DNA of 64,000 bases from the NCBI GenBank assembly GCA_965243025.1, contig CBDETY010000003.1:2080001-2144000 (forward strand), in the 5' to 3' direction. The position numbers and the translations under genes are program-made. Shown piece by piece: positions 1-64,000 of this stretch (positions are counted from its first letter, which is position 1; each line of letters opens with the position of its first letter). Below the pieces are notes generated by a model, which saw only the letters and a list, made by a program, of their open reading frames with translations, made no database searches and was not told the DNA's origin. The stretch comes from Candidatus Latescibacterota bacterium (lineage in GTDB: Bacteria; Latescibacterota; UBA2968; UBA8231).

Positions 1-257
1 CGCAGGTTCTCCACGGACCCGGAGGTCGCCTTCACCTCCAGCTCGACCCCTTCCCGCCCCAGCAGGCCGCGGTACTCCATGGCGAATCGGTTGTAGGCTC
101 CCCCGGGCATGCCGGAGGCCAGGACCAAGCGCCCGGGGGGCGCCGGTTCGACCAGCTGGAACAGCAGGAGGAACACCAGCCCGGAGAACAGGAGGGCGGG
201 CCCGTAGACCTTCAGGCGGTCGCGGTTTGCGCCTTTCAGCAATTCGGCAATGCGCAT
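1..257 (-). CDS. TAXI-family TRAP transporter solute-binding protein, N-terminal part (runs off window edge)
   Basis: Manual translation from ATG at 257: MRIAELLKGANRDRLKVYGPALLFSGLVFLLLFQLVEPAPPGRLVLASGMPGGAYNRFAMEY...LEVKATSGSVENLR; TM anchor plus TAXI-like ASG..GG.Y and T.GSVENL motifs. Not in the ORF track. Confidence 0.7.
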   Translation of the reverse strand, partial: MRIAELLKGANRDRLKVYGPALLFSGLVFLLLFQLVEPAPPGRLVLASGMPGGAYNRFAMEYRGLLGREGVELEVKATSGSVENL

Positions 258-300
258 CGGATGGCAAGTCGGGACAGTCCCAAGGATTTTCGGGGCGCCC

Positions 301-1146
301 TTACTCCTCCTCTTCCCAGGATTCGATGCCGAGCAGCTTGCGCCCGAGCGGCGTCAGCTCGGCGGTGGTCCCTTCGCGGTGCTCCTTCCCCTTCTCGTTC
401 TTCCCGAGCCCGGTCAGACGCTCCCGCCACCAGTGCTCGCTCTCCGCCCGCGACTCCGGGCTCCGTTCGTCCGGGGCCGGGCCCATGGTGATGTACTGGG
501 CGACGCGGGGGACCCCGGCGCGGTTCGGGCTGGCCCCGTGCGGCAGGGCGCTGTGCCAGATCACGAGGTCGCCTGCGCCTCCTTCGACGGAGACCGCCTG
601 ATCGCCGAACTCCTCGTGCACCCGCTCCCGGGGCTCGGCATCCGCGGGCAGCGACCGCAGCCAGTCGCGCAGCTTCCGGTGGAACCCGGGAATGCATGTG
701 AATGCCCCCTGGTCCGCGGCGGTATCGGTCAGGTAGAGGATTCCCTGGACCCCGATCCGCTCGGGCAGCTCCTCGACCCTGAGGTCCCAGTGCAGCCAGG
801 GCCCCACGAACTCGTGGCCGGACCGCTCCGGCGGGTTGATGCTGGCGCGGTCGCGGCTGACACCCAGCTTGCGGGTGCCCAGGATCTGCGCGAACGCCTC
901 GTGCAGGCGCGGGTGCTGGCGGTTGTCCCACAGGGCCTGGTGCTGGTAGATCTCCTTCATGATCCCGCGCGGGGGATCGCTGTACCAGGTCTCCGGGTCG
1001 CCGGGGTCCATTTCGGCGAAATCCCACACCGCCTTCTCCGCGGCGCGGCAGTTCTCCGGCGGCACGGCCCGGCGCGCCACCACGTAGCCGTTCTCCTCCC
1101 AGAAATCGAGGTCCTCGCTGCTCAACACGGGTTCGGATGTCGTCAT
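301..1146 (-). CDS. Phytanoyl-CoA dioxygenase (PhyH) family Fe(II)/2-oxoglutarate dioxygenase
   Basis: FWEENGYVV start, canonical H-W-D motif, GAFTCIPGFH, GDLVIWHSALPHG, distal Arg. Confidence 0.85.
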   Translation of the reverse strand: MTTSEPVLSSEDLDFWEENGYVVARRAVPPENCRAAEKAVWDFAEMDPGDPETWYSDPPRGIMKEIYQHQALWDNRQHPRLHEAFAQILGTRKLGVSRDRASINPPERSGHEFVGPWLHWDLRVEELPERIGVQGILYLTDTAADQGAFTCIPGFHRKLRDWLRSLPADAEPRERVHEEFGDQAVSVEGGAGDLVIWHSALPHGASPNRAGVPRVAQYITMGPAPDERSPESRAESEHWWRERLTGLGKNEKGKEHREGTTAELTPLGRKLLGIESWEEEE

Positions 1147-1149
1147 CGT

Positions 1150-1836
1150 TCAGTCCTCCGTCCTCGGATCGAATCGGTGTTTCAACTCTTCAATGCTGAA
1201 GCGGTCTCCCTGCAGGAACCGAAAAAACTCCTCCTCCTGGCCGCGCACGGCTTCCGCCCGGGCGGCGACGCCGGCGGCGATTTCCAGCGGCACCGACACC
1301 AGCCCGCTCCCGTCCCCGTGCAGCAGGTCCCCGGGAGCGATCTCGAGGCCGCAGACCTCGACCGGGGTGTTGAACTCGAGGTAGGCGGGGTACCCGTGGG
1401 AGACCACCCAGCCGCCGCAGAAGACGTGGAAACCCGGGGTCCGCCGGCGGATGCCGGCAAGGTCGCGGCCGTTGGCGTCGGTGACGATGCCGGCGCCGCC
1501 GAGTCTGTCGAGAACGGCGCAGAACATGTCGCCGAAAACGCAGCCGCGGCGGCGGTCCGGACCCTCGTGCCGGGCGACGAGGACGAACGGCCCGTCTGCT
1601 TCCGAGAGCAGCTGCACCAGCTCGTCGACCCTCGCCGGCCGGGGGTCTCCCGGGGTCGTGGTGTCGACCTTGCAGGTGAAGGCGCGCCCGACCATCGGGG
1701 CGGCGATCCCGGGGGTCTGGCAGACCAGCCGGTTGTCCGCGTACCCGGTGGTGGGGTCCCGGACCTCGAAATGCTCGATGGCGTTGGCGACCGTGGCGCT
1801 GTCGAAGCGCCGCAGCTTCTCGATGACCTGGTCCAT
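1150..1836 (-). CDS. RraA family protein (HMG/CHA aldolase-like)
   Basis: True start MDQVIEKLRRFDSATVANAIE at 1836; GDM, GIVTDANGRD and PGDLLHGDGSG motifs. Confidence 0.8.
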   Translation of the reverse strand: MDQVIEKLRRFDSATVANAIEHFEVRDPTTGYADNRLVCQTPGIAAPMVGRAFTCKVDTTTPGDPRPARVDELVQLLSEADGPFVLVARHEGPDRRRGCVFGDMFCAVLDRLGGAGIVTDANGRDLAGIRRRTPGFHVFCGGWVVSHGYPAYLEFNTPVEVCGLEIAPGDLLHGDGSGLVSVPLEIAAGVAARAEAVRGQEEEFFRFLQGDRFSIEELKHRFDPRTED

Positions 1837-1886
1837 GGGGGCGCTACTGGAGCCCGGGCCCGGGAGATCTCGAAGGCCGAGCCCGA

Positions 1887-2678
1887 CTACCGCCGGTTCG
1901 GGGTCTGCCCGCGGGCCGCCTCGATCACCTCGCGGCCGGCGCGGAACAGGTTGGAGAAATCGACGTTGAGGTTGAGCCAGCGCACCCCGAGGGACATCCA
2001 GCGGGCGTAGGTCTCGGGGGAGTAGAAGGTCGATATCCCGAGGATGCGGCCGGACCTGCCGACCTTGGCGGCGACGGTCTCGACCGCCTCGACGACCTCG
2101 GGGTCCTGGTGCTGTCCGAGCTTGCCGAACGACCCGGACAGGTCGTTGAGCCCGAGGCAGTAGATGTCGAGCCCGGGCACCTCGAGCATCTCGTCGAGGT
2201 TGGCGACCGCGTCCCTGTGCTCGATCTGGATGGCGACGATCGGCTCGTCCCCTTTTTCCGCGAGGTAGTCGGGCTGGGCGACCGCCCCGTACCCCGTACC
2301 CCGGCGCGGTCCGTACCCCCTGACCCCGCGCGGCGGGTAGCGGCAGGCCTGCACCGCGGCTTCGGCCGCGGCCGCGTCGTTGACCTGCGGCACGATGATC
2401 CCGGCGGGAGCGAGGTCGGCGACCGGCTTGATGACGTTGACGTCGTTCCACTGCACGCGGATGAACGGCGCCGCCCCGGTGCCGCGGTGGGCGGCCACCA
2501 TCTGCAGGGCGGTCTCGATCCCGATGGCGCCGTGCTCCATGTCGATCCAGGTGAAGTCGTACCCGGCCTCGGCGATCAGCTCGCAGATCGACGGGTCGCC
2601 GAACGTGACCCCCATGCCGATCAGGGTCTCCCCGGCCAGCATCCGCTCCCGGAACCGCTGCGCGTTGTTGATGTCCAT
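1887..2678 (-). CDS. HpcH/HpaI class II pyruvate aldolase family protein
   Basis: WIDMEHG, RYPPRGVRG, QIE and GLNDLS motifs. Confidence 0.9.
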   Translation of the reverse strand: MDINNAQRFRERMLAGETLIGMGVTFGDPSICELIAEAGYDFTWIDMEHGAIGIETALQMVAAHRGTGAAPFIRVQWNDVNVIKPVADLAPAGIIVPQVNDAAAAEAAVQACRYPPRGVRGYGPRRGTGYGAVAQPDYLAEKGDEPIVAIQIEHRDAVANLDEMLEVPGLDIYCLGLNDLSGSFGKLGQHQDPEVVEAVETVAAKVGRSGRILGISTFYSPETYARWMSLGVRWLNLNVDFSNLFRAGREVIEAARGQTPNRR

Positions 2679-2694
2679 TATTCGGGTTCCCGCT

Positions 2695-3948
2695 TCAGCT
2701 GCCGCAGACCACCGGCCCCCGGCTGGCGCGCTCGTGGAGGTCGGCGAACTCGCTGCTGCCGTCGTCGTCGATCAGCTCCGTGCGGCATCCCCAGTCGTCG
2801 ACCGGGCGGTTCCCCCTGCCGAAGAAATCCCACTTCTGGCCGGAGTTCGCGAAGTAGACGCGGGCGCCCCCGGGCCGGACCACGCAGGTCAGCCGCCTCG
2901 GCAGGCTGTGGTCGGCCTTCTCCACCCGGTACTTCTCCAGGGCCTCCTCGTCCAGCTCGATGCCGAGGCCGGGCTCCTCCGGCACCCGCGCGTGCCCGTC
3001 GACCACCGGCAGGCGCTCCCTGAGCAGGCTGTGCTCGTAGAGCTCGTGGCAGGTGATCGTCGGCCACTGCGCCTGCTCGAGCACGGCGCTGAGATGCAGC
3101 GACAGGGCCGTCGTCGGGGCGGCCCCGACCATCTGCAGGAAGAAGGGCATGTTGACGGCGGCGGCGGTAGCTCCGTCGCGCATGATCCGCGACACCCCGC
3201 CCCCGAGGATCCAGCCGTCGCAGACGCCCCCCATCTCCAGGCCTTCGCGCGCCCCGATGGAGCCGTAGTGGTGGGCGACCGGCCTCTCGATCTGCGTGCG
3301 CATGTAGCGGTTCCCGGCGGCGTCGTTCCGCGGCAGCGGGTCCTCCCAGATCTTGATCTTGGGGAAGGCGCGCTCGAGCTCCCGCAGCAGCGGCACGGCG
3401 TTGGCGGCGTTGTTGAGCATGGCGTTCCAGTCGGCGTCGATGCGGAAGTGGTCGGGGGTAACCTCGCTGATGCGGCGGATGGTCTCGCGCACGTCCCACC
3501 AGGGCCGCGTCTTGATCTTGATGCAGTTGTATCCCAGCCCGACGGCGGTCTGCGCTTCGACGGCGTACTTCTCCGGGGACATGTCGTGGTCCCAGAAGGA
3601 GATCGCCGCCCAGTCCCGGCACTTGCCGCCGAGAAGCCGGTAGAGCGGCACCCCGGCCAGCTTGCCCGCCGCGTCGAACAGCGCCATCTGCAGCCCGGCC
3701 CCGAGCGAGTCGTCCCACATGGTCTCGAACGGGGAGCGGCCGATCACCTTCTCTTCCGCCTGCACCCTTCCCCAGGTGTAGTTCTGCACCGTCTCCCCCC
3801 AGCCGCTGATCCCGGCGTCGGTGTCGAGGCGGGTGATCTCGAGCTCGGACCAGGTGTGAATGCCGGCCCGTTCCATTTCGCGGCGCACCCTGTCGACGAA
3901 GGGAACCACCAGGGTGAAGCGCTCCAGGCCGGTTATTTTTGCCGTCAT
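2695..3948 (-). CDS. Mandelate racemase/muconate lactonizing enzyme (enolase superfamily)
   Basis: GISGWGE, ALFDAAGKLAGVPLYRLLGG, KIKT, DADWN, EDP, PEEPGLGIELD. Confidence 0.9.
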   Translation of the reverse strand: MTAKITGLERFTLVVPFVDRVRREMERAGIHTWSELEITRLDTDAGISGWGETVQNYTWGRVQAEEKVIGRSPFETMWDDSLGAGLQMALFDAAGKLAGVPLYRLLGGKCRDWAAISFWDHDMSPEKYAVEAQTAVGLGYNCIKIKTRPWWDVRETIRRISEVTPDHFRIDADWNAMLNNAANAVPLLRELERAFPKIKIWEDPLPRNDAAGNRYMRTQIERPVAHHYGSIGAREGLEMGGVCDGWILGGGVSRIMRDGATAAAVNMPFFLQMVGAAPTTALSLHLSAVLEQAQWPTITCHELYEHSLLRERLPVVDGHARVPEEPGLGIELDEEALEKYRVEKADHSLPRRLTCVVRPGGARVYFANSGQKWDFFGRGNRPVDDWGCRTELIDDDGSSEFADLHERASRGPVVCGS

Positions 3949-3982
3949 CGTCTCCTTCCTGTCCCGGTGATGGATGCTCCCC

Positions 3983-4768
3983 TCACCTGCGCACCGACGG
4001 GGCCTGCATGACCGCCTGCTGCTCCTCGGTCATGTCCCGGATGTAGCCGGGATAGGTGATGGTGTGGGCGCCCCGGCTGTAGGCGAGGAAGGGGGGGCTG
4101 AACTTGTAGAGCAGGGCCCGCCGCTGGTGCGCGGCGGTCCAGGGCAGGGTGCCGTGAGTCAGGGTCTCGGTGAAGATGACCGCGTCCCCCGCCCTGGCGT
4201 TCACCTCGAGCACGTGCTCGCGGCGGCGTTCCCAGAGCTTCACTGCCTGAGGGCAGGGAAGGTTCGACTTGTGGCTTCCGGGGATCACCGCCACGCCGCC
4301 GTCTCCGGGGCCCTCGTCGGCGAACAGGTACTCGACCACGGTCAGCCCGGTGTAGATGCGGCCGTCCTTGAAGAAGTAGGCCTCTGAGAAGTCGCGCTCG
4401 AATCCGCCCCCGTGCAGCACCCCGCCCTCGCAGCCGGCGTCCATGGCGATCAGGCCCGGCCCGTGGTCGAGGCGGTACCCCTCCCCGAGAATCCCCTCCA
4501 GGTACGGCTTGACCCCCGGGTGCAGGAGAAGCTCGCGGAACAGCTCGCACCAAGGGCGCTCCCAGGCGAGCATCCCGCCGAGGTCGAGGCGTCTCGACGT
4601 GCCCTTCAGGGCTGCGGACTCCCGGGCCAGGGAGCGGTCGATCTCCTGCATCTGATCGGCGTGGCGGTCGATCGCCTCGTTTCCGCGTCGCACCTCCTCC
4701 GGGGACAGCACCTGCGGCAGTACGAGAAAGCCGTTGAGGTCGAACAGGTATTTCTCTTCGTCGTTCAT
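3983..4768 (-). CDS. PhyH-family Fe(II)/2OG enzyme with H-G-G in place of H-x-D
   Basis: FDLNGFLVL, LHGG (H119), GGVAVIPGSHK, AGDAVIFTETLTHG (H205), RR near C-terminal strand. Confidence 0.8.
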   Translation of the reverse strand: MNDEEKYLFDLNGFLVLPQVLSPEEVRRGNEAIDRHADQMQEIDRSLARESAALKGTSRRLDLGGMLAWERPWCELFRELLLHPGVKPYLEGILGEGYRLDHGPGLIAMDAGCEGGVLHGGGFERDFSEAYFFKDGRIYTGLTVVEYLFADEGPGDGGVAVIPGSHKSNLPCPQAVKLWERRREHVLEVNARAGDAVIFTETLTHGTLPWTAAHQRRALLYKFSPPFLAYSRGAHTITYPGYIRDMTEEQQAVMQAPSVRR

Positions 4769-4884
4769 TCAGCGTCCAATGCCTCGGCACCGTCCGCGTT
4801 CGCTGCTCTTCACCGCCTTGGCGGCAGGCGGCGAACCCGGTCTATACTTGCACTGGTTTCATCACCGCGAGGGGGAAACAAGGT

Positions 4885-6147
4885 ATGTCCGAATCGAATT
4901 CACAGACAGTTCTGATCCGCCCCGGGCTGCTCGCCGACGGCCTCGGCGGCGGCGCCCGAACCGGGGAGGCGGTGTTCGTCCGGAACGGCCTCATCGCCGC
5001 GGTCGGACCCGCCGAAGCGGTCGCGAAGGAAGCGCCCCCGGATACCCCGGCAGTCGACCTTGCCGGCTGCTGCCTGACCCCCGGGCTGATCGACGGCCAC
5101 ACCCACCTCAGCCTGGCGGGCGACGGCCGCCCCTACGACGAGATCTTCCTCGAAAGCGACGAGACCATGGTGCTGATCGGGGCCATGAACATGCGCCGCC
5201 ACCTGCGCGCCGGCATCACCACCCTGCGCGAGCACGGGGCGCGCAACCGGATCGGCTTCACCCTGAAGGAAGGACTGCGGCGGGGATACATCCCGGGCCC
5301 GCGCATGCTGGTCAGCGGCCGCCCGGTCACCTGCACCGGGGGCCACTTCCACATGTGCAACGAAGTCGCCGACGGCGAGGAGGAGATCCGCCGCTCGGTG
5401 CGGCGTCTGGTGCACGAGGGAGCGGACTACATCAAGGTGATGGCCTCCGGCGGCGGCACGACCGGCACCATCCCCGGGATCGCCACCTACTCTACCCGGG
5501 AGCTGCAGGCCCTGGCCGGGGAGGCGCGCCAGTTCCACCGCCTCACCGCGGCCCACTGCCGCGCCAAGGAGTCGATGGTGCGGGCCGTGGAAGCCGGCAT
5601 CGACCTGATCGAGCACGTCGAGTTCCTCGACCCCGACCACGAGATGCGCTTCGACCCCAAGGTCGCCGGGATGCTGGCCGAGTCCGGGATCTGGCTGAGC
5701 CCCACCCTGCAGGCATGGACCAACTACCCGGAGATGGTGCGCCTGCGCCAGCGGCGCGACGAGGGGGCGTTCGGCCCCGGGGAGGAGGCTGACCTCGCCC
5801 GCCTGGAGCAGCGCGCGGAGAGGCGCCTCGACCTGATGCGGAGGATGCTCGACTACTGCCTGAAGGAACGGGTCGTGCCGGGCACGGACTCCGGTGTGGG
5901 AAACCTCGAGTTCGGCCATATCGACTACGACCTGCAGCTGCTGGTCGAATGCGGCTTCACCCCGGCGGAGGCCCTGGTCTCGGCCACCCGGATCTCGGCG
6001 GAGGCGGCCGGAATCGCCGGCCAGGTCGGGACCATCGAGGTCGGAAAGGAGGCGGACCTTGCCGCCTTCGGAGGGGACCCGACCGCCGACGTCGCCGCCT
6101 TCAGCGACGTCAGGGCGGTGTTCCAGTCCGGGGTGCGGGTCCGGTAG
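4885..6147 (+). CDS. Amidohydrolase family protein (prolidase-like metal-dependent hydrolase)
   Basis: PGLIDGHTH, GADYIK, AAH, IEH, PGTDSG, GKEADL. Confidence 0.9.
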   Translation: MSESNSQTVLIRPGLLADGLGGGARTGEAVFVRNGLIAAVGPAEAVAKEAPPDTPAVDLAGCCLTPGLIDGHTHLSLAGDGRPYDEIFLESDETMVLIGAMNMRRHLRAGITTLREHGARNRIGFTLKEGLRRGYIPGPRMLVSGRPVTCTGGHFHMCNEVADGEEEIRRSVRRLVHEGADYIKVMASGGGTTGTIPGIATYSTRELQALAGEARQFHRLTAAHCRAKESMVRAVEAGIDLIEHVEFLDPDHEMRFDPKVAGMLAESGIWLSPTLQAWTNYPEMVRLRQRRDEGAFGPGEEADLARLEQRAERRLDLMRRMLDYCLKERVVPGTDSGVGNLEFGHIDYDLQLLVECGFTPAEALVSATRISAEAAGIAGQVGTIEVGKEADLAAFGGDPTADVAAFSDVRAVFQSGVRVR

Positions 6148-6260
6148 AACGGGCGGGGCAGCCGGCCTGATGCAGGTGCGAGGGCTGCGCGAATGGAACG
6201 CAGGTGCACCTTCGCGCACGGGGCCCCGCACGAAGCCAGGGCAAGGACGCTCCCTCCCAG

Positions 6261-7847
6261 CTAATCGGAGGCGTGCTCGTACGGACCGAGGTCGTCGTCG
6301 ACGAAGGAGCGGTGGTAGTTCCTGCCCATCAGGTAGCGGGTCTCCAGCTCGACGTCCCGCACCCTCAACGGCATGGTCAGCGCCCTGTCGCGCTCGTGCA
6401 CCTTCACCTCGATCAGGTTGATACCCTGGACCGGCCAGTGCTCTTCCTGCAGCCGGAACACGAACCAGTAGGCCGACCCGGCCCGGTAGCGGGGGCGGCT
6501 CATCCGGTACATCTCGTTGATCCTGCGCAGGCAGCTTTCCGGCAGCTGCTCTCCGTTGAGGTGGAAGCTGACCTTGTCGAGCTCGGTCGTCGACATCAGG
6601 CGGAAGCGCAGGATCACCTCGTGCACCCTGCCCACGGCCGCCCAGCGCGGCAGGTCGTCGCTGACCCTCAAGTGCACCGCCGCCGTCTCCCCCTCCTGCA
6701 GCTCCTTCGGCAGCTCCATCTCCACCCCCGGCTCCAGCTGCGGCTCCGGGTAGCGGCCGGTCATGGTCGGGGCGAAGTAGAACTTGTCCCGCGGGGCCAT
6801 GATGTCCGGGTGGGGCAGCTCGCGCAGGCGCTCGTAGAAATCCGCCCCGTACGGCCACAGGTTGAACCAGTGCGCCAGGTAGAGGCCGTCGACCCCCTGG
6901 GCCCAGCAGTTGGTGGCGCATGCCCGGGTCATCGAGACCGGGCCCTCCCCCAGGCGGTCGGAGTCGACGTGCGACTGGATGGCGCCGATCACCTTGCAGC
7001 CGGAGCCGCGCGCCGCCTCGACCAGCTCCGTGTAGTCGGCGTTGGAGTTGATCAGCTCCGGGCCGGAGAAGGTCTGCGCCACCAGGGCGTCGCAGATCCC
7101 CTCGTCGATCCAGGCCTTCACGTCCATGCCGACGCTGCCGCAGCCCTCGATGCTCGCCGGGATGCGGAGTACGAGGTGGCGCCCGGGACCGCTCGCCTTG
7201 ACTTCTTCGTAAACCCGTTTGATCCAAGCGGTCAGGACCGGCTTGCCCTCCTCCACCTCGCCGGGGTGGAAGTAATGGGGAGTGTAGTTCATCTGCAGCT
7301 CGAAGCCGTCGACGTCGTATCTGCGCAGGGTCTCCGCGATCAGGGCGAACCGCTCCTCCCGCACCTCCTCGTGCATGAAGTCGAGGCAGGTGGCGTACGG
7401 AAGCTCATCGGTCCCCGGTTTTGCGCCGATCTCGAGGTGGGTGTTGTCGAAGCGGAAGTTGGAGCAGCGGGTGTCGCTCTCCCGGCCGCCGCGCCCCTGC
7501 TGCACCAGCAGGGTCGGGTAGAAGGCGATCCCCTTCTCCCGGGCCCGCTCCGAGACGATGCGCAGCGGGTCGTTCCCGGCGTCGATCAGGGCGCGGGCGT
7601 TCTGGTGCGCGCGCCGGAAGATCTCGTGGGACCACCTCTCCATGTTGTGCCCCCACAGCTCCCCGACCGCGGTGTCGTGGAGCACGGTGCGGCCGTCACC
7701 CAGGCAGAACATGAGGGCCTCGACCGGGGTGCCGGCGAGCTCGTCGACCGCCTGCTCGTACTCCTCCTTCTGCATCGGCGGCTCGTACATGTAGATGAGG
7801 GGATGCCTGCCGTCGTGGTAGAACATGATGCGCGGTATGTCAGCCAT
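6261..7847 (-). CDS. Glycoside hydrolase-like TIM-barrel protein (GHL10-like) with C-terminal beta domain
   Basis: LDFMHEEVRE..., YDVDGFEL and GVDGLYL motifs typical of GHL10-like proteins. Confidence 0.6.
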   Translation of the reverse strand: MADIPRIMFYHDGRHPLIYMYEPPMQKEEYEQAVDELAGTPVEALMFCLGDGRTVLHDTAVGELWGHNMERWSHEIFRRAHQNARALIDAGNDPLRIVSERAREKGIAFYPTLLVQQGRGGRESDTRCSNFRFDNTHLEIGAKPGTDELPYATCLDFMHEEVREERFALIAETLRRYDVDGFELQMNYTPHYFHPGEVEEGKPVLTAWIKRVYEEVKASGPGRHLVLRIPASIEGCGSVGMDVKAWIDEGICDALVAQTFSGPELINSNADYTELVEAARGSGCKVIGAIQSHVDSDRLGEGPVSMTRACATNCWAQGVDGLYLAHWFNLWPYGADFYERLRELPHPDIMAPRDKFYFAPTMTGRYPEPQLEPGVEMELPKELQEGETAAVHLRVSDDLPRWAAVGRVHEVILRFRLMSTTELDKVSFHLNGEQLPESCLRRINEMYRMSRPRYRAGSAYWFVFRLQEEHWPVQGINLIEVKVHERDRALTMPLRVRDVELETRYLMGRNYHRSFVDDDLGPYEHASD

Positions 7848-8043
7848 CGGTGTGCCTCCGATCCGGATCGGTTGTTTCCGGCAGATGCCGAGTGGTCGCC
7901 GGGCTTCGGGCGGTGGTTGACTCCATTCGTGGGTCTGTGCGTCTCCGCTTTCGCCCGCAGCAGCCGCTTCAGCGGGTCATGCAGTCACCTGAAGCCAGCG
8001 CCGGGTGTCCGCAGTCCGCCGGCCCCTGGCGCCGGCAGGGCCG

Positions 8044-9141
8044 CTACCTGAACCAGTCGTAGTGCAGGCCGAGGCTGCGGTCGGGAAGCGGCAGCTCGAC
8101 CTTGCGGCCGCCCCGGGCCGACGACTCCTTGAGGGCGACCTCGACCTCGAGAGCGATCCCCACCCGGCGGCCCGAGTTCTTGGGCTCGTCGAGCTCTCCT
8201 GCAATGCACCTCATCACGTCGTCGACGCAATAGACCGCCCCGTACGGGCCGTTGAACTGCGGCTTCGGCCACGGCACCGGCACCCTCCCCTTTGCGCCCC
8301 CGGTCTCGACGTCCTGGAACAGCTGCCAGCCCTCCTGGAAATCGAAGGTCATCTCCCCGCTGCTGCCGGTCAGGCGCACACCCGGAGCGCCGTGGCGGAA
8401 GTGCATTGCCGGCCCGCCTTCCGCCCAGGCCATCCCCTGCCCCTGGAACTCGCTGCTGCCGGACTCCCGCCGCGGCCCGTCGCCGGTGCCTACAACCCAG
8501 TCGGGGAGCCGGTCGAGGAAGTAGGACCAGTTCTGGTGCTGAGCGCCGGCGCCGGCGGCCTCGATCGACTGCAGTTCCCCGATTGCCCGTTCCTTCACCA
8601 GCCGCCTGGCGACCGCGAACGAGGGATGGGTGGTGGTGATCGAGCCGCAGTTAAGGGGAACCCCGGCCGCCGCGCAGGTCCCGACCATGCGGTCCACCTC
8701 CTCGAGGGTGTGGGCCATCGGCTTCTCGGTGACGATTCCCTTCGCCCCGCACTCCACCGCCAGACAGGTGAGGTCGGCCCGGTGCCGGGTGTTCGTCGCC
8801 ACCGCGACGATCTCCGGCTTCACCTCCCGCAGCATCGCCCCGGCATCGGTGTACACGGCGTCGATGCCGTAGCGCTCCCGGAAGGCGTCCAGCCTCTTGA
8901 CGTCCCTGTCGGCGGCGGCGACCAGCTCGGTGTCCGGGCGGCTCCACAGGGCCTCGGAGTACGAGGTCGGGTTGCCCTCGTCCCCGGGGTGGTCGTGGTG
9001 GTGGAAGCGGCGGTGGATGTCGAGCTCGGGGGTTGGCCGGTCGATGTCCTCGATCTCGAAGCGGTCGCCGATGCGCCGGGCGAGGTCGTAGAGCAGCCCC
9101 ATCCAGCCCAGGCCGATCACCGCGGCGCTGTAGTTTGCCAT
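8044..9141 (-). CDS. Gfo/Idh/MocA family oxidoreductase
   Basis: IGLGWMG Rossmann motif, VAVAT..H, EKPMA. Confidence 0.9.
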   Translation of the reverse strand: MANYSAAVIGLGWMGLLYDLARRIGDRFEIEDIDRPTPELDIHRRFHHHDHPGDEGNPTSYSEALWSRPDTELVAAADRDVKRLDAFRERYGIDAVYTDAGAMLREVKPEIVAVATNTRHRADLTCLAVECGAKGIVTEKPMAHTLEEVDRMVGTCAAAGVPLNCGSITTTHPSFAVARRLVKERAIGELQSIEAAGAGAQHQNWSYFLDRLPDWVVGTGDGPRRESGSSEFQGQGMAWAEGGPAMHFRHGAPGVRLTGSSGEMTFDFQEGWQLFQDVETGGAKGRVPVPWPKPQFNGPYGAVYCVDDVMRCIAGELDEPKNSGRRVGIALEVEVALKESSARGGRKVELPLPDRSLGLHYDWFR

Positions 9142-9238
9142 GTCGTTTCTCCTGTCGGTGACGGAATTCGATTCGTTCGGGATTGAGCGACCTCACATAA
9201 GGCCGCGGCTCGGAGGCCGGCACCGGGCAACCCGGCCG

Positions 9239-10246
9239 CTACTCCTCCCAGGGAAGCGGCACCCCGAGCCGGGCCCCCACCTCCCGAAGCTCTTTCTGCT
9301 CCAGCTCGCCGTAGCGGATCCCCTCGCGGCGGTGCAGCTGCATGCGCCGCTCCTCGATCGCCCCGGGCAGCAGCGCCTCCTCCTGTCCCGGCATCGGCTC
9401 GTACGAGGCGCGCACGTCGGCGACGAGGCGGTCGACCTCGGCGCGGAAGTCCGCTTCCGACAGCAGGCCGTCGATGCGGATGGCGAGCACCATGCCGCCC
9501 GAACGGGCGGATGGCCAGGACTGCATCACCTCCCCGGCCTGCGGCAGGCTCACCCCGGCGAGCCCTCCCCCGAGCATCGTCGCCACCGCGGTGTACCCCA
9601 TGCTCTTGAAGAAGGCGGCCGGGATCTTCCCGTGCAGGGCGTCGAACTCCGGGCCGCGCTGGTAGTCGGCCATGATGCAGGTCGCCGCGTCGAGGACGAT
9701 CGGGTCCCCCTCTCCGGACGGCAGGGCGAAACAGATCGGCGGGTTCCCGTAGTAGGCGAGCTTCGGCTTCTCCCCGTCCCCGCGCCGGTTGCCGTGGTCC
9801 CGCGTCCCCTGCACCGAGAACCCGATCATCCCCGCCTCCATGCAGATGCGGGCGTAATGCCCCGCCGAGCCGTAGTGGCCGATGTGCCGCACCGTCGCGA
9901 TCCCGAGGCCGTACTGCCGCGCCTTGGCCACGGCCATTTCCGAGGCTTCCACCATCGGCAGGTACCCGAGCGTGCCGTCGCCGTCGAGGGCGGCCTGGGT
10001 CGGACTCTCGTGCAGGACCGCGACGTCGGGGTCTGGGTTGAGCTCGCCGGTCTCGAAGGACAGGCAGTAGCGGTTCACCTGGCGGGTGCCGTGGGAGCGC
10101 ACGCCGCGCAGGTCGGAGTTGACCAGCAGGCGGCTGATGCAGGCGGCGTGTCCGGAGCTGACCCCGGCCTTCTCGAAGCAGCGCGTCGAAAAGGCGAGCA
10201 GCCGTTCCTCCTCGACGAGCGCGAACTCTTCGGGGGGTCTGTTCAT
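9239..10246 (-). CDS. Ldh_2 family (malate/L-lactate/ureidoglycolate dehydrogenase-like) oxidoreductase
   Basis: DLRGVRSHG, DGDGTLG, HYGSAG, GNPPICFALP, LDAAT, LLPG. Confidence 0.9.
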   Translation of the reverse strand: MNRPPEEFALVEEERLLAFSTRCFEKAGVSSGHAACISRLLVNSDLRGVRSHGTRQVNRYCLSFETGELNPDPDVAVLHESPTQAALDGDGTLGYLPMVEASEMAVAKARQYGLGIATVRHIGHYGSAGHYARICMEAGMIGFSVQGTRDHGNRRGDGEKPKLAYYGNPPICFALPSGEGDPIVLDAATCIMADYQRGPEFDALHGKIPAAFFKSMGYTAVATMLGGGLAGVSLPQAGEVMQSWPSARSGGMVLAIRIDGLLSEADFRAEVDRLVADVRASYEPMPGQEEALLPGAIEERRMQLHRREGIRYGELEQKELREVGARLGVPLPWEE

Positions 10247-10492
10247 TTTCCCTTCACCTTTTCCTCCGCCGGGCCCCCGGGGGGACCCGGAGTTTGGCAG
10301 TCTTTCCGTACCGCGGAATCAGAGCCGCTGCCGCTTCCGGGCGCCGTCGGGACCGGCCTGTACGATCTTCACTTTCTCCGGGACCAGGGTCAGCGGCCGG
10401 GTCGTCCACGGCTGGAAACAGCCGAAACCCTGCCATATCTTGCGGGCTCCCTCAACCGTTTTCCCCCACCCCGAACCAGATCGGATCCGCAG

Positions 10493-11635
10493 ATGAAGCT
10501 CGATGTCGTCGAGGTTACCCGTGAGATCGTCAACTTCCCCTCCGAAAGCCTGACCAGCAACGCCGCCTGCACCCGGCACAGCGCCAGGATGCTGCGGAAG
10601 TTGGGCTTTGAGGTCGAGAGCCTGCCCTACACCGACGCCAACGGCGTCGAGAAGCTCAGCGTTGTCGCCAGGCTCGGCAAGGGAACCGGCGGGCTCGCGC
10701 TGATGAGCCACAACGACGTCGTCCCGGCCAACATGGAGGACGGCTGGACCGGGGACCCCTACGACGCGCGGGTGTCCGACGGCCGGGTGATCGGCCGCGG
10801 CAGCGCCGACATGAAGGGGCCCCTGGCCGCCTCGATCTGCGCGGCGGCCCGCTTCAGGGCCGGCGACCTCAAGGCGCCGCTCTACATCGTCATCACCGCC
10901 GACGAGGAGATCTCCGGAGTCGGGGCCCGCATGGTGACCGACGAGTCCCGCCTGTTCGCAGCCGCCTCGGAGGGCTGCGGCATCGTCTGCGAGCCGACCC
11001 GCCTGCGCGTGGTGTACGCCCACAAGGCCGGGATGTCGTTCGCGGTCACCGCCAAGGGGAAACCGGCTCACACCAGCACCCTGCGGGGGGTCAACGCCAA
11101 CCTCAAGATGATCCCCTTCCTCCAGGAGATGGCCGAGCTCAACGAGCTGGTGCTCACTGCCGACCGCTTCCGCAACGACGAGTTCGACCCGCCGCACTCG
11201 GAGCTGACGATCAGCGTCAACGACCACAACGTCGCCATGAACATCAGCCCCGCCCGCAGCGTCTGTCGGCTCTCCTACCGCTGCATGCCCGGCGTCGACC
11301 CCGGCGAGATCGTCCAACGGGTGCGGGACGCGGCGCGCAGGCACCGCCTCGACTGCCGCTACAGCGCCTCCGGCAGCCCGGTGTACACCCCGGTCGATTC
11401 ACCCTGGGTGCGGACCGCCCTCAGGCTCACCGGCACGCGCGTGGCGCGCACCGTGCCGTTCGGCACCGACGGAATCCATTACGTGAGGAAGATGAAGCAG
11501 CTTGTGGTCCTCGGGCCCGGGGACATCGCCCAGGCCCACACCGCCGACGAGTGGATCGAGGTCGATCAGCTGCGCAAGGGGGTCGAGGTGTACTCCCGCT
11601 TCATCGACCGGGTCTGCGTCCAGGGGGAGCTGTAG
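10493..11635 (+). CDS. M20 family metallohydrolase, acetylornithine deacetylase ArgE-like
   Basis: Start MKLDVVEV at 10493; SHNDVVP, GRGSADMKG, ADEE, EPT, GPGDIAQAHTADE. Confidence 0.85.
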   Translation: MKLDVVEVTREIVNFPSESLTSNAACTRHSARMLRKLGFEVESLPYTDANGVEKLSVVARLGKGTGGLALMSHNDVVPANMEDGWTGDPYDARVSDGRVIGRGSADMKGPLAASICAAARFRAGDLKAPLYIVITADEEISGVGARMVTDESRLFAAASEGCGIVCEPTRLRVVYAHKAGMSFAVTAKGKPAHTSTLRGVNANLKMIPFLQEMAELNELVLTADRFRNDEFDPPHSELTISVNDHNVAMNISPARSVCRLSYRCMPGVDPGEIVQRVRDAARRHRLDCRYSASGSPVYTPVDSPWVRTALRLTGTRVARTVPFGTDGIHYVRKMKQLVVLGPGDIAQAHTADEWIEVDQLRKGVEVYSRFIDRVCVQGEL

Positions 11636-11974
11636 CGGACCCAACGAGTCCCCCCGCTCCCAGTGCCTGCCGCACCCGCCTGGCAGGGAGCAGCGCTTCG
11701 AAGCGGCTGGCTGTCGGTTACTGCACCCGGTGGACACCGGCATTTCCCGGGCTGGGAAAGCGACTGAAATCCCGCGACCGGCAACCTACTGCTGCCGGCC
11801 CCGGCTGCAAGGAAGCAGGGCCTGAGCGGAGTAGCCGACCCCGGGGATTCCGTCGCCCGGGGATCCCGACCATTCTGCCGTTCGTTTGTGTCCGGCTTCG
11901 CCGCCCACCTCGCCACAGGCATTTCGCCGGACCAGCTGTTGCTGACGCGGAACTTCCGTCGAAAGGCGGAGGAT

Positions 11975-13015
11975 TCAGGCGGCCACCGCCGGCCTGAGAA
12001 GCCCCTTTGCAATCAGCGCCTCGGCGATCTGAATGGCGTTGAGGGCCGCCCCCTTGCGCAGCTGGTCGCCGCTGACGAAAAGCTCGATGCCGCGGCCGTC
12101 GCTGCGCGAGATGTCACGGCGGATGCGCCCGACGAGCACCTCGTCCCTGCCCGAAGCCTCGATCGGCATCGGGAAGTGGTTGCTCTCCGGGTCGTCGACG
12201 ACCTCGATTCCGGGGGCCGCGGCGAGGACCTCCCTGGCGCGCTCCGGGCTCATCGGCTCCTCGAACTCGAGGTTGACCGCCTCGGAGTGGGCGCGCATCA
12301 CCGGGACGCGGACGCAGGTCGGCGCGATCCCGATCCCGTCGTCGTGGAAGATCTTCCGCGTCTCCCGGACCATCTTCTCCTCTTCTTCGCAGTACCCCTC
12401 CGGGCCGATGGCGGAGTTGTGGGAGAACAGGTTGAAGGCGGTCTGGTGCGGAAGCTCCCGAGGGGAGGCGGGGTTTCCGGCGAGCACCTCCCGGGTCTGC
12501 TCCTCCAGCTCGGCCATCGCCCTGGCCCCGGCGCCGCTGATCGCCTGGTAGGTCGACACCACGGCGCGCCGGATGCGGTTGACCCGGTGAAGGGGCCAGA
12601 TGGCGACGTCGAGGATGATGGTGGAGCAATTCGGGTTGGCGATGACGCCGGAATGCCGCTCGAGGTCCCCGGGGTTGATCTCCGGGACGACGAGCGGTAC
12701 CCCGTCGTCCATGCGGAAGGCTGAGGTGTTGTCGACGACGACGGCGCCGGCGTCGACGGCGCGCGGGGCGAACTCCCGGCTGATGGCCCCGCCTGCCGAC
12801 GACAGCACGAGATCGATGCCGTCGAACGAGGCTTCGGCGAGGTTCTGGACGATCAGCTTTTCGCCGCGAAACTCGATCTCCCTGCCTGCAGAGCGCGAAG
12901 ACGACAACAGCCTGAGGTCGCCCACCGGGAATTCCCGCTCCGCCAGGAGCTCGAGCATCACCTCTCCCACCGCCCCCGTGGCCCCGACGAGAGCCACCTC
13001 GTACCTGTCTTCCAT
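11975..13015 (-). CDS. asd: Aspartate-semialdehyde dehydrogenase
   Basis: VGATGAVG, DNTSAFRM, IANPNCST, STYQAISGAG, DQLRKGAALNA; start taken at MEDRYEV, GGAGG upstream. Confidence 0.97.
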   Translation of the reverse strand: MEDRYEVALVGATGAVGEVMLELLAEREFPVGDLRLLSSSRSAGREIEFRGEKLIVQNLAEASFDGIDLVLSSAGGAISREFAPRAVDAGAVVVDNTSAFRMDDGVPLVVPEINPGDLERHSGVIANPNCSTIILDVAIWPLHRVNRIRRAVVSTYQAISGAGARAMAELEEQTREVLAGNPASPRELPHQTAFNLFSHNSAIGPEGYCEEEEKMVRETRKIFHDDGIGIAPTCVRVPVMRAHSEAVNLEFEEPMSPERAREVLAAAPGIEVVDDPESNHFPMPIEASGRDEVLVGRIRRDISRSDGRGIELFVSGDQLRKGAALNAIQIAEALIAKGLLRPAVAA

Positions 13016-13221
13016 TACTTTGTATACCTCCATATGCGCCAACAAGTTATCTGATCACGATCAAAGATCGTTTCAAGTGAAACCCGGCTTGCAGTCATCT
13101 CCCGGATTCGCGGACAGGAAAATAGAGATGAGCCCCGTCATCAGCTATGACTCTTCACCAGCTGCCGCCCAGCGCCTGCCCGAAACGGCCGCCGTGATCG
13201 GCGCTCCGAACCCTCGACAAC

Positions 13222-14406
13222 CTACCCCATCAGCATCTCGATCATGCGATGGCCGTGGTCGAGCCGCTCGGCTCCCTGCTCCGCCCCCATCTCGTTGTAG
13301 GCCATCATTCCGTCCGCCTCGATTCCGGCCCCCCAGAGGACGAACGGCACCGGCTCGCGGCTGTGCGTGCGCAGCGCGATCGGGGTGCGGTGGTCGGGCG
13401 CCATCAGGATGCGCGCCGGCTCCTTCAGGGCCCCCAGCCCGGCCAGCACGGTGCCGACCACCTTGCCGTCGAAATCCTCGATGGCCCCCTTCTTGCCCTC
13501 GACGTCGCCGTTGTGGCCGGCCTCGTCCGGCGCCTCGACGTGCACGTACACGAAGTCGTCGCTTTCGAGGGCGGCCAGGGCGTGCTCGGCCTTGCCGGTG
13601 TAGTTGGTGTCGAGGTACCCGGTGATCCCCGGCACGTGGATGACCCTGAGGCCGGCGGCGACGCCGATGCCGCGCACCAGGTCGACGGCGGAAATCACCC
13701 CGCCGCTGACCCCGAACCTCGACTCGATGCCCGGCAGCCGCATGGCCCGGCCCGAACCCCAGAGCCAGATCGCGTTGGCCGGCTGCAGGCCGTCCCGGAC
13801 CCGGCGCCTGTTGACCTCCGCCCCGGCGAGCACGGGTTCCGCCTCGGCCATCAGCCGGCGGATCTCCGCGGCCCCCTCGCCCCTGGGCAGGTGGGCGGCG
13901 ATCGACTCCCCCATGATGTCGTGGGGCGGGAAGGATTGCAGCTTTTCGGGGCCGTTGCCGTACACCATCAGGTGCCGGTACCCGACGCCGGGATGGAAGC
14001 TGATTCCGTCCCGCTGCAGCCCGGCGGCGATCAGGGCCACCAGCTCCGCCGCCTCTTCGGTGCCGATATGGCCGGCGCTGTAGTCGACGAGAATGTCGCC
14101 GTCGCGGGTGATGAGGTTGCAGCGGAAGGCGACGTCCCTCTCGCCGAGGGGCACCCCCATGCTCGCCGCTTCGAGCGGGGCGCGGCCGCTGTAGTGCTCG
14201 CGGCTGTCGTACCCGAAGATCTCGAGGTTGCCGACGTCGCTGCCGGGGTGCTGCTCCGGCGGGATCGTCCGCACCAGGCCGCCCCGGCCCTCGCGCGCGA
14301 GGCGGTCCATGTTCGGCGTTGCCGCGGCCTGCAGCGGCGTGCGCCCGTCGAGCTCCTCGAGGGGGTAGTCGGCGGCTCCGTCGGGAACCAGGACCAGGTA
14401 CTTCAT
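13222..14406 (-). CDS. apgM: Cofactor-independent phosphoglycerate mutase, ApgM type
   Basis: MKYLVLVPDGAAD, PGSDVGNL, GRAPLEAASMG, HVEAPDEAGH, DHRTP..TH. Confidence 0.9.
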   Translation of the reverse strand: MKYLVLVPDGAADYPLEELDGRTPLQAAATPNMDRLAREGRGGLVRTIPPEQHPGSDVGNLEIFGYDSREHYSGRAPLEAASMGVPLGERDVAFRCNLITRDGDILVDYSAGHIGTEEAAELVALIAAGLQRDGISFHPGVGYRHLMVYGNGPEKLQSFPPHDIMGESIAAHLPRGEGAAEIRRLMAEAEPVLAGAEVNRRRVRDGLQPANAIWLWGSGRAMRLPGIESRFGVSGGVISAVDLVRGIGVAAGLRVIHVPGITGYLDTNYTGKAEHALAALESDDFVYVHVEAPDEAGHNGDVEGKKGAIEDFDGKVVGTVLAGLGALKEPARILMAPDHRTPIALRTHSREPVPFVLWGAGIEADGMMAYNEMGAEQGAERLDHGHRMIEMLMG

Positions 14407-14411
14407 TCCAT

Positions 14412-15710
14412 TCAGAGCTCTTCCATGCGGATCAGGACCACGTCCTTCTCGACCATCTCCAGCCGGTTCAGGGCGGCCACCGCCTGCCTCATCGCCTCTT
14501 CCCGGGCCTCGTGGGTGACGATGATCAGGGGGACGCTGCCCCCCTGCAGGTCGCGCTCCTTCTGGATCACCGAGGCGATGCTGATCCGCTCCTGCGCCAG
14601 GATGCGGGCGATGCGCTCGAGCACCCCGGGCTTGTCGGCCACCAGCAGGCGCAGGTAGAAGCGGATCTCCGCGTCCCGAACGTCGGCGAAGTCCGGCCCC
14701 CCCCGGGCGGGGATCATGTCGCGGATCGACGGACCGGCCCCGGAAGCACGGCGCTCCGCGAGGTCGACCATGTCGGCGACCACGGCGCTCGCCGTCGGCA
14801 TGCGGCCGGCCCCCTTGCCGTAGAAGACCTGCGTGTCGACGGCGCTGCCGACCACCTCGATGGCGTTGAACTCGTCGTGGATGTTGGCCAGCAGCGACTC
14901 GGCCGGGACCATCGCCGGGTGCACGCGCGCCTCCACGCGGGCCCCGGAGCGCTTGGCGATGGCGAGCAGCTTGATCGTGTACCCGAGTTCGCGGGCGTAC
15001 TCGATGTCCCCGGTGGCGATCCCCTCGATCCCCTCGCAGTAGATGCCGCCGCAGTTGCCGGAAGTGTGGAAGGCGATGCGGCACAGGATCGCCAGCTTCT
15101 GGGCGGCGTCCATGCCGCTGACGTCCATGGCCGGGTCGGGCTCGGCGTACCCCTTGGCCTGGGCTTCGGCGAGGATCCCGGGGTAGCTGCCCTCGCCCCT
15201 GCTCATGCGGGTCATGATGTAGTTGGTGGTGCCGTTGAGGATTCCGTACAGGGACTCGACCTCGTTGGCGACGAGGCCGTTGCGCAGGGAGCGGATGATC
15301 GGGATGCCCCCGGCGACGCTGGCCTCGAACATCAGGTCGGCGCCGTTGGCCAGGGCCAGGGCGAACAGCTCGTCCCCGTGCTCGGCGAGGACCGCCTTGT
15401 TGGCGGTGACCACGTCCTTTCCCGACTTCAGGGCAGTGCGGATCCAGTCGATCGCCGGCTCCGCCCCGGTCAGCTCCACAACCATTCCGACGCCGGGGTC
15501 CTGCAGGACCTCGGCGGGGTCCGCAGTCAGCAGGCCGGCGTCGACTTCGACGTCCCGCGGCCTGCCGGGGTCCCGCACCGCGATCCGCCGGATCTCGAGC
15601 CCGGCGCCGCGGCGCTGCATCGACTCGGAGGCGTCCCGGACCAGGCCGACTACCCCGCCTCCGACGGTGCCGAGGCCGATCAGCCCAACTCCGCGGGGCC
15701 GCGGGGTCAC
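14412..15710 (-). CDS. hom: Homoserine dehydrogenase with C-terminal ACT domain
   Basis: GTG at 15710 with GAAAGG upstream; GLGTVGGG, VVTANK, FEASVAGGIP, GILNGTTNY, GKGAG..PTASAV; ACT motif DKPGVL. Confidence 0.96.
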   Translation of the reverse strand: MTPRPRGVGLIGLGTVGGGVVGLVRDASESMQRRGAGLEIRRIAVRDPGRPRDVEVDAGLLTADPAEVLQDPGVGMVVELTGAEPAIDWIRTALKSGKDVVTANKAVLAEHGDELFALALANGADLMFEASVAGGIPIIRSLRNGLVANEVESLYGILNGTTNYIMTRMSRGEGSYPGILAEAQAKGYAEPDPAMDVSGMDAAQKLAILCRIAFHTSGNCGGIYCEGIEGIATGDIEYARELGYTIKLLAIAKRSGARVEARVHPAMVPAESLLANIHDEFNAIEVVGSAVDTQVFYGKGAGRMPTASAVVADMVDLAERRASGAGPSIRDMIPARGGPDFADVRDAEIRFYLRLLVADKPGVLERIARILAQERISIASVIQKERDLQGGSVPLIIVTHEAREEAMRQAVAALNRLEMVEKDVVLIRMEEL

Positions 15711-15801
15711 TGCCTTTCTCCGGAAAGTGAGGATCCGTCGTCTGAGGTATTGTCCCGCAATGAGTTGCCGATCACCTGCATTCGGGCGTCCGGGATGCAG
15801 A

Positions 15802-16278
15802 TCATCCGGAGTACTCCGTGGCGCACCAGGTGAACAAGGTCTCCCACTCCTGCCGCTGCAGGGCCACCAGATCGGCCGGAGCCCCGGCGTGCCGCTCCTC
15901 GACGGCGCCGATGAAATCCCGGGGATCGTACCCGATCCGGGAAATCGCCGGATGGTCCCCGACCTTGTTGAACCAGTACCTGCTGTTGTCGAAATCCCCT
16001 TCCCGGCGGTGCATGATCCCGTGCCAGAAGGAGCCGGAGGCGTCGTCGATCTGCTGGCATATCCGGTGGCTGCGGTCGAGGTCGTCGGCATAGAGCCAGA
16101 GGGCGGCCTGCAGGACCGGTGGGGCGAGCGCCCCGTCTTCGAGCACCGTTTCGACGCATCCTGCGACGTCTGCCGGCGGCGGTCCGGCCACCACGAGGCG
16201 GCCAAGCGACGTCTCCAGGGGCAACCGGGCCCACAACGGGGCCAGGGCGTCCGCCAACGCCTCGGGAAGGTCCTTCAT
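15802..16278 (-). CDS. Conserved hypothetical helical protein
   Basis: 158 aa with non-random motif DLDRSH..CQ...SFWHGIMHRREGDFDNSRYWF; GGAG upstream. Confidence 0.7.
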   Translation of the reverse strand: MKDLPEALADALAPLWARLPLETSLGRLVVAGPPPADVAGCVETVLEDGALAPPVLQAALWLYADDLDRSHRICQQIDDASGSFWHGIMHRREGDFDNSRYWFNKVGDHPAISRIGYDPRDFIGAVEERHAGAPADLVALQRQEWETLFTWCATEYSG

Positions 16279-16385
16279 CGCTTTCTCCCTGTTGTCGTAA
16301 GTTAAGTATCTGAATGTACATATGGCAGTTTATGCCGTCAACGGAGGGCACCGCTCCAGGTTGCCGCAGGGAGGCAGTCTGAATT

Positions 16386-17015
16386 ATGATTGCGCCCATG
16401 TCCGGCCAGCTCATCACCGCCCTCGCCTGCGTCCTGGCGGGCGCTGCCTCCTCCCCCGCCAGCACCGCCCCCGACTCCGGCTCCCGCGCCGATTCCACCC
16501 GCACTCCTGAAGAGCTGATCCTTCCCGCTACCTTGCAGGACATCGACGGCCGCGAGGTCGACCTCGCCGGAATGGCGCGGCGCAGGCAGGTGGTGTTCGT
16601 CACCATGAAGGGCCCGTGGTGCGGGGTCTGCAAGCGGCAGCTGGTGCGGCTGCGGAGAATCCAGTCGAGGCTGAGCGAGTGCGGGGCGGCGTTCGTCGTC
16701 CTGGCCCCAGGGCCCCGGGAGGAGATCTCCGAAGTCAGGCGCGTCACCGGCTTCTCGGCCCGCTACGTCGAGGACGCCGGCCTGAAGCTCGCCCGCGCCC
16801 TCGGCCTGCAGCTCGCCGAGGACCAGATCCAACCGGCCATCTTCAGGATAGACAGGAACCTGCGGGTCGCCTGGATGCAGGCGGGCCGCTCCGGCCGCTA
16901 CTACGGCGACCGCGAGCTCTGGAAGCACCTCGACTGCGGCAAGGTCGATACCGTCGCGCTTCCCGGACCCGCCACCGCCGGATCCTGGTTACTGCCCGGA
17001 AAGGGAGGGGTCTGA
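16386..17015 (+). CDS. Exported redoxin / AhpC-TSA-like thioredoxin-fold protein
   Basis: Signal-peptide-like N terminus, LQDIDGREVDL, WCGVC (CxxC), cis-Pro region QPAIF. Confidence 0.75.
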   Translation: MIAPMSGQLITALACVLAGAASSPASTAPDSGSRADSTRTPEELILPATLQDIDGREVDLAGMARRRQVVFVTMKGPWCGVCKRQLVRLRRIQSRLSECGAAFVVLAPGPREEISEVRRVTGFSARYVEDAGLKLARALGLQLAEDQIQPAIFRIDRNLRVAWMQAGRSGRYYGDRELWKHLDCGKVDTVALPGPATAGSWLLPGKGGV

Positions 17016-18503
17016 CGGCGGGCGCTTTTGTGTGCGCCCCAGGGACCTGACCAGGGCCCGGATCTCCTGCCGTTCCTCAGGGTGGCGCAACAGGGCAAGG
17101 ACCGAGCCCGCGGCGAAGACCCCGCTTCCCAGCACCAGGCGGACCAGGGGTTCCCCGGCCAGCTGGGCGGCAGCGGCGCTGACCAGGGCGACGGTGGAGG
17201 AAATCGCCGCTACCCGCGCCAGGCGGCTCCAGGGCAGCAGGTCGGCGAGCCCGCGGCGCAGATGGCGGGAGATGAGATAAACCAGCAGGGAGGTCTGCAC
17301 CCAGGTCGCCAGCACGGTGGCCAGCGCCGGGCCGAGGAGAGCCTGCCCGGGGGCCTTGCCCAGAAGGACCTGAACGAAGGTGACGCTCAGGATGAAGTTC
17401 AGCAGCAGGTCCCCGACGCTTCCCCAGATCGCCCAGTGCGCCTTTCCCGTGGCGATCAGCAGGGGGTTGTAGACTGCGCAGCGCAGGGGGAGCATCAGCA
17501 GGAAGATGCGGAACACCGCTTCGCTTTCGCGGTACTCCTCCGGCACGTAGAGGGCGATGAGCTCCCCGGCGAAGGCGAAGAGAAAGCAGAACAGCGGCAG
17601 AATGAACAGGGCCAGCCCCCCTACGGTGCGCCTCCAGAGCACCGCTATCCCCGCGAGGTCCCCGTCGCGGTAGCGGGCGCTCACCTCCGGCACGAGAACG
17701 GTTATGACCGCGCTGAGGAGGAGACCGACAGGCACCTCGATCGCACCAATGTGGTAGATGCCGAAGGCGCTGGCGGAGAAGAAGAGGAAGACCACGAGCC
17801 GGTCGACGTTGCGCGAAAGGCTGCCGACCGCGTCGTTGAGACCGATCTGGAAGGAGTAGCGGAGCAGCTCGCCGAAGCGGTCGCCGGGGGGCCAGCCGAA
17901 GCCGACTGCCCTGGCCACCAGCAGCGACGCGACGGCGCAGCGAAGAAGCGCCAGCCCCGACACCCCCCACAGGAACTCCGTCAGCCCCCATCCGTTCAGG
18001 GCCGCGGCCAGCGCGGTGGCGACCATGCCGGCGGCGGTGCCGAAGGCGAGCCCCGCCTGCCAGGTCGTCCTGCCGGCGGCCACCAGCGCCGACTCGACGT
18101 ACCCCGCCGCGACGATGGCGGCGGCATACGGCAGAAACGGGATGACGTACCTGCCCATGGCGGCGAAGTCGACGCCCTCCCACGACAGCTCCGCCGTCGC
18201 CGCCAACCCGAGAAGGCCGGCGAGGACCAGCCCGGAAACCAGCAGGCAGAGCGCCGTCTGCGACACCAGCACCGCCTGCCCGCCGGGCCCGCGGCGGGGG
18301 AAGAAATACAGCAGCCCGGTCGGCAGGCCGGCGAGGAATACCGGGATCAGGGTGTTGGCGAGTACCCAGACGCTGCCGAAGCGGCCGAACTCCTCCTGCG
18401 TCCAGGCCCGCGTCAGGATGACGTTGACGGCGAAGATGCTGGCCGTTGAGACGCCCCGGGCGCAGGCGACGATCGCTATCTTGCGCGTCAGGCCTTCAGC
18501 CAC
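16989..18503 (-). CDS. Oligosaccharide flippase (Wzx/MOP superfamily)
   Basis: Many hydrophobic segments; LTR....EFG, NVDRLVV.....FGIY motifs; start (GTG 18503) uncertain. Confidence 0.8.
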   Translation of the reverse strand: MAEGLTRKIAIVACARGVSTASIFAVNVILTRAWTQEEFGRFGSVWVLANTLIPVFLAGLPTGLLYFFPRRGPGGQAVLVSQTALCLLVSGLVLAGLLGLAATAELSWEGVDFAAMGRYVIPFLPYAAAIVAAGYVESALVAAGRTTWQAGLAFGTAAGMVATALAAALNGWGLTEFLWGVSGLALLRCAVASLLVARAVGFGWPPGDRFGELLRYSFQIGLNDAVGSLSRNVDRLVVFLFFSASAFGIYHIGAIEVPVGLLLSAVITVLVPEVSARYRDGDLAGIAVLWRRTVGGLALFILPLFCFLFAFAGELIALYVPEEYRESEAVFRIFLLMLPLRCAVYNPLLIATGKAHWAIWGSVGDLLLNFILSVTFVQVLLGKAPGQALLGPALATVLATWVQTSLLVYLISRHLRRGLADLLPWSRLARVAAISSTVALVSAAAAQLAGEPLVRLVLGSGVFAAGSVLALLRHPEERQEIRALVRSLGRTQKRPPSDPSLSGQ

Positions 18504-18617
18504 GTGCTGCAGACTGATTTGACCAAAGCCGCTGGCACCGGGACAAGCGCCGGCGGACATGCCCGACTCCTCCCGGCTGCAGAGGAAACCCCGGCACGCT
18601 GCCGCCCGCGGCTTGGT

Positions 18618-20360
18618 TCACTGGAGCTCTTCCGCGGGCTCGGCCCTGTCGGCGACTCGCACGACCGCATCGAGCTTCTCGCCGATCTCGGGGTCGATCT
18701 CCCCGGCAGGGACATGCTCGGCCAGCTCGTAGAAGTTCTTCTTCGCCATCAGGTTCGGCAGGCCGAGCTTCCCGAAGTAGGCCTCGAACACAGGCACCAG
18801 GAAATCGTCGCTGGCCTTGATGCCCTGGTCCCACGGAGACCCTTTTCCGAGCGTCTTCAGCGCCGATTCGACCTCAGAGATCGCCTCCCGCATCGCCGTC
18901 ATGCGCCTGCGGGCTTCGGCCTTGGTGAACAGCGGTCCTGGCACGGCTTTCTCCGCCGACGCCGCGGCGTACGCCTCGAGGGTGGCAGGGGAACAGAGGT
19001 AGTTCTCGATCTCCCGGCGTTTCCAGACCATGCACCGGACGGGGGAAAGATCCGGTGGATCCGATTCGAACCGATCAAAAAGAGCAACCCCGCGCAGCTC
19101 GGGCAGAGCCTCCTTCAGACCGTGAAAATTGTCTCGAACCGCCCGGGGCTGATTGCCCACATACTCCACGAAGGGCCGATCGAGAGCCTTGACCGCGGCC
19201 TCGTGCTCCAGCCGCCTGGCAAAAGCCTGCAGAATCGAAAGGTCCGTCGAGCCCTCCAGATAGAGCACCCAGCCGGTCTGCTCCGCCTGGTAGTATTTTT
19301 CGAATCCGATCTCCCTGAGCGCCTTCTGAACCTGGCTTCCGCGGTCGTCGATGCGGTGCGGCTTGCCGACGAAGGCAACCACCAGATCCCGGCCGCCAGC
19401 CTCGTTGAGCAGCACCTCGGAATGGCTGGCAGCAATGATCTGACTCCCGCTTTCCCGAGCCGCCTCGGTGAGCAGGCGGTAGATCTGGCGCTGCCGAAGG
19501 ATTTCAAGGTGAGCGTCCGGTTCGTCGAGAAGCAGGACGGCTCCCGGATTCGCGTACATGTAGGCCAGAAGAAGAAGGGTCTGCTGAAGACCCCGGCCAG
19601 CGGAGGACAGGTCGAGCTCAACCCCTTGCTCGCGGTAGGTCATCGCGATTTCCCCGCGCTCGGCAATGTAGCGGGGAGGACGTATCCCGGAACCGAACAG
19701 CCGTTCGATCTGTTCGACGAGCGTCTTCCACACAGCTTCGTTTTCGCCGTGGACCTGCAAACAGAGATTGCGAAGCACCTCCGCGGTGCGGCCTTCTCCC
19801 ACCCGGACGTTTACGGCCCCTTCATCGAGACGCGTTTCCGTGGCAGCAAGCCCCGACATCGGGGGCAGGAAAGCAATCGGCACCGTACCTGCCTCGCCGG
19901 GGACCAGCATGCGTTCAGGAGTCTTTCCATCGGACAGGCGCAGGGGCCGGCAGTAGAAGGACTCGTCGTTGGCATAGTCGAACTCGAGCCCGCAAGTCCA
20001 GCATTTGTCGTTGGTCACCCCCTCGACGACTATGTCGATACAGATATTGCTGGTGCGCTGGCGGCCATCGACGTTGCGAACATTCCTCACGTGCAGTCCC
20101 CGCCACAGAAGGTTGGCGTCAGGAATGGGAATGGCCACGAGGTCGCGTCGATTCACGGTCACCCCGGGCCGCTTCTCGGGAGCGCTCCTTCCCGACCGCT
20201 TCTCGTTCCAGCGCCGGAGGCCGATGTCCCAGAGGGCGAGCGCCTGCATGGCCGAGGTCTTCCCGGAGTTGTTGGGTCCGATGAAGACCACCGGGCTCCC
20301 GAGCTCGATCTCGACCTCGCCGAAGCGCTTGAAGTTGCGGATGGTGAGTTTGGTCAGCAT
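18618..20360 (-). CDS. ABC-type ATPase with C-terminal TOPRIM-like domain (OLD-family-like ATP-dependent nuclease)
   Basis: IRNFK, Walker A GPNNSGKT, signature SSAGRG, Walker B LLLDEPDAHL, ASHS; C-terminal LYLEGSTD, LFD, REIENYL. Confidence 0.75.
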   Translation of the reverse strand: MLTKLTIRNFKRFGEVEIELGSPVVFIGPNNSGKTSAMQALALWDIGLRRWNEKRSGRSAPEKRPGVTVNRRDLVAIPIPDANLLWRGLHVRNVRNVDGRQRTSNICIDIVVEGVTNDKCWTCGLEFDYANDESFYCRPLRLSDGKTPERMLVPGEAGTVPIAFLPPMSGLAATETRLDEGAVNVRVGEGRTAEVLRNLCLQVHGENEAVWKTLVEQIERLFGSGIRPPRYIAERGEIAMTYREQGVELDLSSAGRGLQQTLLLLAYMYANPGAVLLLDEPDAHLEILRQRQIYRLLTEAARESGSQIIAASHSEVLLNEAGGRDLVVAFVGKPHRIDDRGSQVQKALREIGFEKYYQAEQTGWVLYLEGSTDLSILQAFARRLEHEAAVKALDRPFVEYVGNQPRAVRDNFHGLKEALPELRGVALFDRFESDPPDLSPVRCMVWKRREIENYLCSPATLEAYAAASAEKAVPGPLFTKAEARRRMTAMREAISEVESALKTLGKGSPWDQGIKASDDFLVPVFEAYFGKLGLPNLMAKKNFYELAEHVPAGEIDPEIGEKLDAVVRVADRAEPAEELQ

Positions 20361-20435
20361 CAGGGAGAATCCGGTTCAGTCAGCCGCTCGAGGCAGCGCA
20401 GCACGCCATGGTTCCTGAAAGCCTGTCTTATAGAT

Positions 20436-20684
20436 CTAACAAACATTAACCCAAGGGGGGATGAGATCACTGGCAATAACCCCATCGAAATCAGAAGAAA
20501 CTTCGTCGACCACAAACTTGCCCTTCATGGCGCCGAACCCCCGGATGCCCGGACGGTTTTCGTACCGGACGAGCCGCGCAACAGGTATGCCATTGCGGGC
20601 ATTCACGACCTCTTCACCGGCCTCTGCCCGCGACAAGAAGCGGGAAAGCTGGGTCTTGGCTTCACGGACATTGACATCAGACAT
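20436..20684 (-). CDS. Phd/YefM family antitoxin (no cognate toxin directly downstream; possibly degenerate C terminus)
   Basis: MSDVNVREAKTQLSRFLSRAEAGEEVV.ARNGIPVARLV; AAGGAG RBS before ATG 20684. Confidence 0.8.
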   Translation of the reverse strand: MSDVNVREAKTQLSRFLSRAEAGEEVVNARNGIPVARLVRYENRPGIRGFGAMKGKFVVDEVSSDFDGVIASDLIPPWVNVC

Positions 20685-20727
20685 CTTCGGACTCCTTCTC
20701 ACCACAGCCCAACCCTGGATTTAGAGC

Positions 20728-21141
20728 TCATCTCCCGCCCGGGAAGTCTGCCGGGCTCAAGATCGGGATGTTTTGAAATGGCGACATTGCCTGAAGATCC
20801 TGATCCCCGGTGACGACACATTCAGCCTCTCCCATGAGCGCCGTTTCGAGAAGCTTGTCGTCGTCCGGATCGCGGCATCCCATTTTTGCTCCAACGATCG
20901 ACACCCATTCCGAAACCGGCTCGAGCTGGGCCAGAAAAACCGACCGGTCTTGGCGGCTTATATAGTTGTCGAACTTCGAACGATCGATCCGGGTCTTCAG
21001 CTCGTCGAAGGTCTCCTCGGAGAATAGGAAGACCCCGTTCACCGCTCGTATTGCATCTACGACCGCACGCGGCGATCCATCAGGATTCAGTGCAGCGCTG
21101 ATCAGAACGTCGGTATCGAGAACGACACCATCAGCTTTCAT
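20728..21141 (-). CDS. PIN-domain toxin of a type II TA system
   Basis: VVLDTDVLISA, E in helix, CRDPDDDKLLE.A, VTGDQDL. Confidence 0.9.
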   Translation of the reverse strand: MKADGVVLDTDVLISAALNPDGSPRAVVDAIRAVNGVFLFSEETFDELKTRIDRSKFDNYISRQDRSVFLAQLEPVSEWVSIVGAKMGCRDPDDDKLLETALMGEAECVVTGDQDLQAMSPFQNIPILSPADFPGGR

Positions 21142-21382
21142 CGGCCAGGAGTGCTTCCAGGCGTTCGGCGGTCAAACCCCTGTCTGCGGCCTCGGCCCCC
21201 AGACGGTCCATGGTCGCGGTCAAGCGAGCCCATGCCGCGCCCCGCAGGCGTTCGTACTGTTCCATCGACATCATGACGCCGACGGCCCTGCCTTTCTTCG
21301 TAACGCAGACGGGGGCACTCTGGGCGGCATCCAACAAACGGCCGAACTGGTTTTTTGCCTCTCTGGCAGCGATCTCTTTCAT
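21131..21382 (-). CDS. Phd/YefM family antitoxin
   Basis: MKEIAAREAKNQFGRLLDAAQSAPV.VTKKGR; overlaps the PIN toxin start by 11 bp. Confidence 0.92.
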   Translation of the reverse strand: MKEIAAREAKNQFGRLLDAAQSAPVCVTKKGRAVGVMMSMEQYERLRGAAWARLTATMDRLGAEAADRGLTAERLEALLADES

Positions 21383-21388
21383 GTGCCT

Positions 21389-21402
21389 ATAATAGCTATT
21401 AT
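21389..21402. promoter_or_regulatory. Perfect 14-bp palindrome ATAATAGCTATTAT; probable TA operator overlapping a -10 element
   Basis: Exact palindrome 6 bp upstream of the antitoxin ATG; the minus strand reads CATAAT-AGC-TATTAT-aggcac-ATG. Confidence 0.7.
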
Positions 21403-21581
21403 GACTCCTGGTGAAAAATCCATCTGTTCGAGTGCAGTTTCCCCCGGCCTGAGCTCCTGCCCCCGGACCAATATATTTTCCGTAATCCCAAATGGACTCC
21501 AGGCCATGGACTTACCGATGCCCCTCATGGGCCGCCGGGATTCCCTCAATTTCTCTACCAGTACCTGAAGCCTGACCGGAA

Positions 21582-22490
21582 TTGACCCGCTTCCAGAAAC
21601 TGGCAGTCGCCACCACGACGGCGACCTTCCTCCTGATCGGCCTGGGGGGTTTCGTGCGCGCCGCCGGGGCCGGCCTCGGCTGTCCTGACTGGCCCAAGTG
21701 CTTCGGCCGCTGGATCCCGCCGACCGAGGTGAGCCAGCTGCCCGCCGACATCGACCCGGAGCTGTTCAACTTCCAGCTCGCCTGGATCGAGTACGTCAAC
21801 CGGCTGGTCGGGGTGACCGTCGGCCTGCTCATCCTCGCCACCGCCTGGCTCGCCTGGCGCGACCACCGGGGCGACCCCCCGGTTCTGGTTCCGGCCCTGG
21901 CAGCGGTTCCGCTGGTCGCCTTCCAGGGCTGGTTCGGCGGCCAGGTGGTCGCCCACCAGCTCGACCCCCGGTTCGTCACCGTCCACCTGCTCGTCGCCGT
22001 GGCCATCATCGCGGTGCTGATCGCGGCGGCGGCCAACAGCTTTCCGAAGACCGGCGGGGATGAGACCGCGGACCCGACGCCGCAGTTCCGCCTGGTGCGG
22101 GCCGGCCTCGTTCTCGTGCTCCTGCAGATCTGCCTCGGGGCCCTGGTGCGCGGGAGCATCGACCTGGCGGCCGAGCGCTTCCCGGACCTGGACCGGGGCG
22201 CCCTGCTCGCCGAGGCCGGCTGGCTCGACGGCGCCCACCGCACCCTCGGACTGGCGGTGCTGGGATGCTGCGCCGCCCTTGCCCTTATCGCCGCCAGGGC
22301 TTCCAGCCACCTCCCCGTCTGGCGGCGGCTCGGCATGGCGCCCCTGGCCGTCGCCGCGGTGCAGTTCGCGGCCGGGGCCGGGCTGGCCTGGTTCGCCCTC
22401 CCCCCGGCCCTGCAGGTCGTCCACGTCCTCTTCGCGAGTCTCCTGTTCGGCAGCCTGTTCCTGCTGTCCCTCCGCCTGAGGCCCGGCTGA
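21582..22490 (+). CDS. ctaA: Heme A synthase (COX15/CtaA family)
   Basis: GAGLGCPDWPKC, WIEYVNR, VTVHLL, AHR, VHVLF; multiple TM helices; TTG start. Confidence 0.85.
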   Translation: MTRFQKLAVATTTATFLLIGLGGFVRAAGAGLGCPDWPKCFGRWIPPTEVSQLPADIDPELFNFQLAWIEYVNRLVGVTVGLLILATAWLAWRDHRGDPPVLVPALAAVPLVAFQGWFGGQVVAHQLDPRFVTVHLLVAVAIIAVLIAAAANSFPKTGGDETADPTPQFRLVRAGLVLVLLQICLGALVRGSIDLAAERFPDLDRGALLAEAGWLDGAHRTLGLAVLGCCAALALIAARASSHLPVWRRLGMAPLAVAAVQFAAGAGLAWFALPPALQVVHVLFASLLFGSLFLLSLRLRPG

Positions 22491-22652
22491 AGCCGCTTCC
22501 GCGGCCGGGAAGGTTCTCTTTTCGCCCGGGTGAAGCCGGCGGCGGGAACCTGGGGTTCCCCCGGCTGGTTTCAGAACCGCCGGGAGAAACAAGGTCGGCA
22601 CATACCGCGCGGCTTATATTCTCTGGCACGGGCACGCAAACTGACCACGCTG

Positions 22653-24329
22653 ATGACCTCAACCCACAACGGCAACCTCGTCGACGCCTGGCGGGGGCAG
22701 CCGGCTCCCCTGCTGCCGCTGCTCCACGCCTTCCACGACCGCGACCGGTTCCTCAGCGACGACGCCATCCGGGAAGTGGCCGAGGGCCTGAACATCCCGC
22801 TCGCCGAGCTCTTCGGCACGGTGACCTTCTACCATCACTTCGCCCGCAACCGCCCCGGGCAGTCCGTTCCCCGGGTCTGCACCGGCCCGGTATGCTGTCT
22901 GCGCGGCGCCGGCGGCCTGGTCGAATCCCTCGACGGCGCCACACCCATGCCCTGCTCGGGACGCTGCGACGAGCCGGTCCCGGTGCTCGCCGGCAACCGC
23001 ACCCTGGTGGGGTCCCCCGACGGGACCCTGCGGGAGCTCCCTTCCCCGCTGCCGGCCCCCAACCCGGGGGGCTGCGAGGAGTGCGTCTTCGCCGGCATCC
23101 GCCTTCCCGGCCGCGCCGGCATCGAGGGGTACCGCGCCAGCGGCGGGTACGCAGCGCTCGAGCGCGCCCTCGGGGGCATGCCGCCGGAGGAGCTGCTCGA
23201 CCTGATCGCCGACAGCGGCCTGGCGGGACGGGGCGGCGCCGGGTTCCCGACCGGGCAGAAGTGGCGGGCGGTCGCCGAGGCCCCCGGAAGCCCGAAGACG
23301 GTGGTCTGCAACGCCGACGAGGGGGAACCGGGCTGTTTCAAGGACCGCGCCCTGCTCGACTACGACCCGCATGCCGTCATCGAGGGGATGCTGCTGGCGG
23401 CGTACGCCTCCGGGGCGGAGCGGGGGTTCATCTACCTGCGCTACGAATACCCGGAGACCTTCGAGATCCTCGAGCGCGCCATGGCCGAGGCGGAGGCGGC
23501 CGACCTGCTCGGGACCGACATCCTCGGCAGCGGCTTCGAGTTCCGCCTCTACCTCAGGCGCGGAGCCGGGGCCTACATCTGCGGGGAGGAGGGCTCGCTC
23601 CTCAACAGCCTCGAGGGGCGCCACCCGTTCCCGCGCAACCGCCCCCCCTTCCCGGTCACGCACGGGTACGAAGACCTGCCGACCGTGGTCAACAACGTCG
23701 AGACCCTGGCCTCGGCCCCCCCGGTCGTGCGCAACGGGGCCGCCTGGTACCGGGGGCTCGGCCTCGGGGAGCACGCCGGCACCAAGCTGATCAGCCTCAG
23801 CGGCGACATCGAGCGCCCCGGCAACTACGAAGTTCCGCTCGGCCTGCCCCTGCAGACCCTGCTGCACGACTGGGCCGGCGGCGCTCCGGACGGTCGGTCT
23901 ATCCAGGCGGTGACCATGGCCGGCCTCTCCGGCGGCTTCCTCGCCGGCGGCGACCTCGAAGCCACCCTCGACGAACCGGACATCCGTTCGCGCGGCTCCT
24001 TCCTCGGGGCCGGCGGCATCATGGTGTTCGACGACAGCCGCGACATGGTCGAGGCCGCGCACGGCGCCATGGAGTTCTTCGCCGAGGAATCGTGCGGCAA
24101 GTGCTTCCCCTGCCGCATCGGCACCCAGCGGCTGACCGAGCGCCTCGCCGGGGCCCCGGGGTCGCCGCGCAGACCGGCGGCCTGGCGCCGCGAGGTCGAG
24201 GAGATGGGGGCGGCGATGGCGGCGACGAGCGCCTGCGGTCTGGGGACGGCCGCCCCCAACATCACGCAAAGCCTGATGAAGTACTTTCCCGGAGAAGTGG
24301 AAAGACACGTGCGCGCCTCCGGCGCGTGA
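22653..24329 (+). CDS. NAD-dependent formate dehydrogenase diaphorase (beta) subunit, NuoE-NuoF-like fusion
   Basis: N-terminal [2Fe-2S] ligands CTGPVC...CSGRC; SGLAGRGGAGFPTG, NADEGEPG, YICGEE, ESCGKCFPCRIG...C. Confidence 0.92.
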   Translation: MTSTHNGNLVDAWRGQPAPLLPLLHAFHDRDRFLSDDAIREVAEGLNIPLAELFGTVTFYHHFARNRPGQSVPRVCTGPVCCLRGAGGLVESLDGATPMPCSGRCDEPVPVLAGNRTLVGSPDGTLRELPSPLPAPNPGGCEECVFAGIRLPGRAGIEGYRASGGYAALERALGGMPPEELLDLIADSGLAGRGGAGFPTGQKWRAVAEAPGSPKTVVCNADEGEPGCFKDRALLDYDPHAVIEGMLLAAYASGAERGFIYLRYEYPETFEILERAMAEAEAADLLGTDILGSGFEFRLYLRRGAGAYICGEEGSLLNSLEGRHPFPRNRPPFPVTHGYEDLPTVVNNVETLASAPPVVRNGAAWYRGLGLGEHAGTKLISLSGDIERPGNYEVPLGLPLQTLLHDWAGGAPDGRSIQAVTMAGLSGGFLAGGDLEATLDEPDIRSRGSFLGAGGIMVFDDSRDMVEAAHGAMEFFAEESCGKCFPCRIGTQRLTERLAGAPGSPRRPAAWRREVEEMGAAMAATSACGLGTAAPNITQSLMKYFPGEVERHVRASGA

Positions 24330-24344
24330 CAGGAGCATCCGACC

Positions 24345-27137
24345 ATGACAACGACGACAGTACCTGAAGAAACGAGGGTCGCCGGCAACGGCGCCTCCAG
24401 GGAGAACGGGCGGCCCGCCGCCGCCAGGGCGATCACCATCGACGGCGTCGAGGTCGCCTTCACCGATGGGGAGACCATCTACGAGGCCGCCACCCGCTCG
24501 GGGCACGACATCCCCACCCTCTGCTACGACCCGCGCCTGGAGCCGTTCGGTGCCTGCCGGCTCTGCGTCGTGGAGGTCGAGGGGGCGCGCACTCCGGTCG
24601 CCTCCTGCACCACGAGGGCGGTGGACGGCATGTCGGTGCGCACCTCCACCGAGGAGGTCGAGAAGCACCGCCGCACCCTGCTGGAGATGGTCGCCTCGGA
24701 GAACCGCCAGGTCGACGTCGACCCGCTCACCTCGTACGCCTCCCAGGAGCTCGCCCACCTCGTCGACCGCTACGACGCGCGCGGCGGCCGCTTCGCCGGG
24801 GCCAGGTCGGGCACGAGCAAGGAGGACGACAACCCCTTCCTGCTGCGCGACTACGAGCAGTGCATCTCCTGCTACCGCTGCGTCCGCGTCTGCGCCGAGC
24901 AGGAGGGCGACCACGCCATCAACGTCATGAACCGCGGCTTCCACACGCAGATCACCACCGAGTTCGACGGCCTGCTCAAGGACTCCTCCTGCACCTTCTG
25001 CGGCCAGTGCGTGCAGACCTGCCCGACCGGGGCCCTCGGCGACAGGAAGGCGCTGCGCTCCGCGGAGCTGCCCGGCGAGATCGAGAAGACGCGTTCGGTC
25101 TGTCCGTACTGCGGGGTGGGCTGCTCGGTCGACCTGCTGACCAAGGAGGAGACTCTCGTCGGCATCCACCCGGCCATGGACGGCCCGGCCAACAACGGGG
25201 CGCTGTGCGTCAAGGGGCAGTTCGCCTTCGATTTCGTCCAGCACGGCGACCGCCTCGCCTACCCGATGGTCCGCGGCGAGGACGGCGAGCTGCGCGAGGC
25301 GACCTGGGACGAGGCCCTCGAGCGCGCCGCCGGGGGGTTCCGGCGGGCCGCCGACAAGTACGGCGAGCACAGCGTCTACGGCATCGCCTCGGGGCGGGCG
25401 CCCTCGGAAGCGGCCTACACCATGCAGAAGTTCATCCGCGCGGGGTTCGGCACCAACCAGATAGACAACTGCAGCCGTGCCTGACACGCTCCCACGGTTG
25501 CCGGTCTGGCAGCCACGATAGGGCGCGGCGCCATGTCGAACCCGCTGGCCGACATGGAGAAACCGGACGTGATCTTCTGCATCGGGACCAACATGACCGA
25601 GTGCCACCCGGTGGCGGCGACGGCGATCAAGAAGGCGATCGCCCGGGGGGCCAAGCTCATCGTCGCCGACCCGCGGCGCATTCCCCTGGCCGACATGGCC
25701 GACCTCTACCTGCCGCTGCGCGTCGGCTCCGACGTCGCCCTGCTGGCGGCGATGGCCCACGTCATCGCCCGCGAGGGTCTCGTCAACGAGGAGTTCATCT
25801 CCCGGCGCACCACCGAAAGCGAAGGTTTCCTCGAGCACATCGAGCGCCTGACCCCGGAGTGGGCCGCCGCAATCGCCGAGGTGCCAGCCGCCGACATCGA
25901 GAAGGCGGCGATCTGGTACGGCGGCGCCGACCGCGGGGCCATCTACTACACCCTCGGCATCACCGAGCACATCTGCGGCGTCGACAACGTGCTGTCGCTG
26001 TGCAACCTGGCGCTGATGACGGGCAACGTCGGCCGCGAGGGGACCGGCATCAATCCGATGCGCGGCCAGAACAACATCCAGGGGGCCGGCGACAGCGGCG
26101 CCCTGCCGGACAACTACCCCGGCTTCCAGAAGGTCCTGGACCCGGCCAACCGGGAGAAGTTCAGGAAGCTGTACGGACGCGAGATCGACGGCGAGCGCGG
26201 CATCACCAAGGTCACCGCCCTCGACCGCTGCGGCGACGGCATCCACGCGATGATCATCAACGGCGAGAACACGCTGATTTCAGATCCGGACCGCGCCCAC
26301 TGCCAGCACGCCCTCGAAAGCCTCGACCACCTCGTCGTCATCGACATCTTCCTCACCGAGACCGCCGAGCTCGCCGACGTCGTCTTCCCGGCGACCGCCT
26401 TCGCCGAGACCGACGGCGTCTGCGTCAACACCGAGCGCCGGGTGCAGCGGCTGCGCGCCGCGGTGCCGCCGCCGGGAGAGGCGAAGCCGGACTGGTGGAT
26501 CGTCAGCCGGATCGCCCGGAGAATGGGGATTCCCGGCTTCGATTTCGCCAGCGCCCGCGACGTCTTCGACGAGCTGTGCAGCCTGTCGCCGATCTACGCC
26601 GGCCTCGACTGGGACCGCATCGAGCGCAACGAGTACCAGTGGCCGGTGCCGCACAGGGACCACCCGGGGACGCCGATCCTGCACCAGGAGGAGTTCCCCA
26701 ACGGCCGCGGCATCTTCAGCAAGGTCGACTACCGCGACCCGGCCGAGTCGGTCAGCGCCGAGTTCCCGGTCTGGCTGACCACGGGCCGCCGGCTGCCGGC
26801 CTACCACACCCGCACCCAGACCGGCCGCGCCCGGGGCATCGACTACCTGCTGTCGGAGGAATCCCTGGAGGTGCACCCGGGCGACGTCGCCGCCTGGGGG
26901 CTGACCGAGGGGGGCTGGTGCCGCCTGACCAGCGCCAGGGGCCAGGTCGACATCAAGGTGCGGGCGACGGACCGGTCGCCGCGGGGAACGGTGTTCACGA
27001 GCTTCGGTTTCAGCGAGGTGCCGGTGAACGCCCTGACCGGATCGGGGTACGACCCGGTGACCCACACCGCGGAGCTCAAGGTCTGCCCGGTTCGCGTCGA
27101 ACCGCTGGCGGGCCCCGGGGCGGAAACCGCTTCCTGA
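24345..27137 (+). CDS. fdhF: Selenocysteine-containing formate dehydrogenase alpha subunit (Mo/W-bisPGD), 930 aa with Sec at TGA 25482-25484
   Basis: ORF-track pieces 24345..25484 and 25533..27137 are in one frame separated only by TGA in DNCSRA-U-HAPTVAGL; N-terminal 2Fe-2S and 2x4Fe-4S motifs, CPYCGVGC...LCVKG, RGQNNIQG. Confidence 0.95.
25496..25514 (+). promoter_or_regulatory. Bacterial SECIS element
   Basis: GGTTGCC-GGTCT-GGCAGCC hairpin starting 11 nt after the TGA; closely resembles the E. coli fdhF SECIS in spacing and sequence. Confidence 0.9.
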
Positions 27138-27289
27138 GCCCGGGTCGGCCGGGCTTCCCACGACCGCGGTTGATCGCGGTTATTCGGAAGCAGGCCCTGT
27201 CCGGCCCCGGGCGTCTTCCCTTCGGAAGCCGGTTTCCCCGGGACCGCACCCAAAGGCCGGGCGATGGGCTCGATCCGCCGCCCGGCCGC

Positions 27290-28159
27290 TCATCCCTTCC
27301 AGGTTCGCAGCGCGTCGCGCCACACCTTTTCGATCTCGCCGCGGGCGACGCAGGCGTCCTTCCATACGTCGGGAAAGCACTCGAGGGCATACCCCGAGCC
27401 CTGCGGCCCCAGCTCGACTACCCCGTACAGCTCCGCCCCGCTCTTGGCCCCCTTCAGCCAGGATTCCAGCAAGTGCCTCAGGAAGTGGTCGCGCCACAGG
27501 GCGAAATCCCGGTCGATGCGGCCGCGGCCGTTGGTCACCGGAGTCTGACAGTGGCTGCCGGTGAACGGCCTGAAATGGATGAGCTCCCCCGCCCTCAGCA
27601 GGTCGGGCCGGGCGTTGGTCTTGGGCTCCCAGTAATCGGGGGCCCGCACCTGCTTGATGATTGCGGGATGGGAGTGGTCGAAGTTGATGCGCAGCTTCTC
27701 CTTGTAGCGGCGCTGGTAGGCGTCGGCGAGGGCGAAGGTCTTCTCCGGCGTCTCCGTGCAAGTGTCCCGGTGCACCTCGATGGCCGGCTGCAACCCCAGT
27801 TTCCTGCCCGCATTCATCACCGCCCTCGCGACCGGCACCGAAACCTTGAGCTCGGTGTCGTGATCGCACAGCTGCACGTTGACGTGGTAGGCCCCTACCT
27901 CGGTGAACTCCCTCAGCGTCGGCTCGGCCTGCTCCACCTCGGCGATGTCGACGCCGCCGACATAGACTATTCCGTGCTTTTCGCACGCCTTTGCCAGGTC
28001 GGCATCCGCGCCGTGACTGAAGCCGACGAACCCGGCTTCCTTGGCCCGTCTCACCTTTGTATCCATCGACCAGGGTCTTTTTGCCGACGGGTAGTTCTGC
28101 AGCGTCCAGTTTGAGGCGCACAAGTGCAGCCTGGGCTTCTCGGTTTTTGCTTTGGCCAT
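27290..28159 (-). CDS. Xylose isomerase-like TIM-barrel protein
   Basis: AKEAGFVG, IEVHRDT, NFDHSH, IHFR, VVELGP metal-ligand pattern. Confidence 0.7.
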   Translation of the reverse strand: MAKAKTEKPRLHLCASNWTLQNYPSAKRPWSMDTKVRRAKEAGFVGFSHGADADLAKACEKHGIVYVGGVDIAEVEQAEPTLREFTEVGAYHVNVQLCDHDTELKVSVPVARAVMNAGRKLGLQPAIEVHRDTCTETPEKTFALADAYQRRYKEKLRINFDHSHPAIIKQVRAPDYWEPKTNARPDLLRAGELIHFRPFTGSHCQTPVTNGRGRIDRDFALWRDHFLRHLLESWLKGAKSGAELYGVVELGPQGSGYALECFPDVWKDACVARGEIEKVWRDALRTWKG

Positions 28160-28194
28160 GCGATCTGCTCTCCCGTTCTCGTGGGTTGGAGGTT

Positions 28195-29025
28195 TCAGGG
28201 TGTAATCCGGAAGGCGCCGGAATATATGTTGAAGCCGCGTCCGCGCAGGAACCCCAGCAGGGTCATGCCGGCCTCGCGCGCCAGGTCGACCGCCAGGCTC
28301 GACGGCGCCGAGACCGCGGCGACCACCGCTATTCCCGCCATCCTCGCCTTCTGCACGATCTCGAAGCTGGTGCGGCCGCTGACCATCAGCAGGGACTGCC
28401 CCGGCGGCAGGCTGTCGCGCAGGAGAAAGGACCCGACCAGCTTGTCGACGGCGTTGTGGCGCCCGACGTCCTCGCGCAGCCCCAGCAGCTCTCCCTTGCG
28501 GTCGAAGAGCCCGGCCGCGTGCAGCGAGCCGGTCTGGTCGAACACCTTCTGCGCCTGCCGCAGCTTGCCGCTCAAGCCGTACAAGGTCTCGGCATCGATG
28601 CGGAAATCCGCATCAGGCAGCGGCGGGGCCTGGGCCTCGATGTGGTCGATGCTCGCCTTGCCGCAGACACCGCAGCTCGAGGAGGCGTAGAAGTTGCGCT
28701 TGAGGCGGTCGAAGTCGAAGCCGACCCCGTCGGCCAGCCTGACCTCGACGATGTTCTCGAGGTTCGGGGGCTCCGCATCCCTGCAGTATGAGATCGCCCC
28801 GAGCTGCCCGGGTTTGTCGATCAGGCCTTCGGTCAGCAGGAAACCGGCGACCAGGTCGAAGTCGTCGAGGGGGGTGCGCATGATCACGGCGACCGCCTCC
28901 CCGTGGAGGCGGATCTCCAGCGGCTCCTCCACCGTGACCAGGTCGGGCCGGGCGGCGTGCTCCCCGCCGCGGTAATCGACCACCTCCCGCTCCACCACTC
29001 GAACCGGCGCGCGTTCCAGGGTCAT
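28195..29025 (-). CDS. fdhD: Formate dehydrogenase accessory sulfurtransferase FdhD
   Basis: EEPLEI, MRTP, SSSCGVCG, TGSLHAA, REDVGRHNAVDK, SAPSSLAV. Confidence 0.96.
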   Translation of the reverse strand: MTLERAPVRVVEREVVDYRGGEHAARPDLVTVEEPLEIRLHGEAVAVIMRTPLDDFDLVAGFLLTEGLIDKPGQLGAISYCRDAEPPNLENIVEVRLADGVGFDFDRLKRNFYASSSCGVCGKASIDHIEAQAPPLPDADFRIDAETLYGLSGKLRQAQKVFDQTGSLHAAGLFDRKGELLGLREDVGRHNAVDKLVGSFLLRDSLPPGQSLLMVSGRTSFEIVQKARMAGIAVVAAVSAPSSLAVDLAREAGMTLLGFLRGRGFNIYSGAFRITP

Positions 29026-29026
29026 C

Positions 29027-30478
29027 CTACATCGGCCCGACGCGGAGGGGGCCCCTGTCCATCGCCAGCATGGAGGCGTCGAAGCTGCGCTTCATCAGCT
29101 CGAGCTTGAGCGGCTGCGCCTCCGGTTCCGACCACATGTTCTCGAACTCCTCCGGGTCTTCCTCGAGGTCGTACAGCTCCCCCTCGTCGTGGCCGTGATA
29201 GACGACGAGCTTGTAGCGCTCGTCCCGGTACATGGTGGCGAAAGTGCCGTCCGGCATATCGAGGGCGTCGTAGTACTCGCAGCGCACGAAGTCGCGGTGG
29301 CGCTCCTTCCCGCCGCGGAGCAGCGGCAGCAGGGAGCGGCCCTGCATGCGCTCCGGCACCTCCTGCCCGGCGAGCTGCAGCAGGGTCGGGGCGATGTCGA
29401 GTAGCTCGACCAGGGCGTCGCTGCGCAGGCCGTTGCGGAACCGCGGCGGACAGGAGAAGATCAGCGGCACCCGCACCAGCCCCTCGTAGAAGCGGCAGCC
29501 CTTCTGGATGAGGCCGTGGTCCCCGAGCATCTCCCCGTGGTCGCTGGTGAAGATGACGACGGTGTCCTCGAGCTGCCCGCTGTCCTCCAGAGCCTGCATC
29601 ATGTCGCCGACGCGGTCGTCGATCAGCTCGATCATCGCGTAGTACGCCGCCTGCAGGGTGCGGGCGTCGCGGTCGGCGAAATCCCCGTTGTCCGCCGCCG
29701 CCTCCTGCCCCGGAGTCCTCGGGGTCAGCGGATTCCGGATGTCGAGCTGTTCCGGGCGGCGCCCCGTTGACTGGAAATCGACTGCGGCGAGGCGCTGCTG
29801 CTGGACGAGATCGCTCTCGACGAACAGCGGCCCGGGCATGCGCTCGCGGGCGAAGCGGTCGCGGTACTGCTTCGGCGGGTTGAACGGCGGATGCGGGTCG
29901 TAGATGTTGACGCTCGCCAGCCACGGCCCCTCCCGCTCCTCGTTGATGAACTCGATCGTCTTCTGCGCGCACCAGGTGGTCTGGTGCAGCTCCGCCGGGA
30001 CCCCGTCCCGACCCCGGATCAGCTCGCCGAGGACCTCTCCCTTCGAACGCACCCAGTCGGCGTAGTCGTGCCCCTGCTTCCAGTCGTCGCGCGGGGCGTG
30101 GCTGTACTGCCAGTAGCGGTAGCCGTCGTCGGCGCGCGGCTCGATGCGGCCGCTGGCGCTCGCCAGGTGCAGCTTGCCGATCAGGCCGCAGTCGTACCCG
30201 GCGCCGGCGAGCGTCCGGGTGACCAGCTCGGGGGCCTCGGGGGGGAAGGACTCGTTGCCGTTTCCCGTCACATGCACGGCGCTCGGGTAGCAGCCGGTAA
30301 GGAAGCTCGCCCGGCTCGGGGTGCAGATCGGACTCTGGCAGTAGGCGCGGGTGAAGCTGACGCCGCTGCGCACGAGCCTGTCGATGTTCGGGGTCGAGAC
30401 CCACGGGTTGCCCAGCGCGCCGATGGTGTCGTGGCGCTGCTGGTCGGTGCAGATCCAGAGGATGTTGGGGCGTTTCAT
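29027..30478 (-). CDS. Formylglycine-dependent sulfatase
   Basis: RPNILWICTDQQR, CTPSRASFLTG, GKLH, PHPP, FTSDHGEMLG. Confidence 0.93.
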   Translation of the reverse strand: MKRPNILWICTDQQRHDTIGALGNPWVSTPNIDRLVRSGVSFTRAYCQSPICTPSRASFLTGCYPSAVHVTGNGNESFPPEAPELVTRTLAGAGYDCGLIGKLHLASASGRIEPRADDGYRYWQYSHAPRDDWKQGHDYADWVRSKGEVLGELIRGRDGVPAELHQTTWCAQKTIEFINEEREGPWLASVNIYDPHPPFNPPKQYRDRFARERMPGPLFVESDLVQQQRLAAVDFQSTGRRPEQLDIRNPLTPRTPGQEAAADNGDFADRDARTLQAAYYAMIELIDDRVGDMMQALEDSGQLEDTVVIFTSDHGEMLGDHGLIQKGCRFYEGLVRVPLIFSCPPRFRNGLRSDALVELLDIAPTLLQLAGQEVPERMQGRSLLPLLRGGKERHRDFVRCEYYDALDMPDGTFATMYRDERYKLVVYHGHDEGELYDLEEDPEEFENMWSEPEAQPLKLELMKRSFDASMLAMDRGPLRVGPM

Positions 30479-30582
30479 CCTGTCGCTCGGGGCCGTTCAG
30501 TAGCGGTCGAAGCCGGGCCAAAACCGCAGGAATATACGGCCGGCATCCCTGCCTGCAATCGCTTTTCCCGCGGGGCCGGAGG

Positions 30583-31902
30583 TCAGGTTTCGGGCCGGAA
30601 GCGTTCCCGCACCAGCTCGAGGGCGGCCTCGCGGGAGCGGACCGCGCCCTCGAGCTGGGCGTCCTCCACGGCGGCGAGGATCTCCTTGAACCGGGGGCCC
30701 GGGACGAACCCCATGGCGATCAGGTCGCGGCCGCTGATCAGGGGGGGCGGCTGGAGATCCTCCCTGCTTTCCTCTGCGAGCCGCTCGCTGCAGAACTCGT
30801 GCAGGTCGAGCATCCCGTGGCTGGCGAGGCAGTCGATGCGGTGCAGCTCGAGCAGCTCGGGGAAATACTCCTCCCGCAGGAAGCGCTTGAGCTTGCTCGG
30901 CCGCATCTCGCGGACGTTGCGGAAGCGCATGTGGTGGGCGGTGAGATGGCTGATCCGCTCGACGTCGGCGTTGGCCATGCGCAGCCGCCGGCATATTTCG
31001 CCGGCCATTTCCGCCCCTACGACCTCGTGCCTGTTGAAGCGGATGCGGTCGGCTTCCGTACAGGTGGGCGGCTTGCCTATGTCGTGCAGGAGCACCCCCC
31101 AGGCCAGGGTCCGGGTCGGATCCTCGAGTTGCTCCAGCATCAGGCACACGTGGGTCCAGACGTCCCCTTCAGGATGGAACTCCGGGGGCTGGGAGACCCC
31201 TTCCATTTTCGCCACCTCCGGCAGGATCGCCTGCATCAGGCCGAGGTCCATGAGCAGCTTCGCTCCGGCAGCCGCGCCTCCCTCGGTCAGGATCATGGTC
31301 AGCTCGTCGCGGATGCGTTCGGGGCTGACGGCGCCGATCTTTTCCGCTCCGGCGCGGATCGCCGCCAGGGTGTCCGATTCGATGGCGAATTCGAGACGGG
31401 CGGCGAAACGGACCGCCCTCAGCATGCGCAGGAAATCCTCGGAGAAACGCTGACGGGGGTCCCCGATGGCGCGGATCAGCCGCTTTTCGATGTCTCCGCG
31501 GCCCCCGACGTAGTCGATGACACGGCCGCTGGCAGCGTCGTAGAACATGCCGTTCATGGTGAAGTCCCGGCGCTGCGCGTCCGCCCCGGCGTCGGCGAAC
31601 TCCACCTCCCGCGGGCGGCGGCCGTCCCCGTATTCCCCGTCCCTGCGGAAACGGGCGACCTCGTACCTGCCGTCGTCGAGAAGGACGGTGATGATCCCGA
31701 ACCTGGCGCCGACGTCCACGGTCCGGTCGAAGAGATGCCTGACGGTGTCGGGACCGGCGTCGGTGGCGACGTCCCAGTCCTTGGGCTCGCGGCCGATCAG
31801 GAGGTCGCGGACGCAGCCGCCGCTGAGGAAGGCCCGGTACCCGTGGTCGTTCAGGGTGCGCAGGATGCGCAGCGCGCCCGGTTTTACGTCGTCGTTGTTC
31901 AC
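30583..31902 (-). CDS. cca: CCA tRNA nucleotidyltransferase / poly(A) polymerase family protein with HD domain
   Basis: GGCVRDLL, DWDVAT, RRDFTMN, EDFLRMLRAVRF, LLHDIGK; start uncertain (GTG 31902 or ATG 32010). Confidence 0.9.
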   Translation of the reverse strand: MNNDDVKPGALRILRTLNDHGYRAFLSGGCVRDLLIGREPKDWDVATDAGPDTVRHLFDRTVDVGARFGIITVLLDDGRYEVARFRRDGEYGDGRRPREVEFADAGADAQRRDFTMNGMFYDAASGRVIDYVGGRGDIEKRLIRAIGDPRQRFSEDFLRMLRAVRFAARLEFAIESDTLAAIRAGAEKIGAVSPERIRDELTMILTEGGAAAGAKLLMDLGLMQAILPEVAKMEGVSQPPEFHPEGDVWTHVCLMLEQLEDPTRTLAWGVLLHDIGKPPTCTEADRIRFNRHEVVGAEMAGEICRRLRMANADVERISHLTAHHMRFRNVREMRPSKLKRFLREEYFPELLELHRIDCLASHGMLDLHEFCSERLAEESREDLQPPPLISGRDLIAMGFVPGPRFKEILAAVEDAQLEGAVRSREAALELVRERFRPET

Positions 31903-32069
31903 GATGAAAAAGGTACCGACTCCAGCGCCCGGGCGCGCAATTGCGTCTGGAGTCCGCCACCAGGCTCCATGTCGAGGGATTCGCGGTTCATTCCAAACCG
32001 GTTCATCCATGCGATCCTCCCTCAATCCCGGCTTCCTTCTTGATTTCCAGCACAAGCACGCCCCCCGGA

Positions 32070-32099
32070 TTGACACACCCGCGAAATCCCGTTTACCGT
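32070..32099 (+). promoter_or_regulatory. Putative sigma70 promoter of the IMP cyclohydrolase gene
   Basis: TTGACA (32070)-18 bp-TACCGT (32094); same pair of hexamers as at 41392-41420. Confidence 0.55.
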
Positions 32100-32135
32100 A
32101 GCGCCGGACCGTTCACAGAACCGATTGGAGGAGAC

Positions 32136-32729
32136 ATGACCAGGGTGCGGCGCGCCCTCGTCAGCACCGCGGACCGGACCGGCGTGGCGGAGCTGGGGCA
32201 GGGGCTGGTTGAGCTCGGAGTGGAGATTCTCTCGACAGGCGGAACCGGGGCGGCCCTGAGGGAAGCCGGGATACCGGTGACCGAGGTGGCCGAGGTGACC
32301 GGCTTTCCCGAAATCCTCGACGGCCGCGTCAAGACCCTGCACCCGCGCATCCACGCCGGGCTGCTGGCTCTGCGCGGGAACGGCGGGCACATGGCGACCC
32401 TGGAGGAGCACGGCATCGAGCCGATCGACCTGGTCTGCGTCAACCTCTACCCGTTCGAACGGACCATCCGCCGCCCCGGCTGCACCCTGGCGGAGGCGAT
32501 CGAGCAGATCGACATCGGGGGCCCCTGCATGCTGCGCTCGGCGGCCAAGAACGGGGAGTCCATCTACGTGCTGAGCTCCCCTGACCAGTACGGGGAGGCG
32601 CTGCAAAGGCTGCGCGACTCCGGCGGCGTCATCGACCCGGAGTACGGCCGCCGGCTGGCGCTGGAGGCGTACCGGCTCACCGCCGGGTACGACGCCGCCA
32701 TCGCCTCCTACCTCGCGGAGAATGTGTGA
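32136..32729 (+). CDS. Stand-alone IMP cyclohydrolase (N-terminal MGS-like half of PurH)
   Basis: GGAGGAG RBS; ALVS, ILSTGGT, GRVKTLHP, VNLYPF, IDIGGP; stops after YDAAIASYL with no AICAR-transformylase domain. Confidence 0.88.
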   Translation: MTRVRRALVSTADRTGVAELGQGLVELGVEILSTGGTGAALREAGIPVTEVAEVTGFPEILDGRVKTLHPRIHAGLLALRGNGGHMATLEEHGIEPIDLVCVNLYPFERTIRRPGCTLAEAIEQIDIGGPCMLRSAAKNGESIYVLSSPDQYGEALQRLRDSGGVIDPEYGRRLALEAYRLTAGYDAAIASYLAENV

Positions 32730-32755
32730 GTGTTGGCGGCGGGCGGCTCCGGAGT

Positions 32756-33058
32756 TCACACCCTGCGGCCCGACCAGCGCGCCTTCCAGTACTCGCCGAG
32801 ATCGACCTCTCCTTCGATCCGGTCCTCCCCCCTCGCCCTGCCGGTGAAGCGGTAGGTGGCGCCGACCCCCTGGAACTGGATGTCGACGCTCATTTCCATA
32901 TCCCCGCCATCCGCACTGCCCCGGACTTCGTGCTCCCCGTACCGGGTGCGATACCTGCCCGATATCACCGATCCGGTCTGATTCAGGCGGGCGCCGTGCC
33001 GGGCGCTGCCGCCGGTGAAGTCGACGTCGATCTCCCAGTCGCCGCTGAAGATGCCCAT
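32756..33058 (-). CDS. Small all-beta hypothetical protein
   Basis: 100 aa, GAGGTG RBS, alternating beta-strand pattern (SGDWEIDVDF...IEGEVDLGEYWKARWSGRR). Confidence 0.75.
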   Translation of the reverse strand: MGIFSGDWEIDVDFTGGSARHGARLNQTGSVISGRYRTRYGEHEVRGSADGGDMEMSVDIQFQGVGATYRFTGRARGEDRIEGEVDLGEYWKARWSGRRV

Positions 33059-33192
33059 GGATTCACCTCGCCTTTTTCATGGGATTTGGCTGGACTGCCC
33101 GGAGCCTGGCGACGAACCTGTGCCTTCGGCAAGGGTTGGCGTACGTTGGAAAGCCACCGCCCCGGCACCCTACCCGGACCGAGCAGACCGAC

Positions 33193-34077
33193 ATGCCCCG
33201 AAGAATCAACCGCGCCATAGAGCTCCTCGAGCAGGACCAGCCTGTCTACTACACCGGCGGCCACACCGGTCACGTCCTCACCCGCGGGCAGGGCGACGCG
33301 GACGCGGCGACCTGGGCCGACTACATCAACGTCGGCATGGAGCACGGGGCCTTCGACATGGCCGGCCTCGACGCCTACATGCAGGGACTGATCGAGGGCG
33401 GACCGACCAGCAGCGGCCACCGCACCCCGGCGGTCATCGTCGAGGCGCCCGTCGACGGCTCGAGCGAGCAGATAATCCGCTTCAACGCCTGGCAGTTCCG
33501 GCAGATACTGGCGCGCGGAGTGCACGGCATCCTCCTCTGCCAGGCGGAATCCCCGGATGCGGTAAGGGCCTTCGTCGAGTCCTGCCGCTACCCCACCGCC
33601 CGCATCGGCGAAGGCCGCGGGCTCGGAACCGGCACCCGGGGTGTGGGCGCCGAGCCCTCGGCGGCTCCCGTGTGGGGGGTCGACGCCGATGAGTACGTCC
33701 GCCGCGCCGATCCCTGGCCCCTCAACCCCGAAGGGGAGCTGCTGCTCGGCATCAAGGTCGAGTCCGCGCGGGGCGTGCACACCATCGAGCAGATGCTCTC
33801 GGTGCCGGGAATCGGGTTCGCGGAACTCGGCCCGGGCGACCTGCACATGTCCTACCGCATTCGGCGGCCTGAAGGGCCCTACACCGACCCGCGGGTCATC
33901 GAGGCGCGCGAAAGGGTCAAGGCGGCCTGCGACGCCAACGGCGTCCGCTTCCTCGAGTCGGCCACCCCCGAGACCATCAGGCAGGCCATAGACGAAGGGG
34001 TTCGGGTCATATCCGGCCGGAGCGAAGAGACGGCCCGGGCCGGAAGGGAGTACTCCAACCGCACCATGCCGGTGTAG
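33193..34077 (+). CDS. HpcH/HpaI aldolase/citrate lyase family protein
   Basis: Start MPRRINRAIELL; MEHGAFD, KVES, GPGDL. Confidence 0.85.
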   Translation: MPRRINRAIELLEQDQPVYYTGGHTGHVLTRGQGDADAATWADYINVGMEHGAFDMAGLDAYMQGLIEGGPTSSGHRTPAVIVEAPVDGSSEQIIRFNAWQFRQILARGVHGILLCQAESPDAVRAFVESCRYPTARIGEGRGLGTGTRGVGAEPSAAPVWGVDADEYVRRADPWPLNPEGELLLGIKVESARGVHTIEQMLSVPGIGFAELGPGDLHMSYRIRRPEGPYTDPRVIEARERVKAACDANGVRFLESATPETIRQAIDEGVRVISGRSEETARAGREYSNRTMPV

Positions 34078-34145
34078 TCTGGAAAGGTCCGGGCAATTCG
34101 GCTGTTGTCAGGGGTGTGGCCGCCAGGGGCGCGCCCGACCTCGTT

Positions 34146-35246
34146 TCAACCGGCTCGGAGGACCTCGGAGAGCCGGCGGGCGACGATCTCGTCCTCCCCC
34201 TCTTCCATCAGGTGCGAGGCCACCGCGACCCCCTCGCCCGAGGCGCTCAGCTCTATGCGGGGAGCCCCCGCCGACAGCTCCCTCTCGACGTCGCCCGGGG
34301 AGATGCCCACGGCCCCGGGGTCCCAGGTGATCTCGAGGATCGGGGCGACGTTGGAGCGCCCGGGCCGGCGGATGCTCGTCGCCACCGTATCGACCGCCTC
34401 TACCGCGGCCGCAACGGTCGCCAGGCGGCGCTCCCACTCCCGCCATTCCGCCTCGTGGTCGCGGGCCACCCACTGTTCCACCGCGGCCAGCAGCCCCATC
34501 ACCTCCTCCTTGCCCGCCTTCATCGGCCGCCCGATCGAGTGGTGGGGAGCCCCGTTGAGGAAGGCGGCCTGCAGCAGCTCCTTGCGCCCGAGCACCAGCC
34601 CCGAGGACTGCGGGCCGCGCAGGCACTTGCCGCCGCTGTAGGCAACGGCGTCCACCCCGGCGGCGAGGTACCTGTTGGGGACGTCGGGCCGCTCCGCCGC
34701 GGCGTCGACGAAGGAGGGGATTCCGCGGGATTTCCCGCAGGCGGCCATCTCCGCCACGGAGATCTCGCCGAGGTCCTCGGCGTCCCCCTTCATCAGCAGC
34801 AGGGCGGTGCGGTCGTTGACGGCGTTCTCCAGCTCTTCCCGGGTGCGCACCTCGACCATCTTCACCCCGACGGCGCGCACCGCGTGGTCGTACACGTGGC
34901 GATGGCTGGGCTGCACGATCACCTCGTTCTTCATGCCGGTGGTGTCGGGCAGGCGCGCGATCTTCTCCGGGTCGCCGCCGGCCACCGCGGCGGCCGTCAC
35001 CTGCGCGAGCGCCGCGGCGCACCCGTTGACCGCCAGTCCCCACTCGCACTGCATGAGCCCGGCGATGCGGCTGCCGACCGCTTCGGCCAGCTCGTCGAGG
35101 TGGACGTAGCTCCGGGAGGCGGCCGTCATCGCCGCGCGCACTTCGGGCAGCAGCAGCGAGCCGCTGATGATGGTGTAGAATCCGCGGCAGTTTATCAGGG
35201 GCCTGACGCCGATGGCGCCGTACGTGGGAAACCGGAGATCGCTCAT
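34146..35246 (-). CDS. SelA-like / DgaE-like PLP-dependent enzyme
   Basis: GVRPLINCRG, VDAAAE, SGGK(PLP)CLRGPQSSG, IGRPMKAGKEE; 366 aa; ATGA overlap with the upstream SIS gene. Confidence 0.85.
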   Translation of the reverse strand: MSDLRFPTYGAIGVRPLINCRGFYTIISGSLLLPEVRAAMTAASRSYVHLDELAEAVGSRIAGLMQCEWGLAVNGCAAALAQVTAAAVAGGDPEKIARLPDTTGMKNEVIVQPSHRHVYDHAVRAVGVKMVEVRTREELENAVNDRTALLLMKGDAEDLGEISVAEMAACGKSRGIPSFVDAAAERPDVPNRYLAAGVDAVAYSGGKCLRGPQSSGLVLGRKELLQAAFLNGAPHHSIGRPMKAGKEEVMGLLAAVEQWVARDHEAEWREWERRLATVAAAVEAVDTVATSIRRPGRSNVAPILEITWDPGAVGISPGDVERELSAGAPRIELSASGEGVAVASHLMEEGEDEIVARRLSEVLRAG

Positions 35247-35821
35247 GCCGCTTCGCCGGGCGGCTCCATCTCCATGAAGTAGTAGCAGATCACGTGCATG
35301 AGCACGGTGTGGAGATCCTCGACGCGGCCCATGTGGTGGCTGTCGACGACGACTGCGAGATCGGCCGCTTCGGCCAGCCTGCCTCCCCCGAACCCCGTCC
35401 AGCCGATCGTCCGCATCCCCAGCTCCCGCGCCGCGGCGACCGCGTCGAGCACGTTGGGGCTGTTCCCGGAGCCGGAGATGGCGATCAGCAGGTCGTCGGC
35501 CTCCCCGAGGTTGCGCAGCTGCTCGGCGAAGATCGAGTCGTAGTCGAGGTCGTTGGCCAGCGCCGTCATCCAGGAGACGTTGTCGGTCAGGGCGGTGACC
35601 CGGAAGCGTTTCCCGCGCGGGTGGCCGAGGCTGGCCCCCTTGCCGAGGTCGTTGGCCATGTGGCTCGCCGTGGCGGCGCTGCCGCCGTTGCCGCACAGGA
35701 AGATGCGGCTGCCCCGGTCGCGGGCTTCGGCGATCTGCCGGCGGCAGCTTTCGACCGCCCCGAGGTCGAGGGATGACAGCGTGCCCTGCAGCTCGTCGAG
35801 ATAGTTCCGCAGATGGTCCAA
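35243..35821 (-). CDS. SIS-domain phosphoheptose isomerase GmhA-like protein
   Basis: CGNGGSAATASH, TALAND, ISGSGNSPNV, VEDLH. Confidence 0.88.
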   Translation of the reverse strand: MDHLRNYLDELQGTLSSLDLGAVESCRRQIAEARDRGSRIFLCGNGGSAATASHMANDLGKGASLGHPRGKRFRVTALTDNVSWMTALANDLDYDSIFAEQLRNLGEADDLLIAISGSGNSPNVLDAVAAARELGMRTIGWTGFGGGRLAEAADLAVVVDSHHMGRVEDLHTVLMHVICYYFMEMEPPGEAA

Positions 35822-35830
35822 GGCTGCGCC

Positions 35831-37234
35831 TCAGATATTGAGCGCTTCTCCGAACGCCTCGGCGGCCGCTTCCATCACCGCTTCCGAAAGGGTCGGGTGG
35901 GCGTGCACCGCGGTGGCGAACTCCTCCCAGGTCGCTTCGATCCTCTTCCCGAGGGTCACCTCGGCGATCAGCTCGGTCGCCTCGGCGCCGATGATCGAGG
36001 CCCCTGCCAGCTCCCCGTACTCCGCGTCGAACACCAGCTTCACCATCCCCTCGGTCTCTCCGGCGGCCCGCGCCTTGCCGCTGGCGGCAAAGGGAAAGCG
36101 GCCGACCTTGACCTTCAGCCCCCTCTCTCCTGCCTCCGCCTCGGTCAGCCCGACGCTGGCGACCTGGGGCTGGCAGTAGGTGCAGCTGGGAACGCTCTCC
36201 GGATCGATCTCGGGGCGTTGCCTGCCGGCGATGAACTCGACCGCGGCGACCGCTTCGGCCGAGGCCGCGTGGGCGAGCTGCGGGGCCCCGACGACGTCGC
36301 CGATGGCGCAGATCCCCTTGACGCTGGTCTCCATGCGGCCGTTGACGGCGATCTGACCGCGCTTGGTCCTGACGCCGTTCGCCTCCAGTCCCAGCCCCTC
36401 GATGTTGCCGGTCACCCCGACCGCCATCAGCACGACGTCGGCGTCGACTTCCCCTTCCTCCCCCCCGTTCCGGAACGAGACGCGCATTCCCTGTCCGGCC
36501 TCGGCCACCCCGGTCACCGAGACCCCGGTGCGCAGGTCGATCCCCTCCCCGGAAAGGCTCTTCGCCAGGATTCCCGCGACCTCACCGTCCTCGCGCGGCA
36601 GCACCTGGCTCTCCGCCTCCAGCAGATGGACCTCGGCGCCGAAGGCGTTGAAGAACCAGGCGAACTCCACCCCGATCGCCCCGGCCCCGATGATGGCGAT
36701 CCGGTCCGGGCGTTTCTCCAGCACCATGGCCTCGCGGCTCGAGATCACCTTCTCCCCGTCGATCTCCACCCCGGGAATGGAGCGCGGGCTGCCGCCGGTC
36801 GCCAGGATGACGTTGGCCGCCTCCAGGGTCTCGGTACCGTCGGGGGATTCGACCGCCACCTTTCTGCCGGGGGTGAGCCTGCCGCGGCCGCTGAAGACGG
36901 CGACCCGGTTCTTCTTCATCAGGAACCTCACCCCCCTCGCCAGCCCTCCCGAGATCTCGCGGCTTCTCGCGATCAGCCGGTCCCAGTCGTAGCCGACCTC
37001 CCCGACCGTCAACCCGAACTCGCCGGCGCGCTGCATCAGCCGGTAGAGCTCGGCCTGCTTGAGCAGGGCCTTTGTCGGAATGCAGCCCCAGTTGAGGCAC
37101 ACCCCCCCGAGCTCGGGCTCGGCTTCCACCAGGGCGGCCTTCAGCCCGAGCTGGGAAGCCCGGATCGCCGCGGTGTACCCGCCCGGTCCGCCGCCGATGA
37201 CGGCGACGTCGAACACCTTGTCCTTTTCAGCCAT
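35831..37234 (-). CDS. lpdA: Dihydrolipoyl dehydrogenase
   Basis: GGGPGGY, GGVCLNWGCIPTK, GAGAIG, HAHPTLSE. Confidence 0.96.
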   Translation of the reverse strand: MAEKDKVFDVAVIGGGPGGYTAAIRASQLGLKAALVEAEPELGGVCLNWGCIPTKALLKQAELYRLMQRAGEFGLTVGEVGYDWDRLIARSREISGGLARGVRFLMKKNRVAVFSGRGRLTPGRKVAVESPDGTETLEAANVILATGGSPRSIPGVEIDGEKVISSREAMVLEKRPDRIAIIGAGAIGVEFAWFFNAFGAEVHLLEAESQVLPREDGEVAGILAKSLSGEGIDLRTGVSVTGVAEAGQGMRVSFRNGGEEGEVDADVVLMAVGVTGNIEGLGLEANGVRTKRGQIAVNGRMETSVKGICAIGDVVGAPQLAHAASAEAVAAVEFIAGRQRPEIDPESVPSCTYCQPQVASVGLTEAEAGERGLKVKVGRFPFAASGKARAAGETEGMVKLVFDAEYGELAGASIIGAEATELIAEVTLGKRIEATWEEFATAVHAHPTLSEAVMEAAAEAFGEALNI

Positions 37235-37461
37235 TATCGCCCGCTTCCAACGCTGGTTTCCTGTGTTGGGGAGTTTGACAATCTAAGGGGTGCACAGTCT
37301 CCGTGCATCGGGGTCGCCTGCGTGAGTCCCGCCTCGAAAGACAGGCAGGCAACCGCAGCCGCAGGCTGCCGGCTCGGTGGTCTGCATTCGCTATTTTTCG
37401 AAGGGTGCGGGCCGAATCAAGTCCCGGACCGTCCTGGCGACCGCTATGTTCCCCCTGCATG

Positions 37462-38658
37462 TCAACCATTCGACCCCACTGCGCTCCGCAGCGGCCCCGC
37501 CAGGTCGCCGCGCCCCTCTACCATCACTTCGGTGAGCCCCAGCCAGGCGGCCATCGACCCCAGCTGCACGGCAAGCCCGGCAGCGACCTCCCCGGCTTGG
37601 CAACCCTCCTCCAGGTACGCACCCCGGACGATGAGGACGCGGTTCGCCCGGTCCGCCTTGAGGTCGACGCGACCCGCCAGCACCTCCCCTGTCAGGAACG
37701 GAAAAACGTAGTAGCCGTAGCGCCTCTGCGGCGCCGGGACGTAGATCTCGATACGGTAGCGGAAGTCGAACAGGCGCTCGGTCCGGTCCCGGAACCAGAT
37801 CAGGGAATCGAACGGGCTTAGCAGGGCCCTGGCCCGCACCTGCCGGGGAATCCGCGCGTCGCGGTGCAGGTAGGCGGGCCGGCTCCAGCCTTCGACCCGC
37901 ACCTCGGCAAGCTCCCCTTCCTCCACCAGCTCACGGACCCGGGGCTGCGCCTGCGGCGCGCGGATGCGGTAGTAGTCGGCGAGGTCGGCCAGGGTGCCGA
38001 CGCCGAGGGCGCGGCCGGCAAGGCGCAGAAGCCCGCGCAGGGCGTCCTGCTCCGGCGGGGAGGGCGCGGCCAGCAGGCGGGGCGGAATCACCCGCTCGAC
38101 CAGGTCGTAGACGCGCACGAAGTTCCCCCGCCTCATGGCCGCCAGCCGGCCGGTCGCGAAAAGCCACTCCAGGGCGAGCTTGCCGTCGCTGCGCCCCCAC
38201 CAGGGCCGGTTGCGGTTGCGCCCCGGGTCCTCGAGGTCCGATACCGCCAGCGGCCCCCGCCCGGCGACCTCGCGGTAGATCGCCTCCACGTAGTCGCCGC
38301 GCTCCCGCGCGAACGAATGCATCGCCCCGGACCGGACCTCCTCCATGCGGTGCCGCAGGAGCGGAAAATGCCCGACCGGCAGCAGCGACGCCTCGTGCCC
38401 CCAGCCCTCGAACAGCCTCCCCTTGCCGTACGCGTACCCGTCGAAGCGGTCCTGAGGGTACGGGCCGAGGCGGGAGAACGCCGGCATGTAGTGGGTGCGC
38501 ACCGCGACGTTTACCGAGTCGAGCTGCACGATCCGGACACGGCCGAACAGCCGGTCGAAGTGGCGGCTGTCGACGCGTCCGGCCGGGGGCCGGTCGGCGA
38601 ACCCCTGCGCGGCCAGCGCGATGCGGCGGGCTTCCCTGTTGGACAGCTCAGTCTTCAT
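37462..38658 (-). CDS. YcaQ/AlkZ-family (HTH_42) interstrand-crosslink DNA glycosylase
   Basis: ARRIALAAQG, VQLDSVNV (QxD), HEAS, LLSPFD, YRIEIY. Confidence 0.88.
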   Translation of the reverse strand: MKTELSNREARRIALAAQGFADRPPAGRVDSRHFDRLFGRVRIVQLDSVNVAVRTHYMPAFSRLGPYPQDRFDGYAYGKGRLFEGWGHEASLLPVGHFPLLRHRMEEVRSGAMHSFARERGDYVEAIYREVAGRGPLAVSDLEDPGRNRNRPWWGRSDGKLALEWLFATGRLAAMRRGNFVRVYDLVERVIPPRLLAAPSPPEQDALRGLLRLAGRALGVGTLADLADYYRIRAPQAQPRVRELVEEGELAEVRVEGWSRPAYLHRDARIPRQVRARALLSPFDSLIWFRDRTERLFDFRYRIEIYVPAPQRRYGYYVFPFLTGEVLAGRVDLKADRANRVLIVRGAYLEEGCQAGEVAAGLAVQLGSMAAWLGLTEVMVEGRGDLAGPLRSAVGSNG

Positions 38659-38831
38659 TGCGATGCCCGGCAATGGAAATCGGACAGGTTCCGGCAAAGT
38701 TGAAATTGCATTTGAATGAAAACAACTTTTCCAATCCCGTTTGCACGAACGCAACCGTTTTTGAATGGCGATTCCCTGTTGCCACAGCCCCTTTTCCGGC
38801 GCCTGAAAGGCGCCGCCTATGAAAGCGATCG

Positions 38832-39281
38832 ATGTCGATAACGATCTACAGTGACGGCGCCTGCTCGGGAAACCCCGGTCCGGGGGGCTGGGCGGCCCGC
38901 CTGAAGTACGCCGACGGCCGCATCCGCGAGCTGGGCGGGCCCGAGCCGGACACCACCAACAACCGCATGGAGCTGCGGGCGGCCATCGAGGGGCTGAGGT
39001 TCGCCGGACGCGGCGAGCCGGTCACTATGGTGACCGACAGCGAGTACCTGCTGAAGGGGATCACCCGGTGGATCCACGGCTGGAAGAAGAAGCAGTGGAA
39101 GACCGCGTCCCGGAAGCCGGTGCTCAACCAGGACCTGTGGAGGGCCCTCGACGAGCTCAACGGCAGCAGCGTCAAGTGGGCGTACACCCGCGGCCACGCC
39201 GGCGACCCGGACAACGAGCGCTGCGACGAAATCGCCCAGGCCTTCTCGCGCGGGGAGCAGCCGCGGCTCGAGGGCGGCTGA
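38832..39281 (+). CDS. rnhA: Ribonuclease HI
   Basis: YSDGACSGNPGPGGW, TTNNRMEL, TDSEY, GHAG..NERCD. Confidence 0.97.
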   Translation: MSITIYSDGACSGNPGPGGWAARLKYADGRIRELGGPEPDTTNNRMELRAAIEGLRFAGRGEPVTMVTDSEYLLKGITRWIHGWKKKQWKTASRKPVLNQDLWRALDELNGSSVKWAYTRGHAGDPDNERCDEIAQAFSRGEQPRLEGG

Positions 39282-39290
39282 CCTTCCGGA

Positions 39291-40055
39291 TCAGACCCAC
39301 CTCCACACCCAGTACGCGGCATAACCGAAGTACTCCTTGAACGCCCGGGTCGAGTAGCGCAGCCAGCGGGCATCCGGTACCAGGCGGAACAGCGACCACC
39401 CCTTGGGCACCACGACGATATCGGTCGGGGCCGGGAACACGGACAGTCCCTCGCGGGAGAAAGCTGCCGCAGCCCGGCGCATGTGGGACGCGGAGGTCAC
39501 CAGGAGAATGCGGTTGGCGCCCATGCCGCGCAGGAGCCCGGCGCAGGCGGCGGCGTTCTCCCGGGTGGTGCGGGAGGCGGTCTCGAGCAGCACCGTTTCC
39601 TCGGGCACGCCGTACTCCAGCGCCAGCCGTTTCATCTGCTCCGCTTCGCTCATGGGGCCGCCCATGCTGCCGCCGCTGAGGAGGATCACCGGCGCCTTGC
39701 CGGCTCGCAGCAGCCGCATGCCGTGCAGCAGGCGGTCGAATCCCTCTTCCGCGTGGACGGAGACCCGCGGTGCGACCGGCGGATCCGTGAATCCACCCAG
39801 AACGACGATGGCTTCGGCCTCGGGGTGCGCTTCGGGCTCGAGGAGCTCGAAGTCGTTCTCCAGGGATCCGAGGAGCAGGCCGGCGACCATCGGGGTGCTG
39901 AAGAGGAGGAGGAGCAGGATACCGGCGGCCGCGCAGGATCCCGCCCATCCCCTGCGCCGGCGCAGCAGGAACCAGAAGGCGGCGACCCAGAGGGCGGTCG
40001 AGATGCCGAGGGGGCTGAGAAGGGGGGTGAACAGCTGCGACAGGAAGAAATACAT
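39291..40055 (-). CDS. YdcF/ElyC (DUF218) family membrane protein
   Basis: N-terminal TMs, IVVLGG, SGG, SEA, SRTTRENA, LVTSASHMRRA, KEY. Confidence 0.9.
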   Translation of the reverse strand: MYFFLSQLFTPLLSPLGISTALWVAAFWFLLRRRRGWAGSCAAAGILLLLLFSTPMVAGLLLGSLENDFELLEPEAHPEAEAIVVLGGFTDPPVAPRVSVHAEEGFDRLLHGMRLLRAGKAPVILLSGGSMGGPMSEAEQMKRLALEYGVPEETVLLETASRTTRENAAACAGLLRGMGANRILLVTSASHMRRAAAAFSREGLSVFPAPTDIVVVPKGWSLFRLVPDARWLRYSTRAFKEYFGYAAYWVWRWV

Positions 40056-40182
40056 CGGCGCCCGATTTAACCCCGGGGAAAACCGAATCGTTCAGGGCTG
40101 CGGGGAGCCTGAAGTCCGGCTCCACATACCGGGACCTCCGCGCCCGGGGGCCGGCCCTTCGGGATCCGGGGTCCTTCGAAGC

Positions 40183-40911
40183 CTATTCCCAGGTCTTGCC
40201 GCCGTCGGTCGACATGCGGGTGCGCCCCTTCCACCGGGCGACATCGTCCCCGGAGTCGACGTCCGCCCGCTTGGTGACCGCAACCTCCACCCCGACCTCG
40301 CCGCTGCCGTCGGGCCGGTTGGTTTCGATGCGCACGCTCTTGAACTGGAGATCCTCCCCCTCGAGGGCGCGGACGACCTCGCGCTGAACCCGCATCTGCC
40401 GGACTTCGAGCGCCTCCCGGCTGATGCCGCTCACCTTGAAGCGGATAACCAGCTCCCCGAGATCGGGGTCGAGACTGATGCCGTAGAAGTCCCCGAACTC
40501 GGGGTCGATGACCCGTTCCGCGGCGGCCGTATGGCGGTGGAGCGTCGCCCGCGCCGGGCGGCGGACCAATGGCTCGCGAGCGCTTTGCTCCTCCTTCCGG
40601 TCCGGTTCCCGAAGCCGCTCTACCACCTCCTCTCCCGGCTCGAAACCCCGCAGCGACGGCCCCCATATCCAGCCCTCGACGTTGATCCGAACCCATTTCC
40701 CCTCCCGTTCGAGCTCTTCGACCTCGATCCCCTTGACAAGGGTCCCGATCTGCTCGCCGTTGGGGCTCGAGCGGATGTTCTCCACCGGCTTTTCGACCTC
40801 GAGCCGGCGCGCCCCGAGCAGGTCGTCCACCCCGATGGCGAGAGTCGCCCCCGCCACCGGGACCGCGAGGAGAGCGCGGCAGAGGCTGGCTTTGAGTATT
40901 GTGCGTTTCAT
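40183..40911 (-). CDS. Exported hypothetical protein with SH3b-like domain
   Basis: Signal-like N terminus; ENIRSSPNGEQIGTL...GKWVRINVEGWIW. Confidence 0.7.
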   Translation of the reverse strand: MKRTILKASLCRALLAVPVAGATLAIGVDDLLGARRLEVEKPVENIRSSPNGEQIGTLVKGIEVEELEREGKWVRINVEGWIWGPSLRGFEPGEEVVERLREPDRKEEQSAREPLVRRPARATLHRHTAAAERVIDPEFGDFYGISLDPDLGELVIRFKVSGISREALEVRQMRVQREVVRALEGEDLQFKSVRIETNRPDGSGEVGVEVAVTKRADVDSGDDVARWKGRTRMSTDGGKTWE

Positions 40912-41092
40912 GTCGTAAACCCCCTGTGCTGCCCTGGTTTTATGGACCGCGACCGCAGCCGTTGCAAGCCCCGGCAGATCCCGGTCTCGATTACCGCATC
41001 GGCATGATGCACCCCTGTCAGGAAACGGGTGGCGCAGGTTTCCGGAAAACGGAGTGAAATGGCTGCTCCGGGAGCCGCGCGCATTCCCCGGC

Positions 41093-41242
41093 CTACTGGC
41101 CCTGGGTGACCCGTTCGGCGATATCGGTTGCGTAGTAGAAGAGTACGGTCAACCCCGCGGCAATGGCGACGGCAAGGCCGACCAGCAGCCAGGCCTCGTA
41201 CCTGGGCGGACGCGGAGGGGGCCGGTTTTCAAGACCGAACAT
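41093..41242 (-). CDS. Small single-pass membrane protein (49 aa)
   Basis: MFGLENRPPPRPPRYEAWLLVGLAVAIAAGLTVLFYYATDIAERVTQGQ; one TM helix, purine-rich upstream sequence. Confidence 0.55.
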   Translation of the reverse strand: MFGLENRPPPRPPRYEAWLLVGLAVAIAAGLTVLFYYATDIAERVTQGQ

Positions 41243-41391
41243 GGGTGCGGCTCTCTTCGTCGGTTGGTATGGCGGAATCCCCCCGGAACAGCGGGACCGC
41301 CATCGAAAAGTCGTTTTCGGGAGCAGACGGGGCAATCGCCGGTATCTCGTCAGGGCGGGCCGGCAGGGTTCCGGCATCCCCGTAATTTCGA

Positions 41392-41420
41392 TTGACACTT
41401 CCCGACCCCTCCGCTACCGT
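41392..41420 (+). promoter_or_regulatory. Putative sigma70 promoter
   Basis: TTGACA (41392)-17 bp-TACCGT (41415), 47 bp before ATG 41468. Confidence 0.55.
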
Positions 41421-41467
41421 CACGCGAACCTGTTCCTGAAACGGCCTCGAGCCCGCTATCGCCCCCC

Positions 41468-42154
41468 ATGCTCTCCTTCCGCCGCTCCGCGGCGATCGCA
41501 CTCGCAGCGGTTGCCGCCTCGGTACTCATCCCCTGGACCGCCGACGACATCGAAAGAAACTCCGCTCTCGACATCGAGCTGGTGCGCTCCGGCAAGGTCG
41601 AGTTCAAAGGGATCGAGGCGACCTTCGAGGAGCTGTCGCGGGCATATGCCCTGACGGTCTTCTCCGAAGCGGAATTCCTCGGCTGGTCGGCGGTCCCGAA
41701 CCCGACCCATCCCGAGGCGGAGGCCCTTGTCACCTGCCGCTTCCGGGTCGCCGGAGCGGCCCCCGGTTCTTCCCCTGCCGGCGCCGCCCCCCCGCAGGTG
41801 CGGCACCGCGCGGGCCCGCTCGATGTCACCTGGCGCCTCAACACCCTCGCGGGGATCGGGATCGCCCCCCACGACGATGGCGCGCGCGACGCCATCGCCA
41901 ACTTTCGCAACACCGTCGAGGACTTCCTCGACCGCCTCGTTCTCGTCGGCAAGGAGGACGCCTTCCTGCGCGGCGGTCCGGGACCGGGGCACCCCGTCGT
42001 CGACACCCTCGATCCCGGAACCCCACTGTTGCGGGAGGAGACCGCCGGGGAATGGACCCGTGTGAAGCCCGCCGGCTCCGGCATGCAGGGAACCACCGCC
42101 GCGAGCGGCTGGCTGCGCAGCGAACACCTGGGCCTGCTGCCGGAAATCGATTGA
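41468..42154 (+). CDS. Exported hypothetical protein with C-terminal SH3b-like domain
   Basis: Signal/TM N terminus; AFLRGGPG.GHPVVDTL..GT......GEWTRV...GWL. Confidence 0.7.
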   Translation: MLSFRRSAAIALAAVAASVLIPWTADDIERNSALDIELVRSGKVEFKGIEATFEELSRAYALTVFSEAEFLGWSAVPNPTHPEAEALVTCRFRVAGAAPGSSPAGAAPPQVRHRAGPLDVTWRLNTLAGIGIAPHDDGARDAIANFRNTVEDFLDRLVLVGKEDAFLRGGPGPGHPVVDTLDPGTPLLREETAGEWTRVKPAGSGMQGTTAASGWLRSEHLGLLPEID

Positions 42155-42208
42155 CCGATCCCGCCGGCCCCGGGAATCCGTTCTGTCTGGCCGGGAAGAG
42201 AAAAAAGC

Positions 42209-42238
42209 TTGACGAACCGGGTGCAGGGCCCTTAGCCT
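42209..42238 (+). promoter_or_regulatory. Putative promoter of the cobalamin operon
   Basis: A-tract, then TTGACG (42209)-18 bp-TAGCCT (42233), upstream of the riboswitch. Confidence 0.5.
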
Positions 42239-42284
42239 GTATCAGCGGCCTGTTGCGGCAGGCCCGGTTCAAAAACAGCTGTAA

Positions 42285-42474
42285 CGGTGCAGGTGTCCGC
42301 TGCCGACGGCAGCGGAAGAATAGGGAAGGCAGTGAAAATCTGCCGCGGTCCCGCCACTGTGACCGGTAGAACGGCCCCCGGGCCGTAACGCCCCCGGCGT
42401 CAGCCACTGATCCCCGCGATCGGGAAGGAGCCGGACGGCGATCCACCGGAAGCCAGGAGACCTGCCTGCGACCG
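42285..42474 (+). ncRNA. Cobalamin (AdoCbl) riboswitch
   Basis: Conserved elements AGGT...AATAGGGAA..GTGAAAATC...CCCGCCACTGT...AGCCACTG...GGGAAG...AGCCAGGAGACCTGCC (B12 box), upstream of B12 uptake genes. Confidence 0.96.
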
Positions 42475-42511
42475 AGGTGAACGGAATCCTTCGGCAGAAA
42501 GGTGGTCACCG

Positions 42512-44785
42512 GTGCCCGGCACCCCGACCCGCTCTCGAACGAGGGCGGGTTTTTTCATTTCCCCCCTCCTCGCCGGCCTGTTGTCGGCCCTGCATCCCCA
42601 GGTCCTTGCGGCCGGGGTCCTGCAGGGAAGGCTGGTCGACCAGGAAAGCGGAGCCCCCGTTTCAGGGGCGGTGGTGACCCTGCGCGCCCCTTCCTCGGGG
42701 CAGGTGCATTCCACCCGCAGCGACACCTCCGGCTTTTTCCGCCTCGAGAACCTCCCTCCGGGAACCTGGAATCTGCGCCTGGAACGGCTGGGGTACCGCC
42801 CTGTGCGGCTTCCCTTCCGCATTGGCGCCGGACCCGCAGCGGTCGAGTGGCGGCTCGAGCCCATCCCCCTGCTCGTGGACGAAATGATCGTCCGCGCCCG
42901 CCGCCATCCCGCCGAAGAGCACGTCGCCGCCTTCGTCGAGACCATTCCCCTCGACGGTCCGCGCCCCCCGGGGGCGGACCTCGCCCGCACCCTCGACCGC
43001 GCCGCCGGAGTCAACGTCCGCCGTTACGGCGGACTGGGCAGCTTCAGCACTCTTTCCATCCGCGGCTCCACGGCCGAGCAGGTGCTGGTCTTCCTCGACG
43101 GGGTTCCCCTGAACAACGCCGCGGGCGGCGGCGTCGACCTGGGGGGGCTGCCCGTCGGCGGCCTGGCCAGCGTCGAGATCTACCGCGGGGCGGTGCCCGA
43201 GCGCTTCGGCGGCAACAGCCTCGGCGGAGTGGTCCACCTGCGCACCCGGCCGCTCGGGAGCAGCCTCCGCACCCTTTTCAACACAGCCAGCGGCTCCTAC
43301 GGCACCCGCCGGCTGGGGGCCTCGATCGGCGGACCCTGGAAGGACTGGGAGTACCTGGGCCTCGTCGACTACCGGGCAAGCCGCAACGACTTCCGCTTCC
43401 GTGACGACAACGGCACCGAGTACAACGACCGGGACGACGGCTGGGCGCGGCGGCTCAACAGCGATTTCCGCGGCCTCCGCGGCCTCGCCAAGATCGGGCG
43501 CCCCCTCGGGGCCGGCCGCCTGCAGATCCACTCCACCTTCGACCTGAGCCGCAAGGGCATCCCCGGGATCGGCAACAACCAGTCCCTGCACACCCGCTTC
43601 GGCACCTGGCGCCACATCGCCGAGGCGGGGCTCTTCGGTCCGCTGGCGCGCGGCCGCGCCGGGTACCGGCTCAAGGCCCACCACACTCTCTCCGGGGAGG
43701 AGTACCGGGACCTGCACGGCGAAGTCGGGGTGGGCCGCCAGCACGACCGCAACACCACCCGGAGCCTCGGCCTGCGCGGCGAACTCAACAGCCTGCTGCC
43801 GGGCCGGTCCCTGCTCACCGCCTTTGCCGCGGTCCGCAGGGAGACCTTCTCCCCCGACGACCTGCTGCGGAACGACAGCCGGCTCCTGCGCAGCCGCCGC
43901 CGGAGTGTGGCGGCCGGCACCGAGGTGGAGGTGCCGCTGGGGCAGCGGCTGACCCTCAACGCCGGCACCCAGGCGGAAGCTCTCGAGGACCGCTTCTTCG
44001 ACCGCAAGAACTTCGCTCCCAGCGCCGTGCTGCCGAGCCGGGACAACCGCGAAATCCTCTGGGGATACCGCATGGGGGCGACTGTGAACCTGGGGACCGG
44101 CCTGTCCTTCAAGGCTCACAACGGCCGCTATGGGCGCGCGCCCAGTTTCTTCGAGCTCTTCGGCGACCGGGGCGCGGTGATCGGCAATACCGGTCTCGCC
44201 AGCGAACAGGGGAGCAACCGGGATATCGGCCTGGTTTTCCGCGGTCCGGCCGAAAGAACCGGGCTGGTCCTGGCCGAGGCCGTGTACTACCGCAACCGCG
44301 TCGAGGACCTAATCCGCTTCATGCAGAACTCGCAGCGGGTGTCGCGGCCCCACAACCTGGGACGCGCCTTGCTGCAGGGAGTGGAAACCCGCGCCGAGGC
44401 GCGGATGTCGTCGGTCCTGGAGGTGCGCGGCAGCTACGTGTACCAGCGCGCCGAAAACCGCACCCCGTTCTCTTTCGAACGGGGCAACGACCTGCCCAAC
44501 GCCCCCCGCCACCGGCTCGACACGCGCGTGACCCTCGACCTGTACGGCAGGGAGATATACGGAGAATTCAGCCGCGAAAGCAGGCACTTCCTCGACCGCG
44601 CCAACCTGCGCCCGGTGCCGGTCCGGGCCCTGTTCAGCGTGGGCGGCACCGTGCCGCTGGCAGGAGACCTCGCTCTTTCCTGGGAGCTGCGCAACCTCGC
44701 CGACAACCGGGTCGCCGACCTGTGGGGCTACCCGCTCCCCGGCCGCTCCTACGGGTTTTCGGTGCAGTATGCCGGCCATCCGTAA
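42512..44785 (+). CDS. TonB-dependent receptor (BtuB-like) with N-terminal carboxypeptidase-regulatory-like domain
   Basis: Signal peptide; GRLVDQESGAPVSGA.V..; plug SIRGS..QVLVFLDGVPLN, VEIYRG; NLADN..GYPLPGR; directly under the B12 riboswitch. Confidence 0.9.
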   Translation: MPGTPTRSRTRAGFFISPLLAGLLSALHPQVLAAGVLQGRLVDQESGAPVSGAVVTLRAPSSGQVHSTRSDTSGFFRLENLPPGTWNLRLERLGYRPVRLPFRIGAGPAAVEWRLEPIPLLVDEMIVRARRHPAEEHVAAFVETIPLDGPRPPGADLARTLDRAAGVNVRRYGGLGSFSTLSIRGSTAEQVLVFLDGVPLNNAAGGGVDLGGLPVGGLASVEIYRGAVPERFGGNSLGGVVHLRTRPLGSSLRTLFNTASGSYGTRRLGASIGGPWKDWEYLGLVDYRASRNDFRFRDDNGTEYNDRDDGWARRLNSDFRGLRGLAKIGRPLGAGRLQIHSTFDLSRKGIPGIGNNQSLHTRFGTWRHIAEAGLFGPLARGRAGYRLKAHHTLSGEEYRDLHGEVGVGRQHDRNTTRSLGLRGELNSLLPGRSLLTAFAAVRRETFSPDDLLRNDSRLLRSRRRSVAAGTEVEVPLGQRLTLNAGTQAEALEDRFFDRKNFAPSAVLPSRDNREILWGYRMGATVNLGTGLSFKAHNGRYGRAPSFFELFGDRGAVIGNTGLASEQGSNRDIGLVFRGPAERTGLVLAEAVYYRNRVEDLIRFMQNSQRVSRPHNLGRALLQGVETRAEARMSSVLEVRGSYVYQRAENRTPFSFERGNDLPNAPRHRLDTRVTLDLYGREIYGEFSRESRHFLDRANLRPVPVRALFSVGGTVPLAGDLALSWELRNLADNRVADLWGYPLPGRSYGFSVQYAGHP
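42527..42555 (+). terminator. Intrinsic terminator (riboswitch expression platform) inside the 5' end of the TonB receptor ORF
   Basis: ACCCGCTCTC-GAAC-GAGGGCGGGT stem followed by TTTTT. Confidence 0.8.
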
Positions 44786-44943
44786 ACCCGCCGGAATGAG
44801 TGGGTCCGAACTTCATGCCACCCGTTTCCCGGGAACCGGGGGACATCCGCAGCCCCGTTGTTGCCACCCGACTTTGGCGCCAGCCACCAGGCTCCGCTCA
44901 TGTCATCCGACCACACAACCTTATCGACAAGAGGAGGATTTTC

Positions 44944-46359
44944 GTGCACCGATGTTTCATCGCCGCCGCTTCAGCCGCCGGATTGCTGCTTTTGGCGGGC
45001 CCGGCCCGGGCTGAGAGCGGTCTCTTCGTCGTCACCACCGACTATTCCACCGGCAGCACCGCCTTCCTGGCCGCGGGCGCGTCCGAGGCCGAGGTCAATC
45101 TGCTGGGCATTCACTCCGATGCTGTGGGGCATTACCACGACGGCCGCGTCTATGTCGTCAACCGGCTGGGTCAGGACAACATCCTCGTGCTCGACGAGGG
45201 GGATCTGCGCACCCCCCTGGCCCAGTTCTCGGTCGGCAACGGCGCCAATCCGCACGACATCGAGGTCGTCGCCCCCGGAAAGGCGTACGTGAGCCTCTAC
45301 GACAGGGCCTCCCTGCTGATCGTCGACCCCCGCGACGGAGCCGAACTTGGCGAGATCGACCTGAGCGCTTTCGCCGACGCCGACGGCCTGCCCGAAGTGT
45401 CGCAGATCGCGCGCGTCGGCGAGCGGCTCTACCTCAGCTGCCAGCGGCTCGACCGCGACGGGGGGTGGGGGCCGGCCGACATCAGCTACCTGATCGCCGT
45501 CGATCTCGCGACCGACACCCTGGTCGACGTCGACCCGGACGCCGAGGGAGTGCAAGGCATTGCGCTGAGCGCCTCCAACCCCAACAGCATGGTGGTGATC
45601 GGGGAACGGATCGCAGTGGGAGTGGTGGTCAACTTCGGGGACCGGTCCGGGGGAGTGGAGATCGTCGACACCGCCGCCGACCGCAGCCTCGGGCTGGCGG
45701 TCAGCGAAGAGGACCTCGGCGGCGACATCACCTCCATGGTGCTCGTCGACCCGGGCCGGGGCTACGCGGTGGTCGCCGACGAGAACTTCGCCAACAGCGT
45801 GCGGCCCTTCGACCTGTCGAGCGGCAGCGTCGGCGCCCCCCTGGAAAACATCAGCGGCGGTTTCGTCCCGAACCTGGCCGCGGACGGCGACCGCCTGATC
45901 GTCGCCGACCGCGGCTCCTTCGACGATCCCGCCAGCGCCGGGCTCAAGTTCTACGACGCGGCCACCGGAGCGTTCCTGCGCGGCCCGGTCGACACCGGCC
46001 TGCCGCCGTCGAGCATCGTGGTTCTCAGCGACGCGACGGTCCCCACGGCCGTGGAAGCGGCCACGGGGGGTTTGCCGCAGGTGTTCGCCCTCGAGCCGGC
46101 CTGGCCCAATCCCTTCAACGCCTCGGTGCAGATCCCCTTTTGGGTCCGGGAGGGGAATACCGTTGTCGAGCTGACCGTTCACGACGTCCTGGGCCGCACC
46201 GTCCGCACCCTGGCCTCCGGCCCGGCGGCCGCGGGGCGGCACGTCGTCCGCTGGGACGGCCGCGGTCAGGCCGGGGAGCCGGTGGGCAACGGCGCCTACC
46301 TCGTGCGGCTGCGCGCAGGTGGCAGAGCCGCTGTCGCAAAGGTGATGTTGCTGAAATGA
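44944..46359 (+). CDS. Secreted YncE/BtuG-like beta-propeller protein with C-terminal FlgD-Ig / T9SS-type sorting domain
   Basis: GAGGAGG RBS and GTG; signal peptide ending ARA; blade-like repeats (VYVVNR, NPHDI, KAYVS, RLYLS, RGYAV, RLIVAD); tail PNPFN...VHDVLGRTVRTL...WDGR...GAYLVRL...KVMLLK. Confidence 0.8.
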   Translation: MHRCFIAAASAAGLLLLAGPARAESGLFVVTTDYSTGSTAFLAAGASEAEVNLLGIHSDAVGHYHDGRVYVVNRLGQDNILVLDEGDLRTPLAQFSVGNGANPHDIEVVAPGKAYVSLYDRASLLIVDPRDGAELGEIDLSAFADADGLPEVSQIARVGERLYLSCQRLDRDGGWGPADISYLIAVDLATDTLVDVDPDAEGVQGIALSASNPNSMVVIGERIAVGVVVNFGDRSGGVEIVDTAADRSLGLAVSEEDLGGDITSMVLVDPGRGYAVVADENFANSVRPFDLSSGSVGAPLENISGGFVPNLAADGDRLIVADRGSFDDPASAGLKFYDAATGAFLRGPVDTGLPPSSIVVLSDATVPTAVEAATGGLPQVFALEPAWPNPFNASVQIPFWVREGNTVVELTVHDVLGRTVRTLASGPAAAGRHVVRWDGRGQAGEPVGNGAYLVRLRAGGRAAVAKVMLLK

Positions 46360-46405
46360 ACAGCGGCCCCGCGGACAAGGGGCCACAACAGGAGAGGGAA
46401 CAGAG

Positions 46406-46975
46406 ATGGTTACCCTGTCGAGGCTCTACACCAGAACGGGGGACGCCGGCATGACGCGGCTGGGCGACATGTCGCAGGTCCCCAAGACAAGCCCCCGGAT
46501 CGCCGCGTACGGGTGCGTGGACGAGCTTAACTCCGCAATCGGGCTCGCCCGGTCCTGCGGCGCCGCGCACGACGACGTCCTCGCCCGGGTGCAGAACGAT
46601 CTCTTCGACCTGGGGGCGGACCTCTGCGTCCCGCAGGGGGACGCGGAAGAGAAAGAGCGCCTGCGCGTGCAGCCGCGGCAGGTCCTTTTCCTCGAGCAGC
46701 AGATCGACGGGCTGACGCGCGGCCTCGCTCCCTTGCGGAGCTTCGTCCTGCCCGGGGGACGGCTGCCTGCGGCCTGGCTCCACCTGGCGCGCACAGTCTG
46801 CCGGCGCGCCGAGCGCGCAGCCTGGCAGCTCGCCGAACAGGAGCCGGTCGGCGAGCCCGTCCTGCAGTATCTCAACCGGCTTTCCGACCTGCTCTTCGCC
46901 ATGGCGCGGGCCGCCAACGACGGCGGCGAAGCGGATCTGTTGTGGGAGCCCGGTAAAGGCGCGGCCGATGAGTGA
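46406..46975 (+). CDS. pduO: Cob(I)alamin adenosyltransferase, PduO type
   Basis: LYTRTGDAG.T, YGCVDELNS, QNDLFDLGADL, FVLPGG, ARTVCRRAER, YLNRLSDLLF. Confidence 0.95.
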   Translation: MVTLSRLYTRTGDAGMTRLGDMSQVPKTSPRIAAYGCVDELNSAIGLARSCGAAHDDVLARVQNDLFDLGADLCVPQGDAEEKERLRVQPRQVLFLEQQIDGLTRGLAPLRSFVLPGGRLPAAWLHLARTVCRRAERAAWQLAEQEPVGEPVLQYLNRLSDLLFAMARAANDGGEADLLWEPGKGAADE

Positions 46976-48185
46976 GAGCGACATCCCCAGCGACCCCGGG
47001 GCGGCCCTTCTTCCGGCGGGGAGGTTACTGCGCAATCTGCGCTTGTTGGCCCTGCTTGCTCTCGGGGCGCCCGCTGCGAGCTGGGCCGACTGCCCCGACG
47101 ACTACGACCCGGCCAAGGACTACTTCCCCCACAAGGCCGAACTGCAGTACGCCGAGAGCTTCGCGATCGAGTACTTCGGCAGCTACAAGCTGGTCACCGT
47201 GCGCACCCCGTGGCCCGGCGCCGAAGAAGCCGTCCGCTACCTGCTGTTCCAGTGCGGCACCCCGCCACCGGAGGGGTACGAGGGGGTCCAGCGCATCACC
47301 GTGCCGGTGCGCCGACTCGCGACCCTGTCGACCACCCAGCTGCCGCACCTCGAACTGCTCGGCGCCCTCGACAACCTGGTCGCGGTCAGCGACATCGCAA
47401 TGGTGAACTCCCCCGGGGTCAACCGCCGTTTCGAGGCCGGCGGGATCGCCGAAATCGGCTACGGTCCAGGGGTCAATCTCGAGCTGGTGCTGGAACTGGA
47501 GACCGGCCTGGTCATGACCTCGGCCAGCGCCCGGTCCCGGCACAACGCCCACCCGGTCCTGCGGCAGGCCGGCGTCGCCGTGGCGATCAACGCCGAGTAC
47601 ACCGAACCCTCGCTTCTCGGCCGCAGCGAATGGCTCAAGTTCACCGCGGCCTTCCTCAACGCCGAGGCCCTGGCGGAAGAGCGGTTCGCCGGGATCGCCG
47701 CCCGCTACCACCGGTACGCCGCCCTGGTGCGGGATGTGCCGGCCCAGAGGCGCCCCACGGTGTTCGGCGGCTCCCTGTGGCGCGACACCTGGCACGTGGC
47801 CGGGGGGCGCAGCTACGCGGCGCAGCTGGTCGCCGCCGCGGGAGGCGCCTACCTGTGGGCGGACGACGATTCCAGGGGCAGCCTGCCCCTCGACTTCGAG
47901 GCGGTGTACGAAAAGGCCCACGCCGCCGACATCTGGCTGACCATGCGCAACGAGTGGCGGTCGCTGGCCGAGGTGCAGGCCGCCGACGAGCGCTACACCG
48001 CGTTCGCGGCCTTCCAGAGCGGCCGGGTCTACAATGCCAACGCCCGGCTCAACGCCCACGGCGGCAACGACTACTGGGAAAGGGGCCTCGTCGAGCCCCA
48101 CATCGTGCTGGCCGACCTGATAAGGATCCTGCATCCCGAACGGCTTCCGGAACACCAACTCGAGTACTACCGGAAACTGGACTGA
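46968..48185 (+). CDS. Cobalamin/iron ABC transporter periplasmic binding protein (BtuF-like)
   Basis: Signal peptide; YAESFAIEY, VPVRR...STT, E.SLLGRSEWLKF, NDYWE.G..EP..VLADL. Confidence 0.88.
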   Translation: MSESDIPSDPGAALLPAGRLLRNLRLLALLALGAPAASWADCPDDYDPAKDYFPHKAELQYAESFAIEYFGSYKLVTVRTPWPGAEEAVRYLLFQCGTPPPEGYEGVQRITVPVRRLATLSTTQLPHLELLGALDNLVAVSDIAMVNSPGVNRRFEAGGIAEIGYGPGVNLELVLELETGLVMTSASARSRHNAHPVLRQAGVAVAINAEYTEPSLLGRSEWLKFTAAFLNAEALAEERFAGIAARYHRYAALVRDVPAQRRPTVFGGSLWRDTWHVAGGRSYAAQLVAAAGGAYLWADDDSRGSLPLDFEAVYEKAHAADIWLTMRNEWRSLAEVQAADERYTAFAAFQSGRVYNANARLNAHGGNDYWERGLVEPHIVLADLIRILHPERLPEHQLEYYRKLD

Positions 48186-48190
48186 GACCG

Positions 48191-49279
48191 GTGCCCGCCC
48201 GTTCCGATAGCGCCGCGCACGCCCCCCCCTTGCCCCGGCCGGGGCCGCGCCCGTGGCTCTTTCCGGGCATGGCCGCCGCCCTGCTCGGCTTTTTCGCGCT
48301 CAGCCTCGGCGTCGGGTCGGTCTCGATTCCGCTCGACTCGGTGGTCGCCATCCTCTGGGACGGGGCCGGCGAGAAACCGAGCTGGACCCACATCGTCCAC
48401 TCGATCCGCCTGCCGCGCGCGCTCACCGCGGTACTGGCCGGGGCCGCCCTGAGCGCCAGCGGCCTGCAGATGCAGACGCTGTTCCGCAATCCCCTCGCCG
48501 ACCCCTTCATCCTCGGCATCAGCGCCGGGGCCAGTCTGGGGGTCGCCCTGGTCGTCCTGGGAACCGGGATCACCGGGGCCGGGCTCCTGGCCGGGCTCGG
48601 GCTTCTGGGACAGGCCGGGGTGGTCGCCGCGGCGGTGGCAGGCGCCGCCCTGGTTCTCGGCCTCGTGCTCCTGGTCGGCCGGCGCCTGCAGCACGTCATG
48701 ACCCTGCTCATCCTCGGCCTGATGTTCGGCTACCTGACCGGCGCCCTGGTCAGCGTGCTGCTCTACTTCAGCATTCCCGAGCAGGTGCAGACCTACGTGC
48801 TGTGGACCTTCGGCAGCTTCGGCGCCGTAACCTGGGGACAGCTCTCCGTCCTGGCGCCGGTGGTTCTCGCCGGCCTGGGGATCGCCGGCCTGCTGGTCAA
48901 GCCCCTCAACGCCCTGCTCCTCGGCGAGACCTACGCCCGCAGCATGGGCCTGGGGGCGCGTCCGGCGCGGCTGTGGATCATCGCCAGCGCCGCGCTGCTC
49001 GCCGGCGCGGTCACCGCCTACTGCGGCCCCATAGGGTTTGTAGGGGTAGCGGTCCCGCACCTGTGCCGCGCCCTCTTCAACACCTCCGACCACCGCGTGC
49101 TGCTGCCTGCCTGCCTGCTTTCGGGCGGCATGCTGGCCCTGGCCGCGGACCTGTTGGCCCGCCTGCCGGGAAGCCAGGCCACCCTGCCGCTCAACGCCGT
49201 CACCGCCCTGATCGGGGCGCCGGTGGTCACCTGGATCATCCTGCGCCGCCGCACCCTGCGGCAGTCGTTCGCCGCCTGA
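48191..49279 (+). CDS. btuC: ABC transporter permease, FecCD/BtuC family
   Basis: RLPRAL, QTLFRNPLADP.ILGISAGA, LLLGE.YARSMG, GPIGFVG...PH; start GTG 48191 or ATG 48269. Confidence 0.9.
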   Translation: MPARSDSAAHAPPLPRPGPRPWLFPGMAAALLGFFALSLGVGSVSIPLDSVVAILWDGAGEKPSWTHIVHSIRLPRALTAVLAGAALSASGLQMQTLFRNPLADPFILGISAGASLGVALVVLGTGITGAGLLAGLGLLGQAGVVAAAVAGAALVLGLVLLVGRRLQHVMTLLILGLMFGYLTGALVSVLLYFSIPEQVQTYVLWTFGSFGAVTWGQLSVLAPVVLAGLGIAGLLVKPLNALLLGETYARSMGLGARPARLWIIASAALLAGAVTAYCGPIGFVGVAVPHLCRALFNTSDHRVLLPACLLSGGMLALAADLLARLPGSQATLPLNAVTALIGAPVVTWIILRRRTLRQSFAA

Positions 49280-49284
49280 CCGCC

Positions 49285-50334
49285 GTGAGTGCAGCCATTC
49301 TGCAGGCAAGAGGTCTGTGCATCGGGTACGCCCCCAGGCGGCGCCCCCGCCTCGAGGTGGCCGCGGACCTGGAGGTCGAGCTGCTCGAGGGAGAGCTCGT
49401 CTGCCTGCTGGGGCCGAACGGCGCCGGCAAGTCCACGCTGGTGCGCACCCTGTCGGGCCTGCAGAGACCGCTTTCCGGTGAGGTGCTCCTCCGGGGCCGC
49501 GACCTTCACGCACTCACCGAGGGAGAACGGGCGCAACTGCTGGGGCTCGTCCTCACCGAGCGGGTCGACGCGGGCAACCTGTCGGCATACGCCCTCGCCG
49601 GACTGGGCCGCTACCCCTACACCGGCTGGGACGGGCGCCTTTCAGCTGCCGACGAGGAGGTGGTGCGCCGGGCCCTGGCCGCGGTCGGGGCCGGGGACCT
49701 CGCCGCCCGCAGCGTCGGCGAGCTCAGCGACGGCGAGCGGCAGAAGGTGATGATCGCACGGGCCCTCGCCCAGGAACCCGCCGTGCTCCTGCTCGACGAG
49801 CCCACCGCCTTTCTCGACCTGCCCCGGCGGGTCGAAATCCTGCGGTTGCTGAGAGACCTGGCCGGGGCCGGCGGCCGCGCCGTGCTGCTGTCCACCCACG
49901 ACCTCGACCTGGCCCTGCGCTGCGCCGACCGCCTCTGGCTGCTGCCGCCGGGCGGCCCCCTGCAGACCGGGGCCCCGGAGGACCTGGTGCTTAGCGGAGC
50001 CTTCCAGCGGACCTTCGCCGGCGTCGAGTTCAATACCGCGACCGGTTCCTTCCAGCTGGAACAGGAGCCGGAAGGGGTGGTCGGCCTGGAGGGAGAAGGG
50101 CTCCATGCCCTGTGGACGGCGCGCGCCCTGGAGCGGGCCGGCTTCCGCGTCGACACCGCTGAGAATGCCCGGATTCGCGTCGAGCTTCTCCAGGACGGGG
50201 GCGCTACCGCCTGGCGCCTCCGGACCGGGGCGGAACCCCGGGTCTGCGCCACTCTTCACGAGGTGGTCGGCTGCCTGAAACATCACCTTGCCGATAGCGG
50301 CGAGCCCCCGCTCGAAGGAAGCGGGGATCGATGA
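49285..50334 (+). CDS. btuD: ABC transporter ATP-binding protein, FepC/BtuD family
   Basis: GPNGAGKST, LSDGERQK, LLLDEPT, STHD. Confidence 0.92.
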   Translation: MSAAILQARGLCIGYAPRRRPRLEVAADLEVELLEGELVCLLGPNGAGKSTLVRTLSGLQRPLSGEVLLRGRDLHALTEGERAQLLGLVLTERVDAGNLSAYALAGLGRYPYTGWDGRLSAADEEVVRRALAAVGAGDLAARSVGELSDGERQKVMIARALAQEPAVLLLDEPTAFLDLPRRVEILRLLRDLAGAGGRAVLLSTHDLDLALRCADRLWLLPPGGPLQTGAPEDLVLSGAFQRTFAGVEFNTATGSFQLEQEPEGVVGLEGEGLHALWTARALERAGFRVDTAENARIRVELLQDGGATAWRLRTGAEPRVCATLHEVVGCLKHHLADSGEPPLEGSGDR

Positions 50335-51260
50335 ACCGCGTCGTCTCCCTGCTGCCGAGCAGCACCGAGATCATCTGCGCCCTCGGCTGCGGGGAGCGCC
50401 TGGTCGGCCGCTCCCACGAGTGCGACTACCCTCCGGGGGTCGGAGACCTGCCGGCATGCACGGCGCCCAAGTTCGACCCGGACGGCACCTCGTACCAGAT
50501 CGATCAGCGGGTCAAGGCGATACTCCAGGAGGCGGTCTCCGTGTACCGGGTGGACGCCGGCCTGCTCGACGAGCTGGAACCGGATCTGCTCGTGACGCAG
50601 TCGCAGTGCGAGGTCTGCGCCGTCAGCCTCGAGGAGGTCGAGAAGGCGGCCTGCCAGCTGGTGCGCTCCCGGCCGGCCATTCTTTCCCTGGAGCCCAACC
50701 GCCTCGCCGATGTCTGGGACGATATCGAACGGGTCGCCGCGGCCCTCGAAGTCGAGGACCGGGGCCGCGCCCTGGCGTCCGGACTGCGGGACCGTCTCGA
50801 ATCGATCGCCTCCCGCACCCCCTGCATTGACGACCGCCCGCGGGTCGCCTGCATCGAGTGGTTCGAGCCGCTGATGGCGGCGGGCAACTGGGTTCCCGAG
50901 CTGGTGGAGATTGCTGGAGGCCGGCACCTCTTCGCCGCCGCGGGAGGGCATTCCCCCTGGCTGTCGTGGGAGGCCCTCGAAGAGGCGCAGCCGGACTGCA
51001 TCGTGCTGATGCCGTGCGGCTTCGACATCCCCCGCTCCCGGAGCGAACTCCCCGCGCTGACCCGGCAGCCGGGGTGGCCGCGGTTGCGGGCGGTGCAGGA
51101 GGGGCGGGTGTTCCTCACCGACGGCAACCAGTTCTTCAACCGCCCGGGGCCGCGCCTCGTGGAGTCGGCGGAAATCCTCGCCGAAATCCTGCATCCCCGG
51201 TATTTCGAGTGCACCCGCGAGGTTTCGGGATGGGAGCGGTGGGAAGGGCCTGCCGGATGA
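50331..51260 (+). CDS. BtuF/TroA-like cobalamin-binding protein without signal peptide
   Basis: MNRVVSLLPSSTEII.ALG...GRSHECDYP, QSQCEVCAV, GNWVPE, MPCGF, FNRPGPRL. Confidence 0.85.
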   Translation: MNRVVSLLPSSTEIICALGCGERLVGRSHECDYPPGVGDLPACTAPKFDPDGTSYQIDQRVKAILQEAVSVYRVDAGLLDELEPDLLVTQSQCEVCAVSLEEVEKAACQLVRSRPAILSLEPNRLADVWDDIERVAAALEVEDRGRALASGLRDRLESIASRTPCIDDRPRVACIEWFEPLMAAGNWVPELVEIAGGRHLFAAAGGHSPWLSWEALEEAQPDCIVLMPCGFDIPRSRSELPALTRQPGWPRLRAVQEGRVFLTDGNQFFNRPGPRLVESAEILAEILHPRYFECTREVSGWERWEGPAG

Positions 51261-51325
51261 CCGGAAAGCCGATATGCAAGACCGGGATTGCCGGGGCCGG
51301 GAACTTCGAGGAAAGGTTTTGAGAA

Positions 51326-52471
51326 ATGGACGAGACCCTCGCCTGTGAAAGCGGGTACGCCGTCCGCCGCCGCGGCCGCTTCCTCATCGTCGAGCTCCTG
51401 CAGCCGCACCGGGTGCTGTGCACCTCGGCCCATGGCGGCGGCCAGCGCGAGGACCTGCGCTACCTCGTCAACCACCAGAGCTGCGAAGGCCGCGGCCACC
51501 AGTCGCGCTTCCTGCTTCTCAAGCAGCTCGGCGAGGCCGGGTACCACCGCGCCGCCTGCGCGGAACTCGGACTGGATCCCGAAGCGGTTGCCCTGATGGG
51601 GACCGCGGCCAACATGAACTGCGCCTCCCTGGCGAGCGAGGAGTTCGCCGGCCTGCAGGTGCGGGCGGCGGTTACCGCCGGGGTCGAAGGGAATGCCGGG
51701 CGCGCCGGCGATCCGGCCCGCTGGCACGAAGGGGAGGAGGGCTGGAGCGAGGTCGATCCCCACGCCGGCACGATCAACGTGCTGCTGCTGATCGACTGGC
51801 CGCTGACCCCGGCGGCCCTTGCCCGGGCGGCGATCACCCTCACCGAGGCCAAGTCGGCCGCCCTGCAGGAGCTGGCGGTCTCCAGCCGCTTTTCCCCCGA
51901 CCTTGCGACCGGCACGGGCACCGACCAGTACGGCATCGCCGCCCCGCTCGACGACCGTAGACCCAGGACCAACACCGGCCACCACTCCAGGCTCGGCGAG
52001 CTGATCGGCCGCTGCGTCCTGCGGGCAACCAGGGAGGCCCTGCGCTTGCAGAACGGGCTGGAGCCGTCCCACACCCGCAGCATTGCCTATGCCCTGCGGC
52101 GGTTCGGCCTCGACGAAACAGGCCTGGCGGCGGCGCTGAAGGAGCGTCTCGACGAGGAGGCATTCCTCCTGTTCGAGCAGAACCGGGAGGCGGTCCTGCG
52201 CGAACCGCAGGCGGTCGCCGCGGCCTACGGTTTCGCAGCGGTCTGCGACCGCGTGCGCCACGGGGTGCTCGCCCCCGACCAGGCCGCCCCCGTGCTGCGC
52301 CAGCAGGCGGCCGCCCTGGCCTCCTGCCTGGCCGCCCGGCCCGAGTCCTGGCAGAGCTGCTGGGAGCAGCTGACGGTCGATGCCGGCGAGCCCTCGCGGG
52401 CGGTGGCGGACGCCGTGGCACTGGGATGGCGTCGCAAATGGGACCAGTCCCCCGGCGGCCAATCACCGTGA
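51326..52471 (+). CDS. cbiZ: Adenosylcobinamide amidohydrolase CbiZ
   Basis: GTAANM, VTAGVEGNA, GTINV, TEAKSAAL, ATGTGTDQ. Confidence 0.88.
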   Translation: MDETLACESGYAVRRRGRFLIVELLQPHRVLCTSAHGGGQREDLRYLVNHQSCEGRGHQSRFLLLKQLGEAGYHRAACAELGLDPEAVALMGTAANMNCASLASEEFAGLQVRAAVTAGVEGNAGRAGDPARWHEGEEGWSEVDPHAGTINVLLLIDWPLTPAALARAAITLTEAKSAALQELAVSSRFSPDLATGTGTDQYGIAAPLDDRRPRTNTGHHSRLGELIGRCVLRATREALRLQNGLEPSHTRSIAYALRRFGLDETGLAAALKERLDEEAFLLFEQNREAVLREPQAVAAAYGFAAVCDRVRHGVLAPDQAAPVLRQQAAALASCLAARPESWQSCWEQLTVDAGEPSRAVADAVALGWRRKWDQSPGGQSP

Positions 52472-52568
52472 ATCCTGCCCACGCCAACTTGCTCCCCCGG
52501 GCTCAAATCAGGTCCCCGGCCACGGGGAACCATTCGCTGCGCCGGTCGAGCGCATCGGGCCGACAGCG

Positions 52569-53573
52569 GTGTTCGACACCTATTCTTCCGGCTGGCAGCT
52601 GAGCCTGGAATCCCTGGCGCCCGACCCGCTGCTCCTGCTGGGCGCAGTGGCCCTGGACGGGCTGATCGGCGACCCCGTCTACCCCCTGCACCCGGTCCGC
52701 CTGGCCGGGGCGGCCCTGTCGCGGATCGAAGCGGCGCTGCGTCTCCTGGGACTGGACGGACACCTCGGAGGCTGCCTGCTCTTCGCCGTCCTGGGCTGCC
52801 TCTGCGCGGGGCTGGTCAGCGTCGCGGCCCTGGCGCTAGGGCACCTGTCCCCCCTCCTCGCGTCGGTGTTTCACCTCTTCATGCTGTACAGCCTGCTCGC
52901 CCTGCGCGACCTGTTCCGGCACGGCCTGGCCATCGACCGCGCCGCCGGCGCCGGGGACCTGGTTGCGGCGCGGCGGGCAACCGCCATGCTGGTCGCCCGC
53001 GATACCGCCCCGATGGACGCGGCGGCCTGCCGCCGGGCAGGCATGGAAAGCCTCGCGGAAAACGCCGTGGACGGCTTCGTCTCGCCGCTTTTCTGGTACG
53101 CCCTGCTGGGACTTCCGGGGATCGCGCTCTTCAAGGTGATCAGCACCATGGATTCGATGGTCGGCAACCGGACCCCGCGCTACCTCCGCTTCGGCTGGTG
53201 CGGGGCCCGCCTCGACGACCTGTTCAACTCGGTGCCTGCCCGTCTCACCTACGCGCTGATGGTCCTGGCCGCGGCGCTGCTGCCGGGCTGCTCGGCCCGC
53301 AAGGCCCTGGTTGCGGGCTGGCGCCAGCACCGGCTCGTTCCCGGCCCCAACTCCGGCTGGAGCGAAGCCGCGGCCGCGGGAGCCTTGCAATGCCGCCTCG
53401 CCGGACCGATCTGGCAGGGAGGGGAGCGGATCACCGATCTCTGGCTCGGTTGCCCGGAAGACCCCGAGGGCGGACGCCCGGGCGACCTTCCCCGCACCTG
53501 CCTCTTCATCGCCGCAACCTGCCTTGTATTTGCCGGGGCGACGGCGCTGGCCCTGCGGGCGCTCTATCCCTGA
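52569..53573 (+). CDS. cbiB: Adenosylcobinamide-phosphate synthase CbiB/CobD
   Basis: DGLIGDP...HPVRL, ESLAEN.VDG..SPLF, TMDSMVG, ARLDD, PNSGWSEA; start uncertain. Confidence 0.92.
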   Translation: MFDTYSSGWQLSLESLAPDPLLLLGAVALDGLIGDPVYPLHPVRLAGAALSRIEAALRLLGLDGHLGGCLLFAVLGCLCAGLVSVAALALGHLSPLLASVFHLFMLYSLLALRDLFRHGLAIDRAAGAGDLVAARRATAMLVARDTAPMDAAACRRAGMESLAENAVDGFVSPLFWYALLGLPGIALFKVISTMDSMVGNRTPRYLRFGWCGARLDDLFNSVPARLTYALMVLAAALLPGCSARKALVAGWRQHRLVPGPNSGWSEAAAAGALQCRLAGPIWQGGERITDLWLGCPEDPEGGRPGDLPRTCLFIAATCLVFAGATALALRALYP

Positions 53574-53826
53574 CCCGGGAGCCGGTCGAGCAAAGAATGC
53601 AGGCGCCGTGCTGGCTCCCGTGACCGGAATGCGACTACGCGGAAACTGCGGGTGGACCGCTGGAAGTCCGTTACCCTGACGGTTTCCGCCAGGCTGGACC
53701 ACCGGGCCTCACCGGCGATCCCGGCTTTCACTCATCCGTTCACCCGTTTCCCCGCCCATACCGGATATCTACATTCCCGGTGGACATGCATTCGAACGGG
53801 CAGGAAGCCGTCGATGAGCGATCCTG

Positions 53827-54522
53827 GTGCCGGCACTGATTCGCATCGAAGGGGTGGAGAAGACCTACGACATGGGGGCGGTGCAGGTGCATGCCCTGCG
53901 CGGAGTGTCCCTGACCCTCGAGCGCAACGAGTACGTCGCCGTGATGGGCCCCTCCGGCTCGGGCAAATCGACCCTGATGAACATCATCGGCTGCCTCGAC
54001 GTTCCCACCGCCGGCACTTACGAGCTCAACGGGCAGCGCGTCAGCGAGATGGAGGACGACGACCTCGCCCGCGTCCGCAACCGGGAGATCGGCTTCGTCT
54101 TCCAGACCTTCAACCTGCTGCCCCGGGCCGACGCCCTGCGCAACGTCGAGCTGCCCCTGGTCTACGCCGGGCTCGGACAGCCCGCCCGGCGTGAGCGGGC
54201 AGAGGAAGCGCTCGCCTCCGTTGGGCTGAAAGACCGCATGCACCACCGGCCCAACGAGCTGTCCGGGGGTCAGAAACAGCGGGTCGCCATCGCCAGGGCC
54301 CTGGCCAACGAGCCCTCGATCATCCTCGCAGACGAGCCGACCGGCGCCCTCGACACCCGCACCGGGACCGAGATCATGTCCCTCTTCCAGAGGCTTCACG
54401 GCAACGGCCACACCATCGTCGTCGTCACCCACGAGGAGCACGTCGCCGCCTACGGCCGCCGCGTCGTCCGCTTCCGGGACGGCCTGGTCGAGAGCGACGG
54501 CGCCGCCGGGCCGGGAGGATGA
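53827..54522 (+). CDS. ABC exporter ATP-binding protein (MacB/LolD family)
   Basis: [44 protein letters not shown]. Confidence 0.95.
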
Positions 54523-55769
54523 ACCGGCTTCTGCCAGGCCGGCGGGGAAAGCTGGTTGCCGCGGCCGCTGTCGCCGTCGCGGCAACCGCCGGCGTGCTCG
54601 CCCTGTCCGGCACCGGCACCGGGAAGGGCGAAGCCGCAGAGACCTTCGTCGTCGGCAGGGGGGAGTTCCGCGTTTCGCACTTCGAGGCGGGTGAGATCCG
54701 CGCCCGCAAGGACGAGAAGATCCTCGCCCCGGAGGTGCGCGGGAGGTTGAAGATCACCTACCTCTGGCCCGAGGGAGAGAAAGTCGAGATCGGCGACCTC
54801 ATCCTCACCTTCGACCGCAGCGAGCTCGAGGCCGAGGTCAAGAACGAGGCCGGAGAGCTGGAGAAAGCCCTGGCGGACCGGGAAAAGGGACTGGCCAACC
54901 AGGAGCAGGTCCTCGCGGAGCTGGCGGTACAGATAGAGAAGTCCGGGGCCGCCCTGGAGCTGGCGCGTATCAGCCTGCAGCGCAGCGAGTACGCCTCCCC
55001 GATCGTCCGCGAGGAGCGGAAGATCGAACTCGCCAAGGCGGAACGGGCGGTCGCCGAGGCGCGCGAGAACCTCGAGGCGCGCCGGATCGTCAACCGCGTC
55101 GAGCGCGCCAACTTCGACCTGAAGGTATCCCACCACGAGAAGCGTTACGACAAGGCGAGGAAGGACTTCGACCGGCTGACCGTGTACGCCCGGCGCCCGG
55201 GCATCGTCGTCTACGAAACCATCCGGAAGAGGGGGACCGGCCGCAGCGGCAAGGTGACCGAGGGGGACGTCGTCTGGGGCGGGACGTCGCTTCTGAGTCT
55301 TCCCGACCTCAGGGCGATGCAGGTGGTGTCGCAGATCGGCGAGATGGACGTCACCAGGGTGAAGCCGGGGCAGGAGGCGCTGATCCGGCTCGAGGCGTTC
55401 CCCGGCCCGGTGTTCCACGGCGAGGTGGCGGCGGTGGCGCCGATGGCCGGCGAGGTCGAGGACGCCCCCAACGTGCACGTCTTCGAGATGGTCGTCGACA
55501 TCGAGGAGCAGGACGACCGCCTCTACCCGGGGATGTCGGCCGCTGTCGAGATCGTCCTGCAATCGATCCCCGACGTGGTGCGGGTGCCGCTGTCGGCGGT
55601 CCGCCTGGAGGAGGAGCGCGCCATCGTCTGGCGATCCGGGGCAGGCGGGTTCACCCCGGTAGAGGTGACCGCCGGCCCCCACAACGGCACCGAGGTCGCC
55701 ATCGAGTCCGGCCTGGAAGCCGGTGACGTTGTCGCCCTCCACGCCTCCTCGGTACCTTTGCCGCCATGA
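54519..55769 (+). CDS. Periplasmic adaptor (MacA/HlyD-like) 1
   Basis: N-terminal anchor, lipoyl-half motifs, long coiled coil, PGMSA, GLEAGD.V. Confidence 0.88.
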
Positions 55770-57151
55770 CCGCTTCCTCCTCTCCCCCCACCGGGGGCGC
55801 GTCCCGGCTGCACCGGCGCAGGCTCATCGGCGCCGCTGCCGTCGTTCTGGTCGCGGGCATGGTCGCCGGTTTCCGGGTGCTGATGCCGGAAGCGTCCCCG
55901 GAAGTTGCCTCGTTCCCCGTCAGTCAGGGGGAGTTCCACATTACCCTGTCGCTCTCCAACGGCGAGCTCGAAGCGGTGAACGCCGAGCAGATCAACGCCC
56001 CCCAGGTGCGCGGCCAGCTCAAGATCACCAAGCTTTTTCCCGAGGGGGAAACCGTCGAGATCGGAGATCTCGTCATCGAGTTCGACAAGGCGGAGTTCGT
56101 CAAGAGGGTGACCGAGGCGCGGCAGGAGCTCGAGGCGAGCAGGGCGGAGCTCGAGAAGACGATAGCCAACCAGAAGGTCGAAATCGGGCGCCAGGAGTCG
56201 GACATCCACAACAAGGAGGCGGAGCTCAGGCTGGCGCAGCTGAAGCTGAAGAAGATGGAATTCGAGTCGCTGATCGACAAAGAGGAGACCCGCCTCCAGG
56301 TGAGACAGTCCGAACTCGCCCTCGAGCAGGCGGGCAGGAAACTCGAGGCGCAGCGGATCGTCGACCAGGCGGAGAAGAAGAAGCAGGAGCTCGACGTCGC
56401 CCAGAAGGAACGGGGCCTCGACAAGGCGGAAAAGGACCTCGAGAGCCTGTCGGTCCATGCCGACAAACCGGGACTCGTCGTGTACGAGAAGATCTGGAAG
56501 GGCTCCCGCCCCGAGAAGATCCGCGTCGGCGACGAGCCCTGGGGCGGCGCCACCCTCGTGACGCTTCCCGATCTGGCTGCAATGCAGGTCAAGACCTGGG
56601 TCAACGAGGTCGACGTCGACAAACTCGAGGTCGGGCAGCGGACGACCATCGAGCTCGACGCCCTGCCCGGTCCCACCTTTCCCGGCTCGATCACCAGCAT
56701 CGCCTCCCTGGGCCACGAGAAGGAGGGGGACAAGAACGTCAAGGTCTTCGACGTGGTCATCGGCATCGAGGAGGAGGACCGGCGTCTGAAGCCGGGAATG
56801 TCCGCCTCCTCGGTGGTGGTGATCGAAACGGTTCCGGAGCCGCGGGCCGACGGGGATTCCCTCGAGGTCAGCCCGCCCCCCGAGGCGGAGGAACACCCCG
56901 GCTTTCCACTCTACATCCCGCTCGACGCGGTCTTTGAAAAAGGGGGCGAGACCCTCGTCTACCGGGTGCGGGGCGGAGGCACCGAGGAGCGCAGGGTCGT
57001 CCTGGGAAAGCGCAACGACGACTACGTCATCGTCGAGGAGGGCCTGGGAGCCGGGGACCGCGTCGCCCTGCGCGACCCGACCCTGATGCTCGAGCACCTC
57101 GGCGGCATGCCCGGCGAGGCGGTGACCCCCGCCGCCCTGACCGCCGAATAA
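55766..57151 (+). CDS. Periplasmic adaptor (MacA/HlyD-like) 2
   Basis: Visibly paralogous to adaptor 1 (APQVRGQLKIT, EGETVEIGDL, LPDL.AMQV, KPGMSA, GLGAGDRV). Confidence 0.88.
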   Translation: MTASSSPPTGGASRLHRRRLIGAAAVVLVAGMVAGFRVLMPEASPEVASFPVSQGEFHITLSLSNGELEAVNAEQINAPQVRGQLKITKLFPEGETVEIGDLVIEFDKAEFVKRVTEARQELEASRAELEKTIANQKVEIGRQESDIHNKEAELRLAQLKLKKMEFESLIDKEETRLQVRQSELALEQAGRKLEAQRIVDQAEKKKQELDVAQKERGLDKAEKDLESLSVHADKPGLVVYEKIWKGSRPEKIRVGDEPWGGATLVTLPDLAAMQVKTWVNEVDVDKLEVGQRTTIELDALPGPTFPGSITSIASLGHEKEGDKNVKVFDVVIGIEEEDRRLKPGMSASSVVVIETVPEPRADGDSLEVSPPPEAEEHPGFPLYIPLDAVFEKGGETLVYRVRGGGTEERRVVLGKRNDDYVIVEEGLGAGDRVALRDPTLMLEHLGGMPGEAVTPAALTAE

Positions 57152-57167
57152 CCACCTGCCGGCGCCG

Positions 57168-58421
57168 ATGGATTTGCGGGAAACCCTGGGACTCTCCGCG
57201 GCCGGACTGGCCGCGCACAAGCTGCGCACCTGCCTGACCATGCTGGGAATCATCTTCGGCGTCGCCGCGGTCATCGCCATGCTGTCGATCGGCGAGGGGG
57301 CGAGGCAGGAGGCTCTCGGCCAGATCCGTCAGATGGGGATCGACAACATCATCGTCCAGCACTGGAGCCCCGAAAGCGATGAGGAAGGGGAGGGAGGGGA
57401 AGCCAGGGCAGGGCAGAATCTCTCCCGGGGGCTCAGCCGCCAGGACGCGGAGGCGCTCGCCGAGATCTGCCCGCTCGCCGAGATCGTCGCCCCCCTGAGG
57501 GAAATCAAGGTCAAGGCGCGCGCCGGCAGCACCCCGTTCCAGACCATGCTGGTCGGGGCCACCCCCGAGTACATCCGCGTCCTCGACGCCCGCCTGGGCC
57601 GGGGGGTCTATCTCAGCGACGAGGATCTGCGGGATGCCCGGCGGGTCTGCGTCCTCGGCAGCGACGCCAAGCGGGCCCTGTTCCTTTTCGAGGAGGCGAT
57701 CGGCAGGCAGGTGAAGCTGCACGACCAGTGGTTCACCGTGGTCGGGGTGCTCGAGGACAAGGGAGCGGCAAGCGGCAAGATCGGCGGCGTCCTCGAGGTG
57801 CGGAACACCGACGAGGACATCTACGTGCCGCTGACCACCCTGCTCAAGCGCTTCAAGTGGGAGGCCGACCAGGCCGAGCTCACCCAGATCACCATCAAGG
57901 TCCCCGGGTCGGAGAAGCTGCAGGAAGCGGCCAACATCATCCGCTCGATCCTGCACCGCCGCCACCGCGGCGTCGACGATTTCAAGATCGCCATCCCCGA
58001 GGAGCTGCTGCGCCACAGCCAGAGCACCCAGAGAATCTTCAACATCGTCATGGGCTGCATCGCCGGCATCTCCCTCGTCGTGGGCGGCATCGGCATCATG
58101 AACATCATGCTGGCCTCCGTGCTGGAGCGGACCCGGGAGATCGGCATCCGCCGCGCCCTCGGGGCCCGGCGCAGGGACGTGATGGCCCAGTTCCTCGTCG
58201 AGGCGGTCGCCGTCAGCCTGATCGGGGGGGTTCTCGGGGTGATCCTGGGGTATTCTCTTACCGAGCTCATCACCCTCTACGCGCACTGGAAGACCATCGT
58301 CCATTTCTGGACCATCGCTCTCTCCTTCGGCGTCGCCGCCGGGGTCGGGATCACCTTCGGCTACTACCCGGCGCGCCAGGCGGCGCTGCTAAACCCGATC
58401 GACGCCTTGCGCTATGAGTGA
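57168..58421 (+). CDS. ABC exporter permease (MacB/FtsX family)
   Basis: LRTCLTMLGIIFGVAAVI, GGIGIMNIMLASV.ERTREIGIRRALGA, PARQAALLNPIDALRYE. Confidence 0.95.
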   Translation: MDLRETLGLSAAGLAAHKLRTCLTMLGIIFGVAAVIAMLSIGEGARQEALGQIRQMGIDNIIVQHWSPESDEEGEGGEARAGQNLSRGLSRQDAEALAEICPLAEIVAPLREIKVKARAGSTPFQTMLVGATPEYIRVLDARLGRGVYLSDEDLRDARRVCVLGSDAKRALFLFEEAIGRQVKLHDQWFTVVGVLEDKGAASGKIGGVLEVRNTDEDIYVPLTTLLKRFKWEADQAELTQITIKVPGSEKLQEAANIIRSILHRRHRGVDDFKIAIPEELLRHSQSTQRIFNIVMGCIAGISLVVGGIGIMNIMLASVLERTREIGIRRALGARRRDVMAQFLVEAVAVSLIGGVLGVILGYSLTELITLYAHWKTIVHFWTIALSFGVAAGVGITFGYYPARQAALLNPIDALRYE

Positions 58422-58869
58422 CGACCGTGGGCTTCCCGGAGCCGAACCCTTCCGGGCCCGGGGCAGGGACAACCGCCTCCAGCCGGGGAGCCGGCTGGGC
58501 CGGCAGGTGCTGATCGATCTCTACGACTGTCCGCGCGAGGTTCTCGACGACGAGAAGCTGATCGCCGCGAGCATGATCGCCGCCGCCCGGGAAGCCGGGG
58601 CCGCGGTCGTCGGTTCGACCTTTCACCGCTTCTCTCCCTGCGGGGTGTCCGGGGTGGTGGCGATTCGCGAGAGCCACCTGGCCATTCACACCTGGCCGGA
58701 GTTCGGGTACGCGGCGATCGATCTGTTCACGTGCGGGGACGGGGTCGACCCGTGGATCGCCCACGACGCCCTGAAACGCGCCCTGGGCGCCGGCCGCGGC
58801 GAGGCCATCGAGCTGCCGCGGCCCGGGGCCAACGGAGGCTGGCCGGGAAACGAGGTGAAATCGAAGTGA
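58414..58869 (+). CDS. speD: S-adenosylmethionine decarboxylase proenzyme, short class (pyruvoyl)
   Basis: LGRQVLIDLYDC, FSPCGVSGVV, RES|HLAIHTWPE-type cleavage region (ESH), IDLFTCG. Confidence 0.88.
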   Translation: MSDDRGLPGAEPFRARGRDNRLQPGSRLGRQVLIDLYDCPREVLDDEKLIAASMIAAAREAGAAVVGSTFHRFSPCGVSGVVAIRESHLAIHTWPEFGYAAIDLFTCGDGVDPWIAHDALKRALGAGRGEAIELPRPGANGGWPGNEVKSK

Positions 58870-58925
58870 TGGAGGCCGGAGACGGGCAAGTCCCCGCTCC
58901 GGGAGGGAAATCCCCGCGCCGACGG

Positions 58926-59915
58926 TTACCGGCCTTGCTGCTGGAGTTCCTGCAGGTGGACCGCGAGGTGGTCGCGAAAGGCCCCTATGCGCTCCTGGAG
59001 CACCGCTTCCATCTCCTTCAGCTCCTGCTGCCTGGCGCGCAGCTTGTGCAGCTCGAGCATGAAACCGCGGGGGGCGACCACGGCGACCATCCCTTCACCG
59101 CTGCCGACCTCGACGAGGCCCCCGCCGGTGTTCCGGGGATCGTCCCGGGGGGGCTGCCCGCCATCTCCGGTGAAGTTCACGGCAGAAGTTCCCTGGCCCG
59201 GTGACTCCACGGAAGCACTGCCGGGAATCTCCCCGACGGCACTCATCTGCAGGTGGAACTGGCGTGCCAGCGACCACAGCTTCCGCTCCATGCGGCCCTG
59301 GTCTTCGAGCCACCGGATCCGCCCCTCCATCTTGCGGGCTTCCTCTCGCAGAAGGCTCAGACGGTCTTCCAGCAGCACCAGCTTCTGCCGGATCTCGTCC
59401 GGTCCGTCGCTGGCGGCGATGGTCATGTCGACGGGATAGCGGCCCAGCTCCGGCTCGATGACGTCGTACCCCAGCTTCCGGCGTTCCTCCCACAGGATCA
59501 TCATCTGCATCAGGAGTCCCTTGTCCATCGCTTTCGACAGGGCACCGAAGAGGCGGCTGATCTCCCAGTCGTAGGCAAGGCGCAGACGCTGGCGAAGGGA
59601 ATCCGCTGCCGCGCCCGCCTGTTCGATGCGCTGGTCGACCTCGTCGAGTCGGCGCTCGATTTCCATCGACTCGATGAGCGCCTTGCGCATCTCCTCCGAC
59701 CTGGGGGCTGCCCGCTTCAGGCTGTCGATGACGGCAGAGAGGTTTCCGGCGGTTCGGGCGAACTGGTGCCGCGACTCGTGGAGCCGCTCCCGGATCACCC
59801 CGAGGTTTTCCCGCTCCAGCCTGAGGGCATCGAGGTCCCAGGCCTCGGGCTCCTCGCCCATGGCCGGCGCCCCGAGCGAGGCCACGGCTGCCCCGAGAAG
59901 TCTACGCCATGCCAT
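58926..59915 (-). CDS. Exported coiled-coil hypothetical protein
   Basis: Signal-like MAWRRLLGAAVASLGAPAMG, heptad-rich helices; overlaps the regulator stop codon. Confidence 0.7.
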   Translation of the reverse strand: MAWRRLLGAAVASLGAPAMGEEPEAWDLDALRLERENLGVIRERLHESRHQFARTAGNLSAVIDSLKRAAPRSEEMRKALIESMEIERRLDEVDQRIEQAGAAADSLRQRLRLAYDWEISRLFGALSKAMDKGLLMQMMILWEERRKLGYDVIEPELGRYPVDMTIAASDGPDEIRQKLVLLEDRLSLLREEARKMEGRIRWLEDQGRMERKLWSLARQFHLQMSAVGEIPGSASVESPGQGTSAVNFTGDGGQPPRDDPRNTGGGLVEVGSGEGMVAVVAPRGFMLELHKLRARQQELKEMEAVLQERIGAFRDHLAVHLQELQQQGR

Positions 59916-61281
59916 ACTTTTCCAGCTTGTAGTAGAGAGCACTCGTTTTCACCCCCAGCAGCTCCGCCGCCTGGGTCTTGACCCCGTTCGCTTCCTCCAT
60001 CGCCCGGCAGATCAGGTCTCTCTCCAGCGATTCCAGCTGATCGTTGAGGGCGAGCTTGCTCGCCGGCGTCGGTTCCCCGTCCCCGCCGGGTTCGTCGGCC
60101 GCATCGGCGAGCGGCAGATCCCCGGGGCCGATCTCCTCGCGGTCGACCAGGACCACCGTGCGCTCGATGACGTTCTCCAGCTCGCGAACGTTCCCGGGCC
60201 ACGGATAACGGCAGAGGAACTCGACCGCTTCCCCTGACAGACGCCTGAGGGGCAGGTTCATTTCCCGGCATTTCTTGCGGAGGAAGTGATCGACCAGAAG
60301 GGGAATGTCGTCGCGGCGCTCCCTCAACGGGGCCAGGTGCATGGGGATCACCTCGAGCCGGTAGAACAGGTCCTCGCGGAAGCTGCCGTCGGCGACCCTC
60401 TCCTTGAGGGCCTGGTTGGTGGCGGCGACGACGCGCACGTCGGCGCTGATGGTGCGCTCCCCCCCGACCCGGTCGAACTCCTTCTCCTGCAGCACCCGCA
60501 GCAGGTTCACCTGGGTTTCGAGGGGGATGTCGCCGATCTCGTCGAGAAAGATGGTGCCCCCGGAGGCCAGCTCGAACTTCCCCTTCTTCATCTTCAGGGC
60601 TCCGGTGAACGCCCCCTTCTCGTGTCCGAACAGCTCGCTCTCGACCAGGTTCACCGGAAGGGCCCCGCAGTTGACCTTGACGAAGGGGCCGGTGCGGCGC
60701 GGGCTGAGGTTGTGGATCGCCCGGGCTACCAGCTCCTTCCCCGTCCCGCTCTCCCCGTAAATCAACACGGAGGAATCGATGGCGGCCACCTTTTCCACTC
60801 TCGCCAGGACCTCGGCGATCTGCCGCGACCGCCCGACGATTTCGCCGTAGCGATCCTCGATCTCCTCGCGCAGGTACTCGTTCTCCTCCCCGAGCCTGTC
60901 GCGCTCGCGGCGGTCGGCGCGGTGGTCCAGAACCCGCTGCACCTTGAGCCGCAGCGCTTCCATGGGAAACGGCTTGGTGATGAAATCGACTGCGCCGATC
61001 TGCATGGCGCGCACCGCGATCTCGATGGTGCCGTGAGCGGTTATGATGATGACGTCGGTGTCGGCGAAATCCCTTCTGACCGCCTCGAGGAGCTGCAGCC
61101 CGTCCATTTCCGCCATCCTGAAGTCGGTGATCACCAAGTCGAAAGCCGCCTGCCGCGCCAGTATCAACAGGGCTTCGGCCCCGCTGGCTGCCTTGACCGC
61201 GTCGCATCCCATGCGCTCGACCACCAGGGCGATGCCGGAGCGCATGGTCTCGTTGTCGTCGACGATCAGTATCCGGCTCAC
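59902..61281 (-). CDS. Sigma-54-dependent response regulator (NtrC/AtoC/ZraR family)
   Basis: Receiver ILIVDD...D..M...KP; GESGTGKE, ESELFGHEKGAFTGA, FLDEIG, WPGNVREL, Fis HTH. Confidence 0.96.
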   Translation of the reverse strand: MSRILIVDDNETMRSGIALVVERMGCDAVKAASGAEALLILARQAAFDLVITDFRMAEMDGLQLLEAVRRDFADTDVIIITAHGTIEIAVRAMQIGAVDFITKPFPMEALRLKVQRVLDHRADRRERDRLGEENEYLREEIEDRYGEIVGRSRQIAEVLARVEKVAAIDSSVLIYGESGTGKELVARAIHNLSPRRTGPFVKVNCGALPVNLVESELFGHEKGAFTGALKMKKGKFELASGGTIFLDEIGDIPLETQVNLLRVLQEKEFDRVGGERTISADVRVVAATNQALKERVADGSFREDLFYRLEVIPMHLAPLRERRDDIPLLVDHFLRKKCREMNLPLRRLSGEAVEFLCRYPWPGNVRELENVIERTVVLVDREEIGPGDLPLADAADEPGGDGEPTPASKLALNDQLESLERDLICRAMEEANGVKTQAAELLGVKTSALYYKLEKYGMA

Positions 61282-62816
61282 GCCTGCACCAGCCTGCTCC
61301 GCCGGGCGCTTCGGCCGGCGGGAAGATGGAGGGTCACCGTGGTGCCCCTGCCGGGTTCGCTGGCGATGTCGATGCGGCCGCGGTTTTGCTCCACCGCCTG
61401 CCGGGCGATCGCCATTCCCAGGCCGGACCCCTTCTCCCTGGTAGTGAAGAAAGGCTCGAACAGGCGCGCCTGAACCTGGCTGGGGATCCCCGGACCGGTA
61501 TCCTCGATCTCGACCGAGACCCCCGCGTCGCCTGCCTCGGCGCGTACCGACAACCGCCCTCCCGTGCCTGCCATCGCCTGGACCCCGTTCTTCATCAGGT
61601 TGACGAAAGCCCGCTTGACCTGCTCGGGATCGGCGAAGACAGCCAGCTCCGGGGGAATCTGCTGGTCGTATTCCACCCGGGCGCGCTCCATCTCCGGCGA
61701 CAGCAGAAAGGCGGCGTCTTCGACGAGCCTCGCCACCTCGACGCTTTCCGGGTCCGGTGGAGCCTGCCTCGAGAAGGCGAGGAAATCGGCGATCACCCTG
61801 TCGAGGTTCCCGACCTCGGCGATCACCTTCTCTATGTGCTGCTTGCGGGAATCCTCCTCCGGCAGGTCGTCGGCGATCAGGCCTGCGTAGATCTCGATAC
61901 CGCCCAGCGGGTTGCGGATCTCGTGGGCGACTCCGCTCAGCATCTGGCGCAGCTGCGCGTCCCTGGCCAGCAGCTTGAGGCGCATCTCCTCCATCGTCTC
62001 CCCGAGGTAGCCGATCTCGTCGCGCCCCGAGGTGTCGACGGCATTCTCCAGGTTTCCGCCCCCGATCTCGCGGGCAGCGGTAACCAGCCTCTGGATCGGC
62101 CGCGTCAGGGTTCGTCCCAGCAGCAGCGCCACCACCAGGGTCAGGAGCGCGCTCAAACCGGCGAACAGGTAGACGGACTGCCTGAAGCGGTGCACGGCCT
62201 TGGTGTACCCCGGTCCGATGTCGACGGCGACCCCGGCGACGACCTCGCCGTCGTGGAAGACCGGGGCGTACCCGGTCATGTAGTCGAGCCCGGCTTCATC
62301 GGTGAACAGCAGAGTGTGAGCCGCCTCTCCCTCCCAGAGTCTCTCCACCTCCATGCGGTCGCGGTACTTCAGCCTGGGGTACTCGCGGCCTATGGCGATC
62401 CCGGGCTCGGTGTCGAGAAGGCTGCGGCCGTCGCGGTCGAAGACGTAGATCCTGCGCGCCCCGACCATCTCACGGGCGCGGCGCAGCCGGTTCGTCGAGT
62501 TGCGGTAGAAGCCGGAAGCCTCGTACCCGGGACGCAGCATCATGACGGTTTCCCCGTTGATCCCCGAAGCGATCAGCTCGACTTCGGCGACGAGGTGATT
62601 CCCCATCTGCCGCTCGAGGCTGTCGAGGGCGCGCTCGTACAGGACCCAGCCGCTGCCGCCGACGACGACCATCGCCAGGAGCACGAAGCTGAGAACGAGG
62701 CGCCGTCCGATACGTCCGCGCCGGGCGACCCTTTCCCTGACCCCGGCCGCATACAGGATCTCCCCGGGGCGGTCCTCCGCCCGGGGTTTGGCTGCGGGAA
62801 TGGCAGGAGAGGTCAT
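61278..62816 (-). CDS. Membrane sensor histidine kinase (periplasmic sensor, HAMP, HisKA, HATPase)
   Basis: Two TMs, DEIGYL, AHEIRNPL, NLMKNG, DTGPG, FFTT..GSGLG. Confidence 0.94.
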   Translation of the reverse strand: MTSPAIPAAKPRAEDRPGEILYAAGVRERVARRGRIGRRLVLSFVLLAMVVVGGSGWVLYERALDSLERQMGNHLVAEVELIASGINGETVMMLRPGYEASGFYRNSTNRLRRAREMVGARRIYVFDRDGRSLLDTEPGIAIGREYPRLKYRDRMEVERLWEGEAAHTLLFTDEAGLDYMTGYAPVFHDGEVVAGVAVDIGPGYTKAVHRFRQSVYLFAGLSALLTLVVALLLGRTLTRPIQRLVTAAREIGGGNLENAVDTSGRDEIGYLGETMEEMRLKLLARDAQLRQMLSGVAHEIRNPLGGIEIYAGLIADDLPEEDSRKQHIEKVIAEVGNLDRVIADFLAFSRQAPPDPESVEVARLVEDAAFLLSPEMERARVEYDQQIPPELAVFADPEQVKRAFVNLMKNGVQAMAGTGGRLSVRAEAGDAGVSVEIEDTGPGIPSQVQARLFEPFFTTREKGSGLGMAIARQAVEQNRGRIDIASEPGRGTTVTLHLPAGRSARRSRLVQA

Positions 62817-62820
62817 TCTT

Positions 62821-63753
62821 TCAGGCCGCAGATGCCGGTTCCAGGTTGCTGCCCTCCTGCTCCCAGGCCTGCCAGTAGCTGCGCAGGCGGCGGCAGAAGG
62901 CCCCCGGTTTCTCCGCGTAGATCCTGCGGGCGAGCCGCATCGACCCGGTCTGCAGGCATTGCCGGCGCTCGGCGATAGCCCTGTCGAGCTCGGCCAGGAT
63001 GCCCGGGTTCTCCGTGCCGGGAAGCAGCTCACCAAGGGTGGCCGACAGGACGGAGAGGTCGTGATCGTCTCCCAGCATCTCCCCGAGGGCGTCCGCCTGA
63101 GCGATGGCTGTCGCCATCTGCTCCGGCCAGATCGATCTGAGGATCTGGTGGTGATACCAGAGGTACTTGACACGCTTGCGCCATTCGTGGAGAGCCTCGT
63201 CGGTGGGCAGGCGAAGAGCCTCCCCGAACTCGGCACACCCCTGCGCATAGATTCGCCGGAGGCCGGCTTCGAGCCCTTTCCAGCCGTCGCGGAGGGGCCA
63301 TTCCGAGGCGCGGCGGTCCGCTTCCTCGAGCGCCTCGACTGCCGTTTCCACCGCGAGAGGGGTAACGCCCCCGGATCGATGGGCGAGCTGGCGGCCTTCT
63401 ACCAGGCGGGAGCGAACGGCGGCGAAGCTGTCGGGGGGTTGCCGCTTCCCCAGCCGGGCCATGAGGGCGTCGAACGTCTCCACGAGGGCAGCGGCATCCC
63501 GGATCGCGGAAAGCTGAGCGGCGACGGCGCGAAAACAGGCGTTCTCGCGCCGGTACGCCTCATTGCCCAACCCTGTGCGTACCAGGCGCGCCAGGGCGCG
63601 CAGGCGCTTCATGCACTTGCGGGCTTCGTGGACCTGCTCGTCACGCGAGCCGGTGCGGCTGCGCAGGTGGGCGACGGCGGCCTGGAGCTGCTCGCGGGCA
63701 ATTCGGCGCACCCCGGCAGGCACTCCCTCGCCGCGGATCAGTCGGTAGGCCAT
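62821..63753 (-). CDS. CHAD-domain protein
   Basis: VHEARK..KRLRA, RD, LHEWRKRVKYLWY, LGDDHDL. Confidence 0.9.
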   Translation of the reverse strand: MAYRLIRGEGVPAGVRRIAREQLQAAVAHLRSRTGSRDEQVHEARKCMKRLRALARLVRTGLGNEAYRRENACFRAVAAQLSAIRDAAALVETFDALMARLGKRQPPDSFAAVRSRLVEGRQLAHRSGGVTPLAVETAVEALEEADRRASEWPLRDGWKGLEAGLRRIYAQGCAEFGEALRLPTDEALHEWRKRVKYLWYHHQILRSIWPEQMATAIAQADALGEMLGDDHDLSVLSATLGELLPGTENPGILAELDRAIAERRQCLQTGSMRLARRIYAEKPGAFCRRLRSYWQAWEQEGSNLEPASAA

Positions 63754-64000
63754 TTCGATTCCGGCGGTTAACCATGCTGTCCAGATTTCGGAAAGTTACT
63801 CACCCCGAAGCCGGATGTCCACCCTAAGGGCTAATACATACTGATACTTCCATCCATTGCGCCTACGGCCTGGCGGGCCTTGGCGGCAACTTCTGCGCGC
63901 CCCCTGGGCGGTTTAGCGTAACTCCCTCTTTTTCCATATACTTGAGACAGATTTTCCAGTCTGGACGGCGCCTTTGTGGGTGGACCGGCAGCGGTGCTCG

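Follow-up and report, generated by a model that had tools for sequence, protein, structure and literature searches.

A riboswitch-led corrinoid acquisition operon with a conserved CbiZ-CbiB pair in a probable cobamide auxotroph of the Gemmatimonadota

The window (the whole stretch of 64,000 nucleotides analysed here) contains nine genes, all on the + strand, behind a cobalamin riboswitch, in the order TonB-dependent receptor, propeller, PduO, BtuF, BtuC, BtuD, leaderless BtuF-like protein, CbiZ and CbiB:

42274..42483, + strand: cobalamin riboswitch aptamer (RF00174, 105.5 bits, gathering score 31.5, E 2.2e-25, model 1-189 of 189)
42526..42561, + strand: terminator-like hairpin and T-run, likely the expression platform (11 pairs, 7 of them G-C, then TTTTTTCATTT)
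42512..44785, + strand: TonB-dependent outer-membrane receptor, BtuB-like (CarboxypepD_reg and Plug domains)
44944..46359 (ORF open from 44800), + strand: BtuG-like seven-bladed beta-propeller of 471 aa (Sec signal, C-terminal T9SS sorting domain)
46406..46975, + strand: PduO-type ATP:cob(I)alamin adenosyltransferase (PF01923, 207 bits; TIGR00636, 186.7 bits, cut-off 108.45)
46968..48185, + strand: periplasmic corrinoid-binding protein in the BtuF role (Peripla_BP_2 at residues 118-358)
48191..49279, + strand: BtuC permease (FecCD, 250 bits; NF003001 BtuC, 191.6 bits, under the cut-off of 334)
49285..50334, + strand: BtuD ATPase (ABC_tran; PRK09536 'corrinoid ABC transporter ATPase', 178 bits, under cut-off)
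50331..51260, + strand: leaderless Peripla_BP_2 protein, here cBP, presumed cytoplasmic and corrinoid-binding (match starts at residue 4)
51326..52471, + strand: CbiZ, adenosylcobinamide / cobamide amidohydrolase, long bacterial form (PF01955, 190 bits, residues 25-235)
~52569..53573, + strand: CbiB, adenosylcobinamide-phosphate synthase (TIGR00380, 190.5 bits, cut-off 165.9; PF03186, 257 bits)

The flanking genes are unrelated (SH3 proteins on the 5' side, a MacAB-type efflux system on the 3' side), and the operon is conserved in relatives with its gene order kept. The riboswitch and nine co-oriented genes described in an earlier note on this DNA are borne out by family matches, all on the + strand, with Pfam and NCBIfam recognising only the FlgD_ig / T9SS tail of the propeller. 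The note was also correct that cobU, cobS, cobT and the Thr-phosphate decarboxylase are missing from the locus, and its combination of outer-membrane capture, ABC import, adenosylation, a leaderless binding protein and CbiZ/CbiB in one locus is supported. The proximity of cbiZ to corrinoid transport genes is already on record (PMC8620254, PMC7733943).

B12 riboswitch control of the locus, as previously proposed, is supported by the RF00174 match, the single one in a whole-genome search, and by the terminator hairpin that directly follows. The hairpin (42526-42551, with TTTTTTCATTT after it) is immediately 3' of the aptamer and coincides with the opening codons of the receptor ORF, whose start codon is uncertain (GTG 42512, preceded by AAGGTGG). 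A scan for terminator-like sites found a total of 4 vs 5.4 expected from shuffles, which is no excess, so the argument for the hairpin is one of position and quality of this single site only. Exactly one riboswitch is present in each of the five relatives searched (G025, G033, G078, G115 and G119). It lies just 5' of btuF in G025, G033 and G078, heading a btuF-receptor-CbiZ locus, and in G119 heads a receptor-to-cBP transport operon (L048) apart from CbiZ-CbiB. In genus g14 the pair is separate from the riboswitch operon, so that its co-regulation with uptake does not hold everywhere.

The receptor scores 113 bits against TIGR01779 (TonB-B12), far under the cut-off of 599.7; its best PDB matches by sequence, which rest mainly on the plug, include E. 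coli BtuB (1.5e-14) and B. thetaiotaomicron BtuB1-3 (5.8e-11 to 5e-9). BtuF, kept in the operons of relatives, has an N-terminal hydrophobic leader recognisable from the sequence (LLRNLRLLALLALGAPAASWA). The btuC start is a GTG (48191) 6 bases past the btuF stop, and BtuD carries a C-terminal extension of ~100 aa, also present in relatives. In relatives of genus g19, the PduO position is occupied by a CobA/BtuR-type adenosyltransferase, which points to retention of the adenosylation step through a non-orthologous swap.

The tail of the propeller is assigned by TIGR04183 (Por_Secre_tail, 24.3 vs a cut-off of 23). In a Foldseek search with its AF2 model (pLDDT 92.4), BtuG-type propellers account for 12 of the 14 rows among the matches listed through rank 18 (BtuG1/2/3 chains or BACUNI_02894, 3dsm, cited as BtuG2 fold in PMC6143338), with TMt 0.69-0.78 for stand-alone BtuG-type propeller chains. 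Comparison with BtuG1/2/3 gives VIA Z 29.9-32.2 (rmsd 2.6-3.0 over 301-308 residues), only 2.5-4 Z units over unrelated seven-bladed propellers and at 14-17% sequence identity. The family profile matches BtuG chains with E 3.6e-10 to 1.2e-5. Profile, fold and position beside the receptor together indicate that the protein is a remote homologue of Bacteroides BtuG, although the small Z margin and low identity count against this assignment. It is of a kind described in Bacteroides (PMC6143338, PMC10404256), rather than the non-standard, undescribed component that the earlier note took it to be. Homologues are 466-473 aa long, and those of genus g19 end in an EF-hand/dockerin-like tail.

The second unusual component named in that note, the leaderless cBP, is likewise not undescribed, as it belongs to a large family of ~305-residue proteins with the database name 'cobalamin-binding protein' and a putative function. 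Its reported lack of a signal holds: the ATG (50331) overlaps the btuD stop, and an in-frame stop is found 11 codons 5' of it with no start codon between. Identity to the operon's own BtuF is just 28% across 134 aa, and eight residues are invariant in 27 cBP sequences (His29, Cys31, Cys93, Cys96, Cys174, His207, Cys229 and His288). Elsewhere, the commonest conserved neighbour of the family is a DUF71 PP-loop ATPase, whose gene adjoins a cBP homologue in 12 of 80 metagenome loci and is fused to it in L214.

CbiZ has a helical C-terminal extension of ~145 aa, kept in relatives to residue ~372. The CbiB start is an estimate: the reading frame extends back to 52380, and alignments with relatives begin at residue ~72. 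In 75 of 80 loci no more than 300 nt separate CbiB from CbiZ, and uptake-type genes are found nearby in many of these (BtuD in 54/80, BtuC in 49/80, PduO in 35/80). Some 40 genomes, from three or more families, have both ORFs intact (57-86% identity). Selection on the pair is purifying, with dN/dS in CobS-less genomes of 0.06-0.29 for CbiZ and 0.14-0.23 for CbiB. Unused copies do decay, as seen from a CbiZ-CbiB deletion fusion in G031, fragments in G035, and CbiB fragments in G001 and G034.

The earlier note saw in the locus a full pipeline for re-tailoring cobamides, which does not stand at the level of the genome (G000; 6.8 Mb, 3 contigs, 96% complete). The search covered CobU (the alternative to the archaeal-type guanylyltransferase CobY), CobS, CobT, BluB, CobQ and CobD. 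It found no CobU, CobS, CobT, BluB or CobQ genome-wide, and nothing at equivalog score for CobD, a score reached in only 1 of 41 relatives (G026); by that search, nothing that could supply CbiB with aminopropanol phosphate is evident. A tblastn search of the genome with ORFs from eight CobS/CobU loci of relatives gave no CobS/CobU counterpart, matching neighbouring ORFs only, including PduO and the propeller. CbiZ occurs in 43 and CobS in 23 of 140 Gemmatimonadota genomes, the two together only in G042, where a short CbiZ frame accompanies CbiB and CobS. Of the 43 genomes with CbiZ, 42 thus lack CobS; over 20 of them are single-contig assemblies. Of 41 relatives, 6 have CobU, none of these being among the 10 whose CbiZ is intact. 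Beyond the phylum, a CobS match is lacking in 32 of 42 long-CbiZ genomes, although some absences could be gaps, given the 96% completeness of G000 and the lack of a figure for these 42. The same combination occurs in Acidobacteriota. CbiZ without CobS is a pattern, not a gap.

The genome encodes users of cobamides. With NrdJ present and no small subunit of a class I RNR detected, NrdJ is apparently the sole RNR found. A corrinoid methyltransferase set is present, and the proteins with B12-binding domains are two CarH-like (MerR-B12) regulators and a corrinoid protein. NrdJ uses base-on adenosylcobalamin, a complete cobamide.

With moderate confidence, we read the locus as a riboswitch-controlled corrinoid acquisition operon of a Gemmatimonadota bacterium that contains a selected CbiZ-CbiB module; the same confidence covers the host being a cobamide auxotroph, which has no CobQ and has cobamide-using proteins. 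Going by family, fold and context, scarcity of adenosylcobalamin would let transcription read through the terminator. The BtuB-like receptor and BtuG-homologous propeller, the latter probably exported by Sec with a T9SS tail in place of a lipid anchor, would together trap corrinoids on the cell surface; import would fall to BtuF and BtuCD, and adenosylation to PduO. cBP may then hold the cytoplasmic corrinoid for the processing enzymes. CbiZ is predicted to cleave the amide bond of adenosylcobinamide or unsuitable cobamides to give adenosylcobyric acid, and CbiB to add a linker again, which would yield adenosylcobinamide phosphate. The enzymes that canonically follow (CobU, CobS, CobT) were not found here or in the 41 further genomes of the phylum that carry CbiZ, which argues for CbiZ-CbiB as a selected two-enzyme module. 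The likeliest fate of the CbiB product, put forward tentatively and at well short of an even chance, would be completion of the nucleotide loop by an unrecognised route; against it counts that the genes conserved around CbiZ-CbiB across 80 loci include no candidate CobS replacement.

Alternatively, adenosylcobinamide phosphate, or a CbiB product with a different amine, might be a useful end product, either bound as cofactor or ligand by base-off/His-on proteins, for instance the corrinoid methyltransferase protein and both CarH-like regulators, or kept in the cell as a storage form. Such a role would fit a pair that is still under purifying selection when neither upstream supply (CobD equivalog) nor downstream steps are encoded, and a genome whose B12-binding-domain proteins are of these types. 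It is nevertheless unlikely: we know of no cobamide-dependent enzyme that uses cobinamide phosphate physiologically, and this end product would not serve NrdJ, which needs the complete, base-on cofactor.

A role in quality control or detoxification is rather improbable. In this reading, CbiZ would break down analogues that the cell cannot use (cobinamide, pseudocobalamin), keeping them off the riboswitch or enzymes, and imported cobalamin would be used unchanged. The CbiZ of Rhodobacter sphaeroides is reported to cleave pseudocobalamin and not cobalamin (PMC7733943), a specificity that favours this idea, as do the mixed corrinoid pools met by auxotrophs and the ties of the pair to uptake genes in most loci. 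However, it leaves unexplained CbiB, which rebuilds cobinamide phosphate, adjoins CbiZ in nearly all loci and is under purifying selection.

It is very improbable that CbiZ and CbiB feed canonical loop assembly (CobU/CobY, CobS, CobT, CobC) encoded elsewhere, for complete remodelling of foreign cobamides. CbiZ is described as working so in R. sphaeroides and archaea (PMC7733943, PMC3541065), and CobS accompanies CbiZ in G042 and in 10 of the 42 long-CbiZ genomes outside the phylum, but the genome-wide absences, the tblastn result and the distribution of CobS across the phylum all stand against it. Finally, that the pair are functionless, decaying leftovers of a lost salvage pathway is hardly credible, since, despite the decayed copies in four genomes, intact ORFs, low dN/dS, conserved gene order and recurrence of the pattern in Acidobacteriota contradict it.

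Compared with known systems, the preferred reading of an acquisition operon shares with E. coli BtuB-BtuFCD a riboswitch-controlled TonB-dependent receptor, a periplasmic Peripla_BP_2 protein, a FecCD permease and an ABC ATPase. In contrast to E. coli, all genes are in one operon, the receptor has an extra CarboxypepD_reg domain and falls under BtuB equivalog scores, BtuD is ~100 aa longer at its C-terminus, and a second, leaderless binding-protein paralogue is present.

DUF71-B12 (PF01902 PP-loop ATPase) was predicted to fill the CbiZ role of B12 salvage in bacteria (de Crecy-Lagard et al. 2012, PMC3541065). cBP homologues adjoin DUF71 elsewhere, while here cBP adjoins CbiZ; no DUF71 gene is found in this genome or in CbiZ loci, in agreement with the DUF71-CbiZ anticorrelation reported in that paper. 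The available part of its text mentions BtuF only within the BtuFCD transporter and reports no DUF71/BtuF-like fusion.

In R. sphaeroides and archaeal salvage, as here, CbiZ (PF01955) and CbiB (TIGR00380) are paired, an adenosyltransferase supplies the adenosylated substrate, and corrinoid transport genes are linked. Unlike in those systems, the finishing enzymes (CobU, CobS, CobT, CobC) and CobD linker supply are not found here or in 41 other CbiZ-bearing genomes. Shelton et al. assign CbiZ to producers and to salvagers of cobinamide, 'as expected' (PMC6461909).

The front of the operon resembles the btuB-btuG loci of B. thetaiotaomicron, in which BtuG is a surface lipoprotein capping BtuB. 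In Bacteroides, btuG follows btuB directly (PMC6143338; PMC13616437), as the propeller gene follows the receptor gene here; a B12 riboswitch leads the locus, BtuFCD are in the same locus, and the propeller is like BtuG1/2/3 in seven-bladed fold (Z 30-32) and profile (E 3.6e-10). No matches to BtuH, BtuJ or BtuK were seen in this comparison. The propeller differs from Bacteroides BtuG in having no lipobox cysteine or lipoprotein export signal, with Sec and a T9SS type A sorting domain instead. In 2018, BtuG was reported, for a set of 313 gut genomes, from Bacteroidetes only (PMC6143338), whereas the host phylum here is Gemmatimonadota.

The corrinoid operon of the window begins with a cobalamin riboswitch (RF00174, 42274-42483, + strand; 105.5 bits against the Rfam gathering score of 31.5, model positions 1-189 of 189), which is the sole match to this family in the whole genome (G000). 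It is followed by nine genes on the same strand, separated by short gaps or overlapping:

42512-44785, + strand: TonB-dependent receptor (CarboxypepD_reg and Plug domains)
44944-46359, + strand: propeller, 471 aa, in which the family search sees only a T9SS tail
46406-46975, + strand: adenosyltransferase PduO (PF01923)
46968-48185, + strand: BtuF (Peripla_BP_2)
48191-49279, + strand: BtuC (FecCD)
49285-50334, + strand: BtuD (ABC_tran)
50331-51260, + strand: leaderless Peripla_BP_2 protein, the domain starting from residue 4
51326-52471, + strand: CbiZ (PF01955)
about 52569-53573, + strand: CbiB (TIGR00380)

Directly 3' of the aptamer lies an 11-pair hairpin (42526-42551) followed by TTTTTTCATTT; a terminator scan gave 4 sites overall versus 5.4 expected from shuffles, so the case for this hairpin is one of position and quality, not of count. 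The flanking genes are unrelated to the operon: upstream they encode SH3-domain proteins, and directly downstream comes a MacAB-type efflux set (53827-58421: an ABC ATPase, two tandem HlyD-family adaptor genes and a MacB-type permease), followed by an AdoMet decarboxylase gene (58414-58869). Rfam and family matches confirm every item that the earlier note had observed here, namely the riboswitch and the nine co-oriented genes with their named families. Its overall proposal, a full corrinoid capture-import-remodelling pipeline with two non-standard components, stands insofar as the operon is real and, by its riboswitch, predicted to be B12-regulated; the two components belong to known or named families, and the full remodelling model is unsupported.

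The window spans C3:2080001-2144000 of G000, an assembly of 6.8 Mb in three contigs, one of 6.78 Mb (completeness 96%, contamination 6%), and the names carried by close protein homologues assign the organism to Gemmatimonadota. Genes elsewhere in G000 bear on the B12 need of the cell. The genome encodes NrdJ (522 bits), and no class I ribonucleotide reductase small subunit was found in it. Two proteins with MerR-type HTH and B12-binding domains (G000:C3:706151-707164 and 3339694-3340677; loci L003 and L004) look like CarH/LitR-type light-responsive regulators using adenosylcobalamin, while a URO-D-family methyltransferase, a 251-aa corrinoid protein and a RACo-type reductive activator (G000:C3:2616430-2619700, locus L002) are assigned as a corrinoid-dependent methyltransferase set. 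NrdJ and the B12-binding proteins, with no class I small subunit found, point to an organism that is auxotrophic for corrinoids and whose need for adenosylcobalamin is probably essential, which fits a riboswitch-controlled uptake operon that includes an adenosyltransferase.

Of the canonical genes for assembly of the nucleotide loop, CobU (PF02283), CobS (PF02654) and CobT (PF02277) gave no match in G000, nor did CobQ or BluB. The best match to CobD (TIGR01140), the enzyme that would provide CbiB with aminopropanol phosphate, is HisC-like and reaches 189.9 of the 290.55 bits required; the same paralogue is present in all 41 genomes compared, among which only G026 passes the cut-off. When all ORFs from the CobS/CobU loci of eight relatives were searched against G000 with tblastn, PduO, the propeller and other neighbouring ORFs were recovered, and no counterpart of CobS or CobU. 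The earlier note had supposed full remodelling by loop-assembly genes located elsewhere in the genome, a model left unsupported by the failure to find CobU, CobS and CobT, the very outcome it had named as refuting.

The same absence is found well beyond this organism. In a survey of 140 Gemmatimonadota genomes with completeness of 85% or more, CbiZ is present in 43 and CobS in 23, and the two occur together only in G042, a 2.0-Mb genome of another family with a short CbiZ frame (286 aa). The remaining 42 of the 43 CbiZ-bearing genomes, two of which have only a CbiZ fragment (G035 and G087), lack CobS, and more than 20 are single-contig assemblies. The CbiZ-CbiB module is polymorphic within genera g14 (present in 11 of 28 genomes), g19 (15 of 21), g22 (10 of 15) and g18 (2 of 7); in g18, CobS occurs in two further genomes. 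Intact CbiZ occurs in 10 of 41 relatives, all ten with CbiB and none with CobU; CobU is found in six of the 41, each with a CobS match. The long form of CbiZ has 195 relatives in genome_contigs, mostly from Acidobacteriota with some Fibrobacteres, Opitutae, Planctomycetota and Alphaproteobacteria MAGs, and among 42 such genomes outside the phylum, whose completeness is not known, CobS is present in 10 and gave no match in 32. The absence of CobS beside CbiZ is thus a pattern and not an assembly gap. According to a passage of Shelton et al. (PMC6461909), CbiZ is expected in cobamide producers and in salvagers of cobinamide; a literature search on CbiZ-CbiB without cobamide synthase and on B12 salvage in Gemmatimonadota found no report, though the supplements of PMC6461909 and PMC7733943 may list CbiZ in non-producers.

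Both enzymes of the window are well matched by their families. CbiZ (PF01955, 190.3 bits against 27, residues 25-235) is a predicted adenosylcobinamide amidohydrolase, and CbiB (TIGR00380 equivalog, 190.5 bits against 165.9) a predicted adenosylcobinamide-phosphate synthase. The structural model of CbiZ, made from 15 close sequences, is poor overall (pLDDT 64.3) and confident only in a helical C-terminal extension (about 80-93), and Foldseek found nothing for it in the PDB at E <= 0.001. An atlas search with the extension returned only CbiZ clusters, at 0.76-0.79 and below the level that counts, and a homologue search limited to it returned only 8 proteins. That the extension is special to the window lineage was considered and rejected, as the 195 relatives align to residue ~372. 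Decayed modules are seen in relatives such as G031 and G035: in G031, a 515-aa frame (L033:8443-9990, - strand) joins CbiZ residues 1-300 to CbiB residues 200-392, and in G035 (C1:5433611-5433988) only short fragments of CbiZ and CbiB remain. In g14, a genus of the same family as the window organism, CbiZ (L035 / L042) shares 73-75% identity with its counterparts in g19 and g22, genera of other families, but only about 59% with the CbiZ of the window. Such identities suggest that the CbiZ-CbiB pair has moved from one lineage to another. The g14 pair is surrounded by unrelated genes, including a restriction-modification system and a BamB-like gene.

CbiZ and CbiB are also neighbours elsewhere. 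In 75 of 80 loci no more than 300 nt separate CbiB from CbiZ (contig ends account for two of the five exceptions), and also found in these loci are BtuD-like (54), BtuC (49), PduO (35), receptor (29), CobQ-like (13) and propeller (11). The conserved neighbour classes comprise transport genes, adenosyltransferases, the CobQ-like gene, corrinoid methyltransferase genes and lineage-specific genes. The CobQ/CbiP-like amidotransferase (CbiA and GATase_3, 502 aa), found at L086:2215-3723 (- strand) and in 12 other loci of L057-L136, mainly from Acidobacteriota, might re-amidate salvaged corrinoids. Sets resembling the methyltransferase set of G000 (RACo, CdhD-like, S-methyltransferase and corrinoid protein) adjoin CbiZ-CbiB in 6-7 Acidobacteriota loci.

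Upstream in the operon, the receptor falls below the BtuB equivalog cut-offs (TIGR01779, 113.3 bits against 599.7; NF007926, 80.4 against 836). Its best sequence matches in the PDB nevertheless include E. coli BtuB and B. theta BtuB1-3, mainly via the plug, and it is assigned as a TonB-dependent receptor with a plug whose predicted B12 role rests on context. PduO passes its equivalog-domain cut-off (TIGR00636, 186.7 bits against 108.45). In g19 a BtuR-type enzyme occupies the place of PduO in the operon, indicating that the adenosylation step is kept through non-orthologous replacement. BtuF and the leaderless protein both pass PF01497 (60.3 and 79.5 bits against 27.5), and neither reaches NF002894. 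The operon of g18, otherwise collinear, is interrupted between btuF and btuC by an oppositely oriented Fic-domain gene (L040:4967-6472, - strand). In g19 and g22 relatives, a secreted 528-566-aa protein that carries a pair of Cache-type domains and ends in a T9SS sorting tail is encoded between cbiB and btuD (L030:5405-7105, - strand; L059:7987-9573; its cluster occurs in 8 of 80 loci), and could be another extracellular ligand binder for the uptake system.

The second BtuF-like protein, described in the earlier note as signal-less, is indeed so: an in-frame stop lies 11 codons 5' of its ATG (50331), which overlaps the btuD stop, leaving no room for a signal peptide. As a component it belongs to a family that already bears the name 'cobalamin-binding protein'. 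The 120 homologues listed (61-94% identity, all 239-320 aa) are called either this or 'iron complex transport system substrate-binding protein' where a name is given; Gemmatimonadota, Latescibacteria, Chloroflexi and Polyangia are among the sources named. In the atlas, clusters from Acidobacteriota and Planctomycetota match it at 0.98-0.99. The protein is barely related to the BtuF of the operon (28% identity over 134 aa, E 0.001), and its best PDB sequence match is the vitamin B12-binding protein 5ysc (E 3.3e-9). His29, Cys31, Cys93, Cys96, Cys174, His207, Cys229 and His288 are invariant across 27 sequences. The protein is a predicted corrinoid binder. A predicted complex with CbiZ scored 0.00 against a mark of 0.32, which speaks neither for nor against binding.

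The genomic context of this protein differs between lineages. In g14 the riboswitch operon ends with its gene while CbiZ-CbiB lies elsewhere, so that in this lineage it travels with the transporter. Around distant homologues (49-64% identity) in 80 metagenome loci the neighbourhood is mostly unconserved, and the few BtuC (3), BtuD (7) and PduO (2) genes there indicate that the link to BtuCD is lineage-specific. A DUF71 PP-loop ATPase (PF01902) adjoins the homologue in 12 of these loci and is fused to it in one:

L214:374-2326, + strand: DUF71 fused with leaderless-protein homologue (directly beside it in L212, L194, L201, L153, L165, L186, L207, L211, L159, L172 and L163)

That a homologue is joined to an enzyme of the cytoplasm speaks for a cytoplasmic location of the leaderless protein and for a role beside a corrinoid amide-processing enzyme. 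De Crecy-Lagard et al. predicted that DUF71-B12 replaces bacterial CbiZ in B12 salvage (PMC3541065); in passages of that paper, BtuF is named solely as a component of BtuFCD, and a DUF71-BtuF-like fusion goes unreported. A literature search on leaderless BtuF found nothing. The leaderless protein points to a testable family of cytoplasmic corrinoid-binding proteins, and we know of no described bacterial counterpart of the eukaryotic B12 trafficking chaperones.

Judged by family, fold and context, the riboswitch would gate expression of the operon, the BtuB-like receptor with a BtuG-like lid would capture corrinoids, and BtuFCD would import them, followed by adenosylation. The leaderless protein may then hold the corrinoid in the cytoplasm, and CbiZ and CbiB would convert adenosylcobinamide or unsuitable cobamides to adenosylcobyric acid and then to adenosylcobinamide phosphate. 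Of the readings of what follows, the highest-ranked, itself no more than a possibility, is that an unrecognised route finishes the nucleotide loop from there, and such non-orthologous completion, if true, would be the first known alternative to CobS; no replacement for CobS was found among the conserved neighbours of CbiZ-CbiB in the 80 loci. Use of the CbiB product as such is an unlikely option, and quality control of corrinoid analogues a slightly less likely one still. The dN/dS values in CobS-less genomes (0.06-0.29 for CbiZ, 0.14-0.23 for CbiB) indicate purifying selection on the pair. That the canonical loop genes are hidden in unassembled DNA is scarcely credible, given the recurrence of the pattern in other genomes. 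It is just as hard to believe that CbiZ-CbiB is a relic without function, the appearance of disuse in a few decayed copies among relatives being set against the purifying selection on the pair.

Returning to the retained and selected module, we tentatively propose that Gemmatimonadota auxotrophs and many Acidobacteriota keep CbiZ-CbiB without cobamide synthase, CobU, CobT and CobD either for an undiscovered, non-orthologous loop completion or for physiological use of a CbiB product, be it an incomplete corrinoid or one with a different tail; in both cases, a dedicated cytoplasmic BtuF-like carrier with conserved Cys/His would hand corrinoids to CbiZ (to DUF71 elsewhere). CbiZ serves as a marker of remodelling ability in genome-based predictions of corrinoid remodelling and salvage. 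With CobS lacking in 42 of 43 CbiZ genomes of the phylum and in 32 of 42 genomes elsewhere that have this type of CbiZ, the alternatives are that these predictions count too many remodellers in soil and sponge communities or that B12 biochemistry includes a step yet to be discovered. Of interest are this orphan CbiZ-CbiB module, widespread and under selection, the link of a cytoplasmic BtuF-like protein to DUF71 or CbiZ, and the occurrence outside Bacteroidota of a putative BtuG with a T9SS tail.

In the latter protein, the propeller, Pfam and NCBIfam detect only a C-terminal FlgD_ig / T9SS type A sorting domain (TIGR04183, 24.3 bits against 23). Its homologues are 466-473 aa long, which places the true start at GTG 44944 and yields a Sec-type leader and the N-terminus VHRCFIAAASAAGLLLLAGPARA-ESG without a lipobox. 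An exhaustive search collected 278 clusters of the family at E <= 1e-30, and an AlphaFold model from 61 diverse members has a pLDDT of 92.4. Of the 14 rows that a Foldseek search against the PDB lists down to rank 18, 12 are propellers of BtuG type (B. thetaiotaomicron BtuG1, BtuG2 and BtuG3 chains or BACUNI_02894, 3dsm), with TMt of 0.69-0.78 against stand-alone propeller chains; 3dsm is cited as the BtuG2 fold in part of PMC6143338. In a second-look alignment, the best 11 rows are 10 BtuG1/2/3 entries and BACUNI_02894 (Z 29.9-32.2, rmsd 2.6-3.0 over 301-308 residues), by a modest margin over the next best, an archaeal YVTN propeller (Z 29.4) and N2O reductase (about 28). The profile of the 61 members matches the BtuG chains 8okv, 8p97, 8bmy, 8bmx, 8bn0, 8bai, 3dsm and 8blw with E values of 3.6e-10 to 1.2e-5, versus at least 0.005 for non-BtuG propellers; pairwise identity to BtuG is only 14-17%.

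Gene position agrees with the fold. The propeller gene starts 15-160 nt 3' of the receptor gene, behind the riboswitch, in the same arrangement in relatives (riboswitch placement being taken from a genome search of five relatives), and in Bacteroides, according to sections of PMC6143338 and PMC13616437, btuG directly follows the receptor behind a B12 riboswitch. From fold, profile matches and this placement, the propeller is filed as a remote BtuG homologue, predicted to bind cobalamin and cap BtuB, and it therefore belongs to a known family, not to the non-standard components that the earlier note had counted in the locus. In G028 and G030, which bear CobS and CobU, homologues of the propeller (44% identity) and of PduO (48%) lie beside cobU and cobS (L055:2632-3516, - strand; L056:191-763, + strand), and the BtuG-like protein is thus not confined to auxotrophs. 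In g19 relatives the tail of the propeller is EF-hand/dockerin-like. Wexler et al. (passages of PMC6143338), drawing on 313 gut genomes, describe BtuG as confined to Bacteroidetes, and the terms 'T9SS', 'type IX' and 'phyla' occur nowhere in the text of a 2026 review. Whereas Bacteroides BtuG carries a lipobox and a lipoprotein export signal, the propeller of the window has a T9SS tail in their stead, and the locus would thus carry the BtuG principle of corrinoid capture past the Bacteroidota, with a different mode of anchoring.
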